From an uncultured Acidobacteriota bacterium (lineage in GTDB: Bacteria; Acidobacteriota; Thermoanaerobaculia; UBA5066; Gp7-AA6): 64,000 nucleotides of DNA. Position numbers and translations under genes: made by a program. Under the pieces are notes generated by a model. That model did not search any database. It saw only the letters and a program-made list of their open reading frames with translations, and was not told the DNA's origin. How positions within the stretch are numbered: the stretch's first letter is position 1; every line of letters begins with the position of its first letter. Where the stretch lies: positions 158,477 to 222,476 of the forward strand of contig CAWHTA010000005.1 in NCBI GenBank assembly GCA_963832145.1, given 5' to 3'. Shown here piece after piece: positions 1-64,000 of the stretch.

Positions 1-48
1 TCGCGCACGACGCGCAGGCGGCTGAACGATTCGCCCGACTCGCTCACG

Positions 49-810
49 TCAGAACTCGAGCTGGCCCGAAAGGTCGAGCGGGACGGGGACGTCTCCTCGC
101 GGGAGGCGGACGGTCAGGGTGCCGGAGAGCCGCGCCGGTAGGCTTCCGCCGCCGAGGATCCCGCTCCCGGCCGCGCCGAGAAGCTGGCCGTGGTCCACGT
201 CGATCGGGAGGAGAAGCGTGCTCTCCTGGCCGCGCGCGCAGGAGCTTTCCGCGCGTCTGGCCGGTGCCGACGACCCGCGCTCCGGAGGTGAGCCGGTATC
301 GGGTCGACGCGATCGTCAGCGGGAAGGCGAACGGGTTCCGCACGGTGAGGACGGCCTGCGCGGTGCTCTCGCGTGAAACCGACGTCGGTCACCTCGACGG
401 ACGCGAGGCGCAGGAACCGACCCGCGGTCTCCTTCTCCCCTTCCACGCCGATGTCGTCCCACCGCGCCGTGCCGGACCACTCGACCGGGCGCGCCCGCGG
501 CGGTCCGTCCCGACAGCCGGTAGTCGAACGTCTGCGGGCGAAATCGGTTCGCCCAGTCGGAGGGAACGTCCGCGTAGCGGAGCGTCACGGGGAGGCGGAG
601 GCGATCGCCCGTTGCCTTCGCCTGAGAGGTCACGGGTACTTCGGCGGCCGATCCGTTGATGGAGAGTTTCCCGGTGAAGGCCCCGGTGCCGGCCCCCTGT
701 GCAGGCCCGACGAGGGTGGCGGAGAACGTGTCGGCGGGGCCGGGCCGGACGTCGATTTCGACCGGGCGCGCGAGGGTCGCGGCGAGGAGCGTGAGAAGTA
801 GAATCTTCAT
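49..810 (-). pseudogene. LEA_2 (LEA14/NDR1-like) secreted protein; reading frame broken about 3 times
   Basis: ATG at 810 gives an [14 protein letters not shown] signal. The continuation is split over three minus frames (ORFs 316..1737, 114..446, 44..343) and my own translation of 49-240. The core [28 protein letters not shown]...STLLLPIDVDHGQLL resembles an LEA_2 domain. Stop TGA at 49-51. Confidence 0.5.
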
Positions 811-850
811 CGGGAGGGGAAACGCCCGCGGGCCGCGCCCAATTCCGCGA

Positions 851-2464
851 TCACATCCGGAAGACGCCGAACTCGGTCTCGGGGATCGGCGCGTTGTAGG
901 CGGCGGAGAGGGCGAGCGCGAGCGCCGTGCGCGTCTCGGCGGGATCGAGGACGCCGTCGTCCCAGAGCCGCGCCGTCGAGTAGTACGGGTTACCTTCGAG
1001 CTCGTACTTCTCGCGCGTCGGGCGCTCGAACTCGGCGACCTCCGCCGTCCGACATCGCCGGCTTGCCCGCGCGCGCGAGCTGGTCCTGCTTGACTGTCGA
1101 GAGGACGGCCGCCGCCTGCGCGCCGCCCATGACCGAGATGCGCGCGTTCGGCCACATCCAGAGGAAGCGCGGGCTGAAAGCGCGCCCGCACATCCCGTAG
1201 TTGCCGGCGCCGAAGGAGCCGCCGATGACGACGGTGAACTTCGGCACGGCGGCGTTGGCGACCGCGTGGACCATCTTCGCGCCGTCTTTGGCGATGCCGC
1301 CGCGCTCGTAGTCCTTGCCGACCATGAAGCCCGTGATGTTCTGGAGGAAGAGGAGCGGGATCTTCCGGCGCGCGCACATCTGGATGAAGTGCGTCGCTTT
1401 GAGCGCCGACTCCGAGAACAGGATCCCGTTGTTCGCGACGATCGCCGATCGAGAAACCCGAGATCCGTCGCGCGAAGCCGCAGACGAGCGTCGTCCCGTA
1501 GCGCGCCTTGAACTCGTGGAAGCGCGACCCGTCCACGAGGCGCGCGATCACCTCGCGCACGTCGTACGGCTTGCGGACGTCCCGCGGGAGGATCCCGTAG
1601 ATCTCCCTCGCGTCGTAGAGAGGGTCTTCGGGCTCCTCGCGGTCGGCGGGCAGCGTCTTCGACGCCGCCGAGGTTGCCGACGATCGAGCGGGCGATCTCG
1701 AGCGCGTGCGCGTCGTCCTCGGCAAAGTGGTCGGCAACTCCGGAGACGCGGGTGTGCACGTCGGCGCCCCCGAGGTCCTCCGCGGAGACCTCCTCGCCCG
1801 TCGCCGCCTTGACGAGCGGCGGTCCCGCGAGGAAGATCGTTCCCGTCCCCTTGACGATCACGGCCTCGTCGGACATGGCGGGAACGTAGGCGCCTCCCGG
1901 CCGTGCACATTCCCATGACGACGGCGACCTGCGGAATCCGCGCGGCCGACATGCGCGCCTGGTTGTAGAAGATCCGGCCGAAGTGGTCCCGGTCCGGGAA
2001 GACGTCGGCCTGGAGCGGAAGGAACGCGCCGCCCGAGTCCACGAGATAGACGCACGGCAGCCGGTTCTCGAGCGGCGATCTCCTGCGCGCGGAGGTGCTT
2101 CTTGACGGTCATCGGGTAGTACGTGCCGCCCTTGACGGTCGCGTCGTTCGCGATGACCATGACCTCGCGGCCCGAAACCCGCCCGATCCCCGTGACGAGG
2201 CCCGGCGCCGGGCGCGTCGCCCTCGTACATCCCGTGCGCCGCGAGCGGCGACAGCTCGAGGAACGGGCGAGCCCGGGTCGAGCAGCGCATCGACGCGGTC
2301 GCGCACGAACATCTTGTTCTGCTCGGCGTGGCGCTCGCGCCCCGAGCCCCCCGCCCGCGCTTTCGCGAGCTCCTCGCGCAGGCCGCGAACAGGGAATCCA
2401 TCGCGGCGGCGCGCTCGCGGAACTCGGGCGAAGAGGCGTCGATTCGCGAGCCGAGGACGTCCAT
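851..2464 (-). pseudogene. mccB: Methylcrotonyl-CoA/propionyl-CoA carboxylase carboxyltransferase (beta) subunit; at least 8 frame switches
   Basis: Carboxyltransferase segments are scattered over all three minus frames. Examples: [17 protein letters not shown]; [15 protein letters not shown]; [28 protein letters not shown]; [32 protein letters not shown]; [30 protein letters not shown]; [32 protein letters not shown]...[13 protein letters not shown]; C-terminus [17 protein letters not shown]...FGVFRM. Confidence 0.8.
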
Positions 2465-2512
2465 CTCGAGCGCCCGCCGCGCGTCAGCGGCCGGCGAGAA
2501 CGGCCGGCGCGC

Positions 2513-2920
2513 TCATCCGCTCACCCGCTCGCCGACTTCCTTCTGGATGAAGTCCACGAGGGTCTGCGTCGGCGTTCCCGGCAGAAAGATTTCGCGGATC
2601 CCGAGCGCCTTCATCGGCGCGATGTCCTTGTCCGGGATGATGCCGCCCGCGAGCACGAGGATGTCCTCGCCGCGCTTTTCCTTCAGGAGCGCCAGGATCT
2701 CGGGGAAGAGCACGTTGTGCGCGCCCGAGAGGATCGAGAGGCCGACGACGTCGACGTCCTCCTGGATCGCGGCGGTGGCGATCTGCTCGGGGGTCTGCCG
2801 AAGGCCGGAGTAGATGACTTCCATCCCGGCGTCGCGCAGCGCCCGCGCGATGACCTTGGCGCCGCGGTCGTGGCCGTCGAGACCGGGCTTGGCGATCAGG
2901 ACCCGGATCGGCCGCTCCAT
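2513..2920 (-). CDS. Cobalamin (B12)-binding small subunit/domain of an acyl-CoA mutase
   Basis: Intact 135-aa [34 protein letters not shown] carries the DxHxxG B12-binding motif and is typical of the methylmalonyl-CoA mutase C-terminal domain. Confidence 0.85.
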
Positions 2921-3160
2921 GTCTCGCGCGAGTGTAACCGATCGAGCGGCTCACTCAGCCCCTCACCCCAGCCCTCTCCCCCGAGGGGAGAGGGAGAAGA
3001 GAGCCGACGGGACGGGCTAGGATGGCGCAACCGAAATGAGCCCGACGACCGAACGCCTCGCTGACTGCGGCAGTCCGGCGGACTCGCGCCGCCGGCGGCG
3101 GTCGACTCTGCCGCCCGACCTCGCCGCGAGAGGGCGTCCGGCGTCTCGTTCGTCGGCGCC

Positions 3161-4722
3161 GTGTCGCGTCGGCTCAACCTGTTCTTCATGGCCGTCTCGA
3201 AGCATCGTCGCCGACCCGGCATTCCGGCGAGCGTTCGGCGAGGATCGGCCTCATCGCGTCTCTCGTTGGGCTCGCGCTCGCCGGCCTCGTCGTGCTCCTG
3301 GCTCGAATCCGCGGCTCGACCCGCGAACGATCCTGGACGTCGCTTTCATGTGGGAGATCGTCGACTGCACTCCTCATTTCGGTCACCGACCCACGCTTTC
3401 CGCTCACGATGGACGTGCCCCGCGCGGCTGGTCGGGAGTCGCGGTCTGGGTGCTCGCCTTTCCGCTCGTGATCCCGAATACGCGGGGCAAGGTGATCGCA
3501 GCGACGGTCGCCGCCGGTCGCGATGGACCCGCTCGGCTCTATCTCCAAGTGGCGGCGGGCCTTCCCGCGCCCGACCCGCGGGCCCTCTCGCCGCTTTCGC
3601 GCCCACCGTCGTCGGCGCGGTCATCGGGAATCATCCTGTCCGGGCATCATCTTCCGGATTTCGGTGGAGGCCATCCGCGCGCGCGACCTCGGAAGCTATC
3701 GACTCGTCGAGCCGCTCGGCTCCGGCGGGATGGGCGAGGTCTGGCGCGCCGAGCACGTCATGCTCGCCCGGCCGGCGGCCATCAAGCTGATCCGAACCTC
3801 CGGCTCGGCCGCACCATCGAGGGAGGTCCAGAAGCGGTTCGAGCGGGAGGCACGCGCCACGGCGCGGCTGTCGTCGCCCCACACAGTCCAGGTCTTCGAC
3901 TACGGCACGACCGATGAGGGCACGTTCTATTACGTCATGGAGCTCCTCGACGGCTTCGACCTCGACACGCTCGTAAAGAACTTCGGCCCCGTCCCGCCGG
4001 AGCGCGCCATCTACCTCCTCCGCCAGGCCTGCGACTCGCTCGCCGAAGCGCATGCGCGGGGCCTCATCCACCGCGACATCAAGCCGGCGAACATCTACGT
4101 GTGCCGGTACGGCATCGAGGTCGACTTCATCAAGCTCCTCGACTTCGGTCTCGTGAAGTCGGCGGGCGCCATGGACGCGGCGGACGGAACGTTGACCGCT
4201 GTCGGGACCATCGCCGGCACGCCCGGCTACATGTCGCCCGAGATGGCGCTCGGCAAGAACGTCGGCCCCGAGGCCGACATCTACTCGCTCGGGTGCGTCG
4301 GCTACTGGCTGCTGACGGGACGCCCGGTCTTCGAGCGCGACACGCCGGTCGAGCTCCTGATCGACCACGCGCGCACGGCTCCCCCGCGCTGTCGGAGAGG
4401 GTGACCACGCCCCTGCCCGCAGGGCTCGAGGAGATCTCTGCTCGCGTGCCTCGAAAAGGAGCCGAATCGGCGGCCGGACTCCGCCGTGGACCTGGCGGCG
4501 AGGCTCGAAGAGATCCAGAACCTGGAAGCGTGGACGCCGGAGCGCGCGCGCCGGTTCTGGCACGAGCATCCGGTTCCGGTCGCGGCAACCGCGGAGGCCC
4601 CGACTGTCGCGTTCGACGAGGCGACGCCGCGGGTCGGCCGCGCCGGCTGCCCGGTCGCTTTCAGCGAACGATTCCGCCCGTCTCCGCGAGCTGACGGCCG
4701 AGCTTCTCCTCGACGGACGTGA
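3161..4722 (+). pseudogene. Hanks-type Ser/Thr protein kinase with a frameshifted N-terminal membrane region; start and stop unresolved
   Basis: Kinase core in ORF 3523..4404: LGSGGMGEVWRAEH...AIK, HRDIKPANI, DFGLVK, GTPGYMSPE. The C-terminus continues in two other frames (LSERVTTPLPAGLEE / CLEKEPNRRPDSAVDLAARLEEI). Upstream TM-like pieces (VWVLAFPLVIPNT, IGLIASLVGLALAGLVVLL) lie in different frames. Confidence 0.7.
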
Positions 4723-4984
4723 CGTTGCGGGTGAGCTTGTTCGTCTCGCCCTCCTCGTCCTCGATGCGGATCGTCGTCATCACGTGGCGTGAACCTTCCC
4801 GCGCTCGCGCGTGACACTGCCGGACGACTTCCATCACCTCCGCCCACTCCCCCTCGAGGCAGGTGCCGCTCGGAGTGAACTTGTAGCGGATCCCGGATCG
4901 GTCGACGACGTCCAGGACCTCCGCGATAGCCGTCGAGAGGTGTTCTCCGCGTCCGAGCGGCACGATCGTCAGTTCCGCGAGCAT
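4661..4984 (-). CDS. MTH1187/YkoF-family (DUF77) small protein
   Basis: ATG at 4984. The 107-aa product MLAELTIVPLGRGEHLSTAIAEVLDVVDRSGIRYKFTPSGTCLEGEW... matches the YkoF/MTH1187 pattern. Confidence 0.7.
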   Translation of the reverse strand: MLAELTIVPLGRGEHLSTAIAEVLDVVDRSGIRYKFTPSGTCLEGEWAEVMEVVRQCHARAREGSRHVMTTIRIEDEEGETNKLTRNVTSVEEKLGRQLAETGGIVR

Positions 4985-5036
4985 GGCGTTCCTCCTGCGG
5001 CGCAACACTGCAATCCGTGTTCCGTCAGCCGAATGC

Positions 5037-5115
5037 GTCATCCTGAGCGCAGCGAAGGATCCGCCCGAAACGCCTGCAGATCCGCGGATTCCTCGGCCTT
5101 CGGCCTCGAAATGAC
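5037..5115. repeat. Palindromic intergenic repeat, family A (GTCATCCTGAGCG...GAAATGAC)
   Basis: gtcatcctgagcgcagcgaaggatcc...ggattcctcggccttcggcctcgaaatgac. The arms are imperfect inverted repeats. Related copies at 22322, 36238 and 62799. Confidence 0.75.
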
Positions 5116-5154
5116 AGCAGAGAGAAAGAGCCTCGGAGCGACCGTGGGAAAGGG

Positions 5155-5697
5155 TCACCGCATCCGCCGCGCCATTTCCGCCCACGCGCGCCCGCGGTGC
5201 GAAACGCGGTCCTTCTCCGCCGGCGCCATTTCCGCGAACGTGCGGTCGCTCCCCTCGGGCACGAACAGGGAATCCCACCCGAAGCCCTGCGTCCCTCGCG
5301 GCGCCGCGGCAATCGATCCCTCCGCGACTCCGCGCGCCGTTTCCAGCGTCTCGCCGTCGAAGTACGCGATCGCGCAGACCGCACGCGCGCTCCGGTCGGG
5401 AAAGGCGTCGAGCATGCGCGCGAATCCTTCGAGGCCAGCGGTCTTCTCGAGCCACTTGACGAGCGCTCCCGGAAATCCTCCCCACGAAACAACCGCAAGC
5501 CCGGAGTCCTCGACGACGACGGCGCGCCCGAGGCGTTCGAACGCTGCGCGCGCCTTCGCTTCGGCGACGTCCGCGGGCTCGAGCGCCTGGGGCTCGGGCA
5601 GATCGAGGTCCACGCGTTCGAGCGGGAAACCGAGCCGTTCCGCCTCGAGAGCCTTTTCGGGCCGCCCGGTCACGAACACCGGGACGCGGGGGAACAC
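5155..5697 (-). CDS. rdgB: Non-canonical purine NTP pyrophosphatase (RdgB/HAM1 family)
   Basis: 180-aa ORF with a GTG start. GFGWDSLFVPEGSDRTFAEMAPAEKDRVSHRGRA is the family C-terminal signature. Confidence 0.8.
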   Translation of the reverse strand: MFPRVPVFVTGRPEKALEAERLGFPLERVDLDLPEPQALEPADVAEAKARAAFERLGRAVVVEDSGLAVVSWGGFPGALVKWLEKTAGLEGFARMLDAFPDRSARAVCAIAYFDGETLETARGVAEGSIAAAPRGTQGFGWDSLFVPEGSDRTFAEMAPAEKDRVSHRGRAWAEMARRMR

Positions 5698-5698
5698 G

Positions 5699-7366
5699 CT
5701 AGGACTTGGGACTGACGACTTCCTTCGCGACTTGCGCCTCGATCTCCGGCTCGAGCTCTCCCAGGAGCTTGTAGAGCGGGACCTGCTCGGAAACGCCCTT
5801 CAGCGCGAAATACCCCATCTGGGCGAGGCGGTACCGTCCGCGGATCGCCTCGTATGTCGCGGGGCCGATGACGATGTCGCCGGGCATTGCGACGAACTCC
5901 TCCATCCGCGCGGCGACGTTGACGGCGTTCCCGACGACCGTGTACTCGACGCGCCGCTCCGAGCCGATCTCGCCGACGATCGTCTCGCCGGTATTGAGCG
6001 CCATGCGGACCTCGAGGGGGAGCTCTCCCTGCGCCGCGCGGTCCTGGTTCCACAGCGCGACCTCTTCCCTGAGCTTGAGCGCCGCCGCAACGGACCGGGC
6101 GGCGTGGTCCGGCTGGTCGATGGGGGCGCCGAAGAACGCCATCACCGCGTCCCCGACGAACTTGTCGATCGTGCCATCCTGCGAGAACACGGCATCGGAC
6201 GCGAGCGTGAAGAACCGGTTGAGAAGGCGCGCCAGGTCGGGCGGCGCCATCTTTTCCGACCACGACGTGAACCCGACGAGGTCCGCGAAGAGGATCGTGA
6301 CCGTCTCCGTCCGAACCTCCTTGAACGAGCCGCTGGCCTGTGCGTCCGCGATGATCTCGTCGACGACCTGCGGGGAGTGGTAGCGCTCGAGACGCCCGCG
6401 GATCCGCTTCTCCTCGGCGACGCGGTCGTGCAGCCGCGCACGCTCGATCGCCACCGCCGCGAAGTTCGCGAGCGCCGTCAGGAGGTCGAGGTCCCGCTCG
6501 GTGAACGTGCCGACGTGCATCGGCGAGTCCACGTGGATCACGCCGATCACCGTGTCGCGATACCAGAGCGGCGCGCACATCGCGGAGCGGATCTGCTGGA
6601 TCCGGATGGACTGTCCGGCTTCGAACCGCTCGTCCTGCTGCGCGTCGGAGGTGAGCACCGCGACCTTCTCGCGGACGACCATGTCGACGATCGTTCGCGA
6701 ATAAGGGAGCGAACCGTCCGTCGTCATCCGCTGTCCCGTTTTGAAGCGGCTGATACGGAGCTGAAGGTCGCCCTTCTCCTCGAGAAGCAGGAAACCGCGG
6801 TCGACCGGCAGTTGCTCGAAGATCAAGTCCATGACCCGGTCGAGCACGGTCTCCAGGTCGTCGAGCGAGATCAGCGTCTTCGCGACCTGAACGAGGATCT
6901 CGAAGACCTTGTTCTTGTAGGCGACGTCGAGCACCACGCGCTTGCGGTTTGCTGTCGAATCGGAGAGCGAGACCGGAACCGCTGCCTTTTCGAGCCCGAA
7001 GTCCTGGTTGAACTCCGCGATGGGGCGGATGCACGTCGACGTCGAGTCCACGAGCCGTTGCGGCGGGGTTGCCGCTTCGGGGGGCTCGTCGCGGAACCGC
7101 AGGGTGAACGTACCGATGACCGCCCGGTCCCCGCTCCCGACGGGGGCGCTCGGCACGTGCCGGTCGTTGACGCGGATGCCGTTGGTCGAGTGGTTGTCGT
7201 AAAGGACCCACTCGCCCCCCTCGAGCTTCAGGAGCGCGTGCCGGCGGGAGACCGAGAAGTCGTTCAGAACGATGTCGTTGTCGCTCGACCGCCCGATGGA
7301 GGCATGGGTACCGGTGAGCGTGTAGACCTGGGACCGCCCGTCGGACTCGAAGAGGACCTGGACCAC
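5699..7366 (-). CDS. FHA-GAF-adenylate/guanylate cyclase signalling protein
   Basis: GTG at 7366. N-terminal FHA domain (IGRSSDNDIVLNDFSVSRRHALL...STNGIRVN), a central GAF-like region, and a C-terminal class III cyclase domain (VTILFADLVGFTSWSE...KFVGDAVMAFFGAP...LNTGETIVGEIG). Confidence 0.8.
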   Translation of the reverse strand: MVQVLFESDGRSQVYTLTGTHASIGRSSDNDIVLNDFSVSRRHALLKLEGGEWVLYDNHSTNGIRVNDRHVPSAPVGSGDRAVIGTFTLRFRDEPPEAATPPQRLVDSTSTCIRPIAEFNQDFGLEKAAVPVSLSDSTANRKRVVLDVAYKNKVFEILVQVAKTLISLDDLETVLDRVMDLIFEQLPVDRGFLLLEEKGDLQLRISRFKTGQRMTTDGSLPYSRTIVDMVVREKVAVLTSDAQQDERFEAGQSIRIQQIRSAMCAPLWYRDTVIGVIHVDSPMHVGTFTERDLDLLTALANFAAVAIERARLHDRVAEEKRIRGRLERYHSPQVVDEIIADAQASGSFKEVRTETVTILFADLVGFTSWSEKMAPPDLARLLNRFFTLASDAVFSQDGTIDKFVGDAVMAFFGAPIDQPDHAARSVAAALKLREEVALWNQDRAAQGELPLEVRMALNTGETIVGEIGSERRVEYTVVGNAVNVAARMEEFVAMPGDIVIGPATYEAIRGRYRLAQMGYFALKGVSEQVPLYKLLGELEPEIEAQVAKEVVSPKS

Positions 7367-7431
7367 GGAAAAAGTATAAGTCGGGGAGGCGCTCGAATGC
7401 GGCCCGGCCCCGAGCGCGCGCCGCGGAGTCT

Positions 7432-8469
7432 TTAGCGACCGCTCCGGAGCGTGAACAGGATTCTCACGGCTTTCCGCGAGCGGACGGGCCCGTTGGGCCC
7501 CTCCGCCGGCCGATACCGCCACTCCCGGACCGCGGCCGCCGCGGCTTCCGACAGACCGAACGCGAGTCCGCGAGTGACCTGGACGTCCGTGACGCGGCCG
7601 GTCTCGTCGATCTCGACGTCGAGCACCACGCTTCCCTCCGCCTGCATGCGAATGGCCTGGGGCGGATAGGTCGGATCCACCTTGGATACGAGGACCGCTG
7701 GCGTGAGCACCTCTCCTCCCGACCTTCCGGGCTCCAGGAGCGGCGGGGGCGGCGCGGGCGGAGCCTCCCCCCCTTCCTGCGGATAAAGCGGGTCCTCGAA
7801 GGGCGTCGGCACGGGGGTCGGGACGTCGAGAGTCGCGATGCGGCGAAGCGCACCAGTGCTGTCGGCAACGAGGTTGGGGCTCGTCGGGTCCGTCGGGACC
7901 AGGTCCACGTCGGTCGATGCGACGAATGCGACTCCGTTCGCGCGGTCGCGGTAAGCGAAGTACGCGTGATCGACGGCGTGAATCGGGATCACGGTTCCCT
8001 TGGCGAGGACGCCCGCGCGGGGGGCGAGCGGGAAGGGCGCGAGAAGCACCGGCGTCTGCTCGCCGACCACTCCGTAAACGGGGGGGAACGAGAGGATCTT
8101 TTTCGCCCTCTCCTCGCGGGACTCGCGGTCCACCTCGCGCTCCACTTCCACGGCGCGGAGGAAACCGCTCGACCCTCCGCTTCGCACTTCGAGCCACACC
8201 CCGCGATCGGCGATCACGCGGACCTCGTCGCCGCGCTCGACTTTCGCGACGCTCGGCGCGCGCTCCGAGGCCTCCTTGCGGACCTCCGCCTGAGGCACGG
8301 TCACGATCGCCGACGTCTCTTCGGATGTCGCCGCCGGTCCCCGCCGGTCTCGCCCGGCGAGAACGAGCAGCGCGACGAGCGCCACTGTCGCGCCCGCCAC
8401 GAGGAGCGCGCGCCTCCACGCGCGGAGGATCGTCGTCCGGGGTCCGGGCGCGGCGCCCCGGTCGCTCAA
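7432..8469 (-). CDS. TonB C-terminal-domain protein with N-terminal TM anchor, SH3-like middle and Pro-rich linker
   Basis: 345-aa ORF whose TTG start overlaps the argF stop (TTGA). C-terminus PAVLVSKVDPTYPPQAIRMQAEGSVVLDVEIDETGRVTDVQV...AAVREWRYRPA is TonB_C-like. Confidence 0.7.
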   Translation of the reverse strand: MSDRGAAPGPRTTILRAWRRALLVAGATVALVALLVLAGRDRRGPAATSEETSAIVTVPQAEVRKEASERAPSVAKVERGDEVRVIADRGVWLEVRSGGSSGFLRAVEVEREVDRESREERAKKILSFPPVYGVVGEQTPVLLAPFPLAPRAGVLAKGTVIPIHAVDHAYFAYRDRANGVAFVASTDVDLVPTDPTSPNLVADSTGALRRIATLDVPTPVPTPFEDPLYPQEGGEAPPAPPPPLLEPGRSGGEVLTPAVLVSKVDPTYPPQAIRMQAEGSVVLDVEIDETGRVTDVQVTRGLAFGLSEAAAAAVREWRYRPAEGPNGPVRSRKAVRILFTLRSGR

Positions 8470-9395
8470 ACCGCGCTCTCAAGGAGGGTGACGAGAAGCG
8501 CCTTCTGCGCGTGCAGGCGGTTCTCCGCCTGGTCGAAAACGGCGGAGGAAGGCGAGTCGATCACCTCCGCCTCGACCTCCTCGCCGCGGTGCGCCGGCAG
8601 GCAGTGGAGAAAGATCGCGTCCGGAGCGGCCATCTTCATCACGCGACGCGTGACGCGATAGGGCTCGAACCTGCCCGCGCGTTTCGCCGCTTCGTCTTCC
8701 TGGCCCATGGACGCCCACACGTCCGTGTAGACGGCCCGCGCGCCCGCCGTGCCTTCCTCGATCGAGTTCGTGACGAGAACGGAACCGCCCGTCTCCTGCG
8801 CCGTCGATCGCGCCCACTCGACAACTTCCGGCAACGGCTCGAACCCGGGAGGGGTGACGACAGCGACCTTCGCTCCCAGCTTGGCCCCCGTCAGGAGAAG
8901 GCTGTGCGCGACGTTGTTGCCGTCGCCGACGTACGCGAGCGGGAATCCGCGCGCCGAGCCGAACCGCTCCCGAACTGTTTGGAAGTCCGCGAGGGCCTGG
9001 CAGGGATGGAGCAGGTCCGAAAGCCCGTTGATGACGGGGATCGAAGCCCCTTCCGCGAGCCCTTCGATCGTCGCGTGCGCGAAGGTGCGCGCCATGATCC
9101 CGTCGACGTAGCGCGAGAGGACCCGCGCGGTGTCGGAGATCGGCTCGCCCCGCCCGAGCTGGAGGTCGCGGGACGAGAGGAACATCCCGAGACCGCCGAG
9201 CTGGAACATCCCGGTCTCGAACGAGACGCGGGTCCGCGTGGACGACTTCTCGAAGATCATCGCGAGCGTTTTTCCGGCGAGGGCCGTGCGCCACTTCGCG
9301 GGTTCCGCCTTGACGCGGGAAGCGAGGTCGAGCACCGCCTCGATGTCGGCCGGCGCCCAGTCGTTTTCGTTGACGTAGTCCCTCTTCCTGGTCAT
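8466..9395 (-). CDS. argF: Ornithine carbamoyltransferase
   Basis: ATG at 9395. Motifs FEKSSTRTRVSFE, HPCQALAD and FLHCLPAHRGEE. Confidence 0.9.
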   Translation of the reverse strand: MTRKRDYVNENDWAPADIEAVLDLASRVKAEPAKWRTALAGKTLAMIFEKSSTRTRVSFETGMFQLGGLGMFLSSRDLQLGRGEPISDTARVLSRYVDGIMARTFAHATIEGLAEGASIPVINGLSDLLHPCQALADFQTVRERFGSARGFPLAYVGDGNNVAHSLLLTGAKLGAKVAVVTPPGFEPLPEVVEWARSTAQETGGSVLVTNSIEEGTAGARAVYTDVWASMGQEDEAAKRAGRFEPYRVTRRVMKMAAPDAIFLHCLPAHRGEEVEAEVIDSPSSAVFDQAENRLHAQKALLVTLLESAV

Positions 9396-10363
9396 TCGGT
9401 TCTCCAGATTACCGTGCCCGTTTCTCCCTCGAGAGCCGCGGGGAGCGACTCGGCCCGCGTGATGAGCACTTCGCGGCCGCCCGACTCGACGAAGCGGATC
9501 GCGGCGTCGATCTTCGGCCCCATGCTTCCCGGCGGGAACTGGCCTTCCGCGAGAAGCGCCCGGGCTGTCGCGACGTCGAGGCGTGCGAGCGGGGTCTCGG
9601 TGGGCTTCCCGAAGTCCCGCGAAACGCGGTCGACGCCGGTGAGGATCACGAAGAGGTCCGCGGAAAGCGCCGACGCCAGCATCGCGGCCGCGTAGTCCTT
9701 GTCGATCACCGCTTCGACCCCGCGCAACTCTCCCTCCTCGGGCTCGACGACCGGAACTCCGCCGCCGCCGGCCGCGATCACGATGTACCCGCGGTTGACG
9801 AGCGACGACACGACGTCGACGCTCCGCACCGCCAGCGGCTTGGGTGACGCAACGACTTTCCGCCACCCCCGACCCGAGTCCTCGATCATCTTCCACCCGG
9901 CCGTCTTCTGCATGATTTCCGCCCGCTCTTTCGAGAAGAACGGACCGATCGGCTTGGACGGTTTCAGGAATGCGGGATCGGCGGCATCCACCTCGACCTG
10001 CGTGACGAGCGTGACGACGCGTTTGCGAAACCCGGCGGCCTTCAGCTCGTTGTCGAACGCGAGCTCGATCAGGAATCCCATCGAGCCCTGGGTCTGCGCG
10101 ACGCAGACGTCGAGCGTCTGCGCCGGCACGCGCTCGGCCGCGAGCTCCGCCTGCAGGAGGAGGTTGCCGACCTGGGGCCCGTTTCCGTGGACGACGATCA
10201 GCTCGTATCCGCGGTTGAGGATCGGCAGGAGCTGACGAACGGCCTCGCGCGCCCGCTCGAGCTGGACCCGCGTCCCGCCGTCGTCTTCCGGCCGGAGCAG
10301 GGCGTTGCCGCCGAAGGCGACGACGGCGAGCGGACGGACAAACGAGAAGAACGGAGTGCTCAT
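9392..10363 (-). CDS. arcC: Carbamate kinase
   Basis: ATG at 10363. Motifs AFGGNALL, VVHGNGPQVG, GGGGVPV and DKDYAAAMLA. ATGA overlaps on both sides. Confidence 0.9.
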   Translation of the reverse strand: MSTPFFSFVRPLAVVAFGGNALLRPEDDGGTRVQLERAREAVRQLLPILNRGYELIVVHGNGPQVGNLLLQAELAAERVPAQTLDVCVAQTQGSMGFLIELAFDNELKAAGFRKRVVTLVTQVEVDAADPAFLKPSKPIGPFFSKERAEIMQKTAGWKMIEDSGRGWRKVVASPKPLAVRSVDVVSSLVNRGYIVIAAGGGGVPVVEPEEGELRGVEAVIDKDYAAAMLASALSADLFVILTGVDRVSRDFGKPTETPLARLDVATARALLAEGQFPPGSMGPKIDAAIRFVESGGREVLITRAESLPAALEGETGTVIWRTE

Positions 10364-11649
10364 CCGAGCTCGTCGCGCACCAGCGGCATCGCCATGCACC
10401 TCGGGCCGCCCCGGGCGCGCGACAGCTCGTGCGCGGCGAGACGGACCGCGTACTTCTTCGACCGCCGGAGGTCGAGGCGGCTCTTGCCGAGCAGCAGGTC
10501 CGCCTCGTCCACGACCTCGTATCCCGCCTTCGAGAGCTCCTCCGCGGTGCGCTCGTTGCGGTCGTACATGAGGAGGACTCCGGGCGCGAGCGCGAAGGCG
10601 TTCGCGCCGTCGGTCCATTGCTCGCGCCTTTCGGAGATCGGATCCGTCCCGCCGCACCGGATCGGCTTCAGGTCGAGACCCTCGGATCGCAGGGCTGCCA
10701 GGACGTCGGTCTCCGACGTCCAGGAGATCGGCTTCCGCGTCAGGTCGCACTGGTAGACGTCGGCCTCCTCGGCTCCGCCCGGCAGAATCATCGGAGCGTA
10801 GATGAGGCACTCGTCGCGCGAGATCATCGTGAACACCGTGTCGAGGTGCATGTACGAGCGGGCCGGCGGCACGGCGACGACGAAGATCCGGCGGACCGGG
10901 GAGCCCTTCTCCTGCAGCGACTCGGCCAGTCGTTCGATCGTCGTTTTCTTCGTTCTCTCGGAGTAGCCCATGAGAAGAATGTCCTCGCGGAGGACGAGGA
11001 TGTCGCCGCCCTCGAGCGTCGGGCGCATCCGGGCGTAGGCCGAGGGACGCCCGTAGTCGGTCGAGAACTCCCGAAACCAGAAGCGGTCCTCCTCCGGACC
11101 CGCGAACCGCGGGTGATACTGGAAGACGTAGCCGGACAGGAGCGGCTCGCGCAGCCTCGCGGACGTCGCCATCGAGCCCCGGATCGCTCGGTCCCCGAGA
11201 ACGACGAGCGGGTCCCTCTGGAAGAAGTAGTTCGGGATCGGGGCAAGCCAGTAGAGCTCCGACGGAGGCGCCGCGACCTCAGCGGGGGGCCGCTCGAGGC
11301 CGGTGACGAGCGCCGAGGCGAGCTCGTCGGCGGAGAGGTCTCGCAGGCGGTAGTCCATGTCCGGCCCCCAGCCGAGCGCGGCGCCCAGGTCTTCGAGCAC
11401 CTCCGCACGCTGCTGCGGCACCTCGAGGACCTCCCCGAGAAGGTCCTGGACGTCGAGGACCTCGCTGGCGACGTAGCCCAGGACCTGCTGGAAGCGGCGG
11501 TGCTCCTCGCGGGCGCGGCTCCCGAAGAGGATGTCGTCGAAGAGGAGCTCCTCCATCATCGCGGGCACCATCCGGTCGATCTCGGGACCCGGAAGGTGGA
11601 CGAGGACGGAGGAGAGCTTTCCGATCTCGGAGTTCACTCGGAGAGGCAT
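10360..11649 (-). CDS. arcA: Arginine deiminase
   Basis: 429-aa intact ORF. MPLRVNSEIGKLSSVLVHLPG..., GGDILVL, and a C-terminal ...PRCMAMPLVRD with the catalytic Cys context. Confidence 0.9.
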   Translation of the reverse strand: MPLRVNSEIGKLSSVLVHLPGPEIDRMVPAMMEELLFDDILFGSRAREEHRRFQQVLGYVASEVLDVQDLLGEVLEVPQQRAEVLEDLGAALGWGPDMDYRLRDLSADELASALVTGLERPPAEVAAPPSELYWLAPIPNYFFQRDPLVVLGDRAIRGSMATSARLREPLLSGYVFQYHPRFAGPEEDRFWFREFSTDYGRPSAYARMRPTLEGGDILVLREDILLMGYSERTKKTTIERLAESLQEKGSPVRRIFVVAVPPARSYMHLDTVFTMISRDECLIYAPMILPGGAEEADVYQCDLTRKPISWTSETDVLAALRSEGLDLKPIRCGGTDPISERREQWTDGANAFALAPGVLLMYDRNERTAEELSKAGYEVVDEADLLLGKSRLDLRRSKKYAVRLAAHELSRARGGPRCMAMPLVRDELG

Positions 11650-11704
11650 CAGAGTTCCCGCAGAAGAGCGCGGGAGTGTATCAGCGGCCGGGCCGCCGGA
11701 AGGA

Positions 11705-12760
11705 TTACGCGGGAGGCGGCAGCGCGGCGAGCGGCTCCGTCTCGTTCGCGTCCTCGATCCGGCGCTCGGCGATTCCGGACAGTCTCCCGCCGAACCGCTC
11801 GAGTGCGCGCGAGGTCTCCTCGTACTTGCTCTGCGCGTTCCGAATGTGATTGCCCAGAGTCTGGAAGGGCACTTCCACGCGGCCCCACTCCTTCTCGAGC
11901 TCGGAAAGCCGTTCGAGGATGTCCTGCGCGCCCTTCTGAAGCTCCATTCCGCGGAGGCCCATCGCGACGGTCGCGAGATAGGTGTAGAGGAGTCTCGGCG
12001 AAACCGGGATCACGCGGCGCTCCGTCGCGTAGTCGGCCAGGGGGGCGCCCTCGTCGTCCGAGACGATCTCGCAGTACACGGCTTCGGCCGGAACGTACAT
12101 GAGCGCGAAATCGAAGGTTCCGTCGAACGGACGGATGTACTTCCCCTGGATTGCGTCGACGTGACGCTTCACGTCGCCGGCGAACTCGCGCCGCGCCTTC
12201 TTGCGGTCGACCTCCTCCGGTGCCTCCCTCGCCTTCCGGAAGTTCTCGAGCGGGAACTTACTGTCGACGGGGACAATCCGATCCCCGAGAAAGATGGCGG
12301 CATCCACGATCGTCCGATCGGGGAACACGTGCCGCATCGCCCATGAGCCGGGCGGCAGCGCTTCCCGCAGGGCCTGTTCGAGGAATGTCTCCCCCAGGTT
12401 TCCGCGGATCTTCGGGGGCTTCAGGAGGTCCTCGAGACGCGTCATGTCCCCGGCCAGACGCTCGATCCGCTCCGAGGCCTGGAAGACGCGCCCGATCTTC
12501 TCGTGCACCGACCCGAGCGTGTCCGCGACGTTCTTCTGCCCCTCGACGAGACGGGTCTCGACCGCGGACACCCTCTCGCCGACCGACCGCCGCAGCTCGT
12601 CGACCCGCCGGTCCATCGACTCCGACGATCCGCGAACCGCGGCGATCTCTGCGAGAACGCGGTCGAGGCGGGGGTCCTCCCCGCGGGGGCGGCGCAGGAG
12701 CGCCACGACACCGATCACGAGTAGGGCGCCGACGACCGCCGCGAGGAGGATTTCGATCAT
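11705..12760 (-). CDS. rmuC: DNA recombination protein RmuC
   Basis: 351-aa ORF with an N-terminal TM and coiled coil. RGNLGETFLEQAL...VDSKFPLENF...ALMYVPAEAVY matches the RmuC family. Confidence 0.85.
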   Translation of the reverse strand: MIEILLAAVVGALLVIGVVALLRRPRGEDPRLDRVLAEIAAVRGSSESMDRRVDELRRSVGERVSAVETRLVEGQKNVADTLGSVHEKIGRVFQASERIERLAGDMTRLEDLLKPPKIRGNLGETFLEQALREALPPGSWAMRHVFPDRTIVDAAIFLGDRIVPVDSKFPLENFRKAREAPEEVDRKKARREFAGDVKRHVDAIQGKYIRPFDGTFDFALMYVPAEAVYCEIVSDDEGAPLADYATERRVIPVSPRLLYTYLATVAMGLRGMELQKGAQDILERLSELEKEWGRVEVPFQTLGNHIRNAQSKYEETSRALERFGGRLSGIAERRIEDANETEPLAALPPPA

Positions 12761-12816
12761 GGTTTCAGCTTAGAGGCCGGTCGGGACAAATGACGTCCCA
12801 CCTTCGAATCCGTTTC

Positions 12817-13773
12817 TTAGGGACCTCGCCGGTCGCGACCGAGATCGAACGGCAGGGTGACTCCGACCTCAAAGGCCCGCCCCGAGTGCGTGTCCGTACC
12901 ACTCACGTACTCGACGTACGACGCGAACAGCTCGACGTTCTTGAGCTGGTAGGCCAGTCCCGCTCCCAGGTGAAAGAAGTTGTCGCGAAGCAGGCGGTCG
13001 TGTTGCTCAATCCGCTCCGGGGTGTCCGCGTCTCCGGGCGGAAGGAGGTCGGAGGGCGGAGGCGAGCCCAACCGAAGGCCGCCGTGCGTGCGCTGCCACG
13101 CGGCGAACCCCCGCGAGTATAGGTCCCGATTGAGCTGATAGCCGACCTCCACGCGGACGTTGCTCCGGTCGTTCCGAATGTCGATCACGCGTTCCACGAA
13201 GGCGTAGGAGTAGCGGCCCTGTACGGAAAGCTTCGGCGAAATCCCGTCGAGCCGCTGTCCGGCGTCCACGGCGATGCGCACTTCCTCCAGGTTCCTTCCG
13301 ATCACGGCCTCCCCCCGGTACTCGTAGTCGTGGCTCGGCACCCCCACGGAGACCGAGGGCGTGAGAGCGAAGGCCGATCCGGTCGACCCGACCGCGTTGT
13401 ACCGGGCCGTGAGGCCGAAGTCCTGCCATCCGCTGTGCCAGCAGTGGCACTGGTCCCTCGGAAAAAAAGGAACGAAGGGCGGGGGCGGGTCCTGGCTCGT
13501 CCACTTCGAGAACACGTAGGGCAGCGCCGCCGACAGAGTGAACCGGTCGGTGATCGCGTATTCGACGTCCAGGTAGATGGCCGCGTTCGAGCTCTCTCCG
13601 CTCTCGATCAGCGTGCCGTCGGTCAAGCGGTGTCCGGTGTTGTCGATCCAGTGGAACGAGAGACTGACGGACCCGACCCCGGCCGGCGCGACCCAGGACT
13701 GCGCCGCAGCCGGATCGGACATCGCGAGAACGCCGGCGACGGCGAGCGATCCAGGCGTCAACGCCCTTCTCAT
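12817..13773 (-). CDS. Putative outer-membrane beta-barrel protein
   Basis: Signal peptide ending AAAQS, alternating amphipathic beta-strand pattern, aromatic-rich turns. The family is not identified with confidence. Confidence 0.5.
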   Translation of the reverse strand: MRRALTPGSLAVAGVLAMSDPAAAQSWVAPAGVGSVSLSFHWIDNTGHRLTDGTLIESGESSNAAIYLDVEYAITDRFTLSAALPYVFSKWTSQDPPPPFVPFFPRDQCHCWHSGWQDFGLTARYNAVGSTGSAFALTPSVSVGVPSHDYEYRGEAVIGRNLEEVRIAVDAGQRLDGISPKLSVQGRYSYAFVERVIDIRNDRSNVRVEVGYQLNRDLYSRGFAAWQRTHGGLRLGSPPPSDLLPPGDADTPERIEQHDRLLRDNFFHLGAGLAYQLKNVELFASYVEYVSGTDTHSGRAFEVGVTLPFDLGRDRRGP

Positions 13774-16365
13774 GAGGGGAGCCCCACGCGGCGGACCGCC
13801 TCGCGGAATCTCGGATCGTCGCGAACCGCGTCCCAGGCGCGATCGACGTTCAGGAACACGAGCCCGGGACTTCGCTCCTCGAATGCGGAGTCGATGTGAG
13901 CGAGAGCGCTCTCCCGCTCGCCGAGCCGGGCGTAGGCCCTCGCGAGGTCGAGCGGCGAGGTGTAACCGCCTTCTTCGAGCCGGCCGCGCAGGCCGAGCAG
14001 CTCCCTCTCGGCGAGGGCTCGATCAATGCGGCGATAGCCCTCCAACCCCCGTGCAGTCTCCAGGAGCTCGCGAAGCGAGTCGTCCCCGGCCGCGTCGAGA
14101 ATCCTTCGGAGGGAAGCGATTGCCTCGTCGAAACGCCCCTGCTTGCGACGGACCTCGGCGAGTCCGAAGTACGCGCGCGGGTCGCTTCGGGCGACGCCGA
14201 TGACGCTTTCGTAGAGTCGCCCCGCCTCGTCGAGCTGGCCGCCGAAGAGGAGGAAGTCGGCCTCCTTGAGAACGTAGACCGGACTCAATGGGTCGAGCTC
14301 GCGCGCCCGCCGGGCGAATTGCAGCGCTTCGTCCGTTCGGCCGATAGCCCAGCGCTGCAGGGCGCGCGAGGTGAGGAAGTCGGGTAGAAACCCGCCTCCC
14401 CGCGACTCCAGGGCCCTCTTCCACGCCCGCTCGGCGCCGACCCAGTCCCACTGGAAATAGAAGAGCGCCGACGCGGCCTCGGAGTGAGCGTCCGGGAGGT
14501 CGGGGTCGAGATCGAGGGCTCGGCGTACGAGCTGGGTGACGTTCGACCACGCGTCCGCCGGCTTTTCGTAACCGTCGATCGCCATGATCGCGTGCGTCGT
14601 CGCAAGCGCCCCGTAGGCGAGGGCAAACGTGGGGTCGCGGGCCAGGGCCTGCTGGAGGAGCCAGCGCGCGTCCAGGTAACCGTCTTCGGTCTCGCTTCCC
14701 CAAGAGTGAATGGCGCGGAGGTAGAGCTCGTAGGCGGCGGCGTTCGCGGTGGGACCCCTCGAACTGGCGCCGATCCTCGCCCGTCAGCTCGAGGCGCACT
14801 CCGTCGTGGACGATCGACGCAACGATTTCGTTCCGGGTGCCGAGAACGTCCCCGGCCGCCCGGTCGTAGGAGTGGCTCCACAGTCGTGCGCCGGTCGCGA
14901 CGCTCACGAGCTCCGCCTCGATGTGGACCCGTCCGGAACGGCGCTCGACGATCCCCGCGACGACGGCATCTGCCGACAGCCGCCGGCCCGCTTCCCGCGG
15001 ATCGATCCTCTGGCCCTTAAAGTTCGAGACGGCGCTGCGCGGTTTCACTGTCAGGGATGGGAGGCGGGAGATTCCGCGGATCAGGCTCTCAGTGATGCCG
15101 TCACAGAGATACTCGACCTCTTCGTCCTGAAGCGGGTTCGAAAACGGCAGCACGGCGAGCGAACGGACCACCGGGCTCCGCGGCCAGAGCTGCCAGAAGG
15201 CGATTCCGACAGCGGCGGTGACCACCGCGGCGACTCCGAGCCAGGCCGCGCGCCGCCGCGTCAGCCTTGACCGCTCGCTCTGTGCCTGAGTCTCGCGAAT
15301 GTGACGCAGCTCGGCCGCGAGGTCTCGCGCTCCGGGATACCGGGCGACGGGGTCCTTGGCGAGGCATCGCCCGATCACGGCGCGCAGAGCCGCTGGGACG
15401 GCCGGATTCACGGTCTGGATCGCGCGCGGAGCTTCTACGCGGATCACTTCCAGTGTCCCCGTCCGGGTGTCCCGATCGAAAGCCCTCCTGCCCGCGAGCA
15501 TCTCGTACAGGATCAGTCCGAAGCTGAACTGGTCGGACGCCGGCCCTGCCGGACGACCGGCAGCCTGCTCGGGCGACATGTAGCCGACGGTCCCGAGGAG
15601 ACTTCCCACTTCGGTGACGCCCGACTGACCTGCGAAGGCCGTAGCCGCCGGAGTCGCGAGCGCTCCCCCGCGCTCGCTCTTGGCGATCCCGAAGTCGAGC
15701 ACCTTGACGTGTCCCTCCGGAGTGACCATGACGTTGTCCGGCTTGAGATCGCGATGCACGATCCCCCGGCCGTGCGCGGCCGCGATCGCCTCGGCGAGCG
15801 GCACGGCGAGGTCGAGCGCGGCCTCCAACGACAGAGCGCCGCCCGCGAGGAGCTCGCGGAGCGTCCGCCCTTCGACGAGCTCCATCGCGATGTAGGCGAC
15901 GTCGCCCTCTTCACCGACCCCGTAGATGGTGACGATGTTCGGATGGTTGAGGCCGGACGCCGAACGCGCTTCCTCCTCGAATCGCCGCGAAGAGCCGGGG
16001 TCGAGCGCGACGTCCGCCGGCAGCACCTTGAGCGCTACTTCCCGGTCGAGCCGCACCTCCCGGGCGCGGTAGACCTCGCCCATTCCGCCGGCACCGAGAA
16101 GCGAAAGGACGTCGAAGCCCGCGATTCGCCGACCCGCGAGCGATCCTCCGGAGTCGCGGGCGATCGCGTCGGCCGCCTGCTCGAGGGCTGGCCTCTCGAG
16201 GAACCGGGCGGATTCGTCCTCGTAGGCGAGCAGCGACTGCACCTCGCGCAGCAGCTCTTCGTCGCCGGCACAAGCCTCCTCGAGGAACGCGGCACGGTCG
16301 CCCGATGTGCGCTCGAGGGCCGCGTGATAAACGCGGTCGACCTTCTCCCAGCGGTCAGCGGTCAT
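13770..16365 (-). CDS. Ser/Thr protein kinase - TM - TolB_N-like periplasmic module - TPR repeats; one frameshift near 14757
   Basis: N-terminal kinase (GAGGMGEVYRA, HRDLKPDNV, DFGIAK, GTVGYMSPEQ), a TM segment (AAWLGVAAVVTAAVGIAFW), then LAVLPFSNPLQDEEVEYLCDGITESLI. After ...RRQFE the frame changes; my translation gives RGPTANAAAYELYLRAIHSWG..., which joins ORF 13770..14585 (TPR region). Confidence 0.8.
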
Positions 16366-16964
16366 GGCGAGCGGCCGCCGCCGAGCTCGCGCAGGAGCCA
16401 GACCTTGGCGAGCCTCCAGTCACGCGCCACCGTTTCGGGTGAGACGCCCAGTGCTTCCCCCGCCTCGTCCACGCTCAGGCCGCCGAAGAAGCGCAGCTCG
16501 ACGACCTGGCTCTTTCGGGCGTCGACGACCGCGAGCGCCTGGAGCGCGTCATCGAGAGCCACGAGGTCGGCGCCGCGCTCCGCGGAGACGACAAGCGCTT
16601 CGTCGAACGACACCCTTTTCGCGCCGCCCCCTCTCTTGCGGGAGGCCCGCGAGCGGGCGTGGTCCACGAGGATGCGCCGCATCAGCCGCGCCGACATCGC
16701 GAAGAAGTGGGCCCGGTCCTGCCACCGGACACGGGAGAGGTCGACGAGCCGAAGGTAAGCCTCATTCACGAGCGCGCTCGTCTGGAGCGTGTGGCCTCCG
16801 CGCTCGCGGGCCATCGCACGGCGCGCCAGCCGGCGAAGCTCTCCGTGAACGAGGGGCACCAGATCCTCGAGCGCCGAGGGATCGCCCCGGCCCCAGGCGA
16901 CGAGCAGGTCGGTGACCTGCACCGGTGCCGGCGCCGTCCCCGGGACCTTACGGCTGCTCATCAC
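16362..16964 (-). CDS. ECF-type RNA polymerase sigma factor (TIGR02999-like, kinase-associated type)
   Basis: 200-aa ORF. VTDLLVAWGRGDPSALEDLVPLVHGELRRLA...HTLQTSALVNEAYLRL...DHARSRASRKRGG, with a sigma-4 HTH at the C-terminus. ATGA overlap with the kinase gene. Confidence 0.85.
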   Translation of the reverse strand: MMSSRKVPGTAPAPVQVTDLLVAWGRGDPSALEDLVPLVHGELRRLARRAMARERGGHTLQTSALVNEAYLRLVDLSRVRWQDRAHFFAMSARLMRRILVDHARSRASRKRGGGAKRVSFDEALVVSAERGADLVALDDALQALAVVDARKSQVVELRFFGGLSVDEAGEALGVSPETVARDWRLAKVWLLRELGGGRSP

Positions 16965-17085
16965 GTCGAGGGATCCCCTGCATTCTAAGGCGGCGAAACC
17001 GGCGCGAAACTGTCAATGCCGTTTTCCGGGACGGCCTGACAGCTCTCCTCCCCGTTTCGCGCCTCTCCTATCGAGAGGGGTACAC

Positions 17086-17559
17086 ATGAGCGATTGGTCA
17101 CCGTGGTTTCGCAGCGCGAAGTTCGCAGGTTGTCTCCTGGTCGCGGTCCTTCCCCTGTCGGGGTGCGGGGAAGACTCGCCGACGGGTCCTTCGTACAACC
17201 CGCCAGCCAGTCTGGCGGCTGTCGAGGTGGTTCTGACCCCCGCAACGTCGCCCGAGGGCTACCGTTACGCGTTCACCGTCCACGTGACCGTTCGAGAGCT
17301 CCGCGGTGTCCCGATCGTCGCGAGTTACCGGGGAGTAACCAGTGGTACGGATTACAACTTCCCCATCCGGGAGAGCTTCCCGGGGCCGCTCGCCATCCCA
17401 CCCTCAGGCGTCGGAACGATGGACGCTCTTGTCGAGCACGGCAGTGACGTGCCCTGCCAGACGGGGCTCGACGTCCGCGTGGAGATCCAGGCGGCAGACG
17501 GTTTGACGGCAAGCATCCCGACCGGATTCAACTGCAGCACAGGTTACTGGCCGCTCTGA
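17086..17559 (+). CDS. Small lipoprotein, paralog 1 (C-terminus ...CSTGYWPL)
   Basis: ATG at 17086. Lipobox LPLSGC. 157 aa. Shares architecture and C-terminal motif with 17575..18090. Confidence 0.65.
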   Translation: MSDWSPWFRSAKFAGCLLVAVLPLSGCGEDSPTGPSYNPPASLAAVEVVLTPATSPEGYRYAFTVHVTVRELRGVPIVASYRGVTSGTDYNFPIRESFPGPLAIPPSGVGTMDALVEHGSDVPCQTGLDVRVEIQAADGLTASIPTGFNCSTGYWPL

Positions 17560-17574
17560 CAGGAAGGCCAGCAG

Positions 17575-18090
17575 ATGACCCAGAAGAGGCGGATTTCCAG
17601 CACGACGGTGATCGCGTGCTGTCCCTTGGCTGCGGTGATCCCGATGGGAGGGTGCGATGGCGATACGCCGACAGCTCCCCGGAGGGTGGTCACCATCCAG
17701 CCGACTGCTCTCCCCACGTCCACCCCGACGCCGACCGCGGGGCCGCTCGCTGTCGCCCGATTCACTCTCGTTCCGGCGAGCTTTCCCGGACTCCAGCACG
17801 CTTTCCGGGTTCGCGCCGACCTCACCGAGACACGAGGCGTCGGCGTCTCCGTGACAGCTCTCGGTGTCTCCAGTCGTGGCGGCGGTTACACCTTTCCAAT
17901 TCTGGAGTTGATCGCCGGGGCTTACCTGCCGGCGTACGGAGTCGCAACGGGCGAGCACCTTGTGGGGCACAACGACGACATCCCCTGCGATCGAGGCCTC
18001 CTCGTCGGCGTCCATATCGAGTCGCCGGACGGAAGGACGGGGAACCTCGTCCACGAGTTCGGCTGCGACGAGGGGTATTGGCCGCTCTGA
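17575..18090 (+). CDS. Small lipoprotein, paralog 2 (C-terminus ...CDEGYWPL)
   Basis: 171-aa ORF with a lipobox-like PMGGC and a Pro/Thr linker. The region ...DIPCDRGLLVGVHIESPDGRTGNLVHEFGCDEGYWPL parallels ...DVPCQTGLDVRVEIQAADGLTASIPTGFNCSTGYWPL. Confidence 0.65.
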   Translation: MTQKRRISSTTVIACCPLAAVIPMGGCDGDTPTAPRRVVTIQPTALPTSTPTPTAGPLAVARFTLVPASFPGLQHAFRVRADLTETRGVGVSVTALGVSSRGGGYTFPILELIAGAYLPAYGVATGEHLVGHNDDIPCDRGLLVGVHIESPDGRTGNLVHEFGCDEGYWPL

Positions 18091-18105
18091 TCGAAAGGAA
18101 GACCG

Positions 18106-18528
18106 ATGAAGAAAGTGTCTCTCGCGGCGTTGCTCTCGCTCTCCCTGACCTCTGGATGTTCGGACCAAGCCGGACCCACGGGGCCGGCCGGGTCAACCTT
18201 CCCGCAGAGGTTTCAAGGGACGGTCAGCACGTCGAGCCCCCTCTGCAGCGACTACTTCGACGAGACCCGGCTGCCCTGCGAGAGTTTTCAGATCGTGCCG
18301 CCGACGAGCGGGGTCCTGGACGTCCGGTTGACGTGGTCGGATCCCGCCACTCGCCTCTCGGTGGGATTGAGCGCGACCGCGGCCACGCGTTGGAGCGCGT
18401 GCCCGACTTCCGGCTGCAGCACGCGACTTGGAGTAGTTGGCGGAACCACGTACACGCTGTCTGTCGGGTTGTTGGGAGGTCCGAGCTCGAGCCAGGCATT
18501 CGTCCTGGACGTGGCGCACGAAGATTGA
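18106..18528 (+). CDS. Small lipoprotein 3 (Cys-rich, beta-sandwich-like)
   Basis: 140-aa ORF MKKVSLAALLSLSLTSGC with a lipobox. No recognisable family. Confidence 0.6.
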   Translation: MKKVSLAALLSLSLTSGCSDQAGPTGPAGSTFPQRFQGTVSTSSPLCSDYFDETRLPCESFQIVPPTSGVLDVRLTWSDPATRLSVGLSATAATRWSACPTSGCSTRLGVVGGTTYTLSVGLLGGPSSSQAFVLDVAHED

Positions 18529-18553
18529 CGTTCACGGAGAAAGGAGCGACTTC

Positions 18554-19939
18554 ATGAATCCGAGAGGGTGGAATTCCCTTCTTGTCGTGGCGACTCTCAT
18601 ACTTTTGGGACTCGGTATCGCCGGCGCCGCCGGAGCGGGCGTCAACACGTGGACGAGTGCGGGACCGCCAGGAGCAGACGTTCTGACCATTACCGTCGAT
18701 CCCGCGAATTCCTCGACCATCTACCTCGGTACGCAGAACGGCGTCTTCAAGAGCATCGATGGCGGTGCGAACTGGCGCGCCTCCAATGCGGGTCTCGCCT
18801 CCGGGTTCGTCGCCACCCTGGTGGTTGATCCCTCGAACTCGTCCGTCGTCTATGCCGCGATATCCAACAACGCCTCCGGAATCTACAAGAGCGTCGATGC
18901 CGGAGTCAGTTGGCGGGCGAGCAACGCGGGGATCGCCAGATTGGGAAACCTATTTGTGCAAGCACTCTCCGTCGACTTCAGAAACCCCGCCACGCTCTAC
19001 GCGGGAGCCATGGAATACGGGTGCGAGGGCCCTTGCGCCTTCAAGAGCACGAACGGTGGAGAAACCTGGAGCATCATGGGAGACGGTCGTACTCCCTCGG
19101 ACATCCTGGACTTTGCGATCGATCCCACGGACGCCGCGACACTCTACGCTGCAACTTACGGACTCGGCGTTTTCAAGAGTACCGACGGCGGAGAGAGCTG
19201 GAGCGCCAATAACGCCGGGCTGGCATCCGACCTCGTCTACGACCTCGAGATCGACCCCTCGGCGTCCGCGACGCTCTACGCCGGAACCTTCCGGAATGGT
19301 GTGATTAAGACCACCGACGGCGGCGCGACCTGGAGGTCCGTCAACACGGGTCTGGCCGGAGTCGGCTCCGTCTACGCTCTGGCCATCGACCCGCGGGCAT
19401 CGGGGACTCTGTATACGGGGACGGCCTTCGGCGTCTTCGCGACCCGCAACGGAGGGGAAACGTGGGCGCCGATGAACGCCGGCCTTCTCAATCGGGCAGT
19501 GAATTCCCTGACGATCGACCCCCGGAACCCGGCCCGGCTCTACGCCGGCACGCCGGCAGGCCTCTTCGTCTACCTTGGTGTGCCGGGTTCCTGTGGCCCG
19601 CCGTCGACAACTCTCTGTCTGAACAACGGCCGGTTTGCGGTGACGGCGGAGTGGTTCGATCGGGAAAGCGACTCGGGCGGTCCGGCACGGGCCGTCGCCC
19701 TAACCGCCGACACGGGTTACTTCACGTTCTTCGACGCCGCCAACGTCGAGCTGGTCGTCAAAGTTCTGAACGGCTGCGGTATCAACTCCAGTTACTGGAC
19801 GTTCGCCGCTGGGTTGACCGACGTGGAAATGACTTTCACCCTGACGGACACTGTGACTGGCGCCGCCCGAAGGTACACGAACCCGGAGGGCGTCCCCTTC
19901 CAGCCGATCCAGGATACGGGCGCCTTCGACTGCCGGTAG
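18554..19939 (+). CDS. Secreted BNR/Asp-box beta-propeller protein with a conserved C-terminal module
   Basis: AAGGAG lies 8 nt upstream of ATG 18554. Signal peptide. Repeated xxxSxDGGxxW blocks (KSIDGGANW, KSVDAGVSW, KSTNGGETW, KSTDGGESW, KTTDGGATW, TRNGGETW). C-terminus LCLNNGRFAVTAEW...DTGYFTFF...VKVLNGC. Confidence 0.8.
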   Translation: MNPRGWNSLLVVATLILLGLGIAGAAGAGVNTWTSAGPPGADVLTITVDPANSSTIYLGTQNGVFKSIDGGANWRASNAGLASGFVATLVVDPSNSSVVYAAISNNASGIYKSVDAGVSWRASNAGIARLGNLFVQALSVDFRNPATLYAGAMEYGCEGPCAFKSTNGGETWSIMGDGRTPSDILDFAIDPTDAATLYAATYGLGVFKSTDGGESWSANNAGLASDLVYDLEIDPSASATLYAGTFRNGVIKTTDGGATWRSVNTGLAGVGSVYALAIDPRASGTLYTGTAFGVFATRNGGETWAPMNAGLLNRAVNSLTIDPRNPARLYAGTPAGLFVYLGVPGSCGPPSTTLCLNNGRFAVTAEWFDRESDSGGPARAVALTADTGYFTFFDAANVELVVKVLNGCGINSSYWTFAAGLTDVEMTFTLTDTVTGAARRYTNPEGVPFQPIQDTGAFDCR

Positions 19940-20012
19940 AGATTCGTTCACCCTCCGACTCCGCGGCCTTGTCGCTCGCTCCCGGCGGTGCGAGAATGTC
20001 GCGGAGCGTCAT

Positions 20013-20207
20013 TTGACGGAACGAACGCCTTCCGAGCCCGATCCCGAGGCGGAAATCCCTTATCTGCGCTGCAAGGAGTGCGACACCCCCTGCTACGTGT
20101 TCGAGACGAACGCCGGCCGGGTCCGCGAGGCCCTCTGCATCGCGTGTGGCAACGACTCGATCACGCTCTTCACCGTGGGCAAGTGGGATGAAGATGACGA
20201 AGACTGA
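20013..20207 (+). CDS. Small zinc-ribbon protein (CxxC...CxxC), TTG start
   Basis: 64-aa ORF with YLRCKECDTPCYVFE...ALCIACGN and an acidic tail. It overlaps the purB start by about 20 nt. Only a TTG start is available. Confidence 0.4.
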   Translation: MTERTPSEPDPEAEIPYLRCKECDTPCYVFETNAGRVREALCIACGNDSITLFTVGKWDEDDED

Positions 20208-21624
20208 CTCCTGGTCGAGCCCGCTCGCGGGCCGCTACGCCTCCGAAGAGATGTCCCGCCTCTTCTCGGAGCGCCGCAAGTTCGAGACGTGGCGCCTCCT
20301 CTGGCTGTGGCTCGCGGAGGAGGAGAAGCGGCTCGGGCTCCCGATCGCCGAAGAGGCGATCTTGGAGATGCGCGAGCAGGTGACCCACATCGACTTCGAG
20401 GCCGCCGCGCGGGAGGAGGAGCGGAGCCGCCACGACGTGATGGCGCACGTCCGCACGTTCGGAAAGGCCGCTCCCGCCGCGCAGCGCATCATCCACTGGG
20501 GTGCGACATCGGCATACGTATCCGACAACGCCGATCTCATCGCCATCCGCGAGGGCCTCGGCCTGATCGAGCGGCGCCTCGTCGCGACGCTCCGGGCGCT
20601 TCGCGCCCTCGCGCTCGAGCACCGCGCGCTCCCCTCCCTCGCGTATACGCACTACCAGCCGGCGCAGCCGACCACGGTGGGCAAGCGGATGGCGCTTTGG
20701 GCCTACGACCTCCTGATGGACCTCGAGGAGGTCCGTCGCCGCCGGGAGAACCTCCGCTTCCTCGGCGCCAAGGGCGCGACCGGCACGCAGGCGTCGTTCC
20801 TCCGACTCTTCGACGGCGACTCGAAGCGGGTCGAGGAGCTCGACCGGGCGCTCGCGCGGCGCGCCGGATTTGCGAAGAGTCAGACGGTGTCCGGCCAGAC
20901 CTATTCGCGCAAGCAGGACGACTTCATCGTCCAGGCGCTGTCGGGGCTCGCGCAGTCGGCTCACAAGATCGGGACGGACCTGCGCCTGCTCCAGCACGAC
21001 GGCGAGATCGAGGAGCCGTTCGAGGAGACCCAGGTCGGCTCCTCCGCGATGCCTTACAAGCGGAACCCGATGCGGGCGGAGCGCATCTGCGCTCTTGCGC
21101 GCCACGTGATCGCCCTCTCGTTCGACACAGCGATGACAGCGGCCACCCAGTGGCTCGAGCGGAGCCTCGACGACTCCGCCAATCGGCGCATCTCTCTTCC
21201 CGAAGCGTTCCTCGCCTCCGACGCGGTGCTCGTCCTTCTCGAGAACGTCTTCTCGGGGCTCGTCGTCCACTCCGACGTCTCCCGGCGCCGCCTCGAGGCC
21301 GAGATCCCCTTCCTCGCGACCGAGAACGTCCTCATGGAAGCGGTGCGGCGCGGCGGCGACCGGCAGGAGCTCCACGAGCGCCTCCGCGTCCACGCCCGCG
21401 CCGCGGCCGAGCGGCGTTCCACCGACGGAGAGCCGGCGGACCTCTTCGACCGGATCGCGCAGGACCCGGTCTTCCGGCTCACCCGGGAAGACCTGGTCGA
21501 AGCCTCCCGGCCGGACCGTCTCGTGGGGCGCGCCGCTGAGCAGGTCGAAGCATTCGTCCGGGAGGAGCTCGACCCGGCGCTGGAGAACGTGGAGGCCGCC
21601 GAACCCGTGACGTTGAAGGTTTGA
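20188..21624 (+). CDS. purB: Adenylosuccinate lyase
   Basis: MKMTKTDSWSSPLAGRYASEEM..., GSSAMPYKRNP signature, full length. ATG 20188 or 20194. Confidence 0.9.
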   Translation: MKMTKTDSWSSPLAGRYASEEMSRLFSERRKFETWRLLWLWLAEEEKRLGLPIAEEAILEMREQVTHIDFEAAAREEERSRHDVMAHVRTFGKAAPAAQRIIHWGATSAYVSDNADLIAIREGLGLIERRLVATLRALRALALEHRALPSLAYTHYQPAQPTTVGKRMALWAYDLLMDLEEVRRRRENLRFLGAKGATGTQASFLRLFDGDSKRVEELDRALARRAGFAKSQTVSGQTYSRKQDDFIVQALSGLAQSAHKIGTDLRLLQHDGEIEEPFEETQVGSSAMPYKRNPMRAERICALARHVIALSFDTAMTAATQWLERSLDDSANRRISLPEAFLASDAVLVLLENVFSGLVVHSDVSRRRLEAEIPFLATENVLMEAVRRGGDRQELHERLRVHARAAAERRSTDGEPADLFDRIAQDPVFRLTREDLVEASRPDRLVGRAAEQVEAFVREELDPALENVEAAEPVTLKV

Positions 21625-22286
21625 AACCGGGGAACGCTCTCCGAGTCCTTCTCCTCCTCGCCGCTTTCGCTCCCCTGGCGGCCTGCGCGTCCCGGACCTC
21701 GCCCCGACCGGCCCCGATGCGGCAACCGCCCGCGACCGGGTGGACGGAGGAGGGTCTCGCGTCCTGGTACGGAGGGAAGGACGGATTCGAAGGAAAGCCG
21801 ACGGCTTCCGGCGAGATCTACGACTCGTCTCTCCTGACCGCCGCCCACCGCGAGCTCCCGCTCGGAACCGTCGTCGACGTGACGAACCTCGACAACGGAA
21901 AAACCGTTCGGGTGCGGATCAACGACCGCGGCCCCTTCGTCGCCGGACGAGTGATCGACCTCTCGCGCGCCGCCGCCCGGGAGATCGACCTCATCGGCCC
22001 GGGAGTCGGTCCGGTGCGGCTTTCGGTCGTCGTGCCGGGCCCCGACCAGGACCTCGTTTCGCCGTCGGGGCGCTGGGCGGTCCAGGTCGGATCGTTTGCC
22101 GACCGGCAGCGCGCGGAGCGCCACGCGGAAAAGGTGCGCGGTACGGGTCGCACCGTTTTCCTCGAGCCGTTCCGCGGCCTTTCCCGGGTAAAGGTGGGCC
22201 CCTTCGACAGCCGGGTCGAGGCCGAACGCGAGCTCGCCGCGCTCGAGGGCGACGGGTACGAGGGAATCGTCGTTCCCACGGATTGA
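21621..22286 (+). CDS. rlpA: Septal-ring lytic transglycosylase RlpA (DPBB + SPOR)
   Basis: TTG start overlapping the purB stop. Lipobox LAAC. GLASWYGGKDGFEGKPTASGEIYD...VRINDRGPF, and a C-terminal SPOR-like WAVQVGSF...VGPF. Confidence 0.85.
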   Translation: MKPGNALRVLLLLAAFAPLAACASRTSPRPAPMRQPPATGWTEEGLASWYGGKDGFEGKPTASGEIYDSSLLTAAHRELPLGTVVDVTNLDNGKTVRVRINDRGPFVAGRVIDLSRAAAREIDLIGPGVGPVRLSVVVPGPDQDLVSPSGRWAVQVGSFADRQRAERHAEKVRGTGRTVFLEPFRGLSRVKVGPFDSRVEAERELAALEGDGYEGIVVPTD

Positions 22287-22321
22287 CCGCGGAGCGGTCC
22301 GTCCTGACTGACCGCGCAGCG

Positions 22322-22370
22322 GTCATCCTGAGCGAAGCGAAGGATCCCCCGAAACGAAGGGAACTCCGGC
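22322..22370. repeat. Family A repeat, half copy
   Basis: gtcatcctgagcgaagcgaaggatcccccgaaacgaagg..., the left arm only. Confidence 0.6.
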
Positions 22371-22371
22371 C

Positions 22372-23271
22372 CTACTTCGCCTTCCTGTCCTCCATCTCCT
22401 CGAGCGTCTTCGGCCAGTCCTTTCGGAGCAACTGCGAGAGGGCGCGGTCGGCGAGGAGCTTCCCTCCCGTCTGGCAGTTCGGGCAGTAGTTCGACTCGTT
22501 CTCGGCGTACACGATCCGCTGCACCTCCGTCCCGCACACGGGGCACGGCTTGCCGAACCGTCCGTGGACGGCCATGCCCTCTCGAAAGGCCGTCACTTTT
22601 TCGGGGAACGCCTTTCGGGCCTGCGCCGTCAGCCGATTCGTCCACTCGCCGAGAACCGCCCGCGTCGCGGCGTCGAGGCGCGTGATCTCGTCGTCGCTCA
22701 GACGCGAGGTGAGCTTCGCCGGCGAGAGGCGCGCCCGGTGGAGGATCTCGTCGGAATACGCGTTTCCGATCCCCGAGAAGAGCCTCGGGTCGGTGAGCGC
22801 GCGCTTCACCGTGTGGTTCTCGAGCGTCAGAGCCGCGCGGAAGGATCCGGGATCCGCTTCGAGAACCTCCAGCCCGCCGCGAGAGTGCTCGGCGAGTCCT
22901 TCCCGGCCCCGCACGAGGTGCAGGCCGGCGCGCTTCTTCGAGCCCGCCTCCGTCAGGAGAAGGACACCTCCCGGGAAATCCAACGCGGCGAGGGACGTCC
23001 GGCCGGCGAGTCGATGCCCGGCGCCCTTCCAGTGGAGCCGCCCCGCGATCATCAGGTGCAGCACGAGAAAGAGATCGCCGTCGAGCTCGAAGACGATCCG
23101 CTTGCCGAGCCGCGACACTCTCCGCACGGTCTTCCCCTCCACTGCGGCGATCGGTGGATCGAACGTCCGCAGGAGGAAAGGGCTCGCGATCCGGACCGCG
23201 AGGAGCGGCTTTCCGACGACGCGAGGCTCGAGAGCGACGAGGTAGGCGGCTATGTCGGGCAGCTCCGGCAC
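22372..23271 (-). CDS. Fpg/Nei-family DNA glycosylase/AP lyase
   Basis: GTG at 23271 gives VPELPDIAAY (the N-terminal PELPE-type catalytic Pro). H2TH region FSGIGNAYSDEILHRARLSP. C-terminal zinc finger CPVCGTEV...YCPNCQ. Confidence 0.85.
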   Translation of the reverse strand: MPELPDIAAYLVALEPRVVGKPLLAVRIASPFLLRTFDPPIAAVEGKTVRRVSRLGKRIVFELDGDLFLVLHLMIAGRLHWKGAGHRLAGRTSLAALDFPGGVLLLTEAGSKKRAGLHLVRGREGLAEHSRGGLEVLEADPGSFRAALTLENHTVKRALTDPRLFSGIGNAYSDEILHRARLSPAKLTSRLSDDEITRLDAATRAVLGEWTNRLTAQARKAFPEKVTAFREGMAVHGRFGKPCPVCGTEVQRIVYAENESNYCPNCQTGGKLLADRALSQLLRKDWPKTLEEMEDRKAK

Positions 23272-23347
23272 GGGGAGTGAGCGTAGCGGAATCGCCTGAA
23301 CGGAATCGCGAAACCGACCGGACGGGGGTACCGTAGTTGGAACGAGC

Positions 23348-25705
23348 ATGTCCCTGATCGGTCGCTACATGCACTGGCTCCACACGATGTGGCCCGCGGG
23401 CACCGTGGAGAAGCTCCCGGAGATGCGGGAGGACGGAACGACGGCGGTCCCCGGAGTCCGCATCGTCGGCGACCTGACCGGCATACCGCTCCTCAAGTTC
23501 TCGTCGGACTCCGGAGCGAAAGCCGTGAAAGCGATCCTCGCCGAGCCCGGTTTCACCCGCGGCCGCGACGCGTCCGGCGAAACGCTCGACGTCGCGATCG
23601 TGGGGGGCGGCGTATCGGGCGTCGCCGCGGCAATCGAAGCGAAGAAGGCCGGTCTCACGTTCCGGGTGTTCGAAGCGAGCGAGCCGTTCTCGACAGTCGC
23701 GAACTTTCCGAAGGGCAAGCCCATCTTCACCTACCCGACCGGGATGACGCCGACGGGCGACCTCCAGTTCCGTTCCGAGGTGCACCCGAAGGAGGCGCTC
23801 CTCGAGGACCTGGAGAACTACCGGCGCTCCGCCGGCGTCCCCGTGACGATCGCCCGGATCGAGAAGATCGAGCGGAAGGGGGCCGACCTCCTCCTGCACC
23901 ACGGCGACGGGAAGACCGTGACGAAATCGCGCCGCGCGATCGTCGCGATCGGGAGGAGCGGAAACCATCGGCGGCTCGGGGTGCCGGGCGAAGACTCCGG
24001 CAACGTCTACAACCGCCTCTACGACCCGAAGGAGTTCACGGGAAAGAGAGCGCTCGTCGTCGGCGGAGGCGACTCCGCCCTCGAGACCGCCGTCGCGCTC
24101 GCGAGCTCGGGAGCCCACGTCGTCCTCTCGTATCGCGGAAAGGAGTTCTCGCGGCCGAAGCCGGAAAACGTCCAGAAGCTCCGGGTCCTCGAACGAAACC
24201 CGATGGCGTCGGTCGCGATCGAGGAGCCGAGCTCCGAGCGGGTGACGACCGCGACGGGCGACTTCATGGAGGCGGCCGGCCACCATCCTCCGGGCTCCGT
24301 GCGGGTCGCGCTCGGCACGGAGGTCGTCCGCATCGAGCCGGGTCAGGTCGTTCTCCGGGACGAAAACGGCGCCGAGTCGGTGATCGCCAACGACGTCGTG
24401 TTCACGATGCTCGGACGCGAGGCCCCGCTCGACTTCTTCCGCCGCTCGCAGATCCCCATTCGGGGCGAGTGGAAGACGACGACCTGGCTCGCGTTCACGG
24501 CGTTCTTTCTCTTCTGCGTCTTCCTCTACAACTGGAAGGCGGGCGGAGACCTGAACCGCTGGTTCCAGGAGCACCGACTCTTTCCGTACAACGTCGAGTC
24601 GCCCGCGTCCCCCTCGCCGCTTTCCCGCACGCTCGCGATTTCCATCCGAGACCCGGGGTTCTACTACTCGATCGCCTACTCGCTCGCGATACTGCTCTTC
24701 GGAATCCAGCGTATCCGGCGACGCCGCACGCCTTACATCACCCTCCAGACCGCTGCTCTGACCGCGATCCAGCTCGTTCCGCTCTTCCTGCTTCCGTTCC
24801 TGGTCCTCCCGCTCCTCGGACACATCGGGGTCTTCGACGCGGGTTTCGGAAAGACGTTTGCGGACAACCTCTTTCCCGCCACGGACTCCGGACACGGGCG
24901 CGAGTACTGGCGCGCGTTCGGCTTCATCCTCGCGTGGCCCCTCTTCATCTGGAACGTCTTTTCACCGCGGCCTCTCGCGTGGTGGCTGGTGATCGCGTTC
25001 ATCCAGACGTTCGTTCTCATCCCGCTCATCATTCGCCGCTGGGGCAAGGGGGCTTACTGCGGCTGGATCTGCTCGTGCGGGGCGCTCGCGGAGACGATGG
25101 GGGACGCACACCGCCAGAAGATGCCGCACGGCCCGATCTGGAACCGCGTCAACATGACGGGGCAGGTCATCCTCGGCCTTGCGTTCCTGCTGTTCCTCGG
25201 GCGCGCGGTCTCCTGGACGTGGCCGGATTCCCGCGTGGGAAGGGTCGCCGGGAAGTTCTACGAAGGGCTTCTGTCGAACTGGTCCCTCCTCGGCGTGGAG
25301 TTGAACTACTACCACGTCGTCGACATGTTCCTCGCCGGGATCGTCGGCGTCGGGACGTACTTCTGGTTTTCCGGGCGCGTGTGGTGCCGGTTCGCGTGCC
25401 CGCTCGCGGCCCTCATGAACATCTACACGCGCTTCTCGCGGTTCCGGATCTTCGCCGAGAAGGAAAAGTGCATTTCCTGCAACGTGTGCACGTCCGTCTG
25501 CCACCAGGGAATCGACGTCATGAACTTCGCCAACAAGGGGCTTCCGATGGAGGACCCGCAGTGCGTCCGCTGTTCCGCGTGCGTGCAGTCGTGTCCGACG
25601 GGAGTGCTGTCGTTCGGCCGTTATGGGACGAACGGCCTCCCGGTTTACGACCGGACGGCCGCGTCGCCCGTCCGGATGAGGGAAGGCGGTCCGGTCTCTA
25701 CCTGA
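23348..25705 (+). CDS. FAD/NAD(P)-binding oxidoreductase fused to a membrane polyferredoxin (4Fe-4S) domain
   Basis: 785-aa intact ORF. DVAIVGGGVSGVAAA and ALVVGGGDSALE Rossmann motifs. Multiple TM helices. Cys clusters CGWICSCGA, CRFACPLAA, CISCNVCTSVC and CVRCSACVQSCP. Confidence 0.8.
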   Translation: MSLIGRYMHWLHTMWPAGTVEKLPEMREDGTTAVPGVRIVGDLTGIPLLKFSSDSGAKAVKAILAEPGFTRGRDASGETLDVAIVGGGVSGVAAAIEAKKAGLTFRVFEASEPFSTVANFPKGKPIFTYPTGMTPTGDLQFRSEVHPKEALLEDLENYRRSAGVPVTIARIEKIERKGADLLLHHGDGKTVTKSRRAIVAIGRSGNHRRLGVPGEDSGNVYNRLYDPKEFTGKRALVVGGGDSALETAVALASSGAHVVLSYRGKEFSRPKPENVQKLRVLERNPMASVAIEEPSSERVTTATGDFMEAAGHHPPGSVRVALGTEVVRIEPGQVVLRDENGAESVIANDVVFTMLGREAPLDFFRRSQIPIRGEWKTTTWLAFTAFFLFCVFLYNWKAGGDLNRWFQEHRLFPYNVESPASPSPLSRTLAISIRDPGFYYSIAYSLAILLFGIQRIRRRRTPYITLQTAALTAIQLVPLFLLPFLVLPLLGHIGVFDAGFGKTFADNLFPATDSGHGREYWRAFGFILAWPLFIWNVFSPRPLAWWLVIAFIQTFVLIPLIIRRWGKGAYCGWICSCGALAETMGDAHRQKMPHGPIWNRVNMTGQVILGLAFLLFLGRAVSWTWPDSRVGRVAGKFYEGLLSNWSLLGVELNYYHVVDMFLAGIVGVGTYFWFSGRVWCRFACPLAALMNIYTRFSRFRIFAEKEKCISCNVCTSVCHQGIDVMNFANKGLPMEDPQCVRCSACVQSCPTGVLSFGRYGTNGLPVYDRTAASPVRMREGGPVST

Positions 25706-25856
25706 CCCCGTCCGGCGAGAATCCTCGTCATCAGCCTCGCAGCAGGAAGAACGCGCCGGCGGCGACGTGACGGAAGGGGGTCAGGTCTCCATCTGACACT
25801 TTCCGACGAGATTCTTGTCAGCAGCCTCGAAGCAGGAAGAACGCGCCGGCGGCGAC
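25687..25856. repeat. Degenerate tandem duplication (~80-bp unit x2, ~89-bp period) containing a family B hairpin and the kinase 3' end
   Basis: Unit 1 is 25687-25766 and unit 2 is 25776-25856. The last 36 nt are nearly identical (cagcctcg[c/a]agcaggaagaacgcgccggcggcgac). The first ~45 nt are about 80% identical. Confidence 0.7.
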
Positions 25857-26804
25857 CAGAAGAAGTAATCCGGTGACGAGTGCGATCGAGCGCTTCGGAC
25901 CCGGACCGGGCAAAGGTTGGTCCGACGGCTCTGGCGCATCCGGGCGGGACGGGGGAAAGCTCTCGCGAATCCGCTCGAGATCCCGGGCGAGCTCGCCCGC
26001 CGATCCGTAGCGGTCCTCCGGATTTTTCGCGAGCGCGCGCCCGACGACGCGCGACAGCTCGGCGGCGGCGCCCTCGGCCGGGAGGTCGAGCGGCGGCGGG
26101 TCCTCGCGCAGGATCGCGTTGAAGGTATCGACCGGGTTCGTGCGCTGGAAGGGGTTCGATCCCGACAGCATCTCGTGGAGCACGACGCCGAGCGCGAAGA
26201 CGTCGGAGCGCCCATCGGCCTTTCCGCCCTTGAGCTGCTCGGGCGAAAGATAGCCCGCCGTGCCGATGATCATCCCGGTCGCCGTGCGGGCGAAGTCGGC
26301 AGCGTCACCCGAAGCCGCCCCGGGCCGAAAGAGCCGCGCGAGGCCGAAGTCGAGGATCTTGACGACTCCGTCCCGCCGGACCATCAGGTTCTCGGGCTTG
26401 ACGTCGCGATGGGCGATTCCGGCGGCGTGCGCGTGGCCGATCCCGGACGCGGCCTGGGTCGCGAGATCGACAGCCCGCGCGACAGGGATCTTCCCCTCCG
26501 CGAGAAGCGTCCTCACCGTCTCCCCGTCGACGAACTCCGTGACGAGGTAAGGCCCTTCCTCGCTCTCGCCGATGTCGAGAATCGCGAGGATGTTCGGGTG
26601 AACAAGCCCGGAGGCGGCGCGGGCTTCCGTCGCGAAGCGTTTTATCCGATCGGGATCCCCCGTCGAATCGCGGGACAGGACCTTGATCGCGACGTCGGTC
26701 TCGTTGCGGGTATCGCGGCCGCGCCAGACTTCACCCATTCCTCCTCCGCCCAGCCGGAAGAGAACCTGGTAGTGACCAATAGTGCTGCCGCGCGAGATCA
26801 ACAT
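25818..26804 (-). CDS. Ser/Thr protein kinase with C-terminal TM anchor
   Basis: 328-aa intact ORF. LGGGGMGEVWRG...AIK, HRDVKPENL, DFGLAR, GTAGYLSPEQ. C-terminal IALVTGLLLLVAAGAFFLL. Confidence 0.85.
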   Translation of the reverse strand: MLISRGSTIGHYQVLFRLGGGGMGEVWRGRDTRNETDVAIKVLSRDSTGDPDRIKRFATEARAASGLVHPNILAILDIGESEEGPYLVTEFVDGETVRTLLAEGKIPVARAVDLATQAASGIGHAHAAGIAHRDVKPENLMVRRDGVVKILDFGLARLFRPGAASGDAADFARTATGMIIGTAGYLSPEQLKGGKADGRSDVFALGVVLHEMLSGSNPFQRTNPVDTFNAILREDPPPLDLPAEGAAAELSRVVGRALAKNPEDRYGSAGELARDLERIRESFPPSRPDAPEPSDQPLPGPGPKRSIALVTGLLLLVAAGAFFLLRGC

Positions 26805-26814
26805 CCGGTTCGGA

Positions 26815-27888
26815 TCACGCCAGTTCGGCCGGAGGCTCGTGTGACAGCCGCTCGCGCTTCCCCTTCCGCGAGAGGGCGAGGGAGATGAGCTCGTCCAGGA
26901 GCTCGCGGAGCGGGACTCCGCTCGCCTCCCAAAGCTTCGGGTACATCGAGATGGCCGTGAATCCGGGAAGCGTGTTCAGCTCGTTGACGAGAACCCGATC
27001 GGTCCCCCGCTCGAGGAAGAAGTCGACGCGCGCCATCCCGGAAATTCCGGCCAGGAGAAAGGACTCGACCGCGAGGCGCCGGACCTCGTCGGCGACGGCC
27101 TCCGGCACCTCGGCGGGGATCACGAGCCTCGCCTTGTCGTCGCGGTACTTGTCGTCGTAGTCGTAGAACTCCCGGGCCGGGACGATCTCGCCCACGACCG
27201 AGGCGCGCGGCGCCTCGTCGCCGAGCACCGCGCACTCGAGCTCTCGCGCGTCGATTCCCTCCTCAACGAGAGCGCGTTCGTCGTAACGAAATGCCACGTC
27301 GAGCGCCGAGTCGAGAAGAGCGAGGTCCTTCACCTTCGTCACGCCGACGGACGATCCTCCCGTCGCCGGCTTCACGAACAGCGGCAGAGGAAGTCGCGCA
27401 ACCAGTTCCCGGGCCCTACCGCCCCGCTCGGACGGGCGGATCACGACGGACCGCGGCGTGGGGATGCCCGCGCCGTTCAACAGCGCCTTGAACACCGGCT
27501 TGTCCATGCCGATCGCGGAGCCGGTCACGCCCGCGCCGACGTAGGGAATGCCGAGGAAATCGAGGAACCCCTGGAGCGTCCCGTCCTCGCCTGTCGTCCC
27601 GTGGATGATCGGAAAGACGACGTCGGCGCGCCCCGGCGCGATCTCGACGGGCACGAGTGCTTCACCCGCCGGCTCCGCCCGCCGGAAGCGCTCGGGAACC
27701 GGCCCTTCAGCGAGGAGTCGCGTCGAGTCGGCGGCGGAGAGGAATCGGCCGTTCTCACCGACAGCGAGCGGGATCACGTCGAACTTCGATCGGTCGAGCG
27801 CCTGGACGATCGTCCGCGCCGAGACCCGCGAGACTTCCCGCTCGACCGATCGACCGCCGTAGAGGACGACGACTCGGAGGCGCGTCAC
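26815..27888 (-). CDS. ddl: D-alanine--D-alanine ligase
   Basis: 357-aa ORF. VLYGGRSVEREVS, HGTTGEDGTLQGFLD, FVKPATGGSSVG, NELNTLPGFT. Confidence 0.9.
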   Translation of the reverse strand: MTRLRVVVLYGGRSVEREVSRVSARTIVQALDRSKFDVIPLAVGENGRFLSAADSTRLLAEGPVPERFRRAEPAGEALVPVEIAPGRADVVFPIIHGTTGEDGTLQGFLDFLGIPYVGAGVTGSAIGMDKPVFKALLNGAGIPTPRSVVIRPSERGGRARELVARLPLPLFVKPATGGSSVGVTKVKDLALLDSALDVAFRYDERALVEEGIDARELECAVLGDEAPRASVVGEIVPAREFYDYDDKYRDDKARLVIPAEVPEAVADEVRRLAVESFLLAGISGMARVDFFLERGTDRVLVNELNTLPGFTAISMYPKLWEASGVPLRELLDELISLALSRKGKRERLSHEPPAELA

Positions 27889-27892
27889 CGCC

Positions 27893-29471
27893 TCACCACG
27901 TCACCACGCGCACTTCGCGCACACCGGGCGCTTCCCGCAACCGCGAGAGGACGGCGGACGCCGGCACGGTATCGACCGCGATGACCGCTGCCGCGAGCTC
28001 CCCCACTCCCCGCGCGAGTGAGAAGTCGGCGATGTTGATTCCCGCGTCGCCGAGGATCTTCCCGACGCTCCCGACGACGCCCGGTACGTCTTCGTTGCGG
28101 AGGAAGACGATCGTCCCCTCCGGCCGGAACTCCAGGGGCCGGCCGTCCACTTCGACGACCCTCGCGTCGAGCCCGGAGAAGAGGGTCGCGTCGGCGCGGG
28201 TCTGCGACCGGCCGTCGGACAGGGTGACTCGGATCGAGCGCGCGTAGTTTCCCGGATCCTCGTGGCGCGTCTCGACGACAGCGAGACCCCTCTCGCGGGC
28301 GACGTGGAGCGCGTTGACGAAGTTCACCGTCTCGGGAGTGTGGGTTTCGAGAGCTCCCTTCGCCGCGGCGACCGCGACGGGGCGGAGAAAGTCCTCGGGA
28401 AGGCCCCACGTTTCGACGGACAGGGTGCGCAGCCGCTCGCCCGCGACGCAGGAGAGAAAACGGCCGGTGCGCTCGGCGAGGTGCATCCACGCGGCTGCTC
28501 CGCCGGCGTCCTTGGGGCCCCGGAACGGCAGGTTCACGGCGGGAACGTACGACGCGCCCGCGAGCGCTTCGGCGACGGCCTCCGCCGTCTGGAGCGAAAC
28601 GCGCTCCTGGGCCTCGACGGTCGACGCCCCGAGGTGCGGTGTCGCGACGACGTTGGGAAGTTTCAGGATCGGGTCGTTCGGATCGGGGGGCTCGGGATCG
28701 AACACGTCGAGCGCCGCACCCGCGAGATGACCGGAGACGAGCGCGTCGTGCAGCGCGGCGCGGTCGACGAGACTTCCGCGCGCGACGTTGACGAGATAGG
28801 CCCCGCGCTTCATCCGACCGAGCTCGGCGGAGCCGAGGAGCGGCTTGCCCCCTTCGGTCGCTGTCGCGTGGAGCGTGACCACGTCGGACCCGGAGAGCAG
28901 CTCGTCGAGCGAGACGAGCGCGACGCCCATCTCGCGCGCTTTCTCGACCGGCAGGTAGGGATCGTGGCCGAGGAGGCGTGCCTCGAACGACCGCGCGCGG
29001 GAGGCGACGCGGGAGCCGACCTGACCGAGCCCGATGATTCCGAGCGTCTTGCCGGCGAGCTCCGAGCCGACGAACTTCGACTTCTCCCACTTGCCGGAGG
29101 CGAGCGATGCCGACGCTTCGGTCACGCGCCGCAGAAGAGCGAGCAGCACGCGCAAACGTGTGCTCGACGGCCGACACGACGTTGCCGGTCGGGGCGTTGA
29201 TGACGAGAACTCCCCGCGCCGACGCCGCTGTGACGTCGACGTTGTCGACGCCGACACCCGCCCGGCCGACGACGGCGAGCCGCGGGGCGGCGGCGAGGAG
29301 CTCCGCATCGACCTTCGTGCGGCTCCGCACGAGGAGCGCATCGGCATCGGCCAGTTGCTCGAGAAGCTGTTCACGGGTTGCGTCCGCGAGCACGACGACC
29401 TCGTGTCCGGCGTTGCGGAGGACCTCGAGTCCCGCTGGGGAAAGCTCTTCGGCGACGACGACGCGGCTCAC
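27893..29471 (-). CDS. serA: D-3-phosphoglycerate dehydrogenase; one frameshift near 29150
   Basis: The N-terminus is in ORF 27885..29471 (...VINAPTGNVVSAVEHTFA) and the rest is in ORF 27893..29374 (LLALLRR...GKTLGIIGLGQVGSRVA...ATPHLGAST... then an ACT domain). Removing one g in gcgcgtgctg restores the frame. Confidence 0.85.
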
Positions 29472-29480
29472 CCCGGGATC

Positions 29481-30167
29481 TTAGCCCGCCCGTTCCGTGC
29501 CGGCGGAGGACGCTGTCTTTACACTCGCCTCGACGGCGCGGGAGATCCAGTCGGGCAGCTCGGCGAGACGTGTGAGGTGCGCGTTCGCCTCGACGAGCGC
29601 GAGCTCCGCAGCCGAGCGGGACCCTCCGGGGATGAGGACGGCGCGACACCCGGCCGCGCTCGCCATCTCGGCGTCGATCTCCATGTCTCCGACGACGACA
29701 GTCTCGTCGGGAGCGGCGTCGGCCTCCTCCATCAGCCGAAGCAGCATCGTCGGGTCCGGCTTCGGAGGAGTCTCCGCATCCGGTCCGGCGATCGCACGAA
29801 ACCTCTCCGCGACTCCCTTCGACTCGAGGATGCGGCGCGAGAAGTGGGCCGGCTTGTTCGAGGCCACGGACATCGCGTGACCCTCCGCGGCGAGGCGCGC
29901 CAGGACCGCGGGGACGTCCGGCAGGAGGGCCGTCTTCTCGTGGAAAACGATCGCGTACCGCTCGCGGAACAGCGCCACGCCGCGCGGCACGCGCTCCGCG
30001 CCGACCGCCTTCTCGAGGAGCCGCTCGAGGCCCTGGCCGACCATCCCGCGGACCTGTTCCTCGGGAAGCGGCTCGATCCCGAGGGTTTCCATCGCGAAGC
30101 CGAGGGCGTCGGTGATGCCGGCGTAGCCGTCGATCAGGGTCCCGTCCAGGTCGAAGACGATGAACAT
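29481..30167 (-). CDS. HAD-family hydrolase (phosphoglycolate phosphatase-like)
   Basis: MFIVFDLDGTLIDG motif I, SNKP motif II, and VVGDMEIDAEMA motif IV. Confidence 0.8.
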   Translation of the reverse strand: MFIVFDLDGTLIDGYAGITDALGFAMETLGIEPLPEEQVRGMVGQGLERLLEKAVGAERVPRGVALFRERYAIVFHEKTALLPDVPAVLARLAAEGHAMSVASNKPAHFSRRILESKGVAERFRAIAGPDAETPPKPDPTMLLRLMEEADAAPDETVVVGDMEIDAEMASAAGCRAVLIPGGSRSAAELALVEANAHLTRLAELPDWISRAVEASVKTASSAGTERAG

Positions 30168-30172
30168 GAATG

Positions 30173-30207
30173 AGCTATCAGCTGTCAGCTGTCAGCTGTC
30201 AGCTATC
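30173..30207. repeat. Heptamer microsatellite (GCTRTCA)x5
   Basis: gctatca gctgtca gctgtca gctgtca gctatcc. It contains the stop codon of the DUF1343::MobB ORF. Confidence 0.8.
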
Positions 30208-31893
30208 CGATCTGGCGCGGGCGATTCGATCGAGCCCCGCCAGGCGCAGGACCGTGCGGACGACCCCCTCCGCGTCGTCGAAGGAGTACGTCGGCACGGA
30301 GTCGTTCGCGGGCGAGTCGGATACGCGGGCGAGGGCACCGGGGACGGGCGGCCGGGACGCGCCGGATCGAACGACCTCGATCTTCGGGATCGGCAGGGCC
30401 TTGAAGCCCTCGACCAGGACGAGGTCGAACCCGGAGAACTCGCGCCGGACGATTTCCTCGAGGGGCTCGTCGCCGACTTTCCTCCACACCGCGGCGCGAC
30501 CGGGAGTCACGAGCGACCAGGCGTCGCACCCGGCAGCGCCGAGCCGGTGGGAGTCCTTCCCGACGACGTCGTCGTCCACATTGCGGGACGAGTGCTTGAT
30601 CGCCCCGACGGCGAGCCCGAGCGCGGAGAGAAGGGGAATCAGCTTCTCGATGAGCGTGGTCTTGCCGGAGTCGTGCCCCCCGACGAAGGCGACGAGCGCG
30701 GGCCGGTGGTCCGCGTAGAGGAGGAAGGGGTCGCGGCGGGCCAGAAACTTCCGCGCTTCTTCGCGATGACGGCCGACTTCGCCCGGCAGGTCGCCGCCGG
30801 CGTCCACGAGCTCGCGGAATCGCGCCGAGCCGGTGAGGACGTCGATCGCGGGACGCGTGTCGAACTCGTAGGGCTCGCTCCTCCAGCGGAAGGAGTCCTC
30901 GTCGAGTGACCGCGCCGTAGCGATCACGGCGAGGCCGGTCTCGTACGGCTGAAAGGCCGCCGGATCGGTGACGTGAAGGATCGCTCCCCCGCACGTCTCG
31001 TTTGCGTGCTTCTCGAACATCGGGCGGAACCGGGTCGGAAGGAAGGCCACTCCGGGCATCGCGAGCTTCCCGAGCGCCTCGACGAGCTCGAGCGGGTCGA
31101 GCCACGGCGCGCCGAACGTCTCGAACGGTCTCGCAGTGCCGCGCCCTTCCGAGAGGTTCGTGCCCTCGAGCAGACACATGCCCGGGTAAACGCGCGCGGC
31201 GGCAACGGTCGGGATGTTGGGCGAGGGCGGCACCCAGGGAAGCCCCGTTTCCTCCCACCGCGTGTCCCGACCCCACGCGGCGAGCGGCGAAACCACGAGG
31301 TCGACGTCGATGCCCCGCTCCGACGCGAGCAGGCGCGCGAGCTCACCCGAGGTCAGCCCGTGACGCACGGGAATCGAGTGGAGACCGACGAACGAGAGAA
31401 ACGCCGGATCCTGCGGGGCGCCCTCGACGCCTCCGCCGAGCGGATTGGGCCGGTCGCAGACGACGAGGCGTTTTCCCTGCTCCGCGCAGGCTTCCATGGC
31501 GAGGAGCATCGTCCAGTTGTACGTGTAGTAGCGGCTTCCCACGTCCGGCACGTCGAACACGATCGCATCGACGTCGGCGAGGTCCTCGGCCCTCGGCTTG
31601 AGGCTCTCCCGGGTCGAGCCGTAGAGGGAGACGACGGGCAGGCCGGTCTCGCGATGAATGGAGCCCGCGACGTCTTCCATGTAGATCGCGCCGCCGTCGA
31701 CCCCGTGCTCCGGCCCGAAAAGGCGGGTGAGGCGCACGTCGGGAAGCCGGAACAGGGCCTGCCAGCTCGGAGTCCCATCCGGCGTCAGTCCCGAGGGGTT
31801 CGTGATCAGGCCGACCCGGCGCCCCGCGAGAGGAGAAGGGTCGGCGATGAGGGCTTCGATCCCGAGGATCGTTCTCGAAGGGCGCGTCGTCAA
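30199..31893 (-). CDS. DUF1343 (NamZ/YzbB-like) protein fused in frame to MobB (molybdopterin-guanine dinucleotide biosynthesis adapter)
   Basis: The TTG at 31893 overlaps the mogA stop. DUF1343 body: VGLITNPSGLT...LFGPEHG...VFDVPDVGSRYYTYNWT...CDRPNPLGG...LSEGRGT...FLLY. It is followed directly by RPALVAFVGGHDSGKTTLIEKLI...IKHS...GKDSHR (MobB P-loop), with no stop between. Confidence 0.7.
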   Translation of the reverse strand: MTTRPSRTILGIEALIADPSPLAGRRVGLITNPSGLTPDGTPSWQALFRLPDVRLTRLFGPEHGVDGGAIYMEDVAGSIHRETGLPVVSLYGSTRESLKPRAEDLADVDAIVFDVPDVGSRYYTYNWTMLLAMEACAEQGKRLVVCDRPNPLGGGVEGAPQDPAFLSFVGLHSIPVRHGLTSGELARLLASERGIDVDLVVSPLAAWGRDTRWEETGLPWVPPSPNIPTVAAARVYPGMCLLEGTNLSEGRGTARPFETFGAPWLDPLELVEALGKLAMPGVAFLPTRFRPMFEKHANETCGGAILHVTDPAAFQPYETGLAVIATARSLDEDSFRWRSEPYEFDTRPAIDVLTGSARFRELVDAGGDLPGEVGRHREEARKFLARRDPFLLYADHRPALVAFVGGHDSGKTTLIEKLIPLLSALGLAVGAIKHSSRNVDDDVVGKDSHRLGAAGCDAWSLVTPGRAAVWRKVGDEPLEEIVRREFSGFDLVLVEGFKALPIPKIEVVRSGASRPPVPGALARVSDSPANDSVPTYSFDDAEGVVRTVLRLAGLDRIARARSDS

Positions 31894-32417
31894 ACGACGT
31901 CGTCCCCGGACTCCGCGCGGGGATGGTCCGCCTTCTCGCCGCGCACGAGCTCGACCGCGTGGGGCAGCAGATCGGCGACCGCCCGGAGACAGTCGGCGGC
32001 GCCCGTCGGAGAGCCGGGAAGCGCGAGGACGAGCGCGTGCCCGCGCACTCCCGCCACCTGCCGGGAGAGGTACGCCGCGGGGAAGTCCCGCCCCGTCTCC
32101 ACCCTCATTTTTTCCGCGAGCCCCGGCGCCTCGAAGTCGATCACCTGCCGCACCGCCTCCGGAGTCCGGTCGCGGGGAGAAAGGCCGGTTCCACCTGTCA
32201 GGACGACGATGTCGACCTCTCCCGAGTCGGCTCGAATGCGAACGATCCGGGCGATCTGCTTGGGTTCGTCCGCGACGGTCTCGCGCGAAACCACTTCGTG
32301 CGGGACCCCGGAGTCGGCGAGCGCCTTCTCGCAAGCGGGCCGGCCGAGGTCCGTCCGGTTCCCCGACGCGACTCCGTCGGACACGGTAACGATCGCAACC
32401 CGGATTGGACCCGTCAT
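31890..32417 (-). CDS. mogA: Molybdenum cofactor biosynthesis protein MogA/MoaB
   Basis: 175-aa ORF. VAIVTVSDG...VVLTGGTGLSPRDRTPEA...LPGSP. Confidence 0.85.
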   Translation of the reverse strand: MTGPIRVAIVTVSDGVASGNRTDLGRPACEKALADSGVPHEVVSRETVADEPKQIARIVRIRADSGEVDIVVLTGGTGLSPRDRTPEAVRQVIDFEAPGLAEKMRVETGRDFPAAYLSRQVAGVRGHALVLALPGSPTGAADCLRAVADLLPHAVELVRGEKADHPRAESGDDVV

Positions 32418-32477
32418 CGCAGTCCTCCCGCCTCCCCTCGAATGCGCTCGCGCGACCGGCGGTTACTATAGCCGCGC

Positions 32478-33488
32478 ATGGCTGTGACCGACACCCGCGG
32501 CCGCCCGCTCGGAAGTCTTCGCGTGTCGGTGACCGACCGCTGCAACCTCCGATGCGAGTACTGCATGCCCGAGAGGGAGTACGTGTGGCTCCCGCGCGCG
32601 GAGGTCCTCACGTTCGAGGAGATCGCGCTCGCCGTCGAGGCGTTTGGCGTGCCGCGCGTGCGTCTGACCGGCGGTGAGCCCCTTCTCCGCCGCGACCTTT
32701 CCCGCCTCGTGGCCCTGCTCGCCTCCTCCGGGAAGCTATCCGACCTCGCTCTCACGACCAACGGCGTGCTTCTCGCCGAACAGGCGCGCGACCTTCGCGC
32801 CGCCGGGCTCCACCGGCTGACTGTCTCGCTCGACACTCTGCGGCCGGAACGGTTCGAAGCGCTGACCCGCTTCGACCGGCTCGGCCGCGTGCTCGAGGGC
32901 ATCGAGGAGGCAGCCCGCGAGGGCTTTTCGCCCATCAAGATCGATACCGTCGTCGTCCGGGGGGTCAACGACGACGAGATCCTGGCGCTGCTCGACTTCG
33001 GACGCGGAATCGGCGCCGAGGTCCGCTTCATCGAGTACATGGACGTGGGAGGCGCGACGCGGTGGTCCGCCGACAAGGTCGTCTCCCGCGCCGAGATCCT
33101 CGAAACGATCGCGCGCCGCTACGGCACGCCCTCTCCCCTTCCCCGGGGCGGCCCGGCTCCGGCCGAGCGGTTCACCCTCGCGGACGGGACCGTGTTCGGA
33201 ATCATCGCGTCGATGACGGCGCCGTTCTGCGGCGCGTGTGATCGCAGCCGGCTGACTGCGGACGGCATCTGGTACCTCTGCCTCTACGCTTCCACCGGAA
33301 AGGACCTTCGGGCGCTCGTGCGCTCCGGCGCTTCCGTCGAGGATCTCGCGTCGGCGATCGACTCGGTCTGGCGCGGCCGCGCCGATCGGGGCGCCGAGGA
33401 GCGGCTCGCACGGACCGAGCGACCCCTTCTTCCCGCGGACGTCCTTCGCAGCGATCCCCACCTCGAGATGCACACCCGCGGCGGGTGA
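32478..33488 (+). CDS. moaA: GTP 3',8-cyclase (radical SAM)
   Basis: LRVSVTDRCNLRCEYCMP, RLTGGEPLLR, and C-terminal FCGACDRSRLTADG. Confidence 0.9.
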   Translation: MAVTDTRGRPLGSLRVSVTDRCNLRCEYCMPEREYVWLPRAEVLTFEEIALAVEAFGVPRVRLTGGEPLLRRDLSRLVALLASSGKLSDLALTTNGVLLAEQARDLRAAGLHRLTVSLDTLRPERFEALTRFDRLGRVLEGIEEAAREGFSPIKIDTVVVRGVNDDEILALLDFGRGIGAEVRFIEYMDVGGATRWSADKVVSRAEILETIARRYGTPSPLPRGGPAPAERFTLADGTVFGIIASMTAPFCGACDRSRLTADGIWYLCLYASTGKDLRALVRSGASVEDLASAIDSVWRGRADRGAEERLARTERPLLPADVLRSDPHLEMHTRGG

Positions 33489-33546
33489 CGCCCTGGCACC
33501 ACCTTCGGAAACCGGCTTCAAGCCCGGGTGGGCGTACTACGGCGCG

Positions 33547-33819
33547 ATGGCGCTCTTCGTCGGCATCCTCGGATTCGCTGTAATCGGGATCCTCCGATCT
33601 TCGTCGCTCATCGGCTCCACGCCCGGGGGTCCGGCGTCTCGCGAGCCCGCTCCGACGAAGGGTCCCGCGGGGATTCTCATCGCGGGGCCCCCGCCGACCA
33701 TCCGGATTCCGCCTCCGACCGCGGCGGTCGCAACGCCGCCGCCGAGCCGTACTTACATTCACCCGCCGCCCGAGTCCGAAGCGGCCTACTCCGACCCGGC
33801 CGCCGAATTCCGCCGGTAG
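33547..33819 (+). CDS. Hypothetical small membrane protein with a Pro-rich tail
   Basis: 90-aa ORF with one TM (ALFVGILGFAVIGIL) followed by low-complexity P/A-rich sequence. It overlaps the moaC 3' end by 34 nt. Weak support. Confidence 0.25.
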   Translation: MALFVGILGFAVIGILRSSSLIGSTPGGPASREPAPTKGPAGILIAGPPPTIRIPPPTAAVATPPPSRTYIHPPPESEAAYSDPAAEFRR

Positions 33820-34337
33820 GGCCCGGAGCGCCCCCCGGTCTTCTCGAGCAGGACGATCTCCCGGATCTCGATCGAGCGGTCGAGCGCCTTCGCCATGTCG
33901 TAGAGCGCGAGGCACGCCCCGGCGACAGCCGTCAACGCCTCCATCTCGACGCCGGTTCGCGCCACTGTCGTCACGGTGACGGTCACGACGACTTCGCGGG
34001 CGCGCCGGTCGAGGTCGCACTCGACAGCCACCGAATCGAGCACGATCGGGTGCGCCAGGGGAACGATGTCCGAGGCCCGCTTGGCAGCGAGGATTCCCGC
34101 GAGGCGCGCGACAGCGAGCGCGTCCCCCTTCGAGAGGCGTCCGCTCGCCAGCGCATCGAAAGCGGCCTTGCTCATCCGGACCCGGCCGCGGGCAACCGCG
34201 CGGCGGCGCGTCGTCGTCTTTCCGCCCACGTCCACCATGCGGGCGCGGCCCCGCGAGTCGAGGTGGAGCGCCGATTTTCGGAGGCCGGTGGCGCGGGGCC
34301 GCTGCGGTCTCTTCGGTGGGGTTCCCGCCGCGCTCAC
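33786..34337 (-). CDS. moaC: Cyclic pyranopterin monophosphate synthase
   Basis: The GTG at 34337 overlaps the mobA stop (GTGA). ...ARMVDVGGK...DIVPLAHPI...GVEMEALTAV...LYDM. Confidence 0.85.
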   Translation of the reverse strand: MSAAGTPPKRPQRPRATGLRKSALHLDSRGRARMVDVGGKTTTRRRAVARGRVRMSKAAFDALASGRLSKGDALAVARLAGILAAKRASDIVPLAHPIVLDSVAVECDLDRRAREVVVTVTVTTVARTGVEMEALTAVAGACLALYDMAKALDRSIEIREIVLLEKTGGRSGPYRRNSAAGSE

Positions 34338-34912
34338 CCGCGCTCCCGGTGGGCCAGGTAGTCGTTGAAGGTGTTGACGTTCGTGAACGACGCGCCGCTC
34401 GGGTCGATCTTTAGCCACTCGGACTCGGGCAGCGTCTCCGCGCCGATTTCGTCGGCGAGACCGGAAAGGGAGAGCTGTTCCTTGGCAATCCGGTTCCGCG
34501 CGAACCGCGCCGCCGCCCGCCGCCAGACCGCCGCGAGGGGTTGGAGGCGGCCGCCCGCTTCCGGGATGACGGCGAGCGCGCTCGTCGCCTCGGCGCGCCG
34601 CACGAGCTCGCGCACGACGTCGTGGGTGACGGAGGGGAGATCGACGGCGAGGACGAAGATTCGGTCGTCGGCCTCCTCGATCGCGCGCGCGAGGCCATGG
34701 ATGGCGGCGAAATCGGGAGTGTCTTCGAGGACGATCCGCGCCGGACCGATCGGAAAGTCCGGAGTCTCCTTGACGACGACGAAGACCTCGCGAAAGAGGC
34801 TCGCGAGCCGCCCGGTCTGGAACTCCAGCAGGTTACCTGCTCCCCACGGGAGCGCCGCCTTGGACCGGCCCATGCGCTGCGAGGCGCCGCCGGCGAGCAC
34901 GGCCGCCGGCAT
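34334..34912 (-). CDS. mobA: Molybdenum cofactor guanylyltransferase
   Basis: MPAAVLAGGASQRMGRSKA... An alternative in-frame GTG start lies at 34924. Confidence 0.8.
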   Translation of the reverse strand: MPAAVLAGGASQRMGRSKAALPWGAGNLLEFQTGRLASLFREVFVVVKETPDFPIGPARIVLEDTPDFAAIHGLARAIEEADDRIFVLAVDLPSVTHDVVRELVRRAEATSALAVIPEAGGRLQPLAAVWRRAAARFARNRIAKEQLSLSGLADEIGAETLPESEWLKIDPSGASFTNVNTFNDYLAHRERG

Positions 34913-34957
34913 GGGAAGCTTCACTGCGGGGATGCTAGCAGGGTTGATGACGTTCGC

Positions 34958-35626
34958 ATGATCTCGGTGATCGTCCCCATCAAGGACGAACCTCCCGGCG
35001 TCGTGGAGCGGTTGGCCCGGTTCGCCGGAAGGGCGGACAAATCCGAGCTCGTCGTCGCCGACGGCGGCGGGGACGAGCGAACCCGCAAGGCCTTCCGCGA
35101 GGCCGGGGCCCGCGTTCTCCTCCTCCCCGGCACGCGGGGAGCGCGGCTGGCGCAGGCCGCAGCGAGCGCGCGGGGAGACGCCCTCTTCTTCCTCCACGCG
35201 GACTCGCAGCCACCGGACGACGCGCTCGCGCTCATTTCCCGTTCGCTCGAAGACGGCGCCGACGCCGGAGCGTTCTCGCTCGCCTACGAAGGCGCGGACC
35301 GGCGGATGCGATGGATCGCCTGGTGGGCGAACCGCCGGTCGCGCCTCGGGATGCCCTTCGGCGATCAGGGAATCTTCTGCCGCCGATCGACCTACGAGCG
35401 CACGGGCGGTTTTCGGGACCTGCCGATCTGCGACGACCTCGACCTGGTGAGGCGGCTCCGGAAAGCCGGCGCCTTCGTCGTACGGCCCGAGAAGACCGTG
35501 ACTTCACCGCGGCGGTACCGGGAGGCCGGGGCGCTTCGGCAGGTGCTCCGCACGTGGCGCGTTCTGGCCGGCTACTACGCCGGCGTCCGGCCCGAAACCC
35601 TCAGCCGCTGGTACGAGGGGCGCTGA
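34958..35626 (+). CDS. Family 2 glycosyltransferase (small, TIGR04283-like)
   Basis: ATG at 34958. ISVIVPIKDE...LVVADGGGDE...FLHADS...FGDQGIF...DLDLVRRL. Confidence 0.75.
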   Translation: MISVIVPIKDEPPGVVERLARFAGRADKSELVVADGGGDERTRKAFREAGARVLLLPGTRGARLAQAAASARGDALFFLHADSQPPDDALALISRSLEDGADAGAFSLAYEGADRRMRWIAWWANRRSRLGMPFGDQGIFCRRSTYERTGGFRDLPICDDLDLVRRLRKAGAFVVRPEKTVTSPRRYREAGALRQVLRTWRVLAGYYAGVRPETLSRWYEGR

Positions 35627-36242
35627 CCGGGGCCTCGAGTTTCGCTTCGAGCCCCGCTTTGACCGCCGGCCACTCGTCGTCGAGGATCGAGTAATAGATC
35701 GTGTCGCGCACGCGGCCGCTCCACGTCAAGGCGTTTCTTCGGAGAGATCCTTCTTCCTTTGCGCCGATCCGCTGGATCGCCGCGCGGGACTTCGCATTCA
35801 GGACGTCGGTCCGCAGCTCGACCCGAATGCAGCCGAGAACCTCGAAGGCGTGCCGCAGCATCAGGTACTTCGCCTCGGTGTTCACGGCCGTGCGCTGCCA
35901 GTCTCGCCCGATCCACGTCCAGCCGATCTCGACCCGGCGGTCCGCGGCCGACCAGGTCGCGAACCGCGTTCCGCCGATCGCCTTCCCGTGCGGGAGAGCG
36001 ACCGTGGCGAAGGGCATTGCCGTTCCCGTCGCGCGCGCCGCGAGCGCCCTCTCGATCCACGCGCGGAGCTCCTCCGGCGAGAGCGCGCGCTCGGTGGTCC
36101 AGCGCCAGATCTCTTCGTCGAAAGCGACCCGGCTGAGATCGTCGAAGTGATCGTGGGTCAGTGGCTCCAGACGGACGTGAGCGCCCTGGAGAACGACGGG
36201 TTCGAGGGGTCCTTCGATTGTCAACCTCGGCCTACGTGTCAT
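35601..36242 (-). CDS. GNAT-family N-acetyltransferase (RimJ/RimL-like)
   Basis: LEPLTHDHFDDL...IGWTWIGRDWQRTAVNTEAKYLMLRHAFE...RVELRTDVLNAKSRAAIQRIGAKEEG. The proposed ATG (36242) lies inside a family A repeat, so the start is uncertain. Confidence 0.75.
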   Translation of the reverse strand: MTRRPRLTIEGPLEPVVLQGAHVRLEPLTHDHFDDLSRVAFDEEIWRWTTERALSPEELRAWIERALAARATGTAMPFATVALPHGKAIGGTRFATWSAADRRVEIGWTWIGRDWQRTAVNTEAKYLMLRHAFEVLGCIRVELRTDVLNAKSRAAIQRIGAKEEGSLRRNALTWSGRVRDTIYYSILDDEWPAVKAGLEAKLEAPVSAPRTSG

Positions 36243-36318
36243 CCCGAGCGAAGCGAGGGACCTGGTTCCCTTCCGAAGGAGGGACCAGATTCCTCGTCGC
36301 TCCGCTTCTCGGAATGAC
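36238..36318. repeat. Family A palindromic repeat, full copy
   Basis: gtcatcccgagcgaagcgaggga...tcctcgtcgctccgcttctcggaatgac. Confidence 0.75.
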
Positions 36319-36344
36319 AGCCTTTCGGCCACCGCCTTTGCAGA

Positions 36345-37184
36345 TCACCGGCTGTCTCCGCCGAGAATGATCGGGAGCCCGTTCTTCCCGCTCCCGATGA
36401 CGACGACCTTCGAGTTCTGGCTCATCGCGAGCTTCTCCGTCGCCTCGATTCCCTTCCACTCGAGCAGCGCCGGGCTGATCCCCGCGGCGACGATCCGCTG
36501 GAAATCCGCGATTCCCTGCGCCTCGATCCGCTTCCGTTCCGCCTCCTGCGTCTCCTTCTGGAGCACGAACTTCATCTGTTCGGATTCCTGTTCGCGCTTC
36601 AGCTTCTCCTGGATCGCGTTGGCGACAACGTCGGGGAGGCCCATCTTCCGGAGGAGCACCGCCTCACCGATGATGCCGCGACCGCCGGCCGTCCGGCGGA
36701 ACAACTCGAGGGTCTCCTTCGCGATCTTTTCGCGCTCCGCGGAGTACAGGACCTTGGCCTCGTAGGAAGCGGTGACCTCCCGGATTGCCGAGCGGATCTG
36801 CGGCTGCACCGCGATCTCCTCGTAGTCCCTTCCGATCGTCCGGTAGATGTCGTCGGCCTTCTCCGGGTCGAGGCGGTAGAGGAGCGATCCCTCGAGGTCC
36901 ATGATGAGGCCTTCTTTGGAGGGAACCTCCGCGGTCTCCTTCACTTCCCGGGTCTTGACGGACATCTTCGCGACGCGAGTGAAAGGGATCACGAATCGGA
37001 CGCCGGGCGGAAGGATGTCGGAAGAGACTCTCCCGAAGAGATCCTTCACGCCGACGTGCCCGGCCGGGATGACAGTGATCGGACTGCCGATGAGAAGAAC
37101 GATCAGAACGACCGCGATGACTGCGAAACGTACGACGCGGCGTCCCGACGGAAAGGGCGGGACGATCTCGAAAGGCTTGACCAT
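36345..37184 (-). CDS. SPFH/band-7 (prohibitin/HflC-like) membrane protein
   Basis: 279-aa ORF with an N-terminal TM. VIPAGHVGVKDLFGRV..., coiled-coil KREQESEQMKF...EAERKRIEAQGIADFQ. Confidence 0.85.
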   Translation of the reverse strand: MVKPFEIVPPFPSGRRVVRFAVIAVVLIVLLIGSPITVIPAGHVGVKDLFGRVSSDILPPGVRFVIPFTRVAKMSVKTREVKETAEVPSKEGLIMDLEGSLLYRLDPEKADDIYRTIGRDYEEIAVQPQIRSAIREVTASYEAKVLYSAEREKIAKETLELFRRTAGGRGIIGEAVLLRKMGLPDVVANAIQEKLKREQESEQMKFVLQKETQEAERKRIEAQGIADFQRIVAAGISPALLEWKGIEATEKLAMSQNSKVVVIGSGKNGLPIILGGDSR

Positions 37185-37239
37185 GAAAAATCCTCCTCTT
37201 GGGTGCGAGGAGGACGCTATCAGCTACAGAGACCAGTCC

Positions 37240-37301
37240 GGGGTCTGACCCCCCTCGCGGCCGCTTCCCGATCCGCTTTCAGGCTGAGGGGGTCAGATCC
37301 C
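37240..37301. repeat. Family B-related inverted repeat (GGGGTCTGACCCCC ... GGGGGTCAGATCCC)
   Basis: 14-nt arms with 1 mismatch, separated by ~33 nt. Lies between the SPFH start and the ribBA stop. Confidence 0.6.
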
Positions 37302-37359
37302 GCGCAGCGCACCCAGCCCGGGCGCGCAACGCTCGCGACGCCGGGACGGGAAGAACGCC

Positions 37360-38577
37360 TCAGACCATCTTCAGCAGGTGTCCCATCTTGTTCTTCTTCG
37401 CCTCCAGGTACTTCCGGGACCCGTCCGTCGGGTGCACCTCGAGGGGAACGCGCTCGACGATCTCGAGCCCGTATCCCCCGATCGCGACATACTTGGATGG
37501 GTTGTTCGTCATGAGGCGCATCTTGCGGACCCCGAGGTCACGCAGGATCTGCGAGCCGACGCCGTAGTTGCGGATGTCGGGCGGGAATCCGAGCTTCTCG
37601 TTGGCCGACACCGTGTCGTGACCCTCGTCCTGGAGCTCATAGGCCTTCAGCTTGTTCACGAGTCCGATGCCCCGGCCCTCCTGGAGGAGGTAGAGAAATA
37701 CGCCGGCTCCCGCCTCGACGATCTTCTCCATCGCGAGCGCGAGCTGGGCGCCGCAGTCGCAGCGGCTCGAACCGAAGATGTCCCCGGTCAGGCACTGGGA
37801 GTGAACGCGCACGAGCACGGGCTCATCCTCGCGAATGTCGCCGTGCACGAGAGCGATGTGCTCCTCGTGGGTGACGTCGCTCCGGTACGCGTGGAGGCGG
37901 AACTCCCCGAAGCGGGTCGGTAACCGGGGAGCGGCGACTCGCTGGACGAGCCTCTCCGTCTCCATCCGGTGGCGAATGAGGTCGGCGACCGTGACCATCA
38001 CGAGCCCGTGCTTTTCGCAGAACTGGGCGAGCTCGGGCACGCGCGCCATGGTCCCGTCCTCGTTCATGACTTCGCAGAGCACGGCGGACGGATCGAGACC
38101 CGCGATCCGGGCGAGGTCGACCGAAGCCTCCGTCTGGCCCGCCCGCTTCAGGACGCCGCCCGTCTGCGCTCTCAGGGGGAACATGTGGCCGGGGCGCGCC
38201 AGATCGCTCGGCCGGGTGTTGGGGTCGATGGCGGCCATCACCGTCGCGGCCCGGTCGGCGGCGGAGATTCCCGTCGTCACCCGCCCGCGGGCTTCGATCG
38301 AGACGGTGAAGGCGGTACCGAAGTTGGACGTGTTCTCGTCCACCATGAGCGGGAGCTCGAGCTCGTCGCAACGCTCCTCGGTGAGCGCCAGGCAGATCAG
38401 ACCCCTGCCCTCCCGCGCCATGAAGTTGATCGCGGCAGGGCTGACCTTCTCCGCTGCGAGCACGAGGTCGCCCTCGTTCTCGCGATCCTCATCGTCGACG
38501 ACGACGACGAAGCGCCCGGCCTTCAGCTCCTCCACGGCCCGTTTGATCGGGGCAAAAGGGGCTCGACTGTCGTTCAT
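37360..38577 (-). CDS. ribBA: Bifunctional 3,4-dihydroxy-2-butanone-4-phosphate synthase / GTP cyclohydrolase II
   Basis: ATG at 38577 (or 38586). [15 protein letters not shown] (DHBPS) and [24 protein letters not shown] (GCH II). Confidence 0.9.
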
Positions 38578-38639
38578 CCGTCTCATTTTCCCACATCGTT
38601 TGGCGTGGTACGCAGTACGACAACGTTTGCGAGACCTCG

Positions 38640-38800
38640 CCGACAATTAGCGTCCGGGCCGCTAACTTTTGTCCATCGGGCGTGAATTTCGCGCCGGAGA
38701 TCGGCTGACCACTCCGCAGCCGCGGGTCGCAACACACGGCAGCGTATGAAAGAGGGCGCGGTTCGAGCCGTGGTACGCCGCGTGAAGTAGTCATCCTCGA
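38640..38800 (-). promoter_or_regulatory. Candidate FMN (RFN) riboswitch-like leader of ribBA
   Basis: ~250-nt ORF-free leader. The minus strand reads ...cgacccgcggctgcggagtGGTCAGCcGATCtCCGGcgcgAAATTCacgCCCGAtGGacAAAAGTtagcggCCCGGAcG. This resembles the 3' half of the RFN consensus (AGCCCGCGAGC..GGTCAGCAGATCCGGTG.AATTCCGGAGCCGACGGT.AAAGTCCGGATG). I could not recognise the 5' half. Confidence 0.3.
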
Positions 38801-39043
38801 CGGACGACCAGAATCCGCACGTCACATCGCGGTGGCTGTCATCAGGCGCCCGTGACGGTCGAGAGCGGAAGGTCCGATGAGGACAGCTTCGAATCCGACT
38901 CAGAACGGGAATTCGCTAGGAGTCTCTCACTCGATGCACAGACTTTTGACGCCGACGGCAGACGATCCGCTCTTCGCACCCGCCAATCGCGGCGGCCGGA
39001 GGGAATCGACGTCTGTAGGCGTTGCAACAGAACCGGAGCCGAA

Positions 39044-42000
39044 ATGAAGTCAGGCGAAACACGGGGCCCTACACCGGGAGCTGGAACGGAATCGAGTCGT
39101 AAGGGAGCGGTTCGCGAACTGCTCGCAAGGGCGCGTCTCGCGGCCACGCTGGTGATGGGCCTTTGCCTCCTTTCGGTCGGTATCCCATCGGCGCCGGCGA
39201 GCGCCGAAGAGCGCGTCGCCCCGCAGCTCGTTCGGCGAGGCGACGCGAAGATCGCCGCCGTCCTTTCGATCTATCCCTCGATCTTCCCCCTCAGCTCCAC
39301 GAGTGCGGCGCTCGTCTGCGTGACGAACGTCAATGCGAATTCGACCGCTCGGCTCGAGCCGAATGACGTGTTCGTCGCGACGCTGGATGAGCTGGCGCTC
39401 GAAACCTTTTCGATGCTCTCTCCGATCCTGCTGGTTGATTCGGAAACACTGGAATCTTCCGAGTTCGTCGCCGCGGTTGACACCGTGAATCGGCGCCTCG
39501 TGATCACCTACGTCGGAGCGCCCGACGCTTTCGAGGCCGGGGACAGCATCTGCGCTGCTCTCTCGCTGAGCACGTCGAGCGTGCTGGGATCCCGGACGAT
39601 CCGCTTCGATATCCCTCCTTTTGAGTCTCGGTTCTCGGGTGGCAAGGATCCGTCTTTCCTCACGTTCGCGGTTGCTGTGATCGGGCCGACCATTCCGATG
39701 GGCCCGGCCGGTCCGACCGGCGCCGCGGGTGCTGATGGAACCAACGGCGTTGATGGCGCGACCGGTGCGACCGGGACGCAGGCGCGGACGGCGCACCGGC
39801 GACGGCGCTACCGGCGCTCAGGGTACGGCGGGCGTCGACGGATCAGACGGTGCTGGCGGCGCCACGGGCGCGGCCGGCGCCGATGGAACCAACGGAACGA
39901 ACGGAACCGACGGCGCGACGGGCGGCACGGGCGCAGCTGGTGCTGACGGCACCAACGGAACGAACGGTACCGACGGCGCGATGGGCGCTACCGGCGCCGC
40001 GGGCGCGGACGGAACCGACGGAACTAACGGAACAAACGGAACAAACGGCACCGACGGCGCGACCGGCGACACCGGTGCCACGGGGTCGGCCGGTACTGAT
40101 GGGACCAACGGAACAAACGGCACCGACGGCGCTACAGGTGCCGATGGAACTGATGGCCCGACCGGTGACACGGGTCCTCAGGGCGTAGCCGGTGCCGATG
40201 GAACAGTCGGCGCGACTGGCCCCACGGGCGCAGCGGGTGCCGACGGAATCAACGGAACGAACGGCACCGACGGCGTGACGGGCGACACCGGTGCCACGGG
40301 TGCGGTTGGCGCCGATGGGACCAACGGTATCGACGGAACCAACGGAACAAACGGGACCGACGGCGCGCCTGGCGCTGCGGGTGCTGATGGAACCAACGGT
40401 GCTGACGGCGCGACGGGCGCCACGGGCGCTGCGGGTGTTGATGGAACCAACGGTGCAGACGGTGCTGACGGCGCTGTTGGCCCCATGGGTCCGGCTGGCC
40501 CGGCTGGAGCCGACGGCGCAGCGGGTGCCGCGGGTGTAGACGGTGCGGCCGGTGTCGATGGTGCAGCGGGAGCCGCAGGCATCGATGGCGCGGCCGGTGT
40601 CGATGGGGCCCCAGGTGTCGATGGTGCAGCGGGTATCGCGGGCACTGACGGAACCAACGGAGCCGATGGCGCGACGGGTGATACGGGCGCAGCCGGAACC
40701 AACGGTATTGACGGAACCAACGGAACAAACGGCACCGACGGCGCCACGGGCGCAGCCGGCGCTGATGGAACCAACGGCATACGGAACAAACGGCGCCGAC
40801 GGAGCGACGGGCGACACGGGCCCGACTGGTGCCGATGGAGCAGTAGGTCCAACGGGTTCGACTGGCCCCGCTGGTGCCGATGGAGCGATTGGCGACACCG
40901 GTGCCCAAGGCGCAACCGGTGCCGACGGAATCAACGGAACAAACGGGACCGACGGTGCGACAGGCGACACGGGTGCTACCGGTGCGGCTGGTATCGATGG
41001 TGCAGCGGGTATCGCGGGCGCTGACGGAACCAACGGAGCCGATGGCGCGACGGGTGCTGCGGGTGCCGATGGCGCCGCGGGCGCCGATGGAACCAACGGT
41101 ACGGATGGCGCGACCGGTGCTACGGGCGCAGCCGGCGCTGATGGAACCAACGGTATCGACGGAACCAACGGAACAAACGGGACCGATGGCGCGACCGGCG
41201 ACACAGGCCCGACTGGTGCCGATGGAGCGGTGGGTCCAATAGGTCCGACTGGCACCGCTGGTGCCGATGGCGCGACGGGCGACACCGGTGCCCAGGGCGT
41301 AACCGGTGCCGATGGAATCAACGGAACAAACGGGACCGACGGCGCGACTGGCGACACGGGTGCCACGGGCGCGGCCGGTACTGATGGAACCAACGGAACC
41401 AACGGAACCAGGACGGTATCGACGGCCCGACGGGCGCTGCGGGTACCGATGGCGCCACCGGCGCAGCGGGCGCTGATGGAACGAACGGCACCGACGGCGC
41501 TACGGGCGCCGCTGGTACTGATGGAACCAACGGTATTGACGGCGCGACCGGCGCCACGGGCGCCGCGGGCGCGGACGGAACCAACGGAACGAACGGCACC
41601 GACGGCGCGACTGGCGACACGGGTGCCACGGGCGCGGCCGGTACTGATGGAACCAACGGAACGAACGGCATCGACGGCGCGACGGCGCCACGGGCGCAGC
41701 TGGCGCTGATGGAACCAACGGTATTGACGGAACAAACGGGACCGACGGCGCGACCGGCGATACAGGTGCCACGGGCGCTGCGGGTGCTGATGGAACCAAC
41801 GGTACAGACGGTGCTGACGGCGCTGTTGGCCCAATGGGTCCGGCTGGCCCGGCTGGAGCCGACGGCGCAGCGGGTGCCGCCGGTGTAGACGGTGCGGCGG
41901 GTATTGATGGTGCGGCCGGTGTCGATGGAGCCCCTGGTGTCGATGGTGCAGCGGGTATCGCGGGCGCTGACGGAACCAACGGAGCCGATGGCGCGACGGG

Positions 42001-44622
42001 TGCTACGGGCGCGGCCGGAACCAACGGTACTGACGGAACCAACGGAACAGACGGGCCGACGGCGCGACGGGCGACACCGGTGCCACGGGCGCAGCTGGTG
42101 CTGATGGAACCAACGGTATCGACGGAACAAACGGGACCGATGGCGCGCCTGGCGCTGCGGGTGCTGATGGAACCAACGGTGCAGACGGTGCTGACGGCGC
42201 TGTTGGCCCCATGGGTCCGGCTGGCCCGGCTGGAGCCGACGGCGCAGCGGGTGCCGCGGGTGTAGACGGTGCGGCCGGTGTCGATGGTGCAGCGGGTATG
42301 CCCGGGCGCCGACGGAACCAACGGAACGAACGGCGCCGACGGCGATACGGGTGCCACGGGCGCAGCCGGTGCTGACGGAACCAACGGAACGAACGGTGCC
42401 GACGGCGCGACGGGTGCTACGGGCGCCGCCGGTGACTGACGGAACCAACGGTATAGATGGAACGAACGGATGCAGACGGCACCGACGGCGCGACGGGCGA
42501 CACGGGTGCCACGGGCGCAGCCGGTGCTGATGGTATCGACGGAACAAACGGGACCGACGGCGCCGACTGGCGCTGCGGGTGCTGACGGAGCCGACGGTGC
42601 TGACGGTGCTGACGGCGCTGTTGGTCCGATGGGTCCGGTTGGCCCGGCTGGTGCCGACGGCGCAGCGGGTGCCGCGGGTGTAGACGGTGCGGCCGGTGTC
42701 GATGGTGCAGCGGGTATCGCGGGCGCCGACGGAACCAACGGAGCCGATGGCGCGACGGGCGCTGCGGGTGCCGATGGCGCCGGTGCAGCGGGCGCCGACG
42801 GAACCAACGGAACGAACGGTACGGACGGCGCGACGGGTGCTACGGGCGCCGCCGGTACTGATGGAACCAACGGTATAGATGGAACGAACGGATCAAACGG
42901 CACCGACGGCGCGACGGGCGACACCGGTGCCACGGGCGCAGTTGGCGCTGATGGAACCAACGGTATCGACGGAACCAACGGAACAAACGGGACCGACGGC
43001 GCAGCCGGTGCCACGGGGGCGGCCGGTACTGATGGAACCAACGGTATTGACGGAACCAGCGGAACAAACGGGACCGACGGCGCAGCCGGTGCCACGGGGG
43101 CAGCCGGCGCTGATGGAACTAACGGCATTGACGGAACCAACGGTGCAGACGGTGCTGACGGCGCTGTTGGCCCCATGGGTCCGGCTGGCCCGACGGGCTC
43201 CGACGGCGCAGCGGGTGCCGCGGGTGTAGATGGCGCGGCCGGTGTCGATGGAGCACCAGGTGTCGATGGTGCAGCGGGTATCGCGGGCGCTGACGGAACC
43301 AACGGAGCCGATGGCGCGACGGGCGCTGCGGGTGCTGATGGAACCAACGGTGCGACGGTGCTGACGGCGCTGTTGGCGCCATAGGTCCGGTTGGCCCGGC
43401 TGGAGCCGACGGCGCAGCGGGTGCCACGGGTGCAGACGGTGCGGCCGGTGTCGATGGTGCTGCGGGAGCCGCAGGCATCGATGGCGTGGCCGGTGTCGAT
43501 GGAGCCGCTGGTGTCGATGGTGCAGCGGGTATCGCGGGCACTGACGGAACCAACGGAGCCGATGGCGCGGCGGGTGCCGATGGCGCCACCGGCGCAGCGG
43601 GCGCCGACGGAACCAACGGTACGAACGGCGCGGACGGCGCGACGGGCGACACGGGCGCTGCGGGTGCTGACGGAACCAACGGTGCAGACGGTGCTGACGG
43701 CGCCGTTGGCCCAATGGGTCCGGCTGGCCCGGCTGGAGCCGACGGCGCAGCGGGTGCCGCGGGTGTAGACGGTGCGGCCGGTGTCGATGGTGCAGCGGGA
43801 GCCGCAGGCATCGATGGCGCGGCCGGTGTCGACGGAGCCCCAGGTGTGGATGGTGCAGCGGGTATCGCGGGCGCTGACGGAACCAACGGAGCCGATGGCG
43901 CGACAGGTGCTGCGGGCGCGGATGGAACCAACGGAACAAACGGTCTCGACGGCGCGACGGGCGCCACCGGTGCCGCGGGCGCGGCCGGTGCTGACGGAAC
44001 CAACGGAACAAACGGCGCCGACGGAGCGACGGGCGACACGGGTCCGGCTGGGGCCGATGGAGCGGTCGGTCCGACGGGTCCGTCCGGTCCGGCTGGCGCT
44101 GACGGCGCTGCTGGCGCTGCGGGCGTCGATGGTGCTGCCGGCGTCGCCGGTGCGGCAGGTATCGATGGTGCCGCAGGTGTCGCCGGCGCGGCCGGTGCGG
44201 CGGGTGTCGCGGGTGCGGCCGGTGTCGACGGTGCCGCGGGTGTCGCGGGCGCGGCTGGTGCCGCAGGTGTCGCCGGCGCGGCCGGTGCGGCGGGTGTCGA
44301 CGGTGCAGCCGGTGCCGCGGGGGCCACTGGTCCGGCGGGTCCGACTGGCCCGAGCGGCTCGACGCTCGTCACCGGAACGCCGGCGGCCTCGGGGATCGCA
44401 CCGCTCCTGGGAACTCAGGTCACGACTTCGGCAACCTGCGCGGCTGGAAAAGTCCTCCTGGGTGGCGGGGCGAGGGTTGTTTCGTCGACTGGCAGTGACG
44501 CGGCGCTCGTCTCGTCCTATCCAAGTAGCACGACGACATGGACCGCGGTCGGCGAGACCACCGGGTTGCTCGGCTTGTTTCAGACGTTCACGGTCACGGC
44601 CTACGCGCTGTGCAGCCAGTAG
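39044..44622 (+). CDS. Giant secreted collagen-like (Gly-X-Y)n protein, ~1,860 codons; 11 frame breaks in this assembly
   Basis: GGAG lies 5 nt upstream of ATG 39044. Signal peptide ...[25 protein letters not shown], then a unique ~190-aa N-terminal domain. G-X-Y periodicity runs from 39701 to 44364 and is read from ORFs 38852.., 39729.., 40543.., 41834.., 42470.., 43486.. plus my own frame tracking. A unique 85-aa C-terminal domain ([12 protein letters not shown]...[10 protein letters not shown]) follows, then TAG 44620-44622. Confidence 0.8.
39701..44364 (+). repeat. Coding 9-nt periodic repeat (~518 GXY triplets) organised in ~10 mosaic super-repeats
   Basis: The GADGAVGP[M/T/I]G marker recurs near 40465, 40831, 41218, 41815, 42190, 42610, 43155, 43360, 43695 and 44045. 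~200-nt blocks such as 40481-40690 and 43710-43920 are about 95% identical. Confidence 0.85.
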
Positions 44623-44660
44623 GTCGGTAAGCGATTCAACGGGTCAGACAGTCCTGAACG

Positions 44661-44695
44661 CGCGCGGCCGACTTCGGGTCGGCCGGCGCGATTTT
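44661..44695 (+). terminator. Putative rho-independent terminator of the collagen-like gene
   Basis: cgcgcggccgac-ttcgg-gtcggccggcgcg forms a 12-bp GC stem with one bulge, followed by ATTTT. Confidence 0.5.
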
Positions 44696-44826
44696 CAGAG
44701 TTTGGGGAAGATTCTAGGAAGAGGTCGAAGTCGAAAGCATGGTCGCGCCGTACGATCCGCCCTGGAGTACGCGGTACGGCCCAGCGACCGCTCAAAGGGC
44801 TCCGGCGGACTCCGACCGGGTGGGGT

Positions 44827-46518
44827 TTAAAAAACCGCCGGCTCTTCGTAAGTCGCAAACACCTCGCGCATCACGTCGGAGATCTCGCCGACCGTCGCAT
44901 AGGTCTTGACGGCCTCGACAAGGGGCGGCATGACGTTACGGCCGTCCGCGCACGCTTGGCGCAGAACGGCGAGCGCGGACACGACCGCCTTCCCATCCCT
45001 CGAGCGCCGAAGCTCGGCGAGGTCCAACTTCTGCTGGTCCTCCACGGACTCGTCGATGTAAAGCGTGTCGAGCGGCGCCTCGTTCTCCTCGATGAATTCG
45101 TTGACCCCGACGACGATCTTTTCCTTCGCGTCCACGGCACGCTGGTAGGCGTAGGCCGCGTCCATGATCTCGCGCTGGGGGAAGCCCGCCTCGATCGCTT
45201 CGACCATTCCGCCCAGGGCGTCGATGCGCCGGAAGTAGTCGAAGCAGCCGCGCTCCATCTTCGTCGTCAGGTCCTCGACGAAGTACGAGCCTCCGAGCGG
45301 GTCGATCGTGTTCACGACCCCCGACTCGTGGGCGATCACCTGCTGGGTCCTCAGCGCGAGCTTCACGGCGAAGTCCGAAGGAAGGGCGAGCGTCTCGTCG
45401 AGAGAGTTGGTGTGAAGCGAGTTCGTCCCGCCGAGTACGCCCGCGAGCGCCTGGAGCGCCGTCCGAACGACGTTGTTGTACGGCTGCTGCGCCGTCAGGG
45501 AACATCCCGCCGTCTGCGTGTGGAAGCGGCACATCCAGGATCGCTCGTCCTTCGCACCGAACCGCTCCTTCATCGTCTTCGCCCACACGCGGCGTGCGGC
45601 GCGGTATTTCGCGATCTCTTCGAAGAAGTCGTTGTGCGCGTTGAAGAAGAAAGACAGCCTCGGAGCGAAGTCGTCGACGGCCATCCCCGCTTCGATTCCG
45701 TACTTCACGTACTCGACGCCGTCGCGCAGGGTGAAGGCGAGCTCCTGCAGCGCCGTCGAGCCGGCCTCGCGGATGTGGTAACCGGAGATCGAGATCGTGT
45801 TCCACTTCGGAACGTTCTTCGCGCAGAACGAGAACTGGTCGGTGATGAGCCGCATCGAGGGGCGCGGCGGGAAGATGTACTCCTTCTGGGCGATGTACTC
45901 CTTCAGGATGTCGTTCTGAAGGGTTCCCCCGACCTTCTCCCAGGGGGTGCCGTGCTTCTCGGCGACGGCGAGGTACATGGCGAGCGCGATCGGCGCCGTC
46001 GAGTTGATCGTCATCGACGTCGTCACGCGGCCGAGGTCGATCCCGTCGAAGAGCACTTCCATGTCGGCGAGCGAGTCGATCGCGACGCCGCACTTTCCGA
46101 CCTCGCCGCGCGCCATCTCGTGGTCGGAGTCGTAGCCATAGAGCGTCGGCAGGTGGAACGCCGTCGAAAGTCCCGTCTGACCGTGATCGAGGAGGTAGTG
46201 GAAGCGCTCGTTCGTCTGGCGGGCCGTCCCGTAGCCGGCGAACTGCCGCATCGTCCAGAGCTTTCCCCGGTACATCGTGGGCTGGACCCCGCGGGTGAAG
46301 GGGTATTTCCCCGGCCATCCGAGGTCTCGCTCCGGGTCGAAACCCGCGAGCGTGTCGGGTCCCGCGAGGGGAAGAACCTCCGCGCCGGAGACGGTCGTGA
46401 AGTCGCGTTTCCAGTGGGGATGACGCTCGAAACTTTTTTTTGCGGCCTCATCCCAGCGGCGCCGGCCTTCGCGGATTTCCGGGGGGACCGTCGGGTCGAG
46501 CTCTTCGTTCTTTCCCAT
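44827..46518 (-). CDS. Acyl-CoA (methylmalonyl-CoA-type) mutase large catalytic subunit, without a B12 domain
   Basis: ATG at 46518. [63 protein letters not shown]. It ends before any B12-binding domain. Confidence 0.9.
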
Positions 46519-46660
46519 CAGCTCATTCTGCTCTTTCCGAGGACACAATAGCCCAATCCCCTCAGTCATTTCCATTCGAACGTCCGGAGGTCCGTGGAAG
46601 GCATGAAAGATGCAACGTTCCTCTCGCGGCCATTTGGCCGAAAGCACAAGGAGGAACTTC

Positions 46661-47299
46661 ATGACGAAACGGATTACTTCTCTACTGGGGATTCTCGCGT
46701 TGGTGGCGTTCGCGGTGGCGTGCGCTCAGACCGATGCGGGGATCACGACCAAGGTCAAGACCAAGCTCGCGGCGGATGACACCGTCAAGGCGTATCAGAT
46801 CGACGTCGACACCAAGGACAAGGTCGTAACACTCTCCGGAAGCGTCGACAATCAGGCAGCCAAGGATCAGGCTGTCGCCCTCGCTCGCGGCACCGAAGGC
46901 GTCGCGGACGTAGTCGACAACATCACGGTTTCGGGCGGCGCGGCCGCAATGCCGGGTGATGCTCCGGCGTACGGCAGCGAAGGCGCGACCGGCGCACCCG
47001 CGCCCGGTGGCGAAGGCGACGCGGCGATGGGCGGCAACGCCCCGAACCCGGAGCCGGATCGACCGGCCGGAACGGTCATGGATGACGCCGCGATCACGGC
47101 GGCCGTCAAGGCCAAGCTTCTGGCGGACCCGACGGTTGGCGGTCTGAAGATCGACGTCGACACGCGCAATGGCGTCGTGTGGCTCACGGGTGATCACATG
47201 AACAGCCAGGCCGAGATCGACGCGGCGATCAAGATCGCCAAGGCGACCGAGGGCGTCAAGAGCGTCGAGAACAAGATGGTGGTTGGCGACAAGCACTGA
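46661..47299 (+). CDS. Two-BON-domain lipoprotein (OsmY-like)
   Basis: AAGGAGG lies upstream of ATG 46661. Lipobox AVAC. Two BON units (...[35 protein letters not shown] and ...[36 protein letters not shown]). Confidence 0.85.
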
Positions 47300-47344
47300 G
47301 GATTTGAAGAACGTCCGCCGGTGAAAACTGGCGGGTTTCTTAGA

Positions 47345-47373
47345 GGGCCAGGGAAACCTGGCCCTTGTTTTTT
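47345..47373 (+). terminator. Rho-independent terminator
   Basis: gggccagg-gaaa-cctggccc forms an 8-bp stem with a GNRA loop, followed by ttgtttttt. A weaker hairpin (ccgcc..ggcgg) lies just upstream at 47316-47335. Confidence 0.8.
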
Positions 47374-47383
47374 GGAAGACGGA

Positions 47384-48460
47384 CTACTTCCCCAAGACCG
47401 GAAGCAGCGCAGTCTTGGCCATTTTCGCAAGACCCTTGGCGGAGAACGGAAGACTCGACGACATGAAGCACGAGTGTGTGCACCAGCACTCGCGCTTCGC
47501 GATGCGGTGGCGCATCGCGTCGGCCTTCTCCGAGAACCACGCTTTCGCGAAGGACCAGCCGAAGTCGCGGATGTTCCCGATCTCCCACTGCACCTCGCAG
47601 AGCGAGACCGTTCCCTCGGGGTTCAACACCCCCGAGACGGTCCCGGCGTAACAGGGGTAGACCATCCGCTCCTGGGAGAGCGTCTCGAGCTCCGCTTCCC
47701 GAGCGGCGACCTTCAGGTTCTTGAGGATCGGCCGGTACCGGTCGAACCCCGCCCAGTAGGGCTTGAGCGTCGAAAGCGCTGTCGCGTACTCCGCCGCCGT
47801 CAGCGGCCGGATGGACGAGTCGGGAAACGGCGGGCGGAGAAGCTCGAAAGAGTGGAAGTTGATCTCCGGGAAGTTCGCGGCAACCCAGCCCGTGATTTCC
47901 GGCAGGTCGTCCCGGTTGAATGACGCGAGGACGGTCTGCACGTTCACGAGCAGGCCCGAGCTCCGCCGCTTGAGCGCCGCGAGGCGCCGGTACGTTTCTT
48001 CGACGCGGGGAAAGTTCCCCGGCGCGCCGCGGATCCGGTCGTGGCGTTCCCCGAGGTGGTCGAGCGAGAGTCCCACGGTGAACGTCTGGCGCTCGTCGCG
48101 GCGGGACTCGAGGACGTGCGCTACGGTCGACTCGACCTGCTCGGGAAGGAGCGAATTCGTCGGCATCGTGACGTTCGACGTTTCGTGCCGGCGGTAGAGA
48201 AGGCGCGTGATGTCCGGCAGGTCGCGATTGAGCGTCGGCTCCCCTCCCGTCAGCACGACGCTGTAAAGAGAGGGCAGGTCCGCGAGCGCGCGGTCGTAGT
48301 CGGCGAGCGACATCTCGAGGTGCCGATTGACGTTCAGGTGATCCCAGTAGAAGCACGTGACGCACTTCGAGTTGCAGAGGTTGGTCATCCCGAGGATCAG
48401 GTACCGCGGGAGCGTCCTGCGGCCGCGCACCCACTGCGAAGCGAGAGCGAGCTCTTTCAC
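47384..48460 (-). CDS. Radical SAM protein with SPASM/twitch-like C-terminal Cys cluster
   Basis: The GTG at 48460 overlaps the upstream stop (GTGA). LILGMTNLCNSKCVTCFYW (CxxxCxxC), VLTGGEPTL, and C-terminal CYAG...LCEV...CWCTHSC. Confidence 0.75.
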   Translation of the reverse strand: MKELALASQWVRGRRTLPRYLILGMTNLCNSKCVTCFYWDHLNVNRHLEMSLADYDRALADLPSLYSVVLTGGEPTLNRDLPDITRLLYRRHETSNVTMPTNSLLPEQVESTVAHVLESRRDERQTFTVGLSLDHLGERHDRIRGAPGNFPRVEETYRRLAALKRRSSGLLVNVQTVLASFNRDDLPEITGWVAANFPEINFHSFELLRPPFPDSSIRPLTAAEYATALSTLKPYWAGFDRYRPILKNLKVAAREAELETLSQERMVYPCYAGTVSGVLNPEGTVSLCEVQWEIGNIRDFGWSFAKAWFSEKADAMRHRIAKRECWCTHSCFMSSSLPFSAKGLAKMAKTALLPVLGK

Positions 48461-49446
48461 CGTGCTCCCGCGGTCAGGAGGCCCTGCGCGATGCCGGCGA
48501 GAAGGCCACCGAAATAGGTCAGGTGGTGGAGGGCGAACGCAAACGGCACCGCGGGGAAAAGGACCGGATCGTCGCGCCAGATCGGGAAGGACAGCGCCCA
48601 GGTCGTAGCGGCGTAGAGGAGGCCGACGGGAAGGAGGAACGGAAGCCCGAAGAGCGCCGTTCCGGCGGTGGCCGCGAAACCGGCCGTGAGAAACGCGGTG
48701 ACCCGCCCTCTCGAATGGAGCCCCGGACGCTCGACCAGCAGCCGGCCGGTCTTCACGCGATAGCGCCAGCGCTGCGCGAGATACCCGCCCGGAAACGGGC
48801 GCCGGCGGTGGCGCACCCGGACGTTCGGATCCAGGTGGACCGCAAAGCCGCGGTCGAGAGCGCGGCGCACGAAGTCCGTGTCCTCCCCGACATATCCGAG
48901 GCTCTCGTCGAACCCGCCGAGTCCCTCGAAGGCCATCCTCGTCGCGAAGAGGTTGCAGAGCGCGACGTCGTGCGGCGAAGCGACGGGACCGCCCCGGGGA
49001 CGACGCTCGTGGGCCGGAATGCCGCTTCCGATCCAGGGGGTGGCGAGCAGCAGGTCGGACAGCCGCTCGCCGTACGACGCTCCCCGGAGACCGAGGTCCG
49101 GTCCGCCGGCCACGTCCGCGCGTTCGAGCGAACGCGCACCGGACTGCAGCCAATCCGGCTCGGCTTCGGCATCGTCATCGATGAACGCGAATACGGTCCC
49201 GCGTCCCCGAAGGGCCGCGGCATTCCGCCGGGCCGCGGGGTTGCGCGGCACGACAGTGACCCACTCGCAGGGAAAGGAGAATGTCCGCGGTGCGCGCGGC
49301 GGGGCCGCCGACGCGATCACAACCTCGAAGGGCGGGGCACCCTCCTGCCGCTCGAGGGACTCGAGGCAAGCGGAAAGAGAGCCCTCCACCCGATCCGAAG
49401 CGATGAGCACCGAGATCAGTGGGGCGGGAGCCATGGACTCGTCCAT
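48457..49446 (-). CDS. Family 2 glycosyltransferase with C-terminal multi-TM region
   Basis: ATG at 49446. ISVLIASDR...FEVVI...FIDDDAEAEPDWL...GEDTDF. C-terminal TM helices (FLTAGFAATAGTALFGLPFLLPVGLLY...). Confidence 0.75.
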   Translation of the reverse strand: MDESMAPAPLISVLIASDRVEGSLSACLESLERQEGAPPFEVVIASAAPPRAPRTFSFPCEWVTVVPRNPAARRNAAALRGRGTVFAFIDDDAEAEPDWLQSGARSLERADVAGGPDLGLRGASYGERLSDLLLATPWIGSGIPAHERRPRGGPVASPHDVALCNLFATRMAFEGLGGFDESLGYVGEDTDFVRRALDRGFAVHLDPNVRVRHRRRPFPGGYLAQRWRYRVKTGRLLVERPGLHSRGRVTAFLTAGFAATAGTALFGLPFLLPVGLLYAATTWALSFPIWRDDPVLFPAVPFAFALHHLTYFGGLLAGIAQGLLTAGAR

Positions 49447-49479
49447 CTTAGTCTCCAACCGTGGCGAATCCGAGCGGGA

Positions 49480-49503
49480 GGGGTCAGGATAAATCCTGAC
49501 CCC
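49480..49503. repeat. Family B-related perfect hairpin (GGGGTCAGGAT aa ATCCTGACCCC)
   Basis: 11-nt perfect arms in the divergent intergenic region between the GT2 gene and E1-alpha. Confidence 0.65.
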
Positions 49504-49519
49504 GCTAAGATCTGTACCG

Positions 49520-50527
49520 ATGGCGGACCTCACCCTCGAACAACGAATCGACCTCTATCGGTTCATGCGGTGGAACCGGTCCCTCGAAGAGCGGCTCGTT
49601 CTCCTGTATCGGCAGGGAAAAATCGTCGGAGGACTGTACCGTTCGCTCGGTCAGGAGGCGACTTCGGTCGGAAGCGCTTCCGCGCTCGAAAAGGGCGACG
49701 TCCTCGGCCCCCTCATCCGCAACCTGGGCTCCGTGCTCGTCATGGGGTACACCGCGCGCGAAGTTCTCACACAGCACCTCGCGCGTGCTTCCTCGCCGTC
49801 GGGCGGCCGGGAGGGCAATCTGCACTTCGGCCGGCCGGAGCGCGGCGTCGTCTCCTCCATCTCGATGCTCGGCGCCCTCGTCCCGGTGATGGCGGGCATC
49901 GCGCTCGCGGCCCGGATGCAGCGCCGACGCACCGTCGCGATGACGTACATCGGCGACGGGGCAACGTCGACCGGCGCGTTCCACGAGGGGCTCAACTTCG
50001 CCGCGGTCCAGAAGCTGCCGCTCGTCGTGATCGCGGAGAACAACGGCTGGGCGTACTCGACCCCCTTTCGAAAGCAGACCGCGGCGAAGTGCCTCGCGGA
50101 CCGGGCGGCGGCGTACGGCATCCCCGGCGTGACGGTGGACGGGAACGACGTCGTCGCGGTTTTCGCAGCCGCGCGGGCCGCTGTCGATCGCGCGAGGGCC
50201 GGCGAGGGACCGACGCTCGTGGAGGCCCGGACGTATCGCATGAAGGGGCACGCCGAGCACGACGGCCAGAGCTACGTGCCGAGAGAAGAGCTGGAGGAGT
50301 GGAAGCGGCGCGATCCGATCGAGCGATACGCCGAGCGCCTCATCGCCGCGGGGGACGCGACGGCGGCTTCTCTCGACGCGATCGATCGGAAGATCTCGGA
50401 GGAGCTCGAGCGGGACGTCGCCTACGCCGAGACGTGCCCCGCTCCCTCGCCCGAGCACGCCTTCGACGGCGTCTACGCGTCGGACGAAGGCGCGGAGGAG
50501 CCGGCCTTCCTGAGGAGGCTCGTTTGA
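49520..50527 (+). CDS. 2-oxoacid (pyruvate/branched-chain) dehydrogenase E1 alpha subunit
   Basis: 335-aa ORF. YIGDGATSTGAFHEGLNFAA...VIAENNGWAYSTP...RTYRMKGHAEHD (TPP-binding). Confidence 0.9.
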   Translation: MADLTLEQRIDLYRFMRWNRSLEERLVLLYRQGKIVGGLYRSLGQEATSVGSASALEKGDVLGPLIRNLGSVLVMGYTAREVLTQHLARASSPSGGREGNLHFGRPERGVVSSISMLGALVPVMAGIALAARMQRRRTVAMTYIGDGATSTGAFHEGLNFAAVQKLPLVVIAENNGWAYSTPFRKQTAAKCLADRAAAYGIPGVTVDGNDVVAVFAAARAAVDRARAGEGPTLVEARTYRMKGHAEHDGQSYVPREELEEWKRRDPIERYAERLIAAGDATAASLDAIDRKISEELERDVAYAETCPAPSPEHAFDGVYASDEGAEEPAFLRRLV

Positions 50528-51546
50528 GCGTGACCGCCTCCGGCCCGCCCGCGGACCCGATTGCGCCTCCCCGCGGGGGGACCTTCTACGTCGATGCGAT
50601 CCGCGAGGCGCTTTCCGAGGAGATGGCGCGTGACGACCGCGTGTTCCTCCTCGGCGAGGACATCGGGGTCTACGGCGGCGCTTTCAAGGTCACGGACGGA
50701 CTCATCGAGCGGTTCGGGGAGGAACGCGTCCTCGACACGCCGATCTCCGAGACCGCGATCGTGGGGGCCGCGGTGGGCGCGGCGATGGCCGGCCTGCGTC
50801 CCGTGGCGGAGATGCAGTTTGCCGACTTCATCTCCTGCGCCTTCGACATGATCACGAACTTCGCCGCGAAGTCGCGCTACCGCACCGGCTGCGCGGTTCC
50901 CCTCGTCGTCCGGGGGCCGGCGGGCGGCGGGATCCATGGCGGCCCGTTCCACTCGCAGAACCCCGAGGCCTACTTCGCGCACACGCCGGGTTTGAAGATC
51001 GTGCAGCCGGCGACCGCTCACGACGCCAAGGGGCTCCTGAAAGCCGCGATCCGCGACGACGACCCCGTTCTCTACTTCGAGCACAAGTACCTCTACCGGC
51101 GCGTGAAGGAAGTTCTGCCCGAGGAGGACTACGTCGTGCCGATCGGACGGGCGGCAGTGCGGCGCGAGGGGCGCGACGTCTCCGTTCTGACATACGGCGC
51201 CATGGTGTGGACGGCGCTCGAAGCCGCCCGCACGCTCGAGACCGAGGGGATCGACGCCGAGGTCATCGACCTGCGAACTCTCTTTCCTCTGGACGAGGAA
51301 ACGATCCTCACTTCGGTGGCGAGGACGAGCCGCGCCGTGGTGCTGCACGAGGCGACGCGGACCGGCGGAATCGGCGCGGAGGTCGCCGCCGTCATCGCGG
51401 AGCGCTGCTTCGAGTGCCTGGACGCGCCGGTCGTTCGCGTCACCGCGCCGGACACTCCCGTCCCGTTCGCGCCCGCCCTCGAGGAGGCGTTCCTTCCGAA
51501 CGCCGAAAAACTCTGTCGCGCGGTGCGCGTTCTCGTCGGTTACTGA
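50524..51546 (+). CDS. 2-oxoacid dehydrogenase E1 beta subunit
   Basis: TTG 50524 (overlapping the E1-alpha stop) or GTG 50530. VFLLGEDIGVYGGAFKVTDGL...DTPISE...FADFI...GPFHSQNPEA. Confidence 0.9.
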   Translation: MSVTASGPPADPIAPPRGGTFYVDAIREALSEEMARDDRVFLLGEDIGVYGGAFKVTDGLIERFGEERVLDTPISETAIVGAAVGAAMAGLRPVAEMQFADFISCAFDMITNFAAKSRYRTGCAVPLVVRGPAGGGIHGGPFHSQNPEAYFAHTPGLKIVQPATAHDAKGLLKAAIRDDDPVLYFEHKYLYRRVKEVLPEEDYVVPIGRAAVRREGRDVSVLTYGAMVWTALEAARTLETEGIDAEVIDLRTLFPLDEETILTSVARTSRAVVLHEATRTGGIGAEVAAVIAERCFECLDAPVVRVTAPDTPVPFAPALEEAFLPNAEKLCRAVRVLVGY

Positions 51547-51549
51547 GCG

Positions 51550-51633
51550 GGGGTCAGGTCTCCACCTGACACTTTCCGCCAAAGAAACTTGTCGCCTCTC
51601 ATCGGCAAAAGTGGTTAGTGGAGACCTGACCCC
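51550..51633. repeat. Family B element, full copy: 16-nt perfect terminal inverted repeats
   Basis: ggggtcaggtctccac (51550-51565) and gtggagacctgacccc (51618-51633). The left 43 nt closely match 25777-25819. Confidence 0.8.
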
Positions 51634-53322
51634 AGCCGAATGACGGCGCGGCGAAGTCTCTCGTGCGCCTGCGAGAGGCGGAGATAGGCGATCTCCTCCG
51701 CTCCGCTCTTTGCTTTCACGACGCGCGCGGCGGCGCGCTTTTCCGCGGCGGGCCAGCGGCCGAGGTCGGGAACGAGGGCGAGAACGAGGGCCATATCGTC
51801 GAAGGTCTCGCGGGCGACAGGGTCGCCGGACCTCTCCGCGCGTCCCGAGGGCCCGCGCCACCCGAGCCTTCGAGTCGCGTCGAGCGCGTTCCGGGTCGCC
51901 GCCCGAACGGGTGCGCATCCTCCGCTGAACCGCCAGCCCGATGCGGCGGACGTGGAACCGGTCCCACTCCCCCGATCGCGCCGGATCGGTCTCGTAGAGC
52001 AGGTTGCCTTTCACGAGACGGCGAAGGACCTCGGGCGTGGAGCGATGCCGGGGATCTGCGGCGATCGCCCGCTCTTCTCGGGCGAGCAGACGTGCGACCT
52101 TCGGATCGGTGGGTCGGAATCCGAGCTTGCGGTAGAACCAGAAAGCGCCGGACTCGATGCCCTCCTCGTTCTCGAAGCCGATCTGGTACGGATCGATCGA
52201 GAACGATGTGACGCCGAGGACCTGCCGGAGCAGGTGCAGGAACTTCGAGAAGATCCACGCCGACTCCCCTTCGCGAAACGTGTAGTACATGTTGAAACCG
52301 ACCTCGATCCGATCGAAGAAGGCGAGCCCCTCGAAGTAGCCGATGGGCACGCCGTTCTTCAAGACGAACGCGGCGTATCCGGCGCGCAGCGGCAGGCGGC
52401 GACCCCTTTCGAGGCCGACCAGAAAGATCTCGACGCCACGCCCCACTTTCGCGGCCCGGACGGACGCGGGGTTGCCGTACGTGAAGTTGTAGTACTCGCG
52501 ATAGCGAAGCGCCGTCGACTCCCGCGCGAGCTCGAGAAACGCGGCGCCCTGAGCGCGCGCCAGCCGGCGGACGGCGAGAGGCGGTGAGGCGAGCTCGCTC
52601 GCGAGGGACACCTCGCGCCGCGTGAGGAGTGGGCCGGGGTGGAAGAAGGCCTCCGCGGGAGTGAATCGGCCGCGGAGGCGCGTCCGCGTCACCCGCCCGT
52701 AACCGACGTCCCAGACGATCGGGATCTGGAGAGCCTCGAAGCGCTCGGCGCGCTCGTCCCGGTCTTCGCGAAGGCGCTCGAGCGCGGCGAGGAGCCACGG
52801 CAGATCCCGGTTCGGGTTCGGCTCGGCCGCGCGCAGCCACTCGAGGTAGGGGACGTTCGCGTCCTCGAGCGCCTCCTCCTCGAGAAGCGGCAGGAAGCGC
52901 GGGAAGAGGGCGCGCAGCCGGTCGGAGCCCTCGTATCCCTCCCAGTCGAGCCGGACCCGCCCGGGAAATCGGCGGGCCAGCCACCGGACGACGTCGTAGG
53001 AGTAGGTCGTCGTGACCTTCGAGCCCGCGATTCCCGACAGCTCGGGATCGTCGAACGCGGAGAGGTCTACTCCCTTTCCGGCCAGGCGGGCAACCTGTTT
53101 CGGAAAGGCAGTCAGCAGGCGCTCCGTCGCCGCCAGAACGCGTCGGTCGTGCGGGTAGGCGCGGAGAAAGAGGAGGGCTTCGTGGAGTCGGACGAGCTCA
53201 TGCGCCTTGGAAGCGGCCAGGCCGCCGATCGAACGCAGGAGCCGCGCCGTCTCGCCGCCGTCGGGCCGGCGCGTTTTCAGATCTTCGAGCTTCGAAAGGA
53301 GTGCGCCGAACGAACGGCTCAA
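51615..53322 (-). CDS. Hypothetical ~569-aa protein with a GNAT-like C-terminal half; one frameshift near 51845
   Basis: The TTG at 53322 overlaps the thrC stop. The body is in ORF 50473..54186 (LSRSFGALLSKLEDL...GAFWFYRKLGFRP...). After ...RVARALGTR my translation of another frame gives AERSGDPVARETFDDMALVLALVPDLGRWPAAEKRAAARVVKAKSGAEEIAYLRLSQAHERLRRAVIRLGSGLH*, which looks protein-like. Stop TAA at 51615-51617. Confidence 0.55.
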
Positions 53323-54605
53323 GCGGTCGCCCCCAGGACCGCTTCGACGGCCGAGAGCCTCGCCTCGATCTCCACGGGGCGGTTCGCGCGCCCGGGCGGC
53401 GGAGACGTCTCCTGGTGGTAGCGCAGGAGGAGCCCGGGGTCCTTGAGGATGTGGCCGGTCAGCACCGCCACGACCCGCGACCCCCGCTCGATCACGCCCT
53501 CCGCCACGAGCTTTCTCGCCCCCGCGACGCTCGCCGCGCTCGCCGGCTCGCAGCCCGTTCCCGAAGCGTCGATGACCGCCTTCGCCTCCAGGATTTCGTC
53601 GTCCGTGACGTCCGTGACGACGCCGTTCGTCGCGCGGATGGCCTCCACCGCGCGGTCGTGGGAGGCGGGATCGCCGATTCGGATCGCGGTGGCGGCGGTC
53701 TCCGCCTGGACGCGGTACCGGTTCGCGAACCCTTCCCGGAAGGCGCGCGCGAAGGGATTCGCGCCCTCCGCCTGGATTGCCGCGAGGCGCGGCATTCGCG
53801 AAATGAGCCCGAGGTCCCGCGCTTCCCGAAGCGCTTTCCCGAACGCCGAGGTGTTTCCGAGATTTCCGGCGGGCAGCACGATCCAGTCCGGGGACTCCCA
53901 ACCGAGCTGCTCGAGCGCCTCGAGCACGATCGTCTTCTGCCCTTCCAGCCGGAAAGGGTTCACCGAGTTCAGGAGATAGACATTGAGCTTTTCGCTCGCC
54001 TCGAGGGCGAGGGCGAAGCACGCATCGAAGTCGCCGCGGACGATGAGCGTCTTCGCTCCGTACGCCAGCGTCTGCGCGAGCTTGCCGAGCGCGACCTGGC
54101 CGCTCGGGACGAAGACGAGGGCCGGGATCCCGGCGAGCGCTCCGTATGCGGCGAGCGACGCGGACGTGTTCCCGGTCGAGGCGCACGCGATCGCCCGGGC
54201 CTTCACCCTCTTCGCCTGCGTGACCCCGACGGTCATTCCGCGGTCTTTGAAGGACCCGGTCGGGTTGTGACCCTCGTGCTTCAGCGAGAAATCGTCGAGT
54301 CCCACCCAGCGGGACACGGGCTCCCGCACGAGGAGCGGGGTGTTCCCCTCCGGATGCGTGACGGCCTCTCCGCCGACGTCGGGCAGCACGATCTCGCGAA
54401 ACCTCCAGACGCCAGACGCATCGAGTCCGCCCGGCGACCCGCGGCGCGACGAGAACAGGTCGCGCAGCTCCGCCCCGGTTCGCCCGGGCGGCGAATGGCG
54501 GACTTCGAGCAGCTCACCGCACTGCTCGCAGGCCGACTTCGCGAAAGTCAGCGGAAACTCCCGCTTACACCGCGGGCAGACCTGCCAGCTCGCGCGTTTC
54601 GTCAA
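53319..54605 (-). CDS. thrC: Threonine synthase with N-terminal zinc-ribbon
   Basis: TTG at 54605. CPRCKREF...CEQCG, GHNPTGSFKDRGMTV (PLP lysine), ASTGNTSASLAAY. Confidence 0.85.
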   Translation of the reverse strand: MTKRASWQVCPRCKREFPLTFAKSACEQCGELLEVRHSPPGRTGAELRDLFSSRRGSPGGLDASGVWRFREIVLPDVGGEAVTHPEGNTPLLVREPVSRWVGLDDFSLKHEGHNPTGSFKDRGMTVGVTQAKRVKARAIACASTGNTSASLAAYGALAGIPALVFVPSGQVALGKLAQTLAYGAKTLIVRGDFDACFALALEASEKLNVYLLNSVNPFRLEGQKTIVLEALEQLGWESPDWIVLPAGNLGNTSAFGKALREARDLGLISRMPRLAAIQAEGANPFARAFREGFANRYRVQAETAATAIRIGDPASHDRAVEAIRATNGVVTDVTDDEILEAKAVIDASGTGCEPASAASVAGARKLVAEGVIERGSRVVAVLTGHILKDPGLLLRYHQETSPPPGRANRPVEIEARLSAVEAVLGATA

Positions 54606-54609
54606 CGAC

Positions 54610-55542
54610 TCACCCCTCGACGCCGACGACCCGGGCGCCGATCGCGTCGATCGGTCCGATGCGCGCGCTCGCCGGGACCTTCTCGGATCGGTAGGCATCG
54701 ACCATCGCCTTGGCGATCCGGCGCGCGCTTCCGTGGCCGACCGCGAAGGCGAAAGACGCCGGGCCGCTCCCGGAGATCGAGCAGCCGAGAGCGCCCGCCT
54801 CGAGCGCGGCGCGCTTCGCCGCGACGAAGCCGGGGAGGAGCGGCGCGCGCGCGGGCTCGGCGATGCGGTCTTCGATCGATCGGCGAAGGAGGTCGAAGTC
54901 GCTCGTGGCGAGCGCGGTCACGAACGCGCCCACAGCCGCCGCCTGGGCGAGCGCATCCGGCAGGGTGACCGTTCCCGGAAGACGCCGGCGTGCGTCCTCG
55001 GTGCGGAGGCTCTGCTGGGGCGCGACGACGACGACCCGCAGCTCTTCCGGGAAGGAGAGCCGCACCACGTCGATCGGGTCCATCGTTCGGATGAGGACGA
55101 CGCCGCCGAAGAGCGCGGCCGCGACGTTGTCCGCGTGCCGCCCCGAAACCGCCGCCTCCGCCTCGAGGCACGGCTCCAGGAGCTGCTCCTGTTTCAGGGG
55201 AGAACCGAGGAGCTCGTTCACGGCGACGGCCGCCGCGACAGCGGAAGCGGCGCTTCCCCCCTGCCCCCCCGAGAGCGGAAGGCCCTTGGCGATCTCGAGG
55301 GTGAGCCCGATGGACTTCTCCGAGGCCAGCGAACACACGCGAGCCGCGGCGATTCCCGCCGTGTTCTTCGTCGAGTCGCCCGGGATCTCCGGATGGCCGG
55401 AGGAACGGATTCCGATCCCCCGGTTCCCCGACTTCTCCGCCGTCACCGTGTCGCCGGCGCCCGCGACCGCGAGGCCGAGGATGTCGAGCCCCGGGCCGAG
55501 GTTCGCGACCGTGCCGGGCGCGAAAGCGCGGACGCGTCTCAA
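54610..55542 (-). CDS. thrB: Homoserine kinase
   Basis: 310-aa ORF. FAPGTVANLGPGLDILG, KGLPLSGGQGGSAASAVAA (GHMP motif). Confidence 0.9.
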   Translation of the reverse strand: MRRVRAFAPGTVANLGPGLDILGLAVAGAGDTVTAEKSGNRGIGIRSSGHPEIPGDSTKNTAGIAAARVCSLASEKSIGLTLEIAKGLPLSGGQGGSAASAVAAAVAVNELLGSPLKQEQLLEPCLEAEAAVSGRHADNVAAALFGGVVLIRTMDPIDVVRLSFPEELRVVVVAPQQSLRTEDARRRLPGTVTLPDALAQAAAVGAFVTALATSDFDLLRRSIEDRIAEPARAPLLPGFVAAKRAALEAGALGCSISGSGPASFAFAVGHGSARRIAKAMVDAYRSEKVPASARIGPIDAIGARVVGVEG

Positions 55543-58094
55543 GCGCCCGCCGGTCGGATCGCGAGACGGCCGGATCGGGAGCCCGAGTCGGCCAGATCCG
55601 CCACGTCGTTATAGATGCCCGCGGCGGTGACAGCGAGGCCGGCGCCGGGTCCCTGGATCACGAGCGGGTTGGTCCGGTAGCGCGTCGTCGTGAAAGCCAC
55701 CTGGTTGTCCGTGCCGCGAAGGCCCGCGAACGGACTCTCCGGTCCCACCTCCGCCAGGCCGACCCGGATCCCCCGGCGTGTCACCGATGCGATGTACCGC
55801 AGCGCCTTGCCGCGGGAACGGGCCCGCGCGAGACGCTGCGCCCACTCGGGGTCGCGATCCTCGAGCCGCTCGAGAAAGCGAGCGAGCGGGACGGGGCGGA
55901 CGGCCGGGGGAAGGAGCGCCTCGACGGCCACGTCCTTCGGTTCGCCGCGGAATCCGATCAGCCGGCCGAGGATGAGCGCTTTGCGCCCCACGTCGGCTCC
56001 CGAGAGGTCGTCCCGCGGATCGGGTTCCGTGTAACCGCGTTCCATCGCGCGTCGCAGGGCGCTCGAGAAGGAGCGCCCGGCTTCGACTTCGGTCAGAAGG
56101 AAGCCGAGGGTTCCGGAAAGGCACCCCTCGATCCGGACGATTCGATCCCCCGACTCGACGAGCTTCCGGTAGGTGTCGAGGATCGGGAGCCCCGCTCCCA
56201 CCGTCGCCTCGTAGCGCAGGCGGCGGCCGGTCGATCGTACCGCTTGCTCGATGCGCTCCGTGTCTTCGCGCGCGCCCGAAAGCGGACGTTTGTTGGCGAG
56301 CACGAGATCGAACCCGGCAGCCACCGCTTTCTCGAGGAGCGCGCTGGTCTGTTCCGCCGTCACGTCCACGAGGATGGGGCGCGAGAGCGCGTGCTCGGCA
56401 AGGGCGGCGACGGCCTCCGGCGCGGCCGCCCGGATCCCGCCGGGGGCGGTCCGGACGGAGCCCGAACGGGCCTTCGCCGCCTGGAGCCCGGTCAGATCGC
56501 GTCCGGTCAAGCCCGACGGGCGAAACGCGTATCCCCCCCGATCGATCACGGCGACCAGCCGCAGCTTCGACCGCGGCGACCGGGCGATCAGACCGGCGAG
56601 CGTGCGGCCCACCTTTCCGAATCCGAGAAGGACGACGTCCGCGCGCTCCGTCGCCTCGGCGTGTCCCCCGCCGATTTTCGAGAGCTGGAACGCGTCGTGG
56701 ACCCGGCGCTGCGCCTCCGCCGCCTGTCGCGCTTCGACGACGAAAGAGATGTTCAGCTCGGAGGAGCCCTGCGCGATCGCGACGACGTTGATGCTTCCCG
56801 CCGAAAGCGCGCTGAAAACCCGCGCCGCGATGCCCGGCGTGCCCGCCATCCCGAGCCCGACGACCGAGATCGTCGCGAGGTCCTTCTGAACCTCCACGCC
56901 GTCCACCTCGCGGCGGGTGATCTCTTCGGCAAACGCGTCGACGAGGCTGCGTCGGGCGGCGTCGGACTGCTCACCCGGGACACCGAGGCAGATCGAGTGC
57001 TCCGAGGACGCCTGCGAAATGAGCGACACCGAGATCCCCTGCTTGTGAAGGGCGCCGAACGTGCGCGCCGCGATGCCCGGCACGCCGAGCATCCCGTTGC
57101 CCGCCACGGTCACGAGGGCCTGGCTCGCGATGGCCGAGAGCGCCTTCACGGGGTATCGCTCGAGCGTGCGGCGCCCGGAGATCTCCGTGCCCGCGCGGTC
57201 CGGAAACTGGAACGGCCGCACGAACACGGGGACCCGGCCGCCGACCGGGATCAGCGCGCGCGGGTGGAGCACCTTCGCGCCGTAGTACGCGAGCTCGGCC
57301 GCTTCCCGGACGTTCAGCTGCGGAATCACGCGGGCGTCCGGCACCACGCGGGGATCCGCGGTCAGAAACCCTTCCACGTCCTTCCACAGATGCACCGCGC
57401 GCGCGGCGAGCGACCGGCCGAGGAGAGTCGCGGTCAGGTCGGATCCGCCTCGGCCGAGCGTCACGGGCCGGCCTTCCGAATCCGCGCCGACGAAACCGGG
57501 GACGACCGGCACGACCCCCTTCGCGAGAAGCGGCCGCAGCCTCCGGCGGACGCGCCGGTCGGTGGCCGCGAGGTCGGGGGCGGCCTGGCCGGAGTGCCCG
57601 TCCGTTGCGACGAGCTCGAGCGGGCTCACGTACTCCGATCGAACACCGCGCGCTGAGAGCCCGGCCGCGAAGACCCGCGCCGCCAGGTCTTCGCCCTGGG
57701 CGAGCAGGTGGTCCAGGGCGCGCGGGGAGAGATCCCGGAGGAGGGCGGGCGCGCGCGACAGCGACTCGATCTCGTCGAAGACGCGCCGGATGGCGTCGCG
57801 GATCGGCCGGCGGGCCTCGGCGTCCGGGATCGCGGCGCGCGCCGAAGCGTCATAGCGCTTCCGCAGGTCCGCAACGGACTTGCGGATCGCGGCGTCGCGG
57901 CCGCGGGAGAATCCGTGGGCGATCTCCAGCAGGGCGTCGGTCACGCCGGCGAAGGCCGACACGACGACGACAGCGGGCCGCGGGCCGTTCTCGACGATCG
58001 AGAGGGCGTGGCGCATCGCGCCGGCGTCCTGAAGTGACGCGCCTCCGAACTTGTGAACGGAGGGGGCGGGCAGGGGTCTCTGCGCGGGCGACAC
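55539..58094 (-). CDS. thrA: Bifunctional aspartokinase / homoserine dehydrogenase
   Basis: 851-aa intact ORF. VHKFGGASL, GRGGSDLTA, ACT regions, then VVLLGFGKVGRTL...homoserine dehydrogenase...GPGAG. Confidence 0.9.
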   Translation of the reverse strand: MSPAQRPLPAPSVHKFGGASLQDAGAMRHALSIVENGPRPAVVVVSAFAGVTDALLEIAHGFSRGRDAAIRKSVADLRKRYDASARAAIPDAEARRPIRDAIRRVFDEIESLSRAPALLRDLSPRALDHLLAQGEDLAARVFAAGLSARGVRSEYVSPLELVATDGHSGQAAPDLAATDRRVRRRLRPLLAKGVVPVVPGFVGADSEGRPVTLGRGGSDLTATLLGRSLAARAVHLWKDVEGFLTADPRVVPDARVIPQLNVREAAELAYYGAKVLHPRALIPVGGRVPVFVRPFQFPDRAGTEISGRRTLERYPVKALSAIASQALVTVAGNGMLGVPGIAARTFGALHKQGISVSLISQASSEHSICLGVPGEQSDAARRSLVDAFAEEITRREVDGVEVQKDLATISVVGLGMAGTPGIAARVFSALSAGSINVVAIAQGSSELNISFVVEARQAAEAQRRVHDAFQLSKIGGGHAEATERADVVLLGFGKVGRTLAGLIARSPRSKLRLVAVIDRGGYAFRPSGLTGRDLTGLQAAKARSGSVRTAPGGIRAAAPEAVAALAEHALSRPILVDVTAEQTSALLEKAVAAGFDLVLANKRPLSGAREDTERIEQAVRSTGRRLRYEATVGAGLPILDTYRKLVESGDRIVRIEGCLSGTLGFLLTEVEAGRSFSSALRRAMERGYTEPDPRDDLSGADVGRKALILGRLIGFRGEPKDVAVEALLPPAVRPVPLARFLERLEDRDPEWAQRLARARSRGKALRYIASVTRRGIRVGLAEVGPESPFAGLRGTDNQVAFTTTRYRTNPLVIQGPGAGLAVTAAGIYNDVADLADSGSRSGRLAIRPAGA

Positions 58095-58155
58095 GGTGGC
58101 CGCATTATTCTCGAAAGCGGCGGCGAGTAGCGCCGCCCCGCGACGGCTTGGTCGG

Positions 58156-58923
58156 CTAACGCTTCCCGCCTTCGAGCAGAGCGTTCAACCGGGCGTGGCC
58201 TTCGCGGCTCACGGGGACCCGCGAGCCGTCGGCGAGGATGGCGACGTAGCTCCCTTTCGAATACAGCTCGAGCCGGGCGAGGCGGTCGACGTTCAACAGG
58301 TACGAGCGGTGGATCCGCACGAACCGATTCGGATCGAGCACTCCCGCGAGCCCTCCGATCGTCTGTTGCTTGCGGAACTTCTTCCCGTTGGTCAGCAGGA
58401 GGATGTAGTCGTCCTGGGCCTCGACGAGGTCGAGCTTTCCGACCGGGATGACGTGCACGCTCGACCCGTCGCGTACGACGATGCGCGTGAGGCGCGTACC
58501 GGGCGGGCGGGCGGCGACCGCGAGCTCCGAGGGGTCGCCTCCGCCTTTCTCTCCGACGCGGCCGCGCGCGCGCTCGAGGGCGGCCGCGAGGCGGTCGGGG
58601 TGAAACGGTTTCAGGACGTAGTCGACCGCGTGGACTTCGAAGGCGCGCAGCGCGTAGCTGTCGTAAGCCGTCACGAACACGACAGCGATGCGGGGATCGA
58701 TGAGCTCCCGCACCTCGAAGCCGTCGAGCTTGGGCATCTCGATGTCGAGAAAGACGACGTCGGGCTGCAGCTCGGAAGCGGCCTTCACCGCCTCGAATCC
58801 GTTCGAACATTCGCCGAGGACCCGGACGCCCGGCAGGGCGGAAAGAACTTCGCGCACGATCGAGCGGGCCGGTTGTTCGTCGTCGACGATGAGGACACCC
58901 GTGTCGACGGGCGCCGTTTTCAC
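58156..58923 (-). CDS. LytR/AlgR-family response regulator (REC + LytTR)
   Basis: GTG start overlapping the HK stop. LIVDDEQPAR, FLDIEMPKLDG, FVRIHRSYLLNVDRL. Confidence 0.9.
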   Translation of the reverse strand: MKTAPVDTGVLIVDDEQPARSIVREVLSALPGVRVLGECSNGFEAVKAASELQPDVVFLDIEMPKLDGFEVRELIDPRIAVVFVTAYDSYALRAFEVHAVDYVLKPFHPDRLAAALERARGRVGEKGGGDPSELAVAARPPGTRLTRIVVRDGSSVHVIPVGKLDLVEAQDDYILLLTNGKKFRKQQTIGGLAGVLDPNRFVRIHRSYLLNVDRLARLELYSKGSYVAILADGSRVPVSREGHARLNALLEGGKR

Positions 58924-59981
58924 GTCGAGATCTCCGCGGGAACCGAGAGCACGACGAGGTATCGGTCCGCGAGCCGGCGGGCGGCGAAGAGACCGTCGGA
59001 TCCGTAACGCGCGAGCAGGCGCTGCCGCACGTTGGGAAGGCCGAGGCCCGTGCCGGCACGCGCGGGAGCGTCCGGATCGAATGGGTTCTCGATGACGATC
59101 CGGAGGCGGTTGCCGGTGCGGCGGGCTTCCAGGCGGATCACTCCCCCCTCGACCCGGGTCGCGATCCCATGGCGCACCGCGTTTTCGACGAGCGGCTGAA
59201 GGAGAAGCGGCGGAACGAGGCAGGCGCGCCCCTCATCCTCCACGTCCTCTTCGACGGCGAGGCGCGAGCCGAAGCGCAGCCGTTCCACGTCGAGGTAAGC
59301 CTTCGCGAGATCGAGCTCCTCGCCCACGGGGATCCTCTCCCGCTCGCCGAGCGCGAGGCTCTTCCGCAGGAAGTCGGACAGCGAAAGGCACATCTCGCGG
59401 GCCCGGCCGGGGTCGCTCCCCGCGAGAGACGAGATCGAGTTCAGGCTGTTGAAGAGGAAGTGGGGATGAATCTGAGCGCGGAGGGCCTTCAGCTCCGCCT
59501 CGCGCGCGAGGACCTGCATCTCGAGCGCGCGGCGCTCGGAGTCGCGGGCGGATTCCGACGCCAGCAGCATCGAGTGAAATGCGAGGGAGAGGGCGTAGAG
59601 AAGCACTCCGGTCGAGAACAGGAGCGGCACCTGCGCGGCGTAGCGCGTGGGGAACGAGTCTCCCCAGTTCGCCGCGAGCAGGCGCGCCACGCCGGCGCCC
59701 GCCAGCACCCACATCGCGCTCGTCAGCACGGCCGCCGAAACGTGCGTGACGACGGTCCGCATCATGTTCGGGCCGCGGAGTGGCGCGGCCCGGGCCGTGT
59801 ACCAGACGGAGAGAAAGAGGAAGAGCGACACAAGCGCCAGCGGGAGCGCGAGAGAGACTCCCTCCGCGAGCGTGAACGCGCCGGGGCGCGCCAGGATCCC
59901 GGTCAGGAGCGCGGCGAGCGGCACGGCGCCGAGCAGGACTCGGAGGACACGGCCCCTGCGGGCGAGGATCGGGTGCATCAC
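58920..59981 (-). CDS. LytS/YehU-type sensor histidine kinase
   Basis: Four to five N-terminal TM helices. QIHPHFLFNSLNSI (His_kinase), LVENAVRHG, GTGLGLPNVRQRL. Confidence 0.85.
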   Translation of the reverse strand: MMHPILARRGRVLRVLLGAVPLAALLTGILARPGAFTLAEGVSLALPLALVSLFLFLSVWYTARAAPLRGPNMMRTVVTHVSAAVLTSAMWVLAGAGVARLLAANWGDSFPTRYAAQVPLLFSTGVLLYALSLAFHSMLLASESARDSERRALEMQVLAREAELKALRAQIHPHFLFNSLNSISSLAGSDPGRAREMCLSLSDFLRKSLALGERERIPVGEELDLAKAYLDVERLRFGSRLAVEEDVEDEGRACLVPPLLLQPLVENAVRHGIATRVEGGVIRLEARRTGNRLRIVIENPFDPDAPARAGTGLGLPNVRQRLLARYGSDGLFAARRLADRYLVVLSVPAEIST

Positions 59982-59994
59982 GGTCGCGACCCGG

Positions 59995-60691
59995 TCAGTT
60001 CTTGATCTCGACGCCGCCCATGAGCGCCGTTCCCCGGATCACCAGTACCTGTTCGGGAGCTGCCCGCGTCGTGCACCGAGGTCCGGGCCTTGTTCTCGAA
60101 CCCTCCCAGAATCGGGAGTCCCCTCACGTCGACCCTCCACTCCGGCGGCACCGTGATCTCGATCCCACCCCAGAGAGCGAAGACGTCCAGAATCGCGGGC
60201 GACGTCACGATGGTCGACCCGCGAAAGTCGAGCTCGACAGCGCCCATGACGGCCGTGGCTTCGCCGCCCCGGTAGTCCTTGCTCTCGACGACGCGGTTCA
60301 CGCCGCCCATCATCGCGAAGTCCGACGAGCCTTCGGTCCGCGAGACGTCCGCCCCTTCGCGGGGTCGTCCCAGGGAGCGCCACAGGAGGAAGCCGCCCGC
60401 GGCGAGCAACAGGACCGGCCAGAGGTAGATCCGCCAGGGCGTAACGAGCATCTGGAGCTGGAGAAAGATGCCGATCCCGAGGACAGCGATGCCGAACGGA
60501 CGCTGCCCCTCCTCCGGCGGCTGGACCACTTTCAGGAGCCCGACGACGACCAGGATCATCGGCCAGTAGTCGACGATCTCGCCGGCGTCCATGACCCCCA
60601 TGTTGTCGAGCAGGAAGATCACGCCAAAGAAGATGAGCAGCCCGCCGAAGATCACTCGGCCCGTGATCCGCGAAGCCAGCGTGTCCGTCAT
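59995..60691 (-). CDS. LiaF-like (DUF2154) membrane protein; one frameshift near 60080
   Basis: N-terminal TM domain with LLDNMGV. The C-terminal beta-domain ...ATAVMGAVELDFRGS...LWGGIEITVPPEW...LGGFENKAR then shifts frame. My translation gives ...TTRAAPEQVLVIRGTALMGGVEIKN* (TGA 59995-59997), the typical family ending. Confidence 0.7.
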
Positions 60692-61083
60692 CGCGTGCCT
60701 CCGTTGGAGAGCGAGTGCGCGTCGTCGGTCTGCGACGCGCGGCGCTCCGTGAGCGCGCGCGCAACGAGCGCGACGCCGGCCAACACGAGAAACATCGGCC
60801 AGACGTCGCGGAGGTGCCAGTCGATGACGTCGAGCTTACGCAGCAGAAAGAACGTGCCGACGGCGGTCATGACGGCTCCCCCGGCGGGATCCCCGGCGTC
60901 CTTCGGCGCGATCAGGGAAGCGAGACCGAACCCGATCAGTACGACCGGCCAGTACTCCCAGATCCGGAAAGCGTCGACGTAACCGAGGTTGTCGAGCATG
61001 AAGATCGTCCCGAGGCCGATCAGGATCACGCCGAAGATTGCGGCCGTGACCCGCCGGTGGCGTTGAGCAATGTCCGTGACCAT
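60688..61083 (-). CDS. LiaI/LiaF-TM-like small membrane protein (DUF5668-like)
   Basis: 131-aa ORF. IFGVILIGLGTIFMLDNLGYVD...WPVVLIGFGL... is a paralog of the N-terminal domain of the downstream gene. ATGA overlap. Confidence 0.7.
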   Translation of the reverse strand: MVTDIAQRHRRVTAAIFGVILIGLGTIFMLDNLGYVDAFRIWEYWPVVLIGFGLASLIAPKDAGDPAGGAVMTAVGTFFLLRKLDVIDWHLRDVWPMFLVLAGVALVARALTERRASQTDDAHSLSNGGTR

Positions 61084-61241
61084 CGTTGTCTCCTCCTTCG
61101 CCGTGAAGTTACGGGATCGGGAGCGGTTCGTCTGCCCGATTCCGGCGAACGGCGGCGCACGACCGGTGAACGGTGGCCGGGGGCCGGGAAAGGGCGCGTT
61201 ATCGGCGTCCGGATGCTATTCTCGAACCCGGAGGAAACCGG

Positions 61242-62789
61242 ATGCCGAGCGAGGTCATCATGCCCCAGATGGGCGAGTCGATCGCCGAGGGGACGATCAC
61301 GAAGTGGCTGAAGAAGGTGGGCGAGCCCGTCAAGCGAGATGAGCCGATCTTCGAGATTTCGACCGACAAAGTGGACGCCGAGATCCCGGCACCGGTCGCC
61401 GGGACTCTCCTCGAGATTCGAGTCCAGGAAGGCCAGACTGTTCCGATCAACACCGTCGTCGCGGTGATCGGCGAGGCCGGCGAAGCGACGGCGACGCCGC
61501 CCGCGGCAGAAGCGAAACCCGCGGAGGCGGCACCGGCTGCGGCGGCCGCCCCGCCCGCGGCTCCTCCGGCGGCCGCTCCCCCGACTCCGGCTCCGGCGGC
61601 CCCGGCCGCAAGCTCTCCGGCTCCCGCCCCGAAGCCCGCCGCCGCTGCTTCCCCGACTCCGGCCGAGCCTCCCGCGGCACCTCCTCCGGCGCCGCCCGCT
61701 CCCGCCGTCGCCGCGAGCGCGCCGGCTCCGTCACCCGCACCCGCCCCTGCCGCGGACCGGGAGGGCGGACGGGTCGAGTCGATCGAGGAACGGATCCGCC
61801 AGCGCTCCTCCCCGCTCGTTCGGAAGATCGCGCAGGACAACGCCGTCGACATCCGGCAGATCGAGGGAACGGGCATCTACAGCCGCGTGACCAAGAACGA
61901 CATCCTCTCGTACATCGAGAACCGCCCGACGGGCGGGCCGGCGACCGCCGCCGCGCCCTCGACGAGGGAAGTCGCTCCACCCGCGCAGGCCGAAGCGGCG
62001 CCGCAGCCCGCGGCGCCTGCACGCGCAGCCGCACCGGCCGCTCCGGCCGCTCCCACCGCACGTCCGTCTCCCGCGATCACCGACCGGGACGAGGTCGTCC
62101 CGATGACGAAGATCCGGAAGATCACCGCCGAGAACATGATCCTGTCGAAGCGGACCTCGGCGCACGTCACGACGGTCTTCCAGGTCGACTACACGAACAT
62201 CGCGCGGCTGCGCGATCGCAACAAGGATGCCTTTCTCGAGAAAAACGGCGTCAAGCTGACGTACCTGCCCTTTATTTTCCGGGCGACGATCCAGGCGCTG
62301 AAGGAGTTTCCCCAGGTCAACGGTTCGATCGACGGCGACAACGTGGTGCTGCACAAGGACATCCACCTCGGAATGGCGGTGGCGCTCGACTGGGGATTGA
62401 TCGTCCCCGTGATCCGCAACGCGGACGAGAAGTCGATCCTCGGCCTCGCCCGGGCGACCCAGGACCTCGCGGAACGCGCGCGCACCAAGCGGTTGAAACC
62501 GGACGAGATCCACGGCGGCACGTTTACCGTGACGAACCCGGGGGTCTTCGGCTCCCTCTTCGGCACTCCGATCATTCCGCAGCCGCAGGTCGGAATCCTG
62601 GGCGTCGGGACGATCGAGAAGCGGCCCGTGGTCGTGGCCGACGAGAACGGCAACGACGCGCTCGGGATCCGGACGGTCGGATACCTCGCCCTGTCGTTCG
62701 ACCACCGCCTGATCGACGGCGCGGACGCCGACCGCTTCCTCGCCACCGTGAAGAAGATCCTGGAAAAGGGCGAGTTCGATCTCGGATAG
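61242..62789 (+). CDS. 2-oxoacid dehydrogenase E2 (dihydrolipoamide acyltransferase)
   Basis: GGAGGA lies upstream of ATG 61242. Lipoyl domain (IFEISTDKVDAEIPAP), a long Ala/Pro linker, PSBD (SPLVRKIAQDNAVDIRQIEGTG), and catalytic LSFDHRLIDGA. Confidence 0.9.
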   Translation: MPSEVIMPQMGESIAEGTITKWLKKVGEPVKRDEPIFEISTDKVDAEIPAPVAGTLLEIRVQEGQTVPINTVVAVIGEAGEATATPPAAEAKPAEAAPAAAAAPPAAPPAAAPPTPAPAAPAASSPAPAPKPAAAASPTPAEPPAAPPPAPPAPAVAASAPAPSPAPAPAADREGGRVESIEERIRQRSSPLVRKIAQDNAVDIRQIEGTGIYSRVTKNDILSYIENRPTGGPATAAAPSTREVAPPAQAEAAPQPAAPARAAAPAAPAAPTARPSPAITDRDEVVPMTKIRKITAENMILSKRTSAHVTTVFQVDYTNIARLRDRNKDAFLEKNGVKLTYLPFIFRATIQALKEFPQVNGSIDGDNVVLHKDIHLGMAVALDWGLIVPVIRNADEKSILGLARATQDLAERARTKRLKPDEIHGGTFTVTNPGVFGSLFGTPIIPQPQVGILGVGTIEKRPVVVADENGNDALGIRTVGYLALSFDHRLIDGADADRFLATVKKILEKGEFDLG

Positions 62790-62798
62790 CGAACCACT

Positions 62799-62947
62799 GT
62801 CATCCTGAGCCCTTCGCTCTAGGCTGTCATCCCGAGCAACGCGAGGGATCCGGTGCGCTTCGACCGACGGCTTCCGCTCAGGACAGGCTCTGCGAAGGAT
62901 CCCTCGAGCTCAGGGGATTCCTCGGCCCTTCCGGGCCTCGGAATGAC
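62799..62947. repeat. Family A repeat, composite/nested double copy
   Basis: gtcatcctgagc at 62799, gtcatcccgagc at 62826, inverted gctcaggac at ~62875, and terminal cctcggaatgac ending at 62947. Confidence 0.75.
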
Positions 62948-63545
62948 ACGCTCGAACCCGATACCGCGCCTCGGAAAGATTCTCCTCGCGCTCTTCCTCT
63001 TCGCGCTGGCGGCGCGGCTCGCCGTCACCGCGGTCACCGGCTTCACGACGGTCCGATTCGGAGACGCCCGCGCCTACCTGAACGCCGCCGAGACGATCGT
63101 CCGGGAGGGACGCTACCCCGCGCGCACCGACGTCTTCTTTTTTCGGCCGCCCGGCTATCCCGCCTTCCTCGCTGTCGCGACCCTCGGGCGTCCCGACTCG
63201 ATCCCGCGGGCGAAAGTCGCGACGGCGGCCGTCGGTGCGCTCTGCGCGCCGCTCCTCGCCGCCCTCTCCGCGCGCATGTTCCGCCGGCGCGGGCTCGCGA
63301 TCGCGACAGGGATGGTCGCCGCGCTCCACCCCGCTTTTCTCGTCGTGGCGAGCGACGTCCAGAGCGAGCCGCTCTTCCTGGCCCTCCTCCTCGGGTCGGG
63401 GATCCTTCTCCTCATCGCTTCCGATCGCCCGTCGACGACGCTCGCGCTCGGCGCCGGAGGGCTTCTCGCGCTCGCGGCCCTCACCCGTTCCTCGGCCCTG
63501 GTTCTCGCGCCCTTTCTACTGGCTCCGATGTTCGACAGCCGTTAT
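62943..63545 (+). CDS. GT39/ArnT-like (PMT_2) membrane glycosyltransferase, N-terminal ~200 aa only (truncated at the composition break)
   Basis: MTRSNPIPRLGKILLALFLFALAARLAV...FFFRPPGYPAFLA...QSEPLFLALLL...ALTRSSALVLAPFLLAP. After ~63540 the ORF reads as nonsense-like text in lower-GC DNA. Confidence 0.6.
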
Positions 63546-63980
63546 CCCGGTCGGGGTGCAGCATGGGCTGCAAACGGGCCACTCCGGCTGCCACTCCGTC
63601 TGCTTGCTTTTTACCTCGGGCATTATGGGCAAACCGCTGCCCGTCCTCGCTATCGCCCCCACCAGTGGCAACTCGCCCTGCACCTGCCGCCTCATTTGCG
63701 CACCGAGCGTTTCCGCGCGAATCTTCCCTTCGTCGATAATTCGCGCATCCCACGTTGAGCGATATCGGCTGGCGGCAAAAACCGGCAAAACAAAGCGCTT
63801 CACCGTGCTCGTCGGCAGCTCGATGGCCATGACGCGCGTTTGGCCTTCGCTGTATTGCCCCGGCGTGAGTTGGAAAACGCCATTGAAGCCTGGCCCGTCG
63901 TTCTCGACCTCCACCGCCACGGGAAACCAACTGCCCTCCGTGGCCATACCGTCGTAGCCCAGGAACACGTCCATTCTCAC
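63540..63980 (-). CDS. Hypothetical protein fragment of different composition (N-terminal ~145 aa; frameshift near 63595; truncated at ~63540)
   Basis: ORF 63516..63980: MRMDVFLGYDGMATEGSWFPVAVEVENDGPGFNGVFQLTPGQYSEGQTRVMAIELPTSTVKRFVLPVFAAS... It continues in another frame as ...VARLQPMLHPDRDNG (ORF 63481..63930). GC is visibly lower than in the rest of the window. Confidence 0.5.
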
Positions 63981-64000
63981 CGCCGCGCCCGCGGTGCCGC

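Follow-up and report, generated by a model that had tools for sequence, protein, structure and literature searches.

A candidate gene for a very long, Asp-rich and Pro-poor collagen-like fiber protein in a Thermoanaerobaculia bacterium, read through frame breaks in its assembly

Introduction

The collagen-like protein BclA of the Bacillus anthracis/cereus exosporium combines N-terminal attachment with a Thr-rich Gly-X-Y stalk that lacks hydroxyproline and a distal beta-rich C-terminal domain. BclA forms a hair-like nap whose length tracks the number of triplets (reviewed in PMC8968730). Its stalk comprises tens of mostly GPT triplets, its C-terminal domain is a C1q/TNF-like jelly roll (BclA_C, PF18573), and its helix is thought to be stabilized by O-glycosylation of Thr. 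Scl1 and Scl2 of Streptococcus pyogenes and Lcl of Legionella are also surface Gly-X-Y trimers without hydroxyproline, equipped with a noncollagenous trimerization or binding domain; Scl trimerizes through an N-terminal V domain, has an LPXTG anchor at its C terminus, and depends on many charged residues, including Lys. The collagen-like tail fibers of phages and pyocins are trimeric and carry a distal beta-rich tip. Bacterial collagen polypeptides are reported to reach up to 6,000 aa, and Thr-Gly-Ala triplets are overrepresented in bacterial collagens generally (PMC11923368).

Here, we analyzed a collagen-like locus in a 64,000-nucleotide stretch of DNA (the window) from an uncultured Acidobacteriota bacterium of the Thermoanaerobaculia. 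The encoded protein resembles BclA in its arrangement, and the 212 Thr of its tract offer a possible parallel to the glycosylated BclA stalk. It differs from BclA in that its triplets, about 511 in number, are Pro-poor and Asp/Asn-rich, in that its C-terminal domain has no Pfam or significant PDB match, and in that its host is a nonsporulating diderm, whereas BclA belongs to a Firmicute spore. In contrast to Scl, the protein ends in ...AYALCSQ without LPXTG, and its tract lacks basic residues; the NCBIfam Scl and Lcl models match neither end domain. Both Scl and BclA are far shorter than the tract described here.

Results

An earlier note, made from the letters of this DNA, had proposed a collagen-like gene with a signal peptide, unique N- and C-terminal domains, a stop codon, and a hairpin; all of these elements lie where that note put them, on the plus strand. 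A GGAG resembling a ribosome binding site (positions 39035-39038, read from the sequence) precedes the ATG start codon (39044-39046). Both are kept in two relatives (L084 and L085; alignment A6), and the public protein P0001, a truncated 300-aa gene call with a junk tail, begins at the same ATG. The translation opens with 54 aa that resemble a signal peptide (39044..39205), in which a basic n-region, a hydrophobic core, and a cleavage-like ASA|EE can be read by eye; P0002, P0003, and P0083 share the hydrophobic core and a PASAEER motif. There follow an N-domain of about 159 aa (39206..39682), a tract of 511 Gly-X-Y triplets in 12 segments over the three plus-strand frames (39701..44364), an 85-aa C-domain (44365-44619), and, directly after it, the stop codon (44620-44622). 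N-domain, tract, and C-domain are colinear, and no internal start, signal peptide, or end domain occurs inside the tract. With the frames repaired, the gene encodes about 1,840 aa, of which the tract makes up about 1,540 aa. The single open reading frame of ~1,860 codons claimed earlier is absent from the assembled sequence, in which the longest plus-strand frame at the locus is 431 aa. Downstream, a GC-rich hairpin followed by TTTT (44660..44695, plus strand; perfect core arms at 44665-44672 and 44678-44685) is plausible as a weak intrinsic terminator. The hairpin itself is thus present as predicted but fell below the threshold of a consensus terminator scan, which did not list it because its T run comprises only four T's.

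Each end domain belongs to a widespread family. The N-domain is a member of an uncharacterized family of N-terminal modules in secreted collagen-like or fiber proteins: at E <= 0.001, homologous domains were found in 129 representative clusters, always near the N terminus and with Gly-X-Y after them. These relatives run from a signal peptide through the N-domain and a Gly-X-Y tract to variable distal parts, among them the Peptidase_S74 chaperone of endosialidase domain. Searches of Pfam, NCBIfam, PHROGs, and PDB sequences gave no match to the N-domain, whose AF2 model is poor (pLDDT 44.5). Its Cys pair covaries, with both residues present in 11 aligned sequences, neither in 6, and the pair never split (alignment A5).

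The C-domain is the end domain that defines a widespread family of collagen-like proteins, with members in Thermoleophilia/Gaiellaceae, Solirubrobacterales, Saccharibacteria, Limnocylindria, and other groups. It gave 79 database hits, and its loci number 79 genomic and 48 metagenomic. The domain here is homologous to the others and has all invariants of alignment A1 (C35, G43-45, S61, P63, W69, and C93), which make up the signature Cys...GGG...S-x-P...W...Cys. In other C-domain proteins, a signal or transmembrane segment stands first and the C-domain last. The AF2 model (pLDDT 92.4) predicts a small all-beta domain of six strands. No match to the domain was found in Pfam, NCBIfam, or PHROGs, and the model does not significantly resemble any structure in PDB or BFVD; its best matches, all weak and nonsignificant, are to the R1-pyocin fiber tip 6cxb (TM 0.59, E 0.78) and to phage tail-pin and fiber models (E 0.01-0.1). 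The search for homologs with the same end domains, suggested in the earlier note, yielded P0085, which combines N-domain, collagen, and C-domain with about 12 triplets (hhalign probability 97.8%).

Among close relatives within the Thermoanaerobaculia, the flanks are about 90% identical and the gene lies between the same neighbors. The N-domain adjoins ribBA in L084 and L085 (89-90% identical), and the C-domain adjoins mutase, BON, and radical-SAM genes in L001 (the same as L005, a Thermoanaerobaculia metagenome-assembled genome [MAG]; 84-90% identical). The short-read contig of every close relative stops within the tract, which is in frame with the end domain and uninterrupted for 84, 96, and 67 triplets in L001, L002, and L003, respectively. 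A full-length intact ortholog was not found in any collection searched.

The long Gly-X-Y series had been counted as ~518 triplets and is present between the proposed boundaries, with a count of 511. This is about three times the longest resolved family member; resolved C-domain proteins have 4 to 180 triplets and 280 to 880 aa. The claim that the tract is far longer than other bacterial collagen-like proteins therefore stands against the resolved family members but not against the 6,000-aa report (PMC11923368). Self-similarity within the tract is high: its longest exact repeat spans 132 nt, 21% of 31-mers are nonunique, and super-repeats recur with periods of 206 to 333 nt. This self-similarity, the breakage of each relative's short-read assembly inside the tract, and the noisy consensus demonstrated in the window (see below) would fit a real gene of the wrong size, its array expanded, collapsed, or strain-chimeric in metagenome assembly and its 511 triplets unreliable. 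We consider such an error in size unlikely. No 141-mer occurs twice within the tract, so that a read of several kilobases should have a unique placement and cover much of the tract; both tract ends match the syntenic ends in relatives; and the order of internal modules is irregular, unlike a simple stutter.

Two clean stretches of the tract match the Pfam Collagen HMM (PF01391; E = 2.5e-52 and 2.9e-50), a check that the earlier note had called for. Residue counts agree with the composition described there (acidic, Pro-poor, and free of Lys, Glu, His, and aromatic residues). X positions hold A 262, T 115, P 40, V 36, I 30, and D 18, and Y positions hold D 164, A 127, T 97, and N 78; K, E, H, F, Y, W, and C are absent from both, and the four Arg all lie at frameshift edges. 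Blocks rich in Thr/Asn/Asp alternate with blocks rich in Ala/Val. The "dozens" of N-G-T tripeptides amount to 45. None of the 46 N-x-S/T sites is of the D/E-x-N-x-S/T type, and no glycosyltransferase gene is adjacent to the collagen-like gene; glycosylation or metal binding of the tract would be a guess. Such an Asp-rich, Pro-poor composition has precedents: in many members of the C-domain family, K/R stand at 0% and the tracts are rich in Thr/Ala, and P0210, an unrelated 557-aa protein, has a GTN/GxD tract without Pro and without K/R. In the lineage of the window and of L001, Pro content is the lowest (2-5%), and both Asp (17-18%) and Asn (8-11%) are high.

Since the tract lacks Pro/Hyp and charge pairs, it might form no collagen triple helix; a disordered, extended polyanion or some other polyproline-II/Gly-rich assembly would take its place. 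The stability of bacterial collagen is credited to Pro, charge pairs, polar hydration, or Thr glycosylation (PMC8968730, PMC11923368). Here, Pro occupies 4.6% of X/Y positions, Lys-Asp/Glu pairs are absent, and each chain has about 182 Asp and a net charge of about -182, so that the stability of a triple helix without glycosylation or counterions is questionable. Nevertheless, we regard a nonhelical tract as doubtful. Gly at every third residue is strict over about 1,540 residues, and likewise in relatives, a pattern that marks selection for a triple helix. Like bacterial collagens proven to be trimeric, the tract carries a compact, conserved domain at its C-terminal end; it is rich in Thr, and bacterial collagens typically contain Thr-Gly-Ala triplets (PMC11923368); and the Peptidase_S74 domain of N-domain relatives is known from trimeric phage fibers.

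The uninterrupted every-third-Gly pattern reported earlier holds only conditionally, after about 11 to 13 conceptual indel corrections, because the Gly-X-Y series passes into another frame at 10 sites and slips once in register. One intact gene is therefore not what the assembly contains, a brokenness at which the earlier note had itself hinted. All breaks are given on the plus strand. Break 1 (frame 2 to 0, 39782..39803) is complex, with at least two small deletions, and retains, in frame 1, a short remnant that reads GAD-GAP. Break 2 (frame 0 to 1, 40780..40786, 'GGCATAC|GGAACA') is 2 nt under a whole triplet unit relative to sister copies, and break 3 (frame 1 to 0, 41410..41416, 'ACCAGGACGG') has 2 nt too many. 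One nucleotide is missing at break 4 (frame 0 to 2, 41682..41686, in a G run, GACGGGCG to GACGGCG), break 5 (frame 2 to 1, 42059..42063), and break 10 (frame 2 to 1, 43355..43359, 'GGTGC-GACGG' versus 'GGTGCAGACGG'). One is added at break 6 (frame 1 to 2, 42305..42312, 'GGTATGCCCGGG' versus 'GGTATCGCGGG'), break 7 (frame 2 to 0, 42431..42436, a G, 'GGTGACTGAC' versus 'GGTACTGAT'), break 8 (frame 0 to 1, 42471..42478, a G, 'GGATGCAGAC' versus 'GGATCAAAC'), and break 9 (frame 1 to 2, 42565..42570). The register slip is an in-frame 3-nt deletion (42784..42791). At the junctions, one or two nucleotides are gained or lost (+1, -1, or +/-2 nt) in DNA that otherwise closely matches in-frame sister copies; at break 7, the remainder of the 129-nt junction alignment is near-identical to the sister copy. 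Their density, about 1 per 0.4 kb, is above that of most of the window.

We think it likely that these breaks are consensus errors and not decay, because the Gly codons are intact, housekeeping genes are broken too, and frame switches at related loci are Nanopore-only. Substitution has destroyed none of the 511 Gly codons, and the Gly-X-Y frame is free of stops in every segment. Elsewhere in the window, the carboxyltransferase gene (PF01039) is spread over four open reading frames in three frames, with at least three breaks in about 0.5 kb, a density comparable to that of the tract; serA is split over two frames; and the frame of a conserved 567-aa gene shifts at 51803-51838. Among C-domain family loci, Gly-X-Y frame switches affect 3 to 4 of 11 from Nanopore-only MFD MAGs (7 per 577 triplets) and 0 of 24 from short-read assemblies (0 per 1,657 triplets; Fisher p = 7.5e-5). 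The MFD MAGs were assembled from Nanopore reads only, by Flye followed by a single round of Medaka (PMC12313526). For the window assembly, we infer a long-read origin and low consensus quality.

A true pseudogene, inactivated in the lineage by many real frameshifts and now decaying, would also produce ten frame changes and one register slip within 4.7 kb. A 2.08-kb segment with a TPR gene, which lies beside the gene in L001/L005, is missing from the window except for a 20-aa remnant (44645-44704), a loss that may point to locus decay, and the end domains are just 64-71% identical to those of relatives while flanking genes are about 90% identical. However, substitutions normally exceed indels several-fold in neutral decay, and 10 or more indels should thus have been accompanied by a dozen or more destroyed Gly codons, of which there are none. 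The essential serA and carboxyltransferase genes carry the same kind of break, and therefore the problem is assembly-wide; the confinement of frame switches to Nanopore-only MAGs argues in the same direction. Decay is, on this evidence, quite improbable.

It is very improbable that this is a prophage tail-fiber gene and not one for a cellular surface protein: the C-domain model is weakly and nonsignificantly like phage and pyocin fiber tips and Gly-X-Y tracts match many tail-fiber PHROGs, but the neighbors are housekeeping genes (ribBA, methylmalonyl-CoA mutase, BON, and SPFH) in a synteny kept in relatives, the protein has a putative Sec-type signal peptide, and PHROGs match neither end domain.

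Discussion

Positions 39044-44622 probably correspond to a single gene, intact in the organism, for a secreted and very long collagen-like fiber protein, with breaks that are long-read indel errors. Domain layout, Collagen HMM match, end-domain families, synteny, and error-like breaks are observed at the locus; we infer trimerization, triple-helix formation, surface location, anchoring polarity, and the function of the fiber. The protein would be exported via the Sec pathway, given its signal-peptide-like N terminus and the Cys pairs in both end domains, which suggest disulfides formed outside the cytoplasm. Three chains would associate, and the roughly 1,540-residue tract would zip into a collagen-type triple helix of about 440 nm (at 0.286 nm per residue). 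By analogy, the compact beta-rich C-domain would probably be the trimerization domain or tip, acting as registration or nucleation point and distal end; collagens are described as folding C-to-N, zipper-like, from a terminal nucleus (PMC11923368). The N-domain would lie at the cell-proximal end and attach the fiber. Passage of a roughly 150-kDa trimerizing chain across the outer membrane of a diderm counts against this model.

Because each chain has about 182 Asp and its tract no Lys or Glu, the fibers would coat the cell surface as a hydrated, strongly polyanionic hair or nap, and they may present the fast-evolving C-domain for adhesion or binding. Since both its type and its composition have precedents, the gene stands at the extreme of a little-studied family and is not new in kind.

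Organization of the collagen-like gene

The earlier note had described a giant secreted collagen-like gene encoded by one continuous open reading frame (ORF). All elements of the proposed layout (signal peptide, N-domain, Gly-X-Y tract, C-domain, stop, and hairpin) were found on the + strand in the region 39044-44690. A GGAG motif (39035-39038, +) lies 5′ of the ATG at 39044, and both are conserved in L084 and L085, two JGI fragments from close relatives (start-region alignment A6). The ATG opens a signal-peptide-like N terminus, in which a basic n-region precedes a hydrophobic core and the sequence ASA-EE, followed on the same strand by a unique N-domain of ~159 aa (39206-39682), a tract of 511 Gly-X-Y triplets (39701-44364), and a unique 85-aa C-domain that ends at a stop codon (44365-44619). 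Beyond the stop, a GC-rich hairpin precedes a TTTT run. A profile search with the Pfam collagen model PF01391, which the note had suggested, returned matches of 174.9 and 168.3 bits on two clean in-frame stretches (gathering cutoff, 27.2 bits), placing the tract, with 511 triplets in total, among the collagen repeat proteins.

X positions of the tract are mainly A, T, P, V, and I, and Y positions mainly D, A, T, and N. The predicted Pro-poor, acidic composition was confirmed, with ~182 Asp residues, Pro at 4.6% of X/Y positions, and no Lys, Glu, His, aromatic residue, or Cys; the expected dozens of N-G-T tripeptides came to 45. The single ORF of ~1,860 codons, however, does not exist in the assembly, where the longest ORF at the locus is 431 aa. 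To read all of the repeats, the frame must be changed at 10 sites and one register slip (an in-frame 3-nt deletion) crossed; as assembled, they do not form one continuous ORF. The public gene call (P0001) covers 300 aa and ends in a junk tail, and the C-domain search returned no called protein for the C-terminal end of the gene itself. Because of the missing ORF, the frame changes, and the truncated public call, the original observation is only partly confirmed: layout and composition stand, and glycine recurs in 511 intact codons, but not in the uninterrupted series that had been claimed.

Origin of the frame breaks

Each junction was compared with its best in-frame sister repeat. The differences were events of +1, −1, or ±2 nt, with the remainder closely matching the copy; one junction was messy, and both insertions and deletions were represented. 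Between junctions all 511 Gly codons are intact, and no stop interrupts the Gly-X-Y frame. Under neutral decay, substitutions usually outnumber indels. Decay is therefore hard to reconcile with at least 10 indels and 0 lost Gly codons.

The problem extends across the window. A carboxyltransferase gene (PF01039; 1062-2072, −) is divided among four ORFs and three frames, switching near 1897, 1650, and 1443: model positions 89-145 fall in ORF 1548-2108, 145-221 in ORF 851-2464, 232-297 in ORF 316-1737, and 298-429 in ORF 990-1547 (all −). These frameshifts, at least three in one ordinary metabolic gene, point to poor consensus quality in the assembly. The serA gene (D-3-phosphoglycerate dehydrogenase; −) is split at ~29060-29150, with its catalytic domain in ORF 27885-29471 and its NAD-binding, intervening, and ACT domains in the other frame (ORF 27893-29374). 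A conserved 567-aa hypothetical gene (−), which has no Pfam match and is intact in the close relative L001, switches frame at 51803-51838, ~60 codons before its end. The Pfam split-domain evidence from the carboxyltransferase gene and serA replaced a GC3 frame plot that was too noisy for genome-wide frameshift mapping. In a 711-aa ORF (30199-32334, −), NamZ (exo-beta-N-acetylmuramidase) domains are followed by a MobB domain at the C terminus; given the indel noise in the window, this unusual fusion may represent two genes joined by a lost stop.

We compared frame switching within Gly-X-Y arrays among loci encoding the C-domain. The MFD metagenome bins derive from Nanopore reads only, assembled by Flye with a single Medaka round (PMC12313526). 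Switches were present in 3 to 4 of 11 MFD contig_N loci (7 per 577 triplets) versus 0 of 24 short-read k141, NODE, and JGI loci (0 per 1,657 triplets; Fisher p = 7.5e-5). The apparent switch in one locus (L049) is possibly an artifact of overlapping Gly-rich frames, and dropping it leaves the conclusion unchanged. Three Illumina-derived relatives, L001, L002, and L003, carry 84, 96, and 67 uninterrupted triplets, respectively, in frame with the C-domain and extending to the contig ends. Upstream of position 10001 in L016, L017, and L037, from Nanopore-only MFD bins, abutting Gly-X-Y runs in different frames lie just 5′ of the same C-domain. Collagen-like genes appear to be systematically frame-broken in the MFD catalogue. 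The window assembly itself is presumably from a long-read platform, and, judging from these sequence comparisons, its frame breaks are most likely consensus errors.

Inactivation of the gene by real frameshifts would also account for the breaks, and a pseudogene might be suspected from the adjoining DNA. In L001 (1099-3182), and also in L005, a 2.08-kb segment with a TPR gene of 506 aa in convergent orientation and an ORF of 106 aa separates the orthologue from the mutase gene, whereas in the window (region 44645-44830) 127 bp stand in its place, and a 20-aa remnant of the TPR C terminus (18/20 identical) overlaps the terminator hairpin. Yet not one Gly codon has been lost, and the same type of break recurs in serA and the carboxyltransferase gene; we consider a pseudogene improbable. 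Programmed frameshifting was rejected, since the ten sites combine +1, −1, and ±2 changes and share no motif, as were several tandem collagen genes, since starts, signal peptides, and end domains are all absent from the interior of the tract. Antisense Pro/Ala/Val-rich ORFs of 372-663 aa (39843-44372, −) were dismissed as a mirror of the GGN periodicity, themselves frame-broken and without homologous end domains. Such ORFs could mislead gene callers.

Close relatives and gene neighborhood

The closest C-domain locus, L005, belongs to a Thermoanaerobaculia (Acidobacteriota) metagenome-assembled genome; L005 and the JGI contig L001 share 99.9% identity. The genes downstream in L005 (methylmalonyl-CoA mutase, BON, radical SAM, GT2, and PALP) share 75-90% amino acid identity with window 44830-54410. 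In L084 and L085, the N-domain adjoins a ribBA gene 89-90% identical to that of the window. From these matches on the two sides, we infer that close relatives keep the gene between the same neighbors. A further orthologous fragment, P0083, comes from an NCBI source record labeled Acidobacteriota. The end domains are 64-71% identical to those of relatives versus ~90% for flanking genes, a divergence that fits a fast-evolving exposed protein. Short-read contigs of close relatives end within the collagen-like gene from both sides, and neither the metagenome (48 loci) nor the genome (79 loci) C-domain scan yielded a full-length orthologue of the giant gene. With 326 aa of clean tract as query, a homology search found only collagen-like proteins of 300-570 aa.

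L084 and L085 share with the window a conserved noncoding block (~38650-38850) that lies between ribBA and the divergently oriented collagen-like gene. Although one might expect an FMN riboswitch 5′ of ribBA, the Rfam search of this intergenic region was negative at E ≤ 0.01. Two family-2 glycosyltransferase genes (34541-35626, +; 48457-49533, −) lie within 4-5 kb of the collagen-like gene, and a radical-SAM/SPASM gene (47384-48460) adjoins one of them. A phage tail fiber was rejected because the neighbors are housekeeping genes and neither end domain matches a PHROG.

Two families of end domains

The N-domain family comprises 129 representative clusters. In the 16 with inspected architecture, the domain always follows a signal peptide and directly precedes Gly-X-Y, after which the distal parts vary and include the Peptidase_S74 chaperone of endosialidase domain. 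Alignment A5 delineates a module of ~150 aa with the motifs P..F, N.N..S, GD.F, VNS..L..DF, Y.G, F..GDS.C, and R[FY] and a covarying Cys pair; the window protein has the conserved positions and both Cys. The two Cys are present or absent together (11 versus 6 sequences) and never split, a pattern suggestive of a disulfide and so of a site outside the cytoplasm. The AlphaFold2 model of this domain (pLDDT 44.5) was too poor for use, and a metagenome scan with the N-domain alignment returned nothing.

Scanning with the C-domain gave 79 loci in genomes and 48 in metagenomes, from Thermoleophilia/Gaiellaceae, Solirubrobacterales, Saccharibacteria, Limnocylindria, and other hosts. Nearly all 79 genomic loci have Gly-X-Y upstream, and the 79 database matches (phmmer, down to 9e-23) are mostly miscalled fragments of 60-135 aa that begin inside it. 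The family is defined by a C-terminal domain of ~85 aa directly following Gly-X-Y, whose invariant columns (two Cys, one of them terminal, GGG, S-x-P, and W) are all present in the window (alignments A1 and A2). Resolved members have 4-180 triplets, and their N termini carry a signal or transmembrane segment plus small modules that contain Cys. A search for homologs with the same end domains had been proposed earlier; one N-domain family member, P0085, joins its N-domain through ~12 triplets to a C-domain homologous with that of the window (hhalign, 97.8%).

Searches of Pfam (at E ≤ 1 for the C-domain), NCBIfam, PHROGs, and PDB sequences gave no match to either end domain, and PDB profile searches with A2 and A5 gave nothing meaningful. 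AlphaFold2 predicted an all-beta C-domain of six strands (pLDDT 92.4), for which Foldseek found no match at E ≤ 0.001 in PDB or BFVD. Weak recurring fold matches were to phage and pyocin tail-fiber tips, a resemblance of the predicted model that we treat as a lead only.

Comparison with known bacterial collagens

A BclA_C (C1q/TNF-like) domain was rejected for the C-domain, with no Pfam match at E ≤ 1 and no BclA, C1q, or TNF structure among the best 50 PDB fold matches listed, none of which reached E ≤ 0.001. Unlike Scl1 and Scl2, which are marked by a C-terminal LPXTG sortase signal and an N-terminal V domain, the protein has no LPXTG at its C-terminal end, and neither end domain matches NCBIfam NF038330 or NF038329; an anchored adhesin of the Scl type was rejected on these grounds. 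PglB-type N-glycosylation was likewise rejected, since the tract has 0 D/E-x-N-x-S/T sequons.

Length stands out at ~3 times that of the longest resolved relative, but the claim that the tract is far longer than bacterial collagen-like proteins is overstated, given reported polypeptides of up to 6,000 aa (PMC11923368). Thr-Gly-Ala and Thr-Gly-Pro triplets are overrepresented in bacteria (PMC11923368), and bacterial collagens overall have ~19% Pro in X and ~32% Thr in Y (PMC8968730). The composition is unusual in its very low Pro together with high Asp and Asn, a lineage-specific mix also seen in L001. It is less so in other respects: K/R-free Thr/Ala-rich tracts are common within the C-domain family, and a GTN/GxD tract lacking Pro, Lys, and Arg occurs in P0210, an unrelated protein of 557 aa.

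Proposed fiber and its implications

We consider it probable that the gene encodes a Sec-exported, trimeric, acidic collagen-like fiber with the N-domain at its base and the C-domain presented. After Sec export, three chains would come into register, probably through the C-domain, with the ~1,540-residue tract zipping into a triple helix of ~440 nm (at 0.286 nm per residue); C-to-N zipper folding has been described (PMC11923368). The N-domain would hold the fiber base at the cell surface, giving a long, strongly acidic fiber that presents the C-domain. Trimerization, triple-helix formation, polarity, location, and function are proposed by analogy with BclA-type and fiber-type proteins. That the 440-nm Pro-poor polyanionic triple helix is intact in vivo is a more tentative proposal, which we hold somewhat doubtful.

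If true, the homotrimeric helix would be ~1.5 times as long as that of animal fibrillar collagen, with almost no Pro, no basic residues, and ~180 Asp per chain, and its stability would have to come from sources other than Pro/Hyp and salt bridges, for example, Thr/Asn glycosylation, hydration networks, or bound divalent cations. An intact protein would be a test case for a long triple helix without Pro, hydroxyproline, or Lys-Asp/Glu pairs, a stability question that bears on collagen folding and on the design of recombinant collagen materials. Nanopore-only genomes carry frame-breaking indels in Gly-X-Y arrays and, in the window, also in ordinary genes, and short-read contigs break within the arrays; public calls are therefore mostly fragments of 60-135 aa, and the family is systematically underannotated. 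Two widespread, unannotated domain families cap bacterial collagen-like fibers in soil phyla (Thermoleophilia, Saccharibacteria, Chloroflexota, and Acidobacteriota). For this acidobacterium, the model would imply an unusually long polyanionic surface fiber capped by a structurally undescribed tip domain.

Follow-up and report, generated by a model that had tools for sequence, protein, structure and literature searches.

The gene at 39044-44622 on the + strand (~1,860 codons) of the 64,000-nucleotide stretch of DNA analysed here (the window), from a metagenome-assembled genome (MAG) of an uncultured, soil-type Acidobacteriota (Thermoanaerobaculia), raises the question of whether its highly repetitive collagen-like region can be taken as it stands in the assembly. 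Its parts follow each other in the order putative signal peptide, beta-sandwich N-domain, collagen-like stalk and C-domain with two Cys (Table 1). We consider it probable that this is one single gene for a secreted, probably trimeric, surface fibre, that the stalk is a genuine mosaic made by recombination and that the breaks in its reading frame are errors.

Table 1. Coordinates of the features identified in and around the collagen-like gene.
Feature	Position	Strand	Evidence
ribBA, left flank	37363..38646	-	87-94% identical orthologs in 11 of 13 matching genus relatives, plus two partial
N-terminal part: signal-peptide-like segment and ~165-aa beta-sandwich domain	39044..39700	+	ORF in frame
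Collagen-like (Gly-X-Y)517 tract	39701..44364	+	4,653 of 4,664 nt lie in 12 in-phase chains
Leader segment without marker, Thr/Asn/Asp-rich, cassette-2 type	39701..40460	+	
Super-repeat 1: Met-type marker, Ala/Val/Ile block, Thr/Asn/Asp block	40461..40827	+	
Super-repeat 2: Thr-type marker, GDTGAQG variant	40828..41214	+	86-90% identical to super-repeat 3, offset 387 nt
Super-repeat 3: Ile-type marker, long Thr/Asn/Asp block	41215..41809	+	
Super-repeat 4: Met-type	41810..42186	+	
Super-repeat 5: Met-type	42187..42604	+	first 117 nt 95% identical to 40461, 36/36 codons identical
Super-repeat 6: Met-type	42605..43150	+	
Super-repeat 7: Met-type, shortest, 70 residues	43151..43356	+	
Super-repeat 8: Met-family variant	43357..43689	+	95% identical to 40461 over 210 nt
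Super-repeat 9: Met-type	43690..44049	+	partner of super-repeat 1, 3.2 kb apart
Super-repeat 10: terminal variant, GAAGVAG/GAAGVDG run	44050..44364	+	
Ten frame breaks (within 39782..43357)	39782-39803, 40783/4, 41413/4, 41684, 42061, 42305-12, 42440, 42477, 42568, 43357	+	
In-frame 3-nt gap	42782-4	+	
85-aa C-terminal domain, two Cys, and stop codon	44365..44622	+	ORF reading
Methylmalonyl-CoA-mutase-like gene, right flank	44830..46662	-	PF01642, E 6e-223

The locus is of an ordinary kind, a length-variable bacterial collagen-like region, here unusually long, Pro-poor and free of Lys and Arg. As in other bacterial collagen-like proteins, Gly comes first in every triplet within the chains, 517 in all, a continuity that counts only after stepping over ten small indels, and single chains match Pfam PF01391 (Collagen) with E values of 2e-50 to 2e-52. 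At X the residues are chiefly A, T, P, V and I, at Y chiefly D, A, T and N. Neither Lys nor Glu occurs in the tract, nor does Arg away from the breaks; a single Leu is the only odd residue that does not sit at a break. Proline occupies 47 of the 1,034 X/Y positions (4.5%), 30 of these prolines being located in the markers described below. Every repeat period is a multiple of 9 nt.

The hydrophobic N-terminal segment, with its ASA site, was judged signal-peptide-like by eye. For the N-domain, AlphaFold2 with a 9-sequence alignment gave an all-beta model (pLDDT 87), for which Foldseek found only generic Ig-like adhesin, pilin and cohesin folds (TM ~0.5). A profile of this domain matched 266 representative proteins, in which it lies at or near the N-terminus, and a metagenome scan with the same profile retrieved only three short, distant contigs. 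The 266 representatives form an uncharacterised Acidobacteriota fibre family in which a collagen-like stalk comes after the same beta-sandwich, as in a 926-aa protein from MAG MFD00822.bin.1.75 and in a Bryobacterales protein of 517 aa whose two-Cys C-end is weakly similar. These relatives differ in having Pro-rich GPT/GPS/GPQ stalks of ~30-205 triplets and various C-terminal domains; among the members listed none exceeds 1,005 aa, and many are cut by contig ends. The C-domain has a 69% identical counterpart in the genus relative G006, and a Bryobacterales homolog resembles it weakly at the C-end (28%, E 4e-4); AlphaFold2 run on its sequence alone gave a poor model (pLDDT 48). Neither domain was matched in sequence searches of Pfam, NCBIfam and PDB. 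A promoter scan at the locus found nothing, and the terminator-like matches there, on the antisense strand, were discarded as artefacts of the repeat sequence.

According to the original prediction, the tract 39701-44364 is a mosaic of about ten super-repeats built from two alternating cassette types. DNA repeats were indeed found, together with ten GADGAVG[P/A]xG markers, each of which opens one of the super-repeats of Table 1, at a spacing of 206-595 nt. All ten start within 5 nt of the predicted positions, and the larger gap of ~1,350 nt expected between Met-type copies measures 1,349 nt (40461 to 41810). Two alternating cassettes are a fair simplification, but at the DNA level the markers form three families. 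The first comprises seven Met-type copies that agree at 84-100% over 63-117 nt (the one at 43357 reads GAIGPV), the second the two Thr/Ile-type copies at 40828 and 41215 (86-90%), and the third a single terminal variant, at 44050. Each unit starts with the proline cluster GADGAVGP-x-GP-x-GP, continues in most cases with an Ala/Val/Ile block (GAAGVDG...GAPG...GIAG) and is always closed by a Thr/Asn/Asp block of variable length. Both Thr/Ile-type super-repeats have GADGA[I/T]GDTGAQG in place of the GAAGVDG block.

A way to approach the origin of this arrangement is to compare the copies with each other. The identity of ~95% claimed for two distant blocks was measured at 96.2%, ungapped (40481-40690 vs 43710-43919), and a longer pair (40389-40874 vs 43618-44096) is 88% identical over 486 nt. 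Shuffling the 517 triplets left no redundant 8-triplet words (47 observed) and no redundant 54-nt DNA words (23 observed). Where the residues are identical, so are the codons in 70 of 78 cases, with 29 expected from the codon usage of the gene itself (P ~5e-22), and other comparisons of copies gave 65 of 70 (25 expected) and 36 of 36 (13 expected), a similarity that polishing with multi-mapped reads could inflate. The best partner of 63-nt windows switches between copies every 60-150 nt, and offsets of +1726, +3229, +2645 and +1322 alternate within 250 nt. A core of ~170 nt is near-identical in all seven Met-type units, the deletions that distinguish these units are multiples of 9 nt, and the four-gamete test fails for 90 of 435 site pairs. 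Such a patchwork of partners fits exchange by unequal crossing-over or gene conversion. These two processes, acting between in-frame units of multiples of 9 nt, probably built the mosaic, and repeated exchange among the units probably also keeps the copies of the stalk homogeneous; the same mechanism is the source of length polymorphism in the collagen-like regions of other bacteria. A phase-variable contingency locus with frame-switching repeats was ruled out, since periods and unit differences are multiples of 9 nt and the breaks are scattered 1-2-nt indels instead of changes in repeat number.

A point of comparison is the same-genus ortholog, which is also located beside ribBA and reads in a single frame across 913 aa. 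It uses the same motif, GADGAVGP[T]GP, but repeats it every 12-57 residues (mostly 27-33), against 70-200 here, and this shared vocabulary at a different period indicates concerted evolution. Along these lines, the Met-type markers are 93% alike within the genome and only 65-69% on average, at best 70-74%, when compared with the copies of the ortholog. Copies are thus closer within the genome than between species, synonymous sites included, and arranged as a mosaic, in a comparison with one relative that takes the repeats of both genomes as assembled. Taken together, synonymous identity, partner switching, four-gamete failures and the greater closeness of copies within the genome bear out the recent intragenic duplication or gene conversion that had been proposed, and support the view that recombination among its repeats has shaped the tract, a process shared with other collagen-like genes of bacteria. 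A protein homology search with the last 378 aa returned no same-species allele; beyond a best match at 50-53% identity it retrieved generic collagen-like proteins.

The reading frame of the tract is split into its 12 chains by ten frame shifts and one in-frame gap. Compared with a closely related copy from another part of the tract, every break amounts to an insertion or deletion of 1-2 nt, and GGG-to-GG runs occur at several of them. No Gly is substituted in the 517 triplets, there are no in-phase stops away from the breaks, and residues foreign to the tract vocabulary (R, C, stop) are all at chain ends. In the same assembly pheT is split over two frames and the non-repetitive mccB over at least four. 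Since no Gly is substituted and both these genes are broken too, the ten breaks are most likely errors of the assembly consensus, and the exact length of the tract and the order of its units are therefore provisional. The suspicion that the assembled length is uncertain is in this way supported, if indirectly, by the small indels of the tract and those in pheT and mccB. Programmed frameshifting was rejected because the shifts occur in either direction and lack a shared slippery motif, and because some of the lesions are 2 nt long.

The errors might extend further, and the mosaic could be partly a product of the assembly, with repeats collapsed, expanded or mis-ordered and copies homogenised by polishing with long reads of ambiguous placement, in which case the vocabulary would be the same and length and order different. 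Nine of the ten indels fall within 2.6 kb (40783 to 43357), 39804-40784 and 43357-44364 being clean, and several lesions resemble blends of two copy variants, e.g. GGTGACTGAC vs GGTACTGAC or GGTGCTGAC. Further error-dense patches exist elsewhere in the assembly, and a genome of 12 contigs with 89.6% completeness fits an error-prone long-read assembly. However, the blocks that are 85-100% identical are no longer than 500 nt and lie between diverged sequence, so that reads of a few kb should anchor their order. This is also the only collagen-like locus found in the genome, with no alternative contigs, which rules out that the tract has another copy or a haplotig, and the independent short-read assembly of a genus relative has highly similar tandem units too (95% over 3.6 copies). 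We regard an assembly-made mosaic as rather unlikely on these grounds. Somewhat less likely still is that the breaks reflect real heterogeneity of the population, i.e. coexisting alleles with different repeat arrangements blended in the consensus. The breaks are clustered in the interior of the repeats, the structure is prone to recombination and collagen-like regions are usually length-polymorphic (PMC4565658, PMC13688997), but the dense breaks in mccB, which is not repetitive, make repeat-number heterogeneity unnecessary.

A genuine but recently inactivated pseudogene, in which a dispensable accessory gene would have acquired real frameshift mutations, has a precedent among collagen-like genes in bclA1 of C. 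difficile clade 2 (PMC13188886). The gene sits in a 6.2-kb accessory insert between ribBA (for which Pfam gave DHBP_synthase and GTP_cyclohydro2 in L018) and the methylmalonyl-CoA-mutase-like gene. It is missing from 13 of 14 same-genus species genomes, which indicates that it is dispensable, and in 10 relatives the site is intact and empty, the mutase-like gene directly adjoining ribBA. Among the genus relatives, DASYUL01 and GCA_039932775 possess the gene. Yet neutral decay is expected to yield more substitutions than indels, and here ten indels stand against no substitution of a Gly codon and no in-phase stop away from them. The frame of pheT, an essential gene, is broken in the same assembly, so that indels here are no evidence of decay, and we consider inactivation very improbable. 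Rfam identified no RNA family between 36000 and 47500, including no FMN riboswitch upstream of ribBA.

Our preferred reading, a secreted fibre with a recombining stalk, has parallels in several known systems. BclA of the Bacillus anthracis/cereus exosporium likewise forms secreted fibres whose central Gly-X-Y region consists of repeated cassettes, and the Thr-rich triplets found here are BclA-like. In BclA the N-terminus is a short targeting peptide and the C-terminal domain is described as C1q/TNF-like, whereas the protein studied here has a beta-sandwich N-domain of 165 aa and a C-domain of 85 aa, comes from an Acidobacteriota lineage that does not sporulate and carries a tract of 517 triplets, many times the length of that in BclA. 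Neither terminus, in Pfam and NCBIfam, matched a BclA/BclB-type C-terminal domain or an exosporium-targeting N-terminus. Inspection of the sequence revealed no membrane segment at the C-terminal end of the protein and no LPXTG, the anchor of streptococcal Scl-type adhesins. The repeat number of BclA varies among strains and sets filament length, according to the account of Sylvestre et al. (2003) given in PMC13688997, and its amplicons of 315-729 bp tell strains apart (PMC13688997). In the Burkholderia Bucl proteins the non-collagenous regions are conserved and the collagen-like ones length-polymorphic by repeat number, with Pro-poor triplets rich in Ala, Asn and Thr, e.g. GAN repeats (PMC4565658). 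The triplets here are similarly Pro-poor, but the Bucl tracts, at 2-63 triplets, consist mostly of one repeat type and have other flanking domains, in contrast to the two-level mosaic of cassettes and super-repeats of the present tract. BclA1-3 of Clostridioides difficile have a collagen-like region that is highly variable among lineages, are present depending on clade and include frame-broken copies (PMC13188886); they are spore proteins of Firmicutes with pseudogenisation verified in many isolate genomes, whereas the breaks here most probably arose in the assembly. Variation of fibre length between cells or strains is plausible when BclA and Bucl are taken as models (PMC4565658, PMC13688997, PMC13188886), and the different repeat period of the genus relative fits it.

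The tract would correspond to a triple-helical fibre ~440 nm long. The triple helix is assumed here, since with 4.5% Pro and no Lys or Arg both usual stabilisers are missing. Salt-bridge clamps have been proposed as collagen stabilisers within a general collagen folding code (PMC11923368), and the lack of Lys and Arg makes them impossible in this stalk. A bolder interpretation, which we consider unlikely, is a functional, purely acidic fibre of that length in which the GPxGPxGP clusters, every 70-200 residues, would act as clamps for folding and stability, the alternation of hydrophobic Ala/Val with polar Thr/Asn/Asp blocks would make the rod banded, and the mosaic would be a selected design with period and length tuned by recombination. 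In any event, this Pro-poor, Lys/Arg-free stalk is a natural test case for the stabilisation of non-canonical triple helices.

The length-variable, recombination-homogenised architecture of BclA, Scl and Bucl thus appears to be present also in uncultured Acidobacteriota, at a far larger scale. The tract has been traversed in full only in a long-read assembly: short-read MAGs all break inside such genes (in the short-read relatives here the contig ends inside the tract in every case) and long-read MAGs garble them with indels. A search with the protein called by the source returned no contigs encoding it. Annotated fragments of broken or garbled assemblies therefore under-report such proteins, the source annotation at this locus being a protein of 300 aa.

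Three-frame translation of the region 38700-45000 disclosed a single plus-strand gene made of three parts (see table). When in-phase chains are defined by tracking GGN at 9-nt periodicity, the Gly-X-Y tract is split over the frames into 12 chains (9, 109, 70, 30, 42, 28, 15, 4, 10, 24, 64 and 112 triplets) that total 517 triplets, cover 4,653 of its 4,664 nt and have ten frame shifts and one in-frame gap of 3 nt between them. Single chains matched the Pfam family PF01391 (Collagen) with E values of 2e-50 to 2e-52. The X positions are occupied chiefly by A, T, P, V and I and the Y positions by D, A, T and N; Lys and Glu are missing from the tract, Arg is confined to the break sites, and Pro takes 47 of the 1,034 X/Y positions.

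Positions of the collagen-like gene, its surroundings and other genes of the window discussed in the text
Feature	Position	Strand	Remarks
mccB	316-2464	-	carboxyltransferase, PF01039
TPR ORF	13770-14585	-	
Ser/Thr kinase ORF	14023-16365	-	
ribBA	37363-38646		
Insert	38647-44829		
ribBA leader/divergent intergenic region	38647-39043		
N-terminal region	39044-39700	+	signal-peptide-like segment, identified by eye
N-domain	39206-39700		
Gly-X-Y tract	39701-44364	+	three-frame translation
C-terminal domain	ends at stop 44620-44622	+	85 residues, two Cys; three-frame translation
Methylmalonyl-CoA-mutase-like gene	44830-46662		PF01642

The original prediction was that the tract is a mosaic of two alternating cassette types, with ten copies of a marker (GADGAVG(P/A)xG) and near-identical blocks far apart, and all of this was borne out. 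The markers start at 40461, 40828, 41215, 41810, 42187, 42605, 43151, 43357, 43690 and 44050, at most 5 nt from the predicted positions, and neighbouring markers are spaced 206-595 nt apart. The alternation is clear in a per-triplet class track, in which a proline cluster and Ala/Val/Ile runs, each with one GAPG mid-way, alternate with Thr/Asn/Asp runs. The markers, which hold 30 of the 47 prolines, form three families at the DNA level: Met-type (seven copies, 84-100% alike over 63-117 nt), Thr/Ile-type (two copies, 86-90% alike) and a terminal variant (one copy). The blocks 40481-40690 and 43710-43919 are 96.2% identical, and a BLASTN search of the tract against itself gave many long pairs (e.g., a pair of 486 nt with 88% identity, separated by 3.2 kb).

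This likeness exceeds chance. There were 47 redundant 8-triplet words and 23 repeated 54-nt DNA words, against none of either kind in shuffles of the 517 triplets. As a control for peptide constraint, we have compared the codons used at identical residues with the expectation from the codon usage of the gene itself. The marker unit at 40461 shared 70 of 78 codons with that at 43690 (29 expected, P about 5e-22), 65 of 70 with that at 43357 (25 expected) and 36 of 36 with that at 42187 (13 expected). The copies thus share a recent common descent at the DNA level. The best non-self partner of each 63-nt window switches every 60-150 nt; along 40436-40667, for example, the partner offsets are in turn +1726 (100% identity), +3229 (100%), +2645 (94%) and +1322 (95-97%). 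When aligned, the seven Met-type units showed a near-identical core of ~170 nt common to all, the differences being deletions in multiples of 9 nt and differing downstream joins, and the four-gamete test failed for 90 of the 435 informative site pairs. Unequal crossing-over together with gene conversion among in-frame units would be expected to generate such a patchwork. The recent intragenic duplication or gene conversion that had been proposed is thus supported by synonymous-codon identity, partner switching and the four-gamete failures.

Compared with a closely related copy from another part of the tract, each of the tract breaks is an indel of 1-2 nt, several being GGG-to-GG contractions. 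Residues foreign to the tract vocabulary (R, C, stop) all fall in the final one or two positions of chains, and Gly is never substituted in the 517 triplets. Neutral decay would not yield ten indels with essentially no substitutions, a pattern typical of error-prone long-read consensus. Nine of the ten breaks lie within 40783-43357, 39804-40784 and 43357-44364 being clean, a clustering that would be compatible with reads having been placed ambiguously in the polishing step. The source genome (3.47 Mb, 12 contigs, 89.6% complete) has other frame-broken genes: the essential gene pheT (contig C2:714374-716339) changes frame at about C2:714600, which speaks for indel errors scattered over the assembly (rpoC, from that contig too, is intact), and mccB is divided into at least 4 ORFs that lie in different frames and match the profile at positions 100-145, 145-221, 232-297 and 298-429. 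Because of the indels without substitutions, these other broken genes and the clustering, we consider it quite probable that the frame breaks of the tract are assembly errors; its exact length and unit order are provisional. The mccB gene represents a second dense patch of frame breaks, in non-repetitive DNA. The kinase and TPR ORFs lie in different frames and have about 560 nt in common, which fits one gene interrupted by a frameshift at around 14.6-14.8 kb.

An ortholog lies beside ribBA in a same-genus species, G006 (DASYUL010000104), with an N-domain 67% identical. It stays in one frame for 913 aa up to the contig end inside the tract, and its C-domain (69% identical) appears at the start of a separate contig. 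The two tracts share vocabulary ([27 protein letters not shown]); in G006 the marker comes back after 12-57 residues, usually 27-33, and tandem units of 99 nt are 95% alike. The Met-type markers are 93% alike within the source genome versus 65-69% on average (best 70-74%) when compared with the G006 copies, which points to concerted evolution and rapid turnover of the repeat organisation. A third relative (GCA_039932775) has the same synteny, the contig again ending within the tract. No same-species allele was found in the protein collection searched.

In ten genus relatives the mutase-like gene and ribBA directly abut (gaps of about 0-140 nt), and a search of 14 same-genus species genomes detected neither the N-domain nor the C-domain in 13 of them. 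Empty sites and missing domains taken together show the collagen-like gene to be a 6.2-kb insert that some members of the genus have and others lack. The closest relative, G002 (94% aa identity), is among the empty-site genomes, whereas G006, which is more distant (about 90%), has the insert; it has therefore been lost several times or transferred within the genus. Where the site is empty, hardly any spacer separates ribBA from the mutase gene that precedes it. The region upstream of ribBA matched nothing in Rfam at E values up to 0.1 and thus has no recognisable FMN riboswitch.

The gene product is most likely a secreted, trimeric surface fibre in which the repeat tract sets stalk length; at 0.286 nm per residue the 1,551 stalk residues would span about 440 nm. 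Salt-bridge clamps have been described as a general code by which collagens fold (PMC11923368). The stalk has none because it lacks Lys and Arg, and the periodic proline clusters may be its sole canonical stabilising triplets. Length polymorphism of collagen-like regions via repeat-number change is well documented in Burkholderia Bucl (PMC4565658); in B. anthracis BclA such changes set filament length (Sylvestre 2003, as cited in PMC13688997), and C. difficile BclA1-3 show length polymorphism, presence or absence by clade and pseudogenisation (PMC13188886). The locus is a new, very long example of the same kind, with unrelated terminal domains, the mechanism not being new. The length of its tract may vary within the population, as originally predicted.

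The N-domain, with homologs at the loci L012, L013 and L015, belongs to an uncharacterised family of about 266 representatives, in which it precedes collagen-like or other fibre stalks. Its profile matched 266 representative proteins, in which the domain occupies the N-terminus or lies close to it; among the 150 matches listed, the longest has 1,005 aa. The predicted model is an all-beta sandwich (pLDDT 87) with generic structural matches only (Ig-like adhesin, pilin, cohesin). More distant homologs (e.g., a 926-aa protein of MAG MFD00822.bin.1.75 and a 517-aa Bryobacterales protein) have the N-domain in common and carry Pro-rich stalks of about 90-205 triplets. Stalks and C-terminal domains are diverse among the other members of the family, and several end, by eye, in a tailspike-type intramolecular-chaperone (Peptidase_S74-like) sequence.
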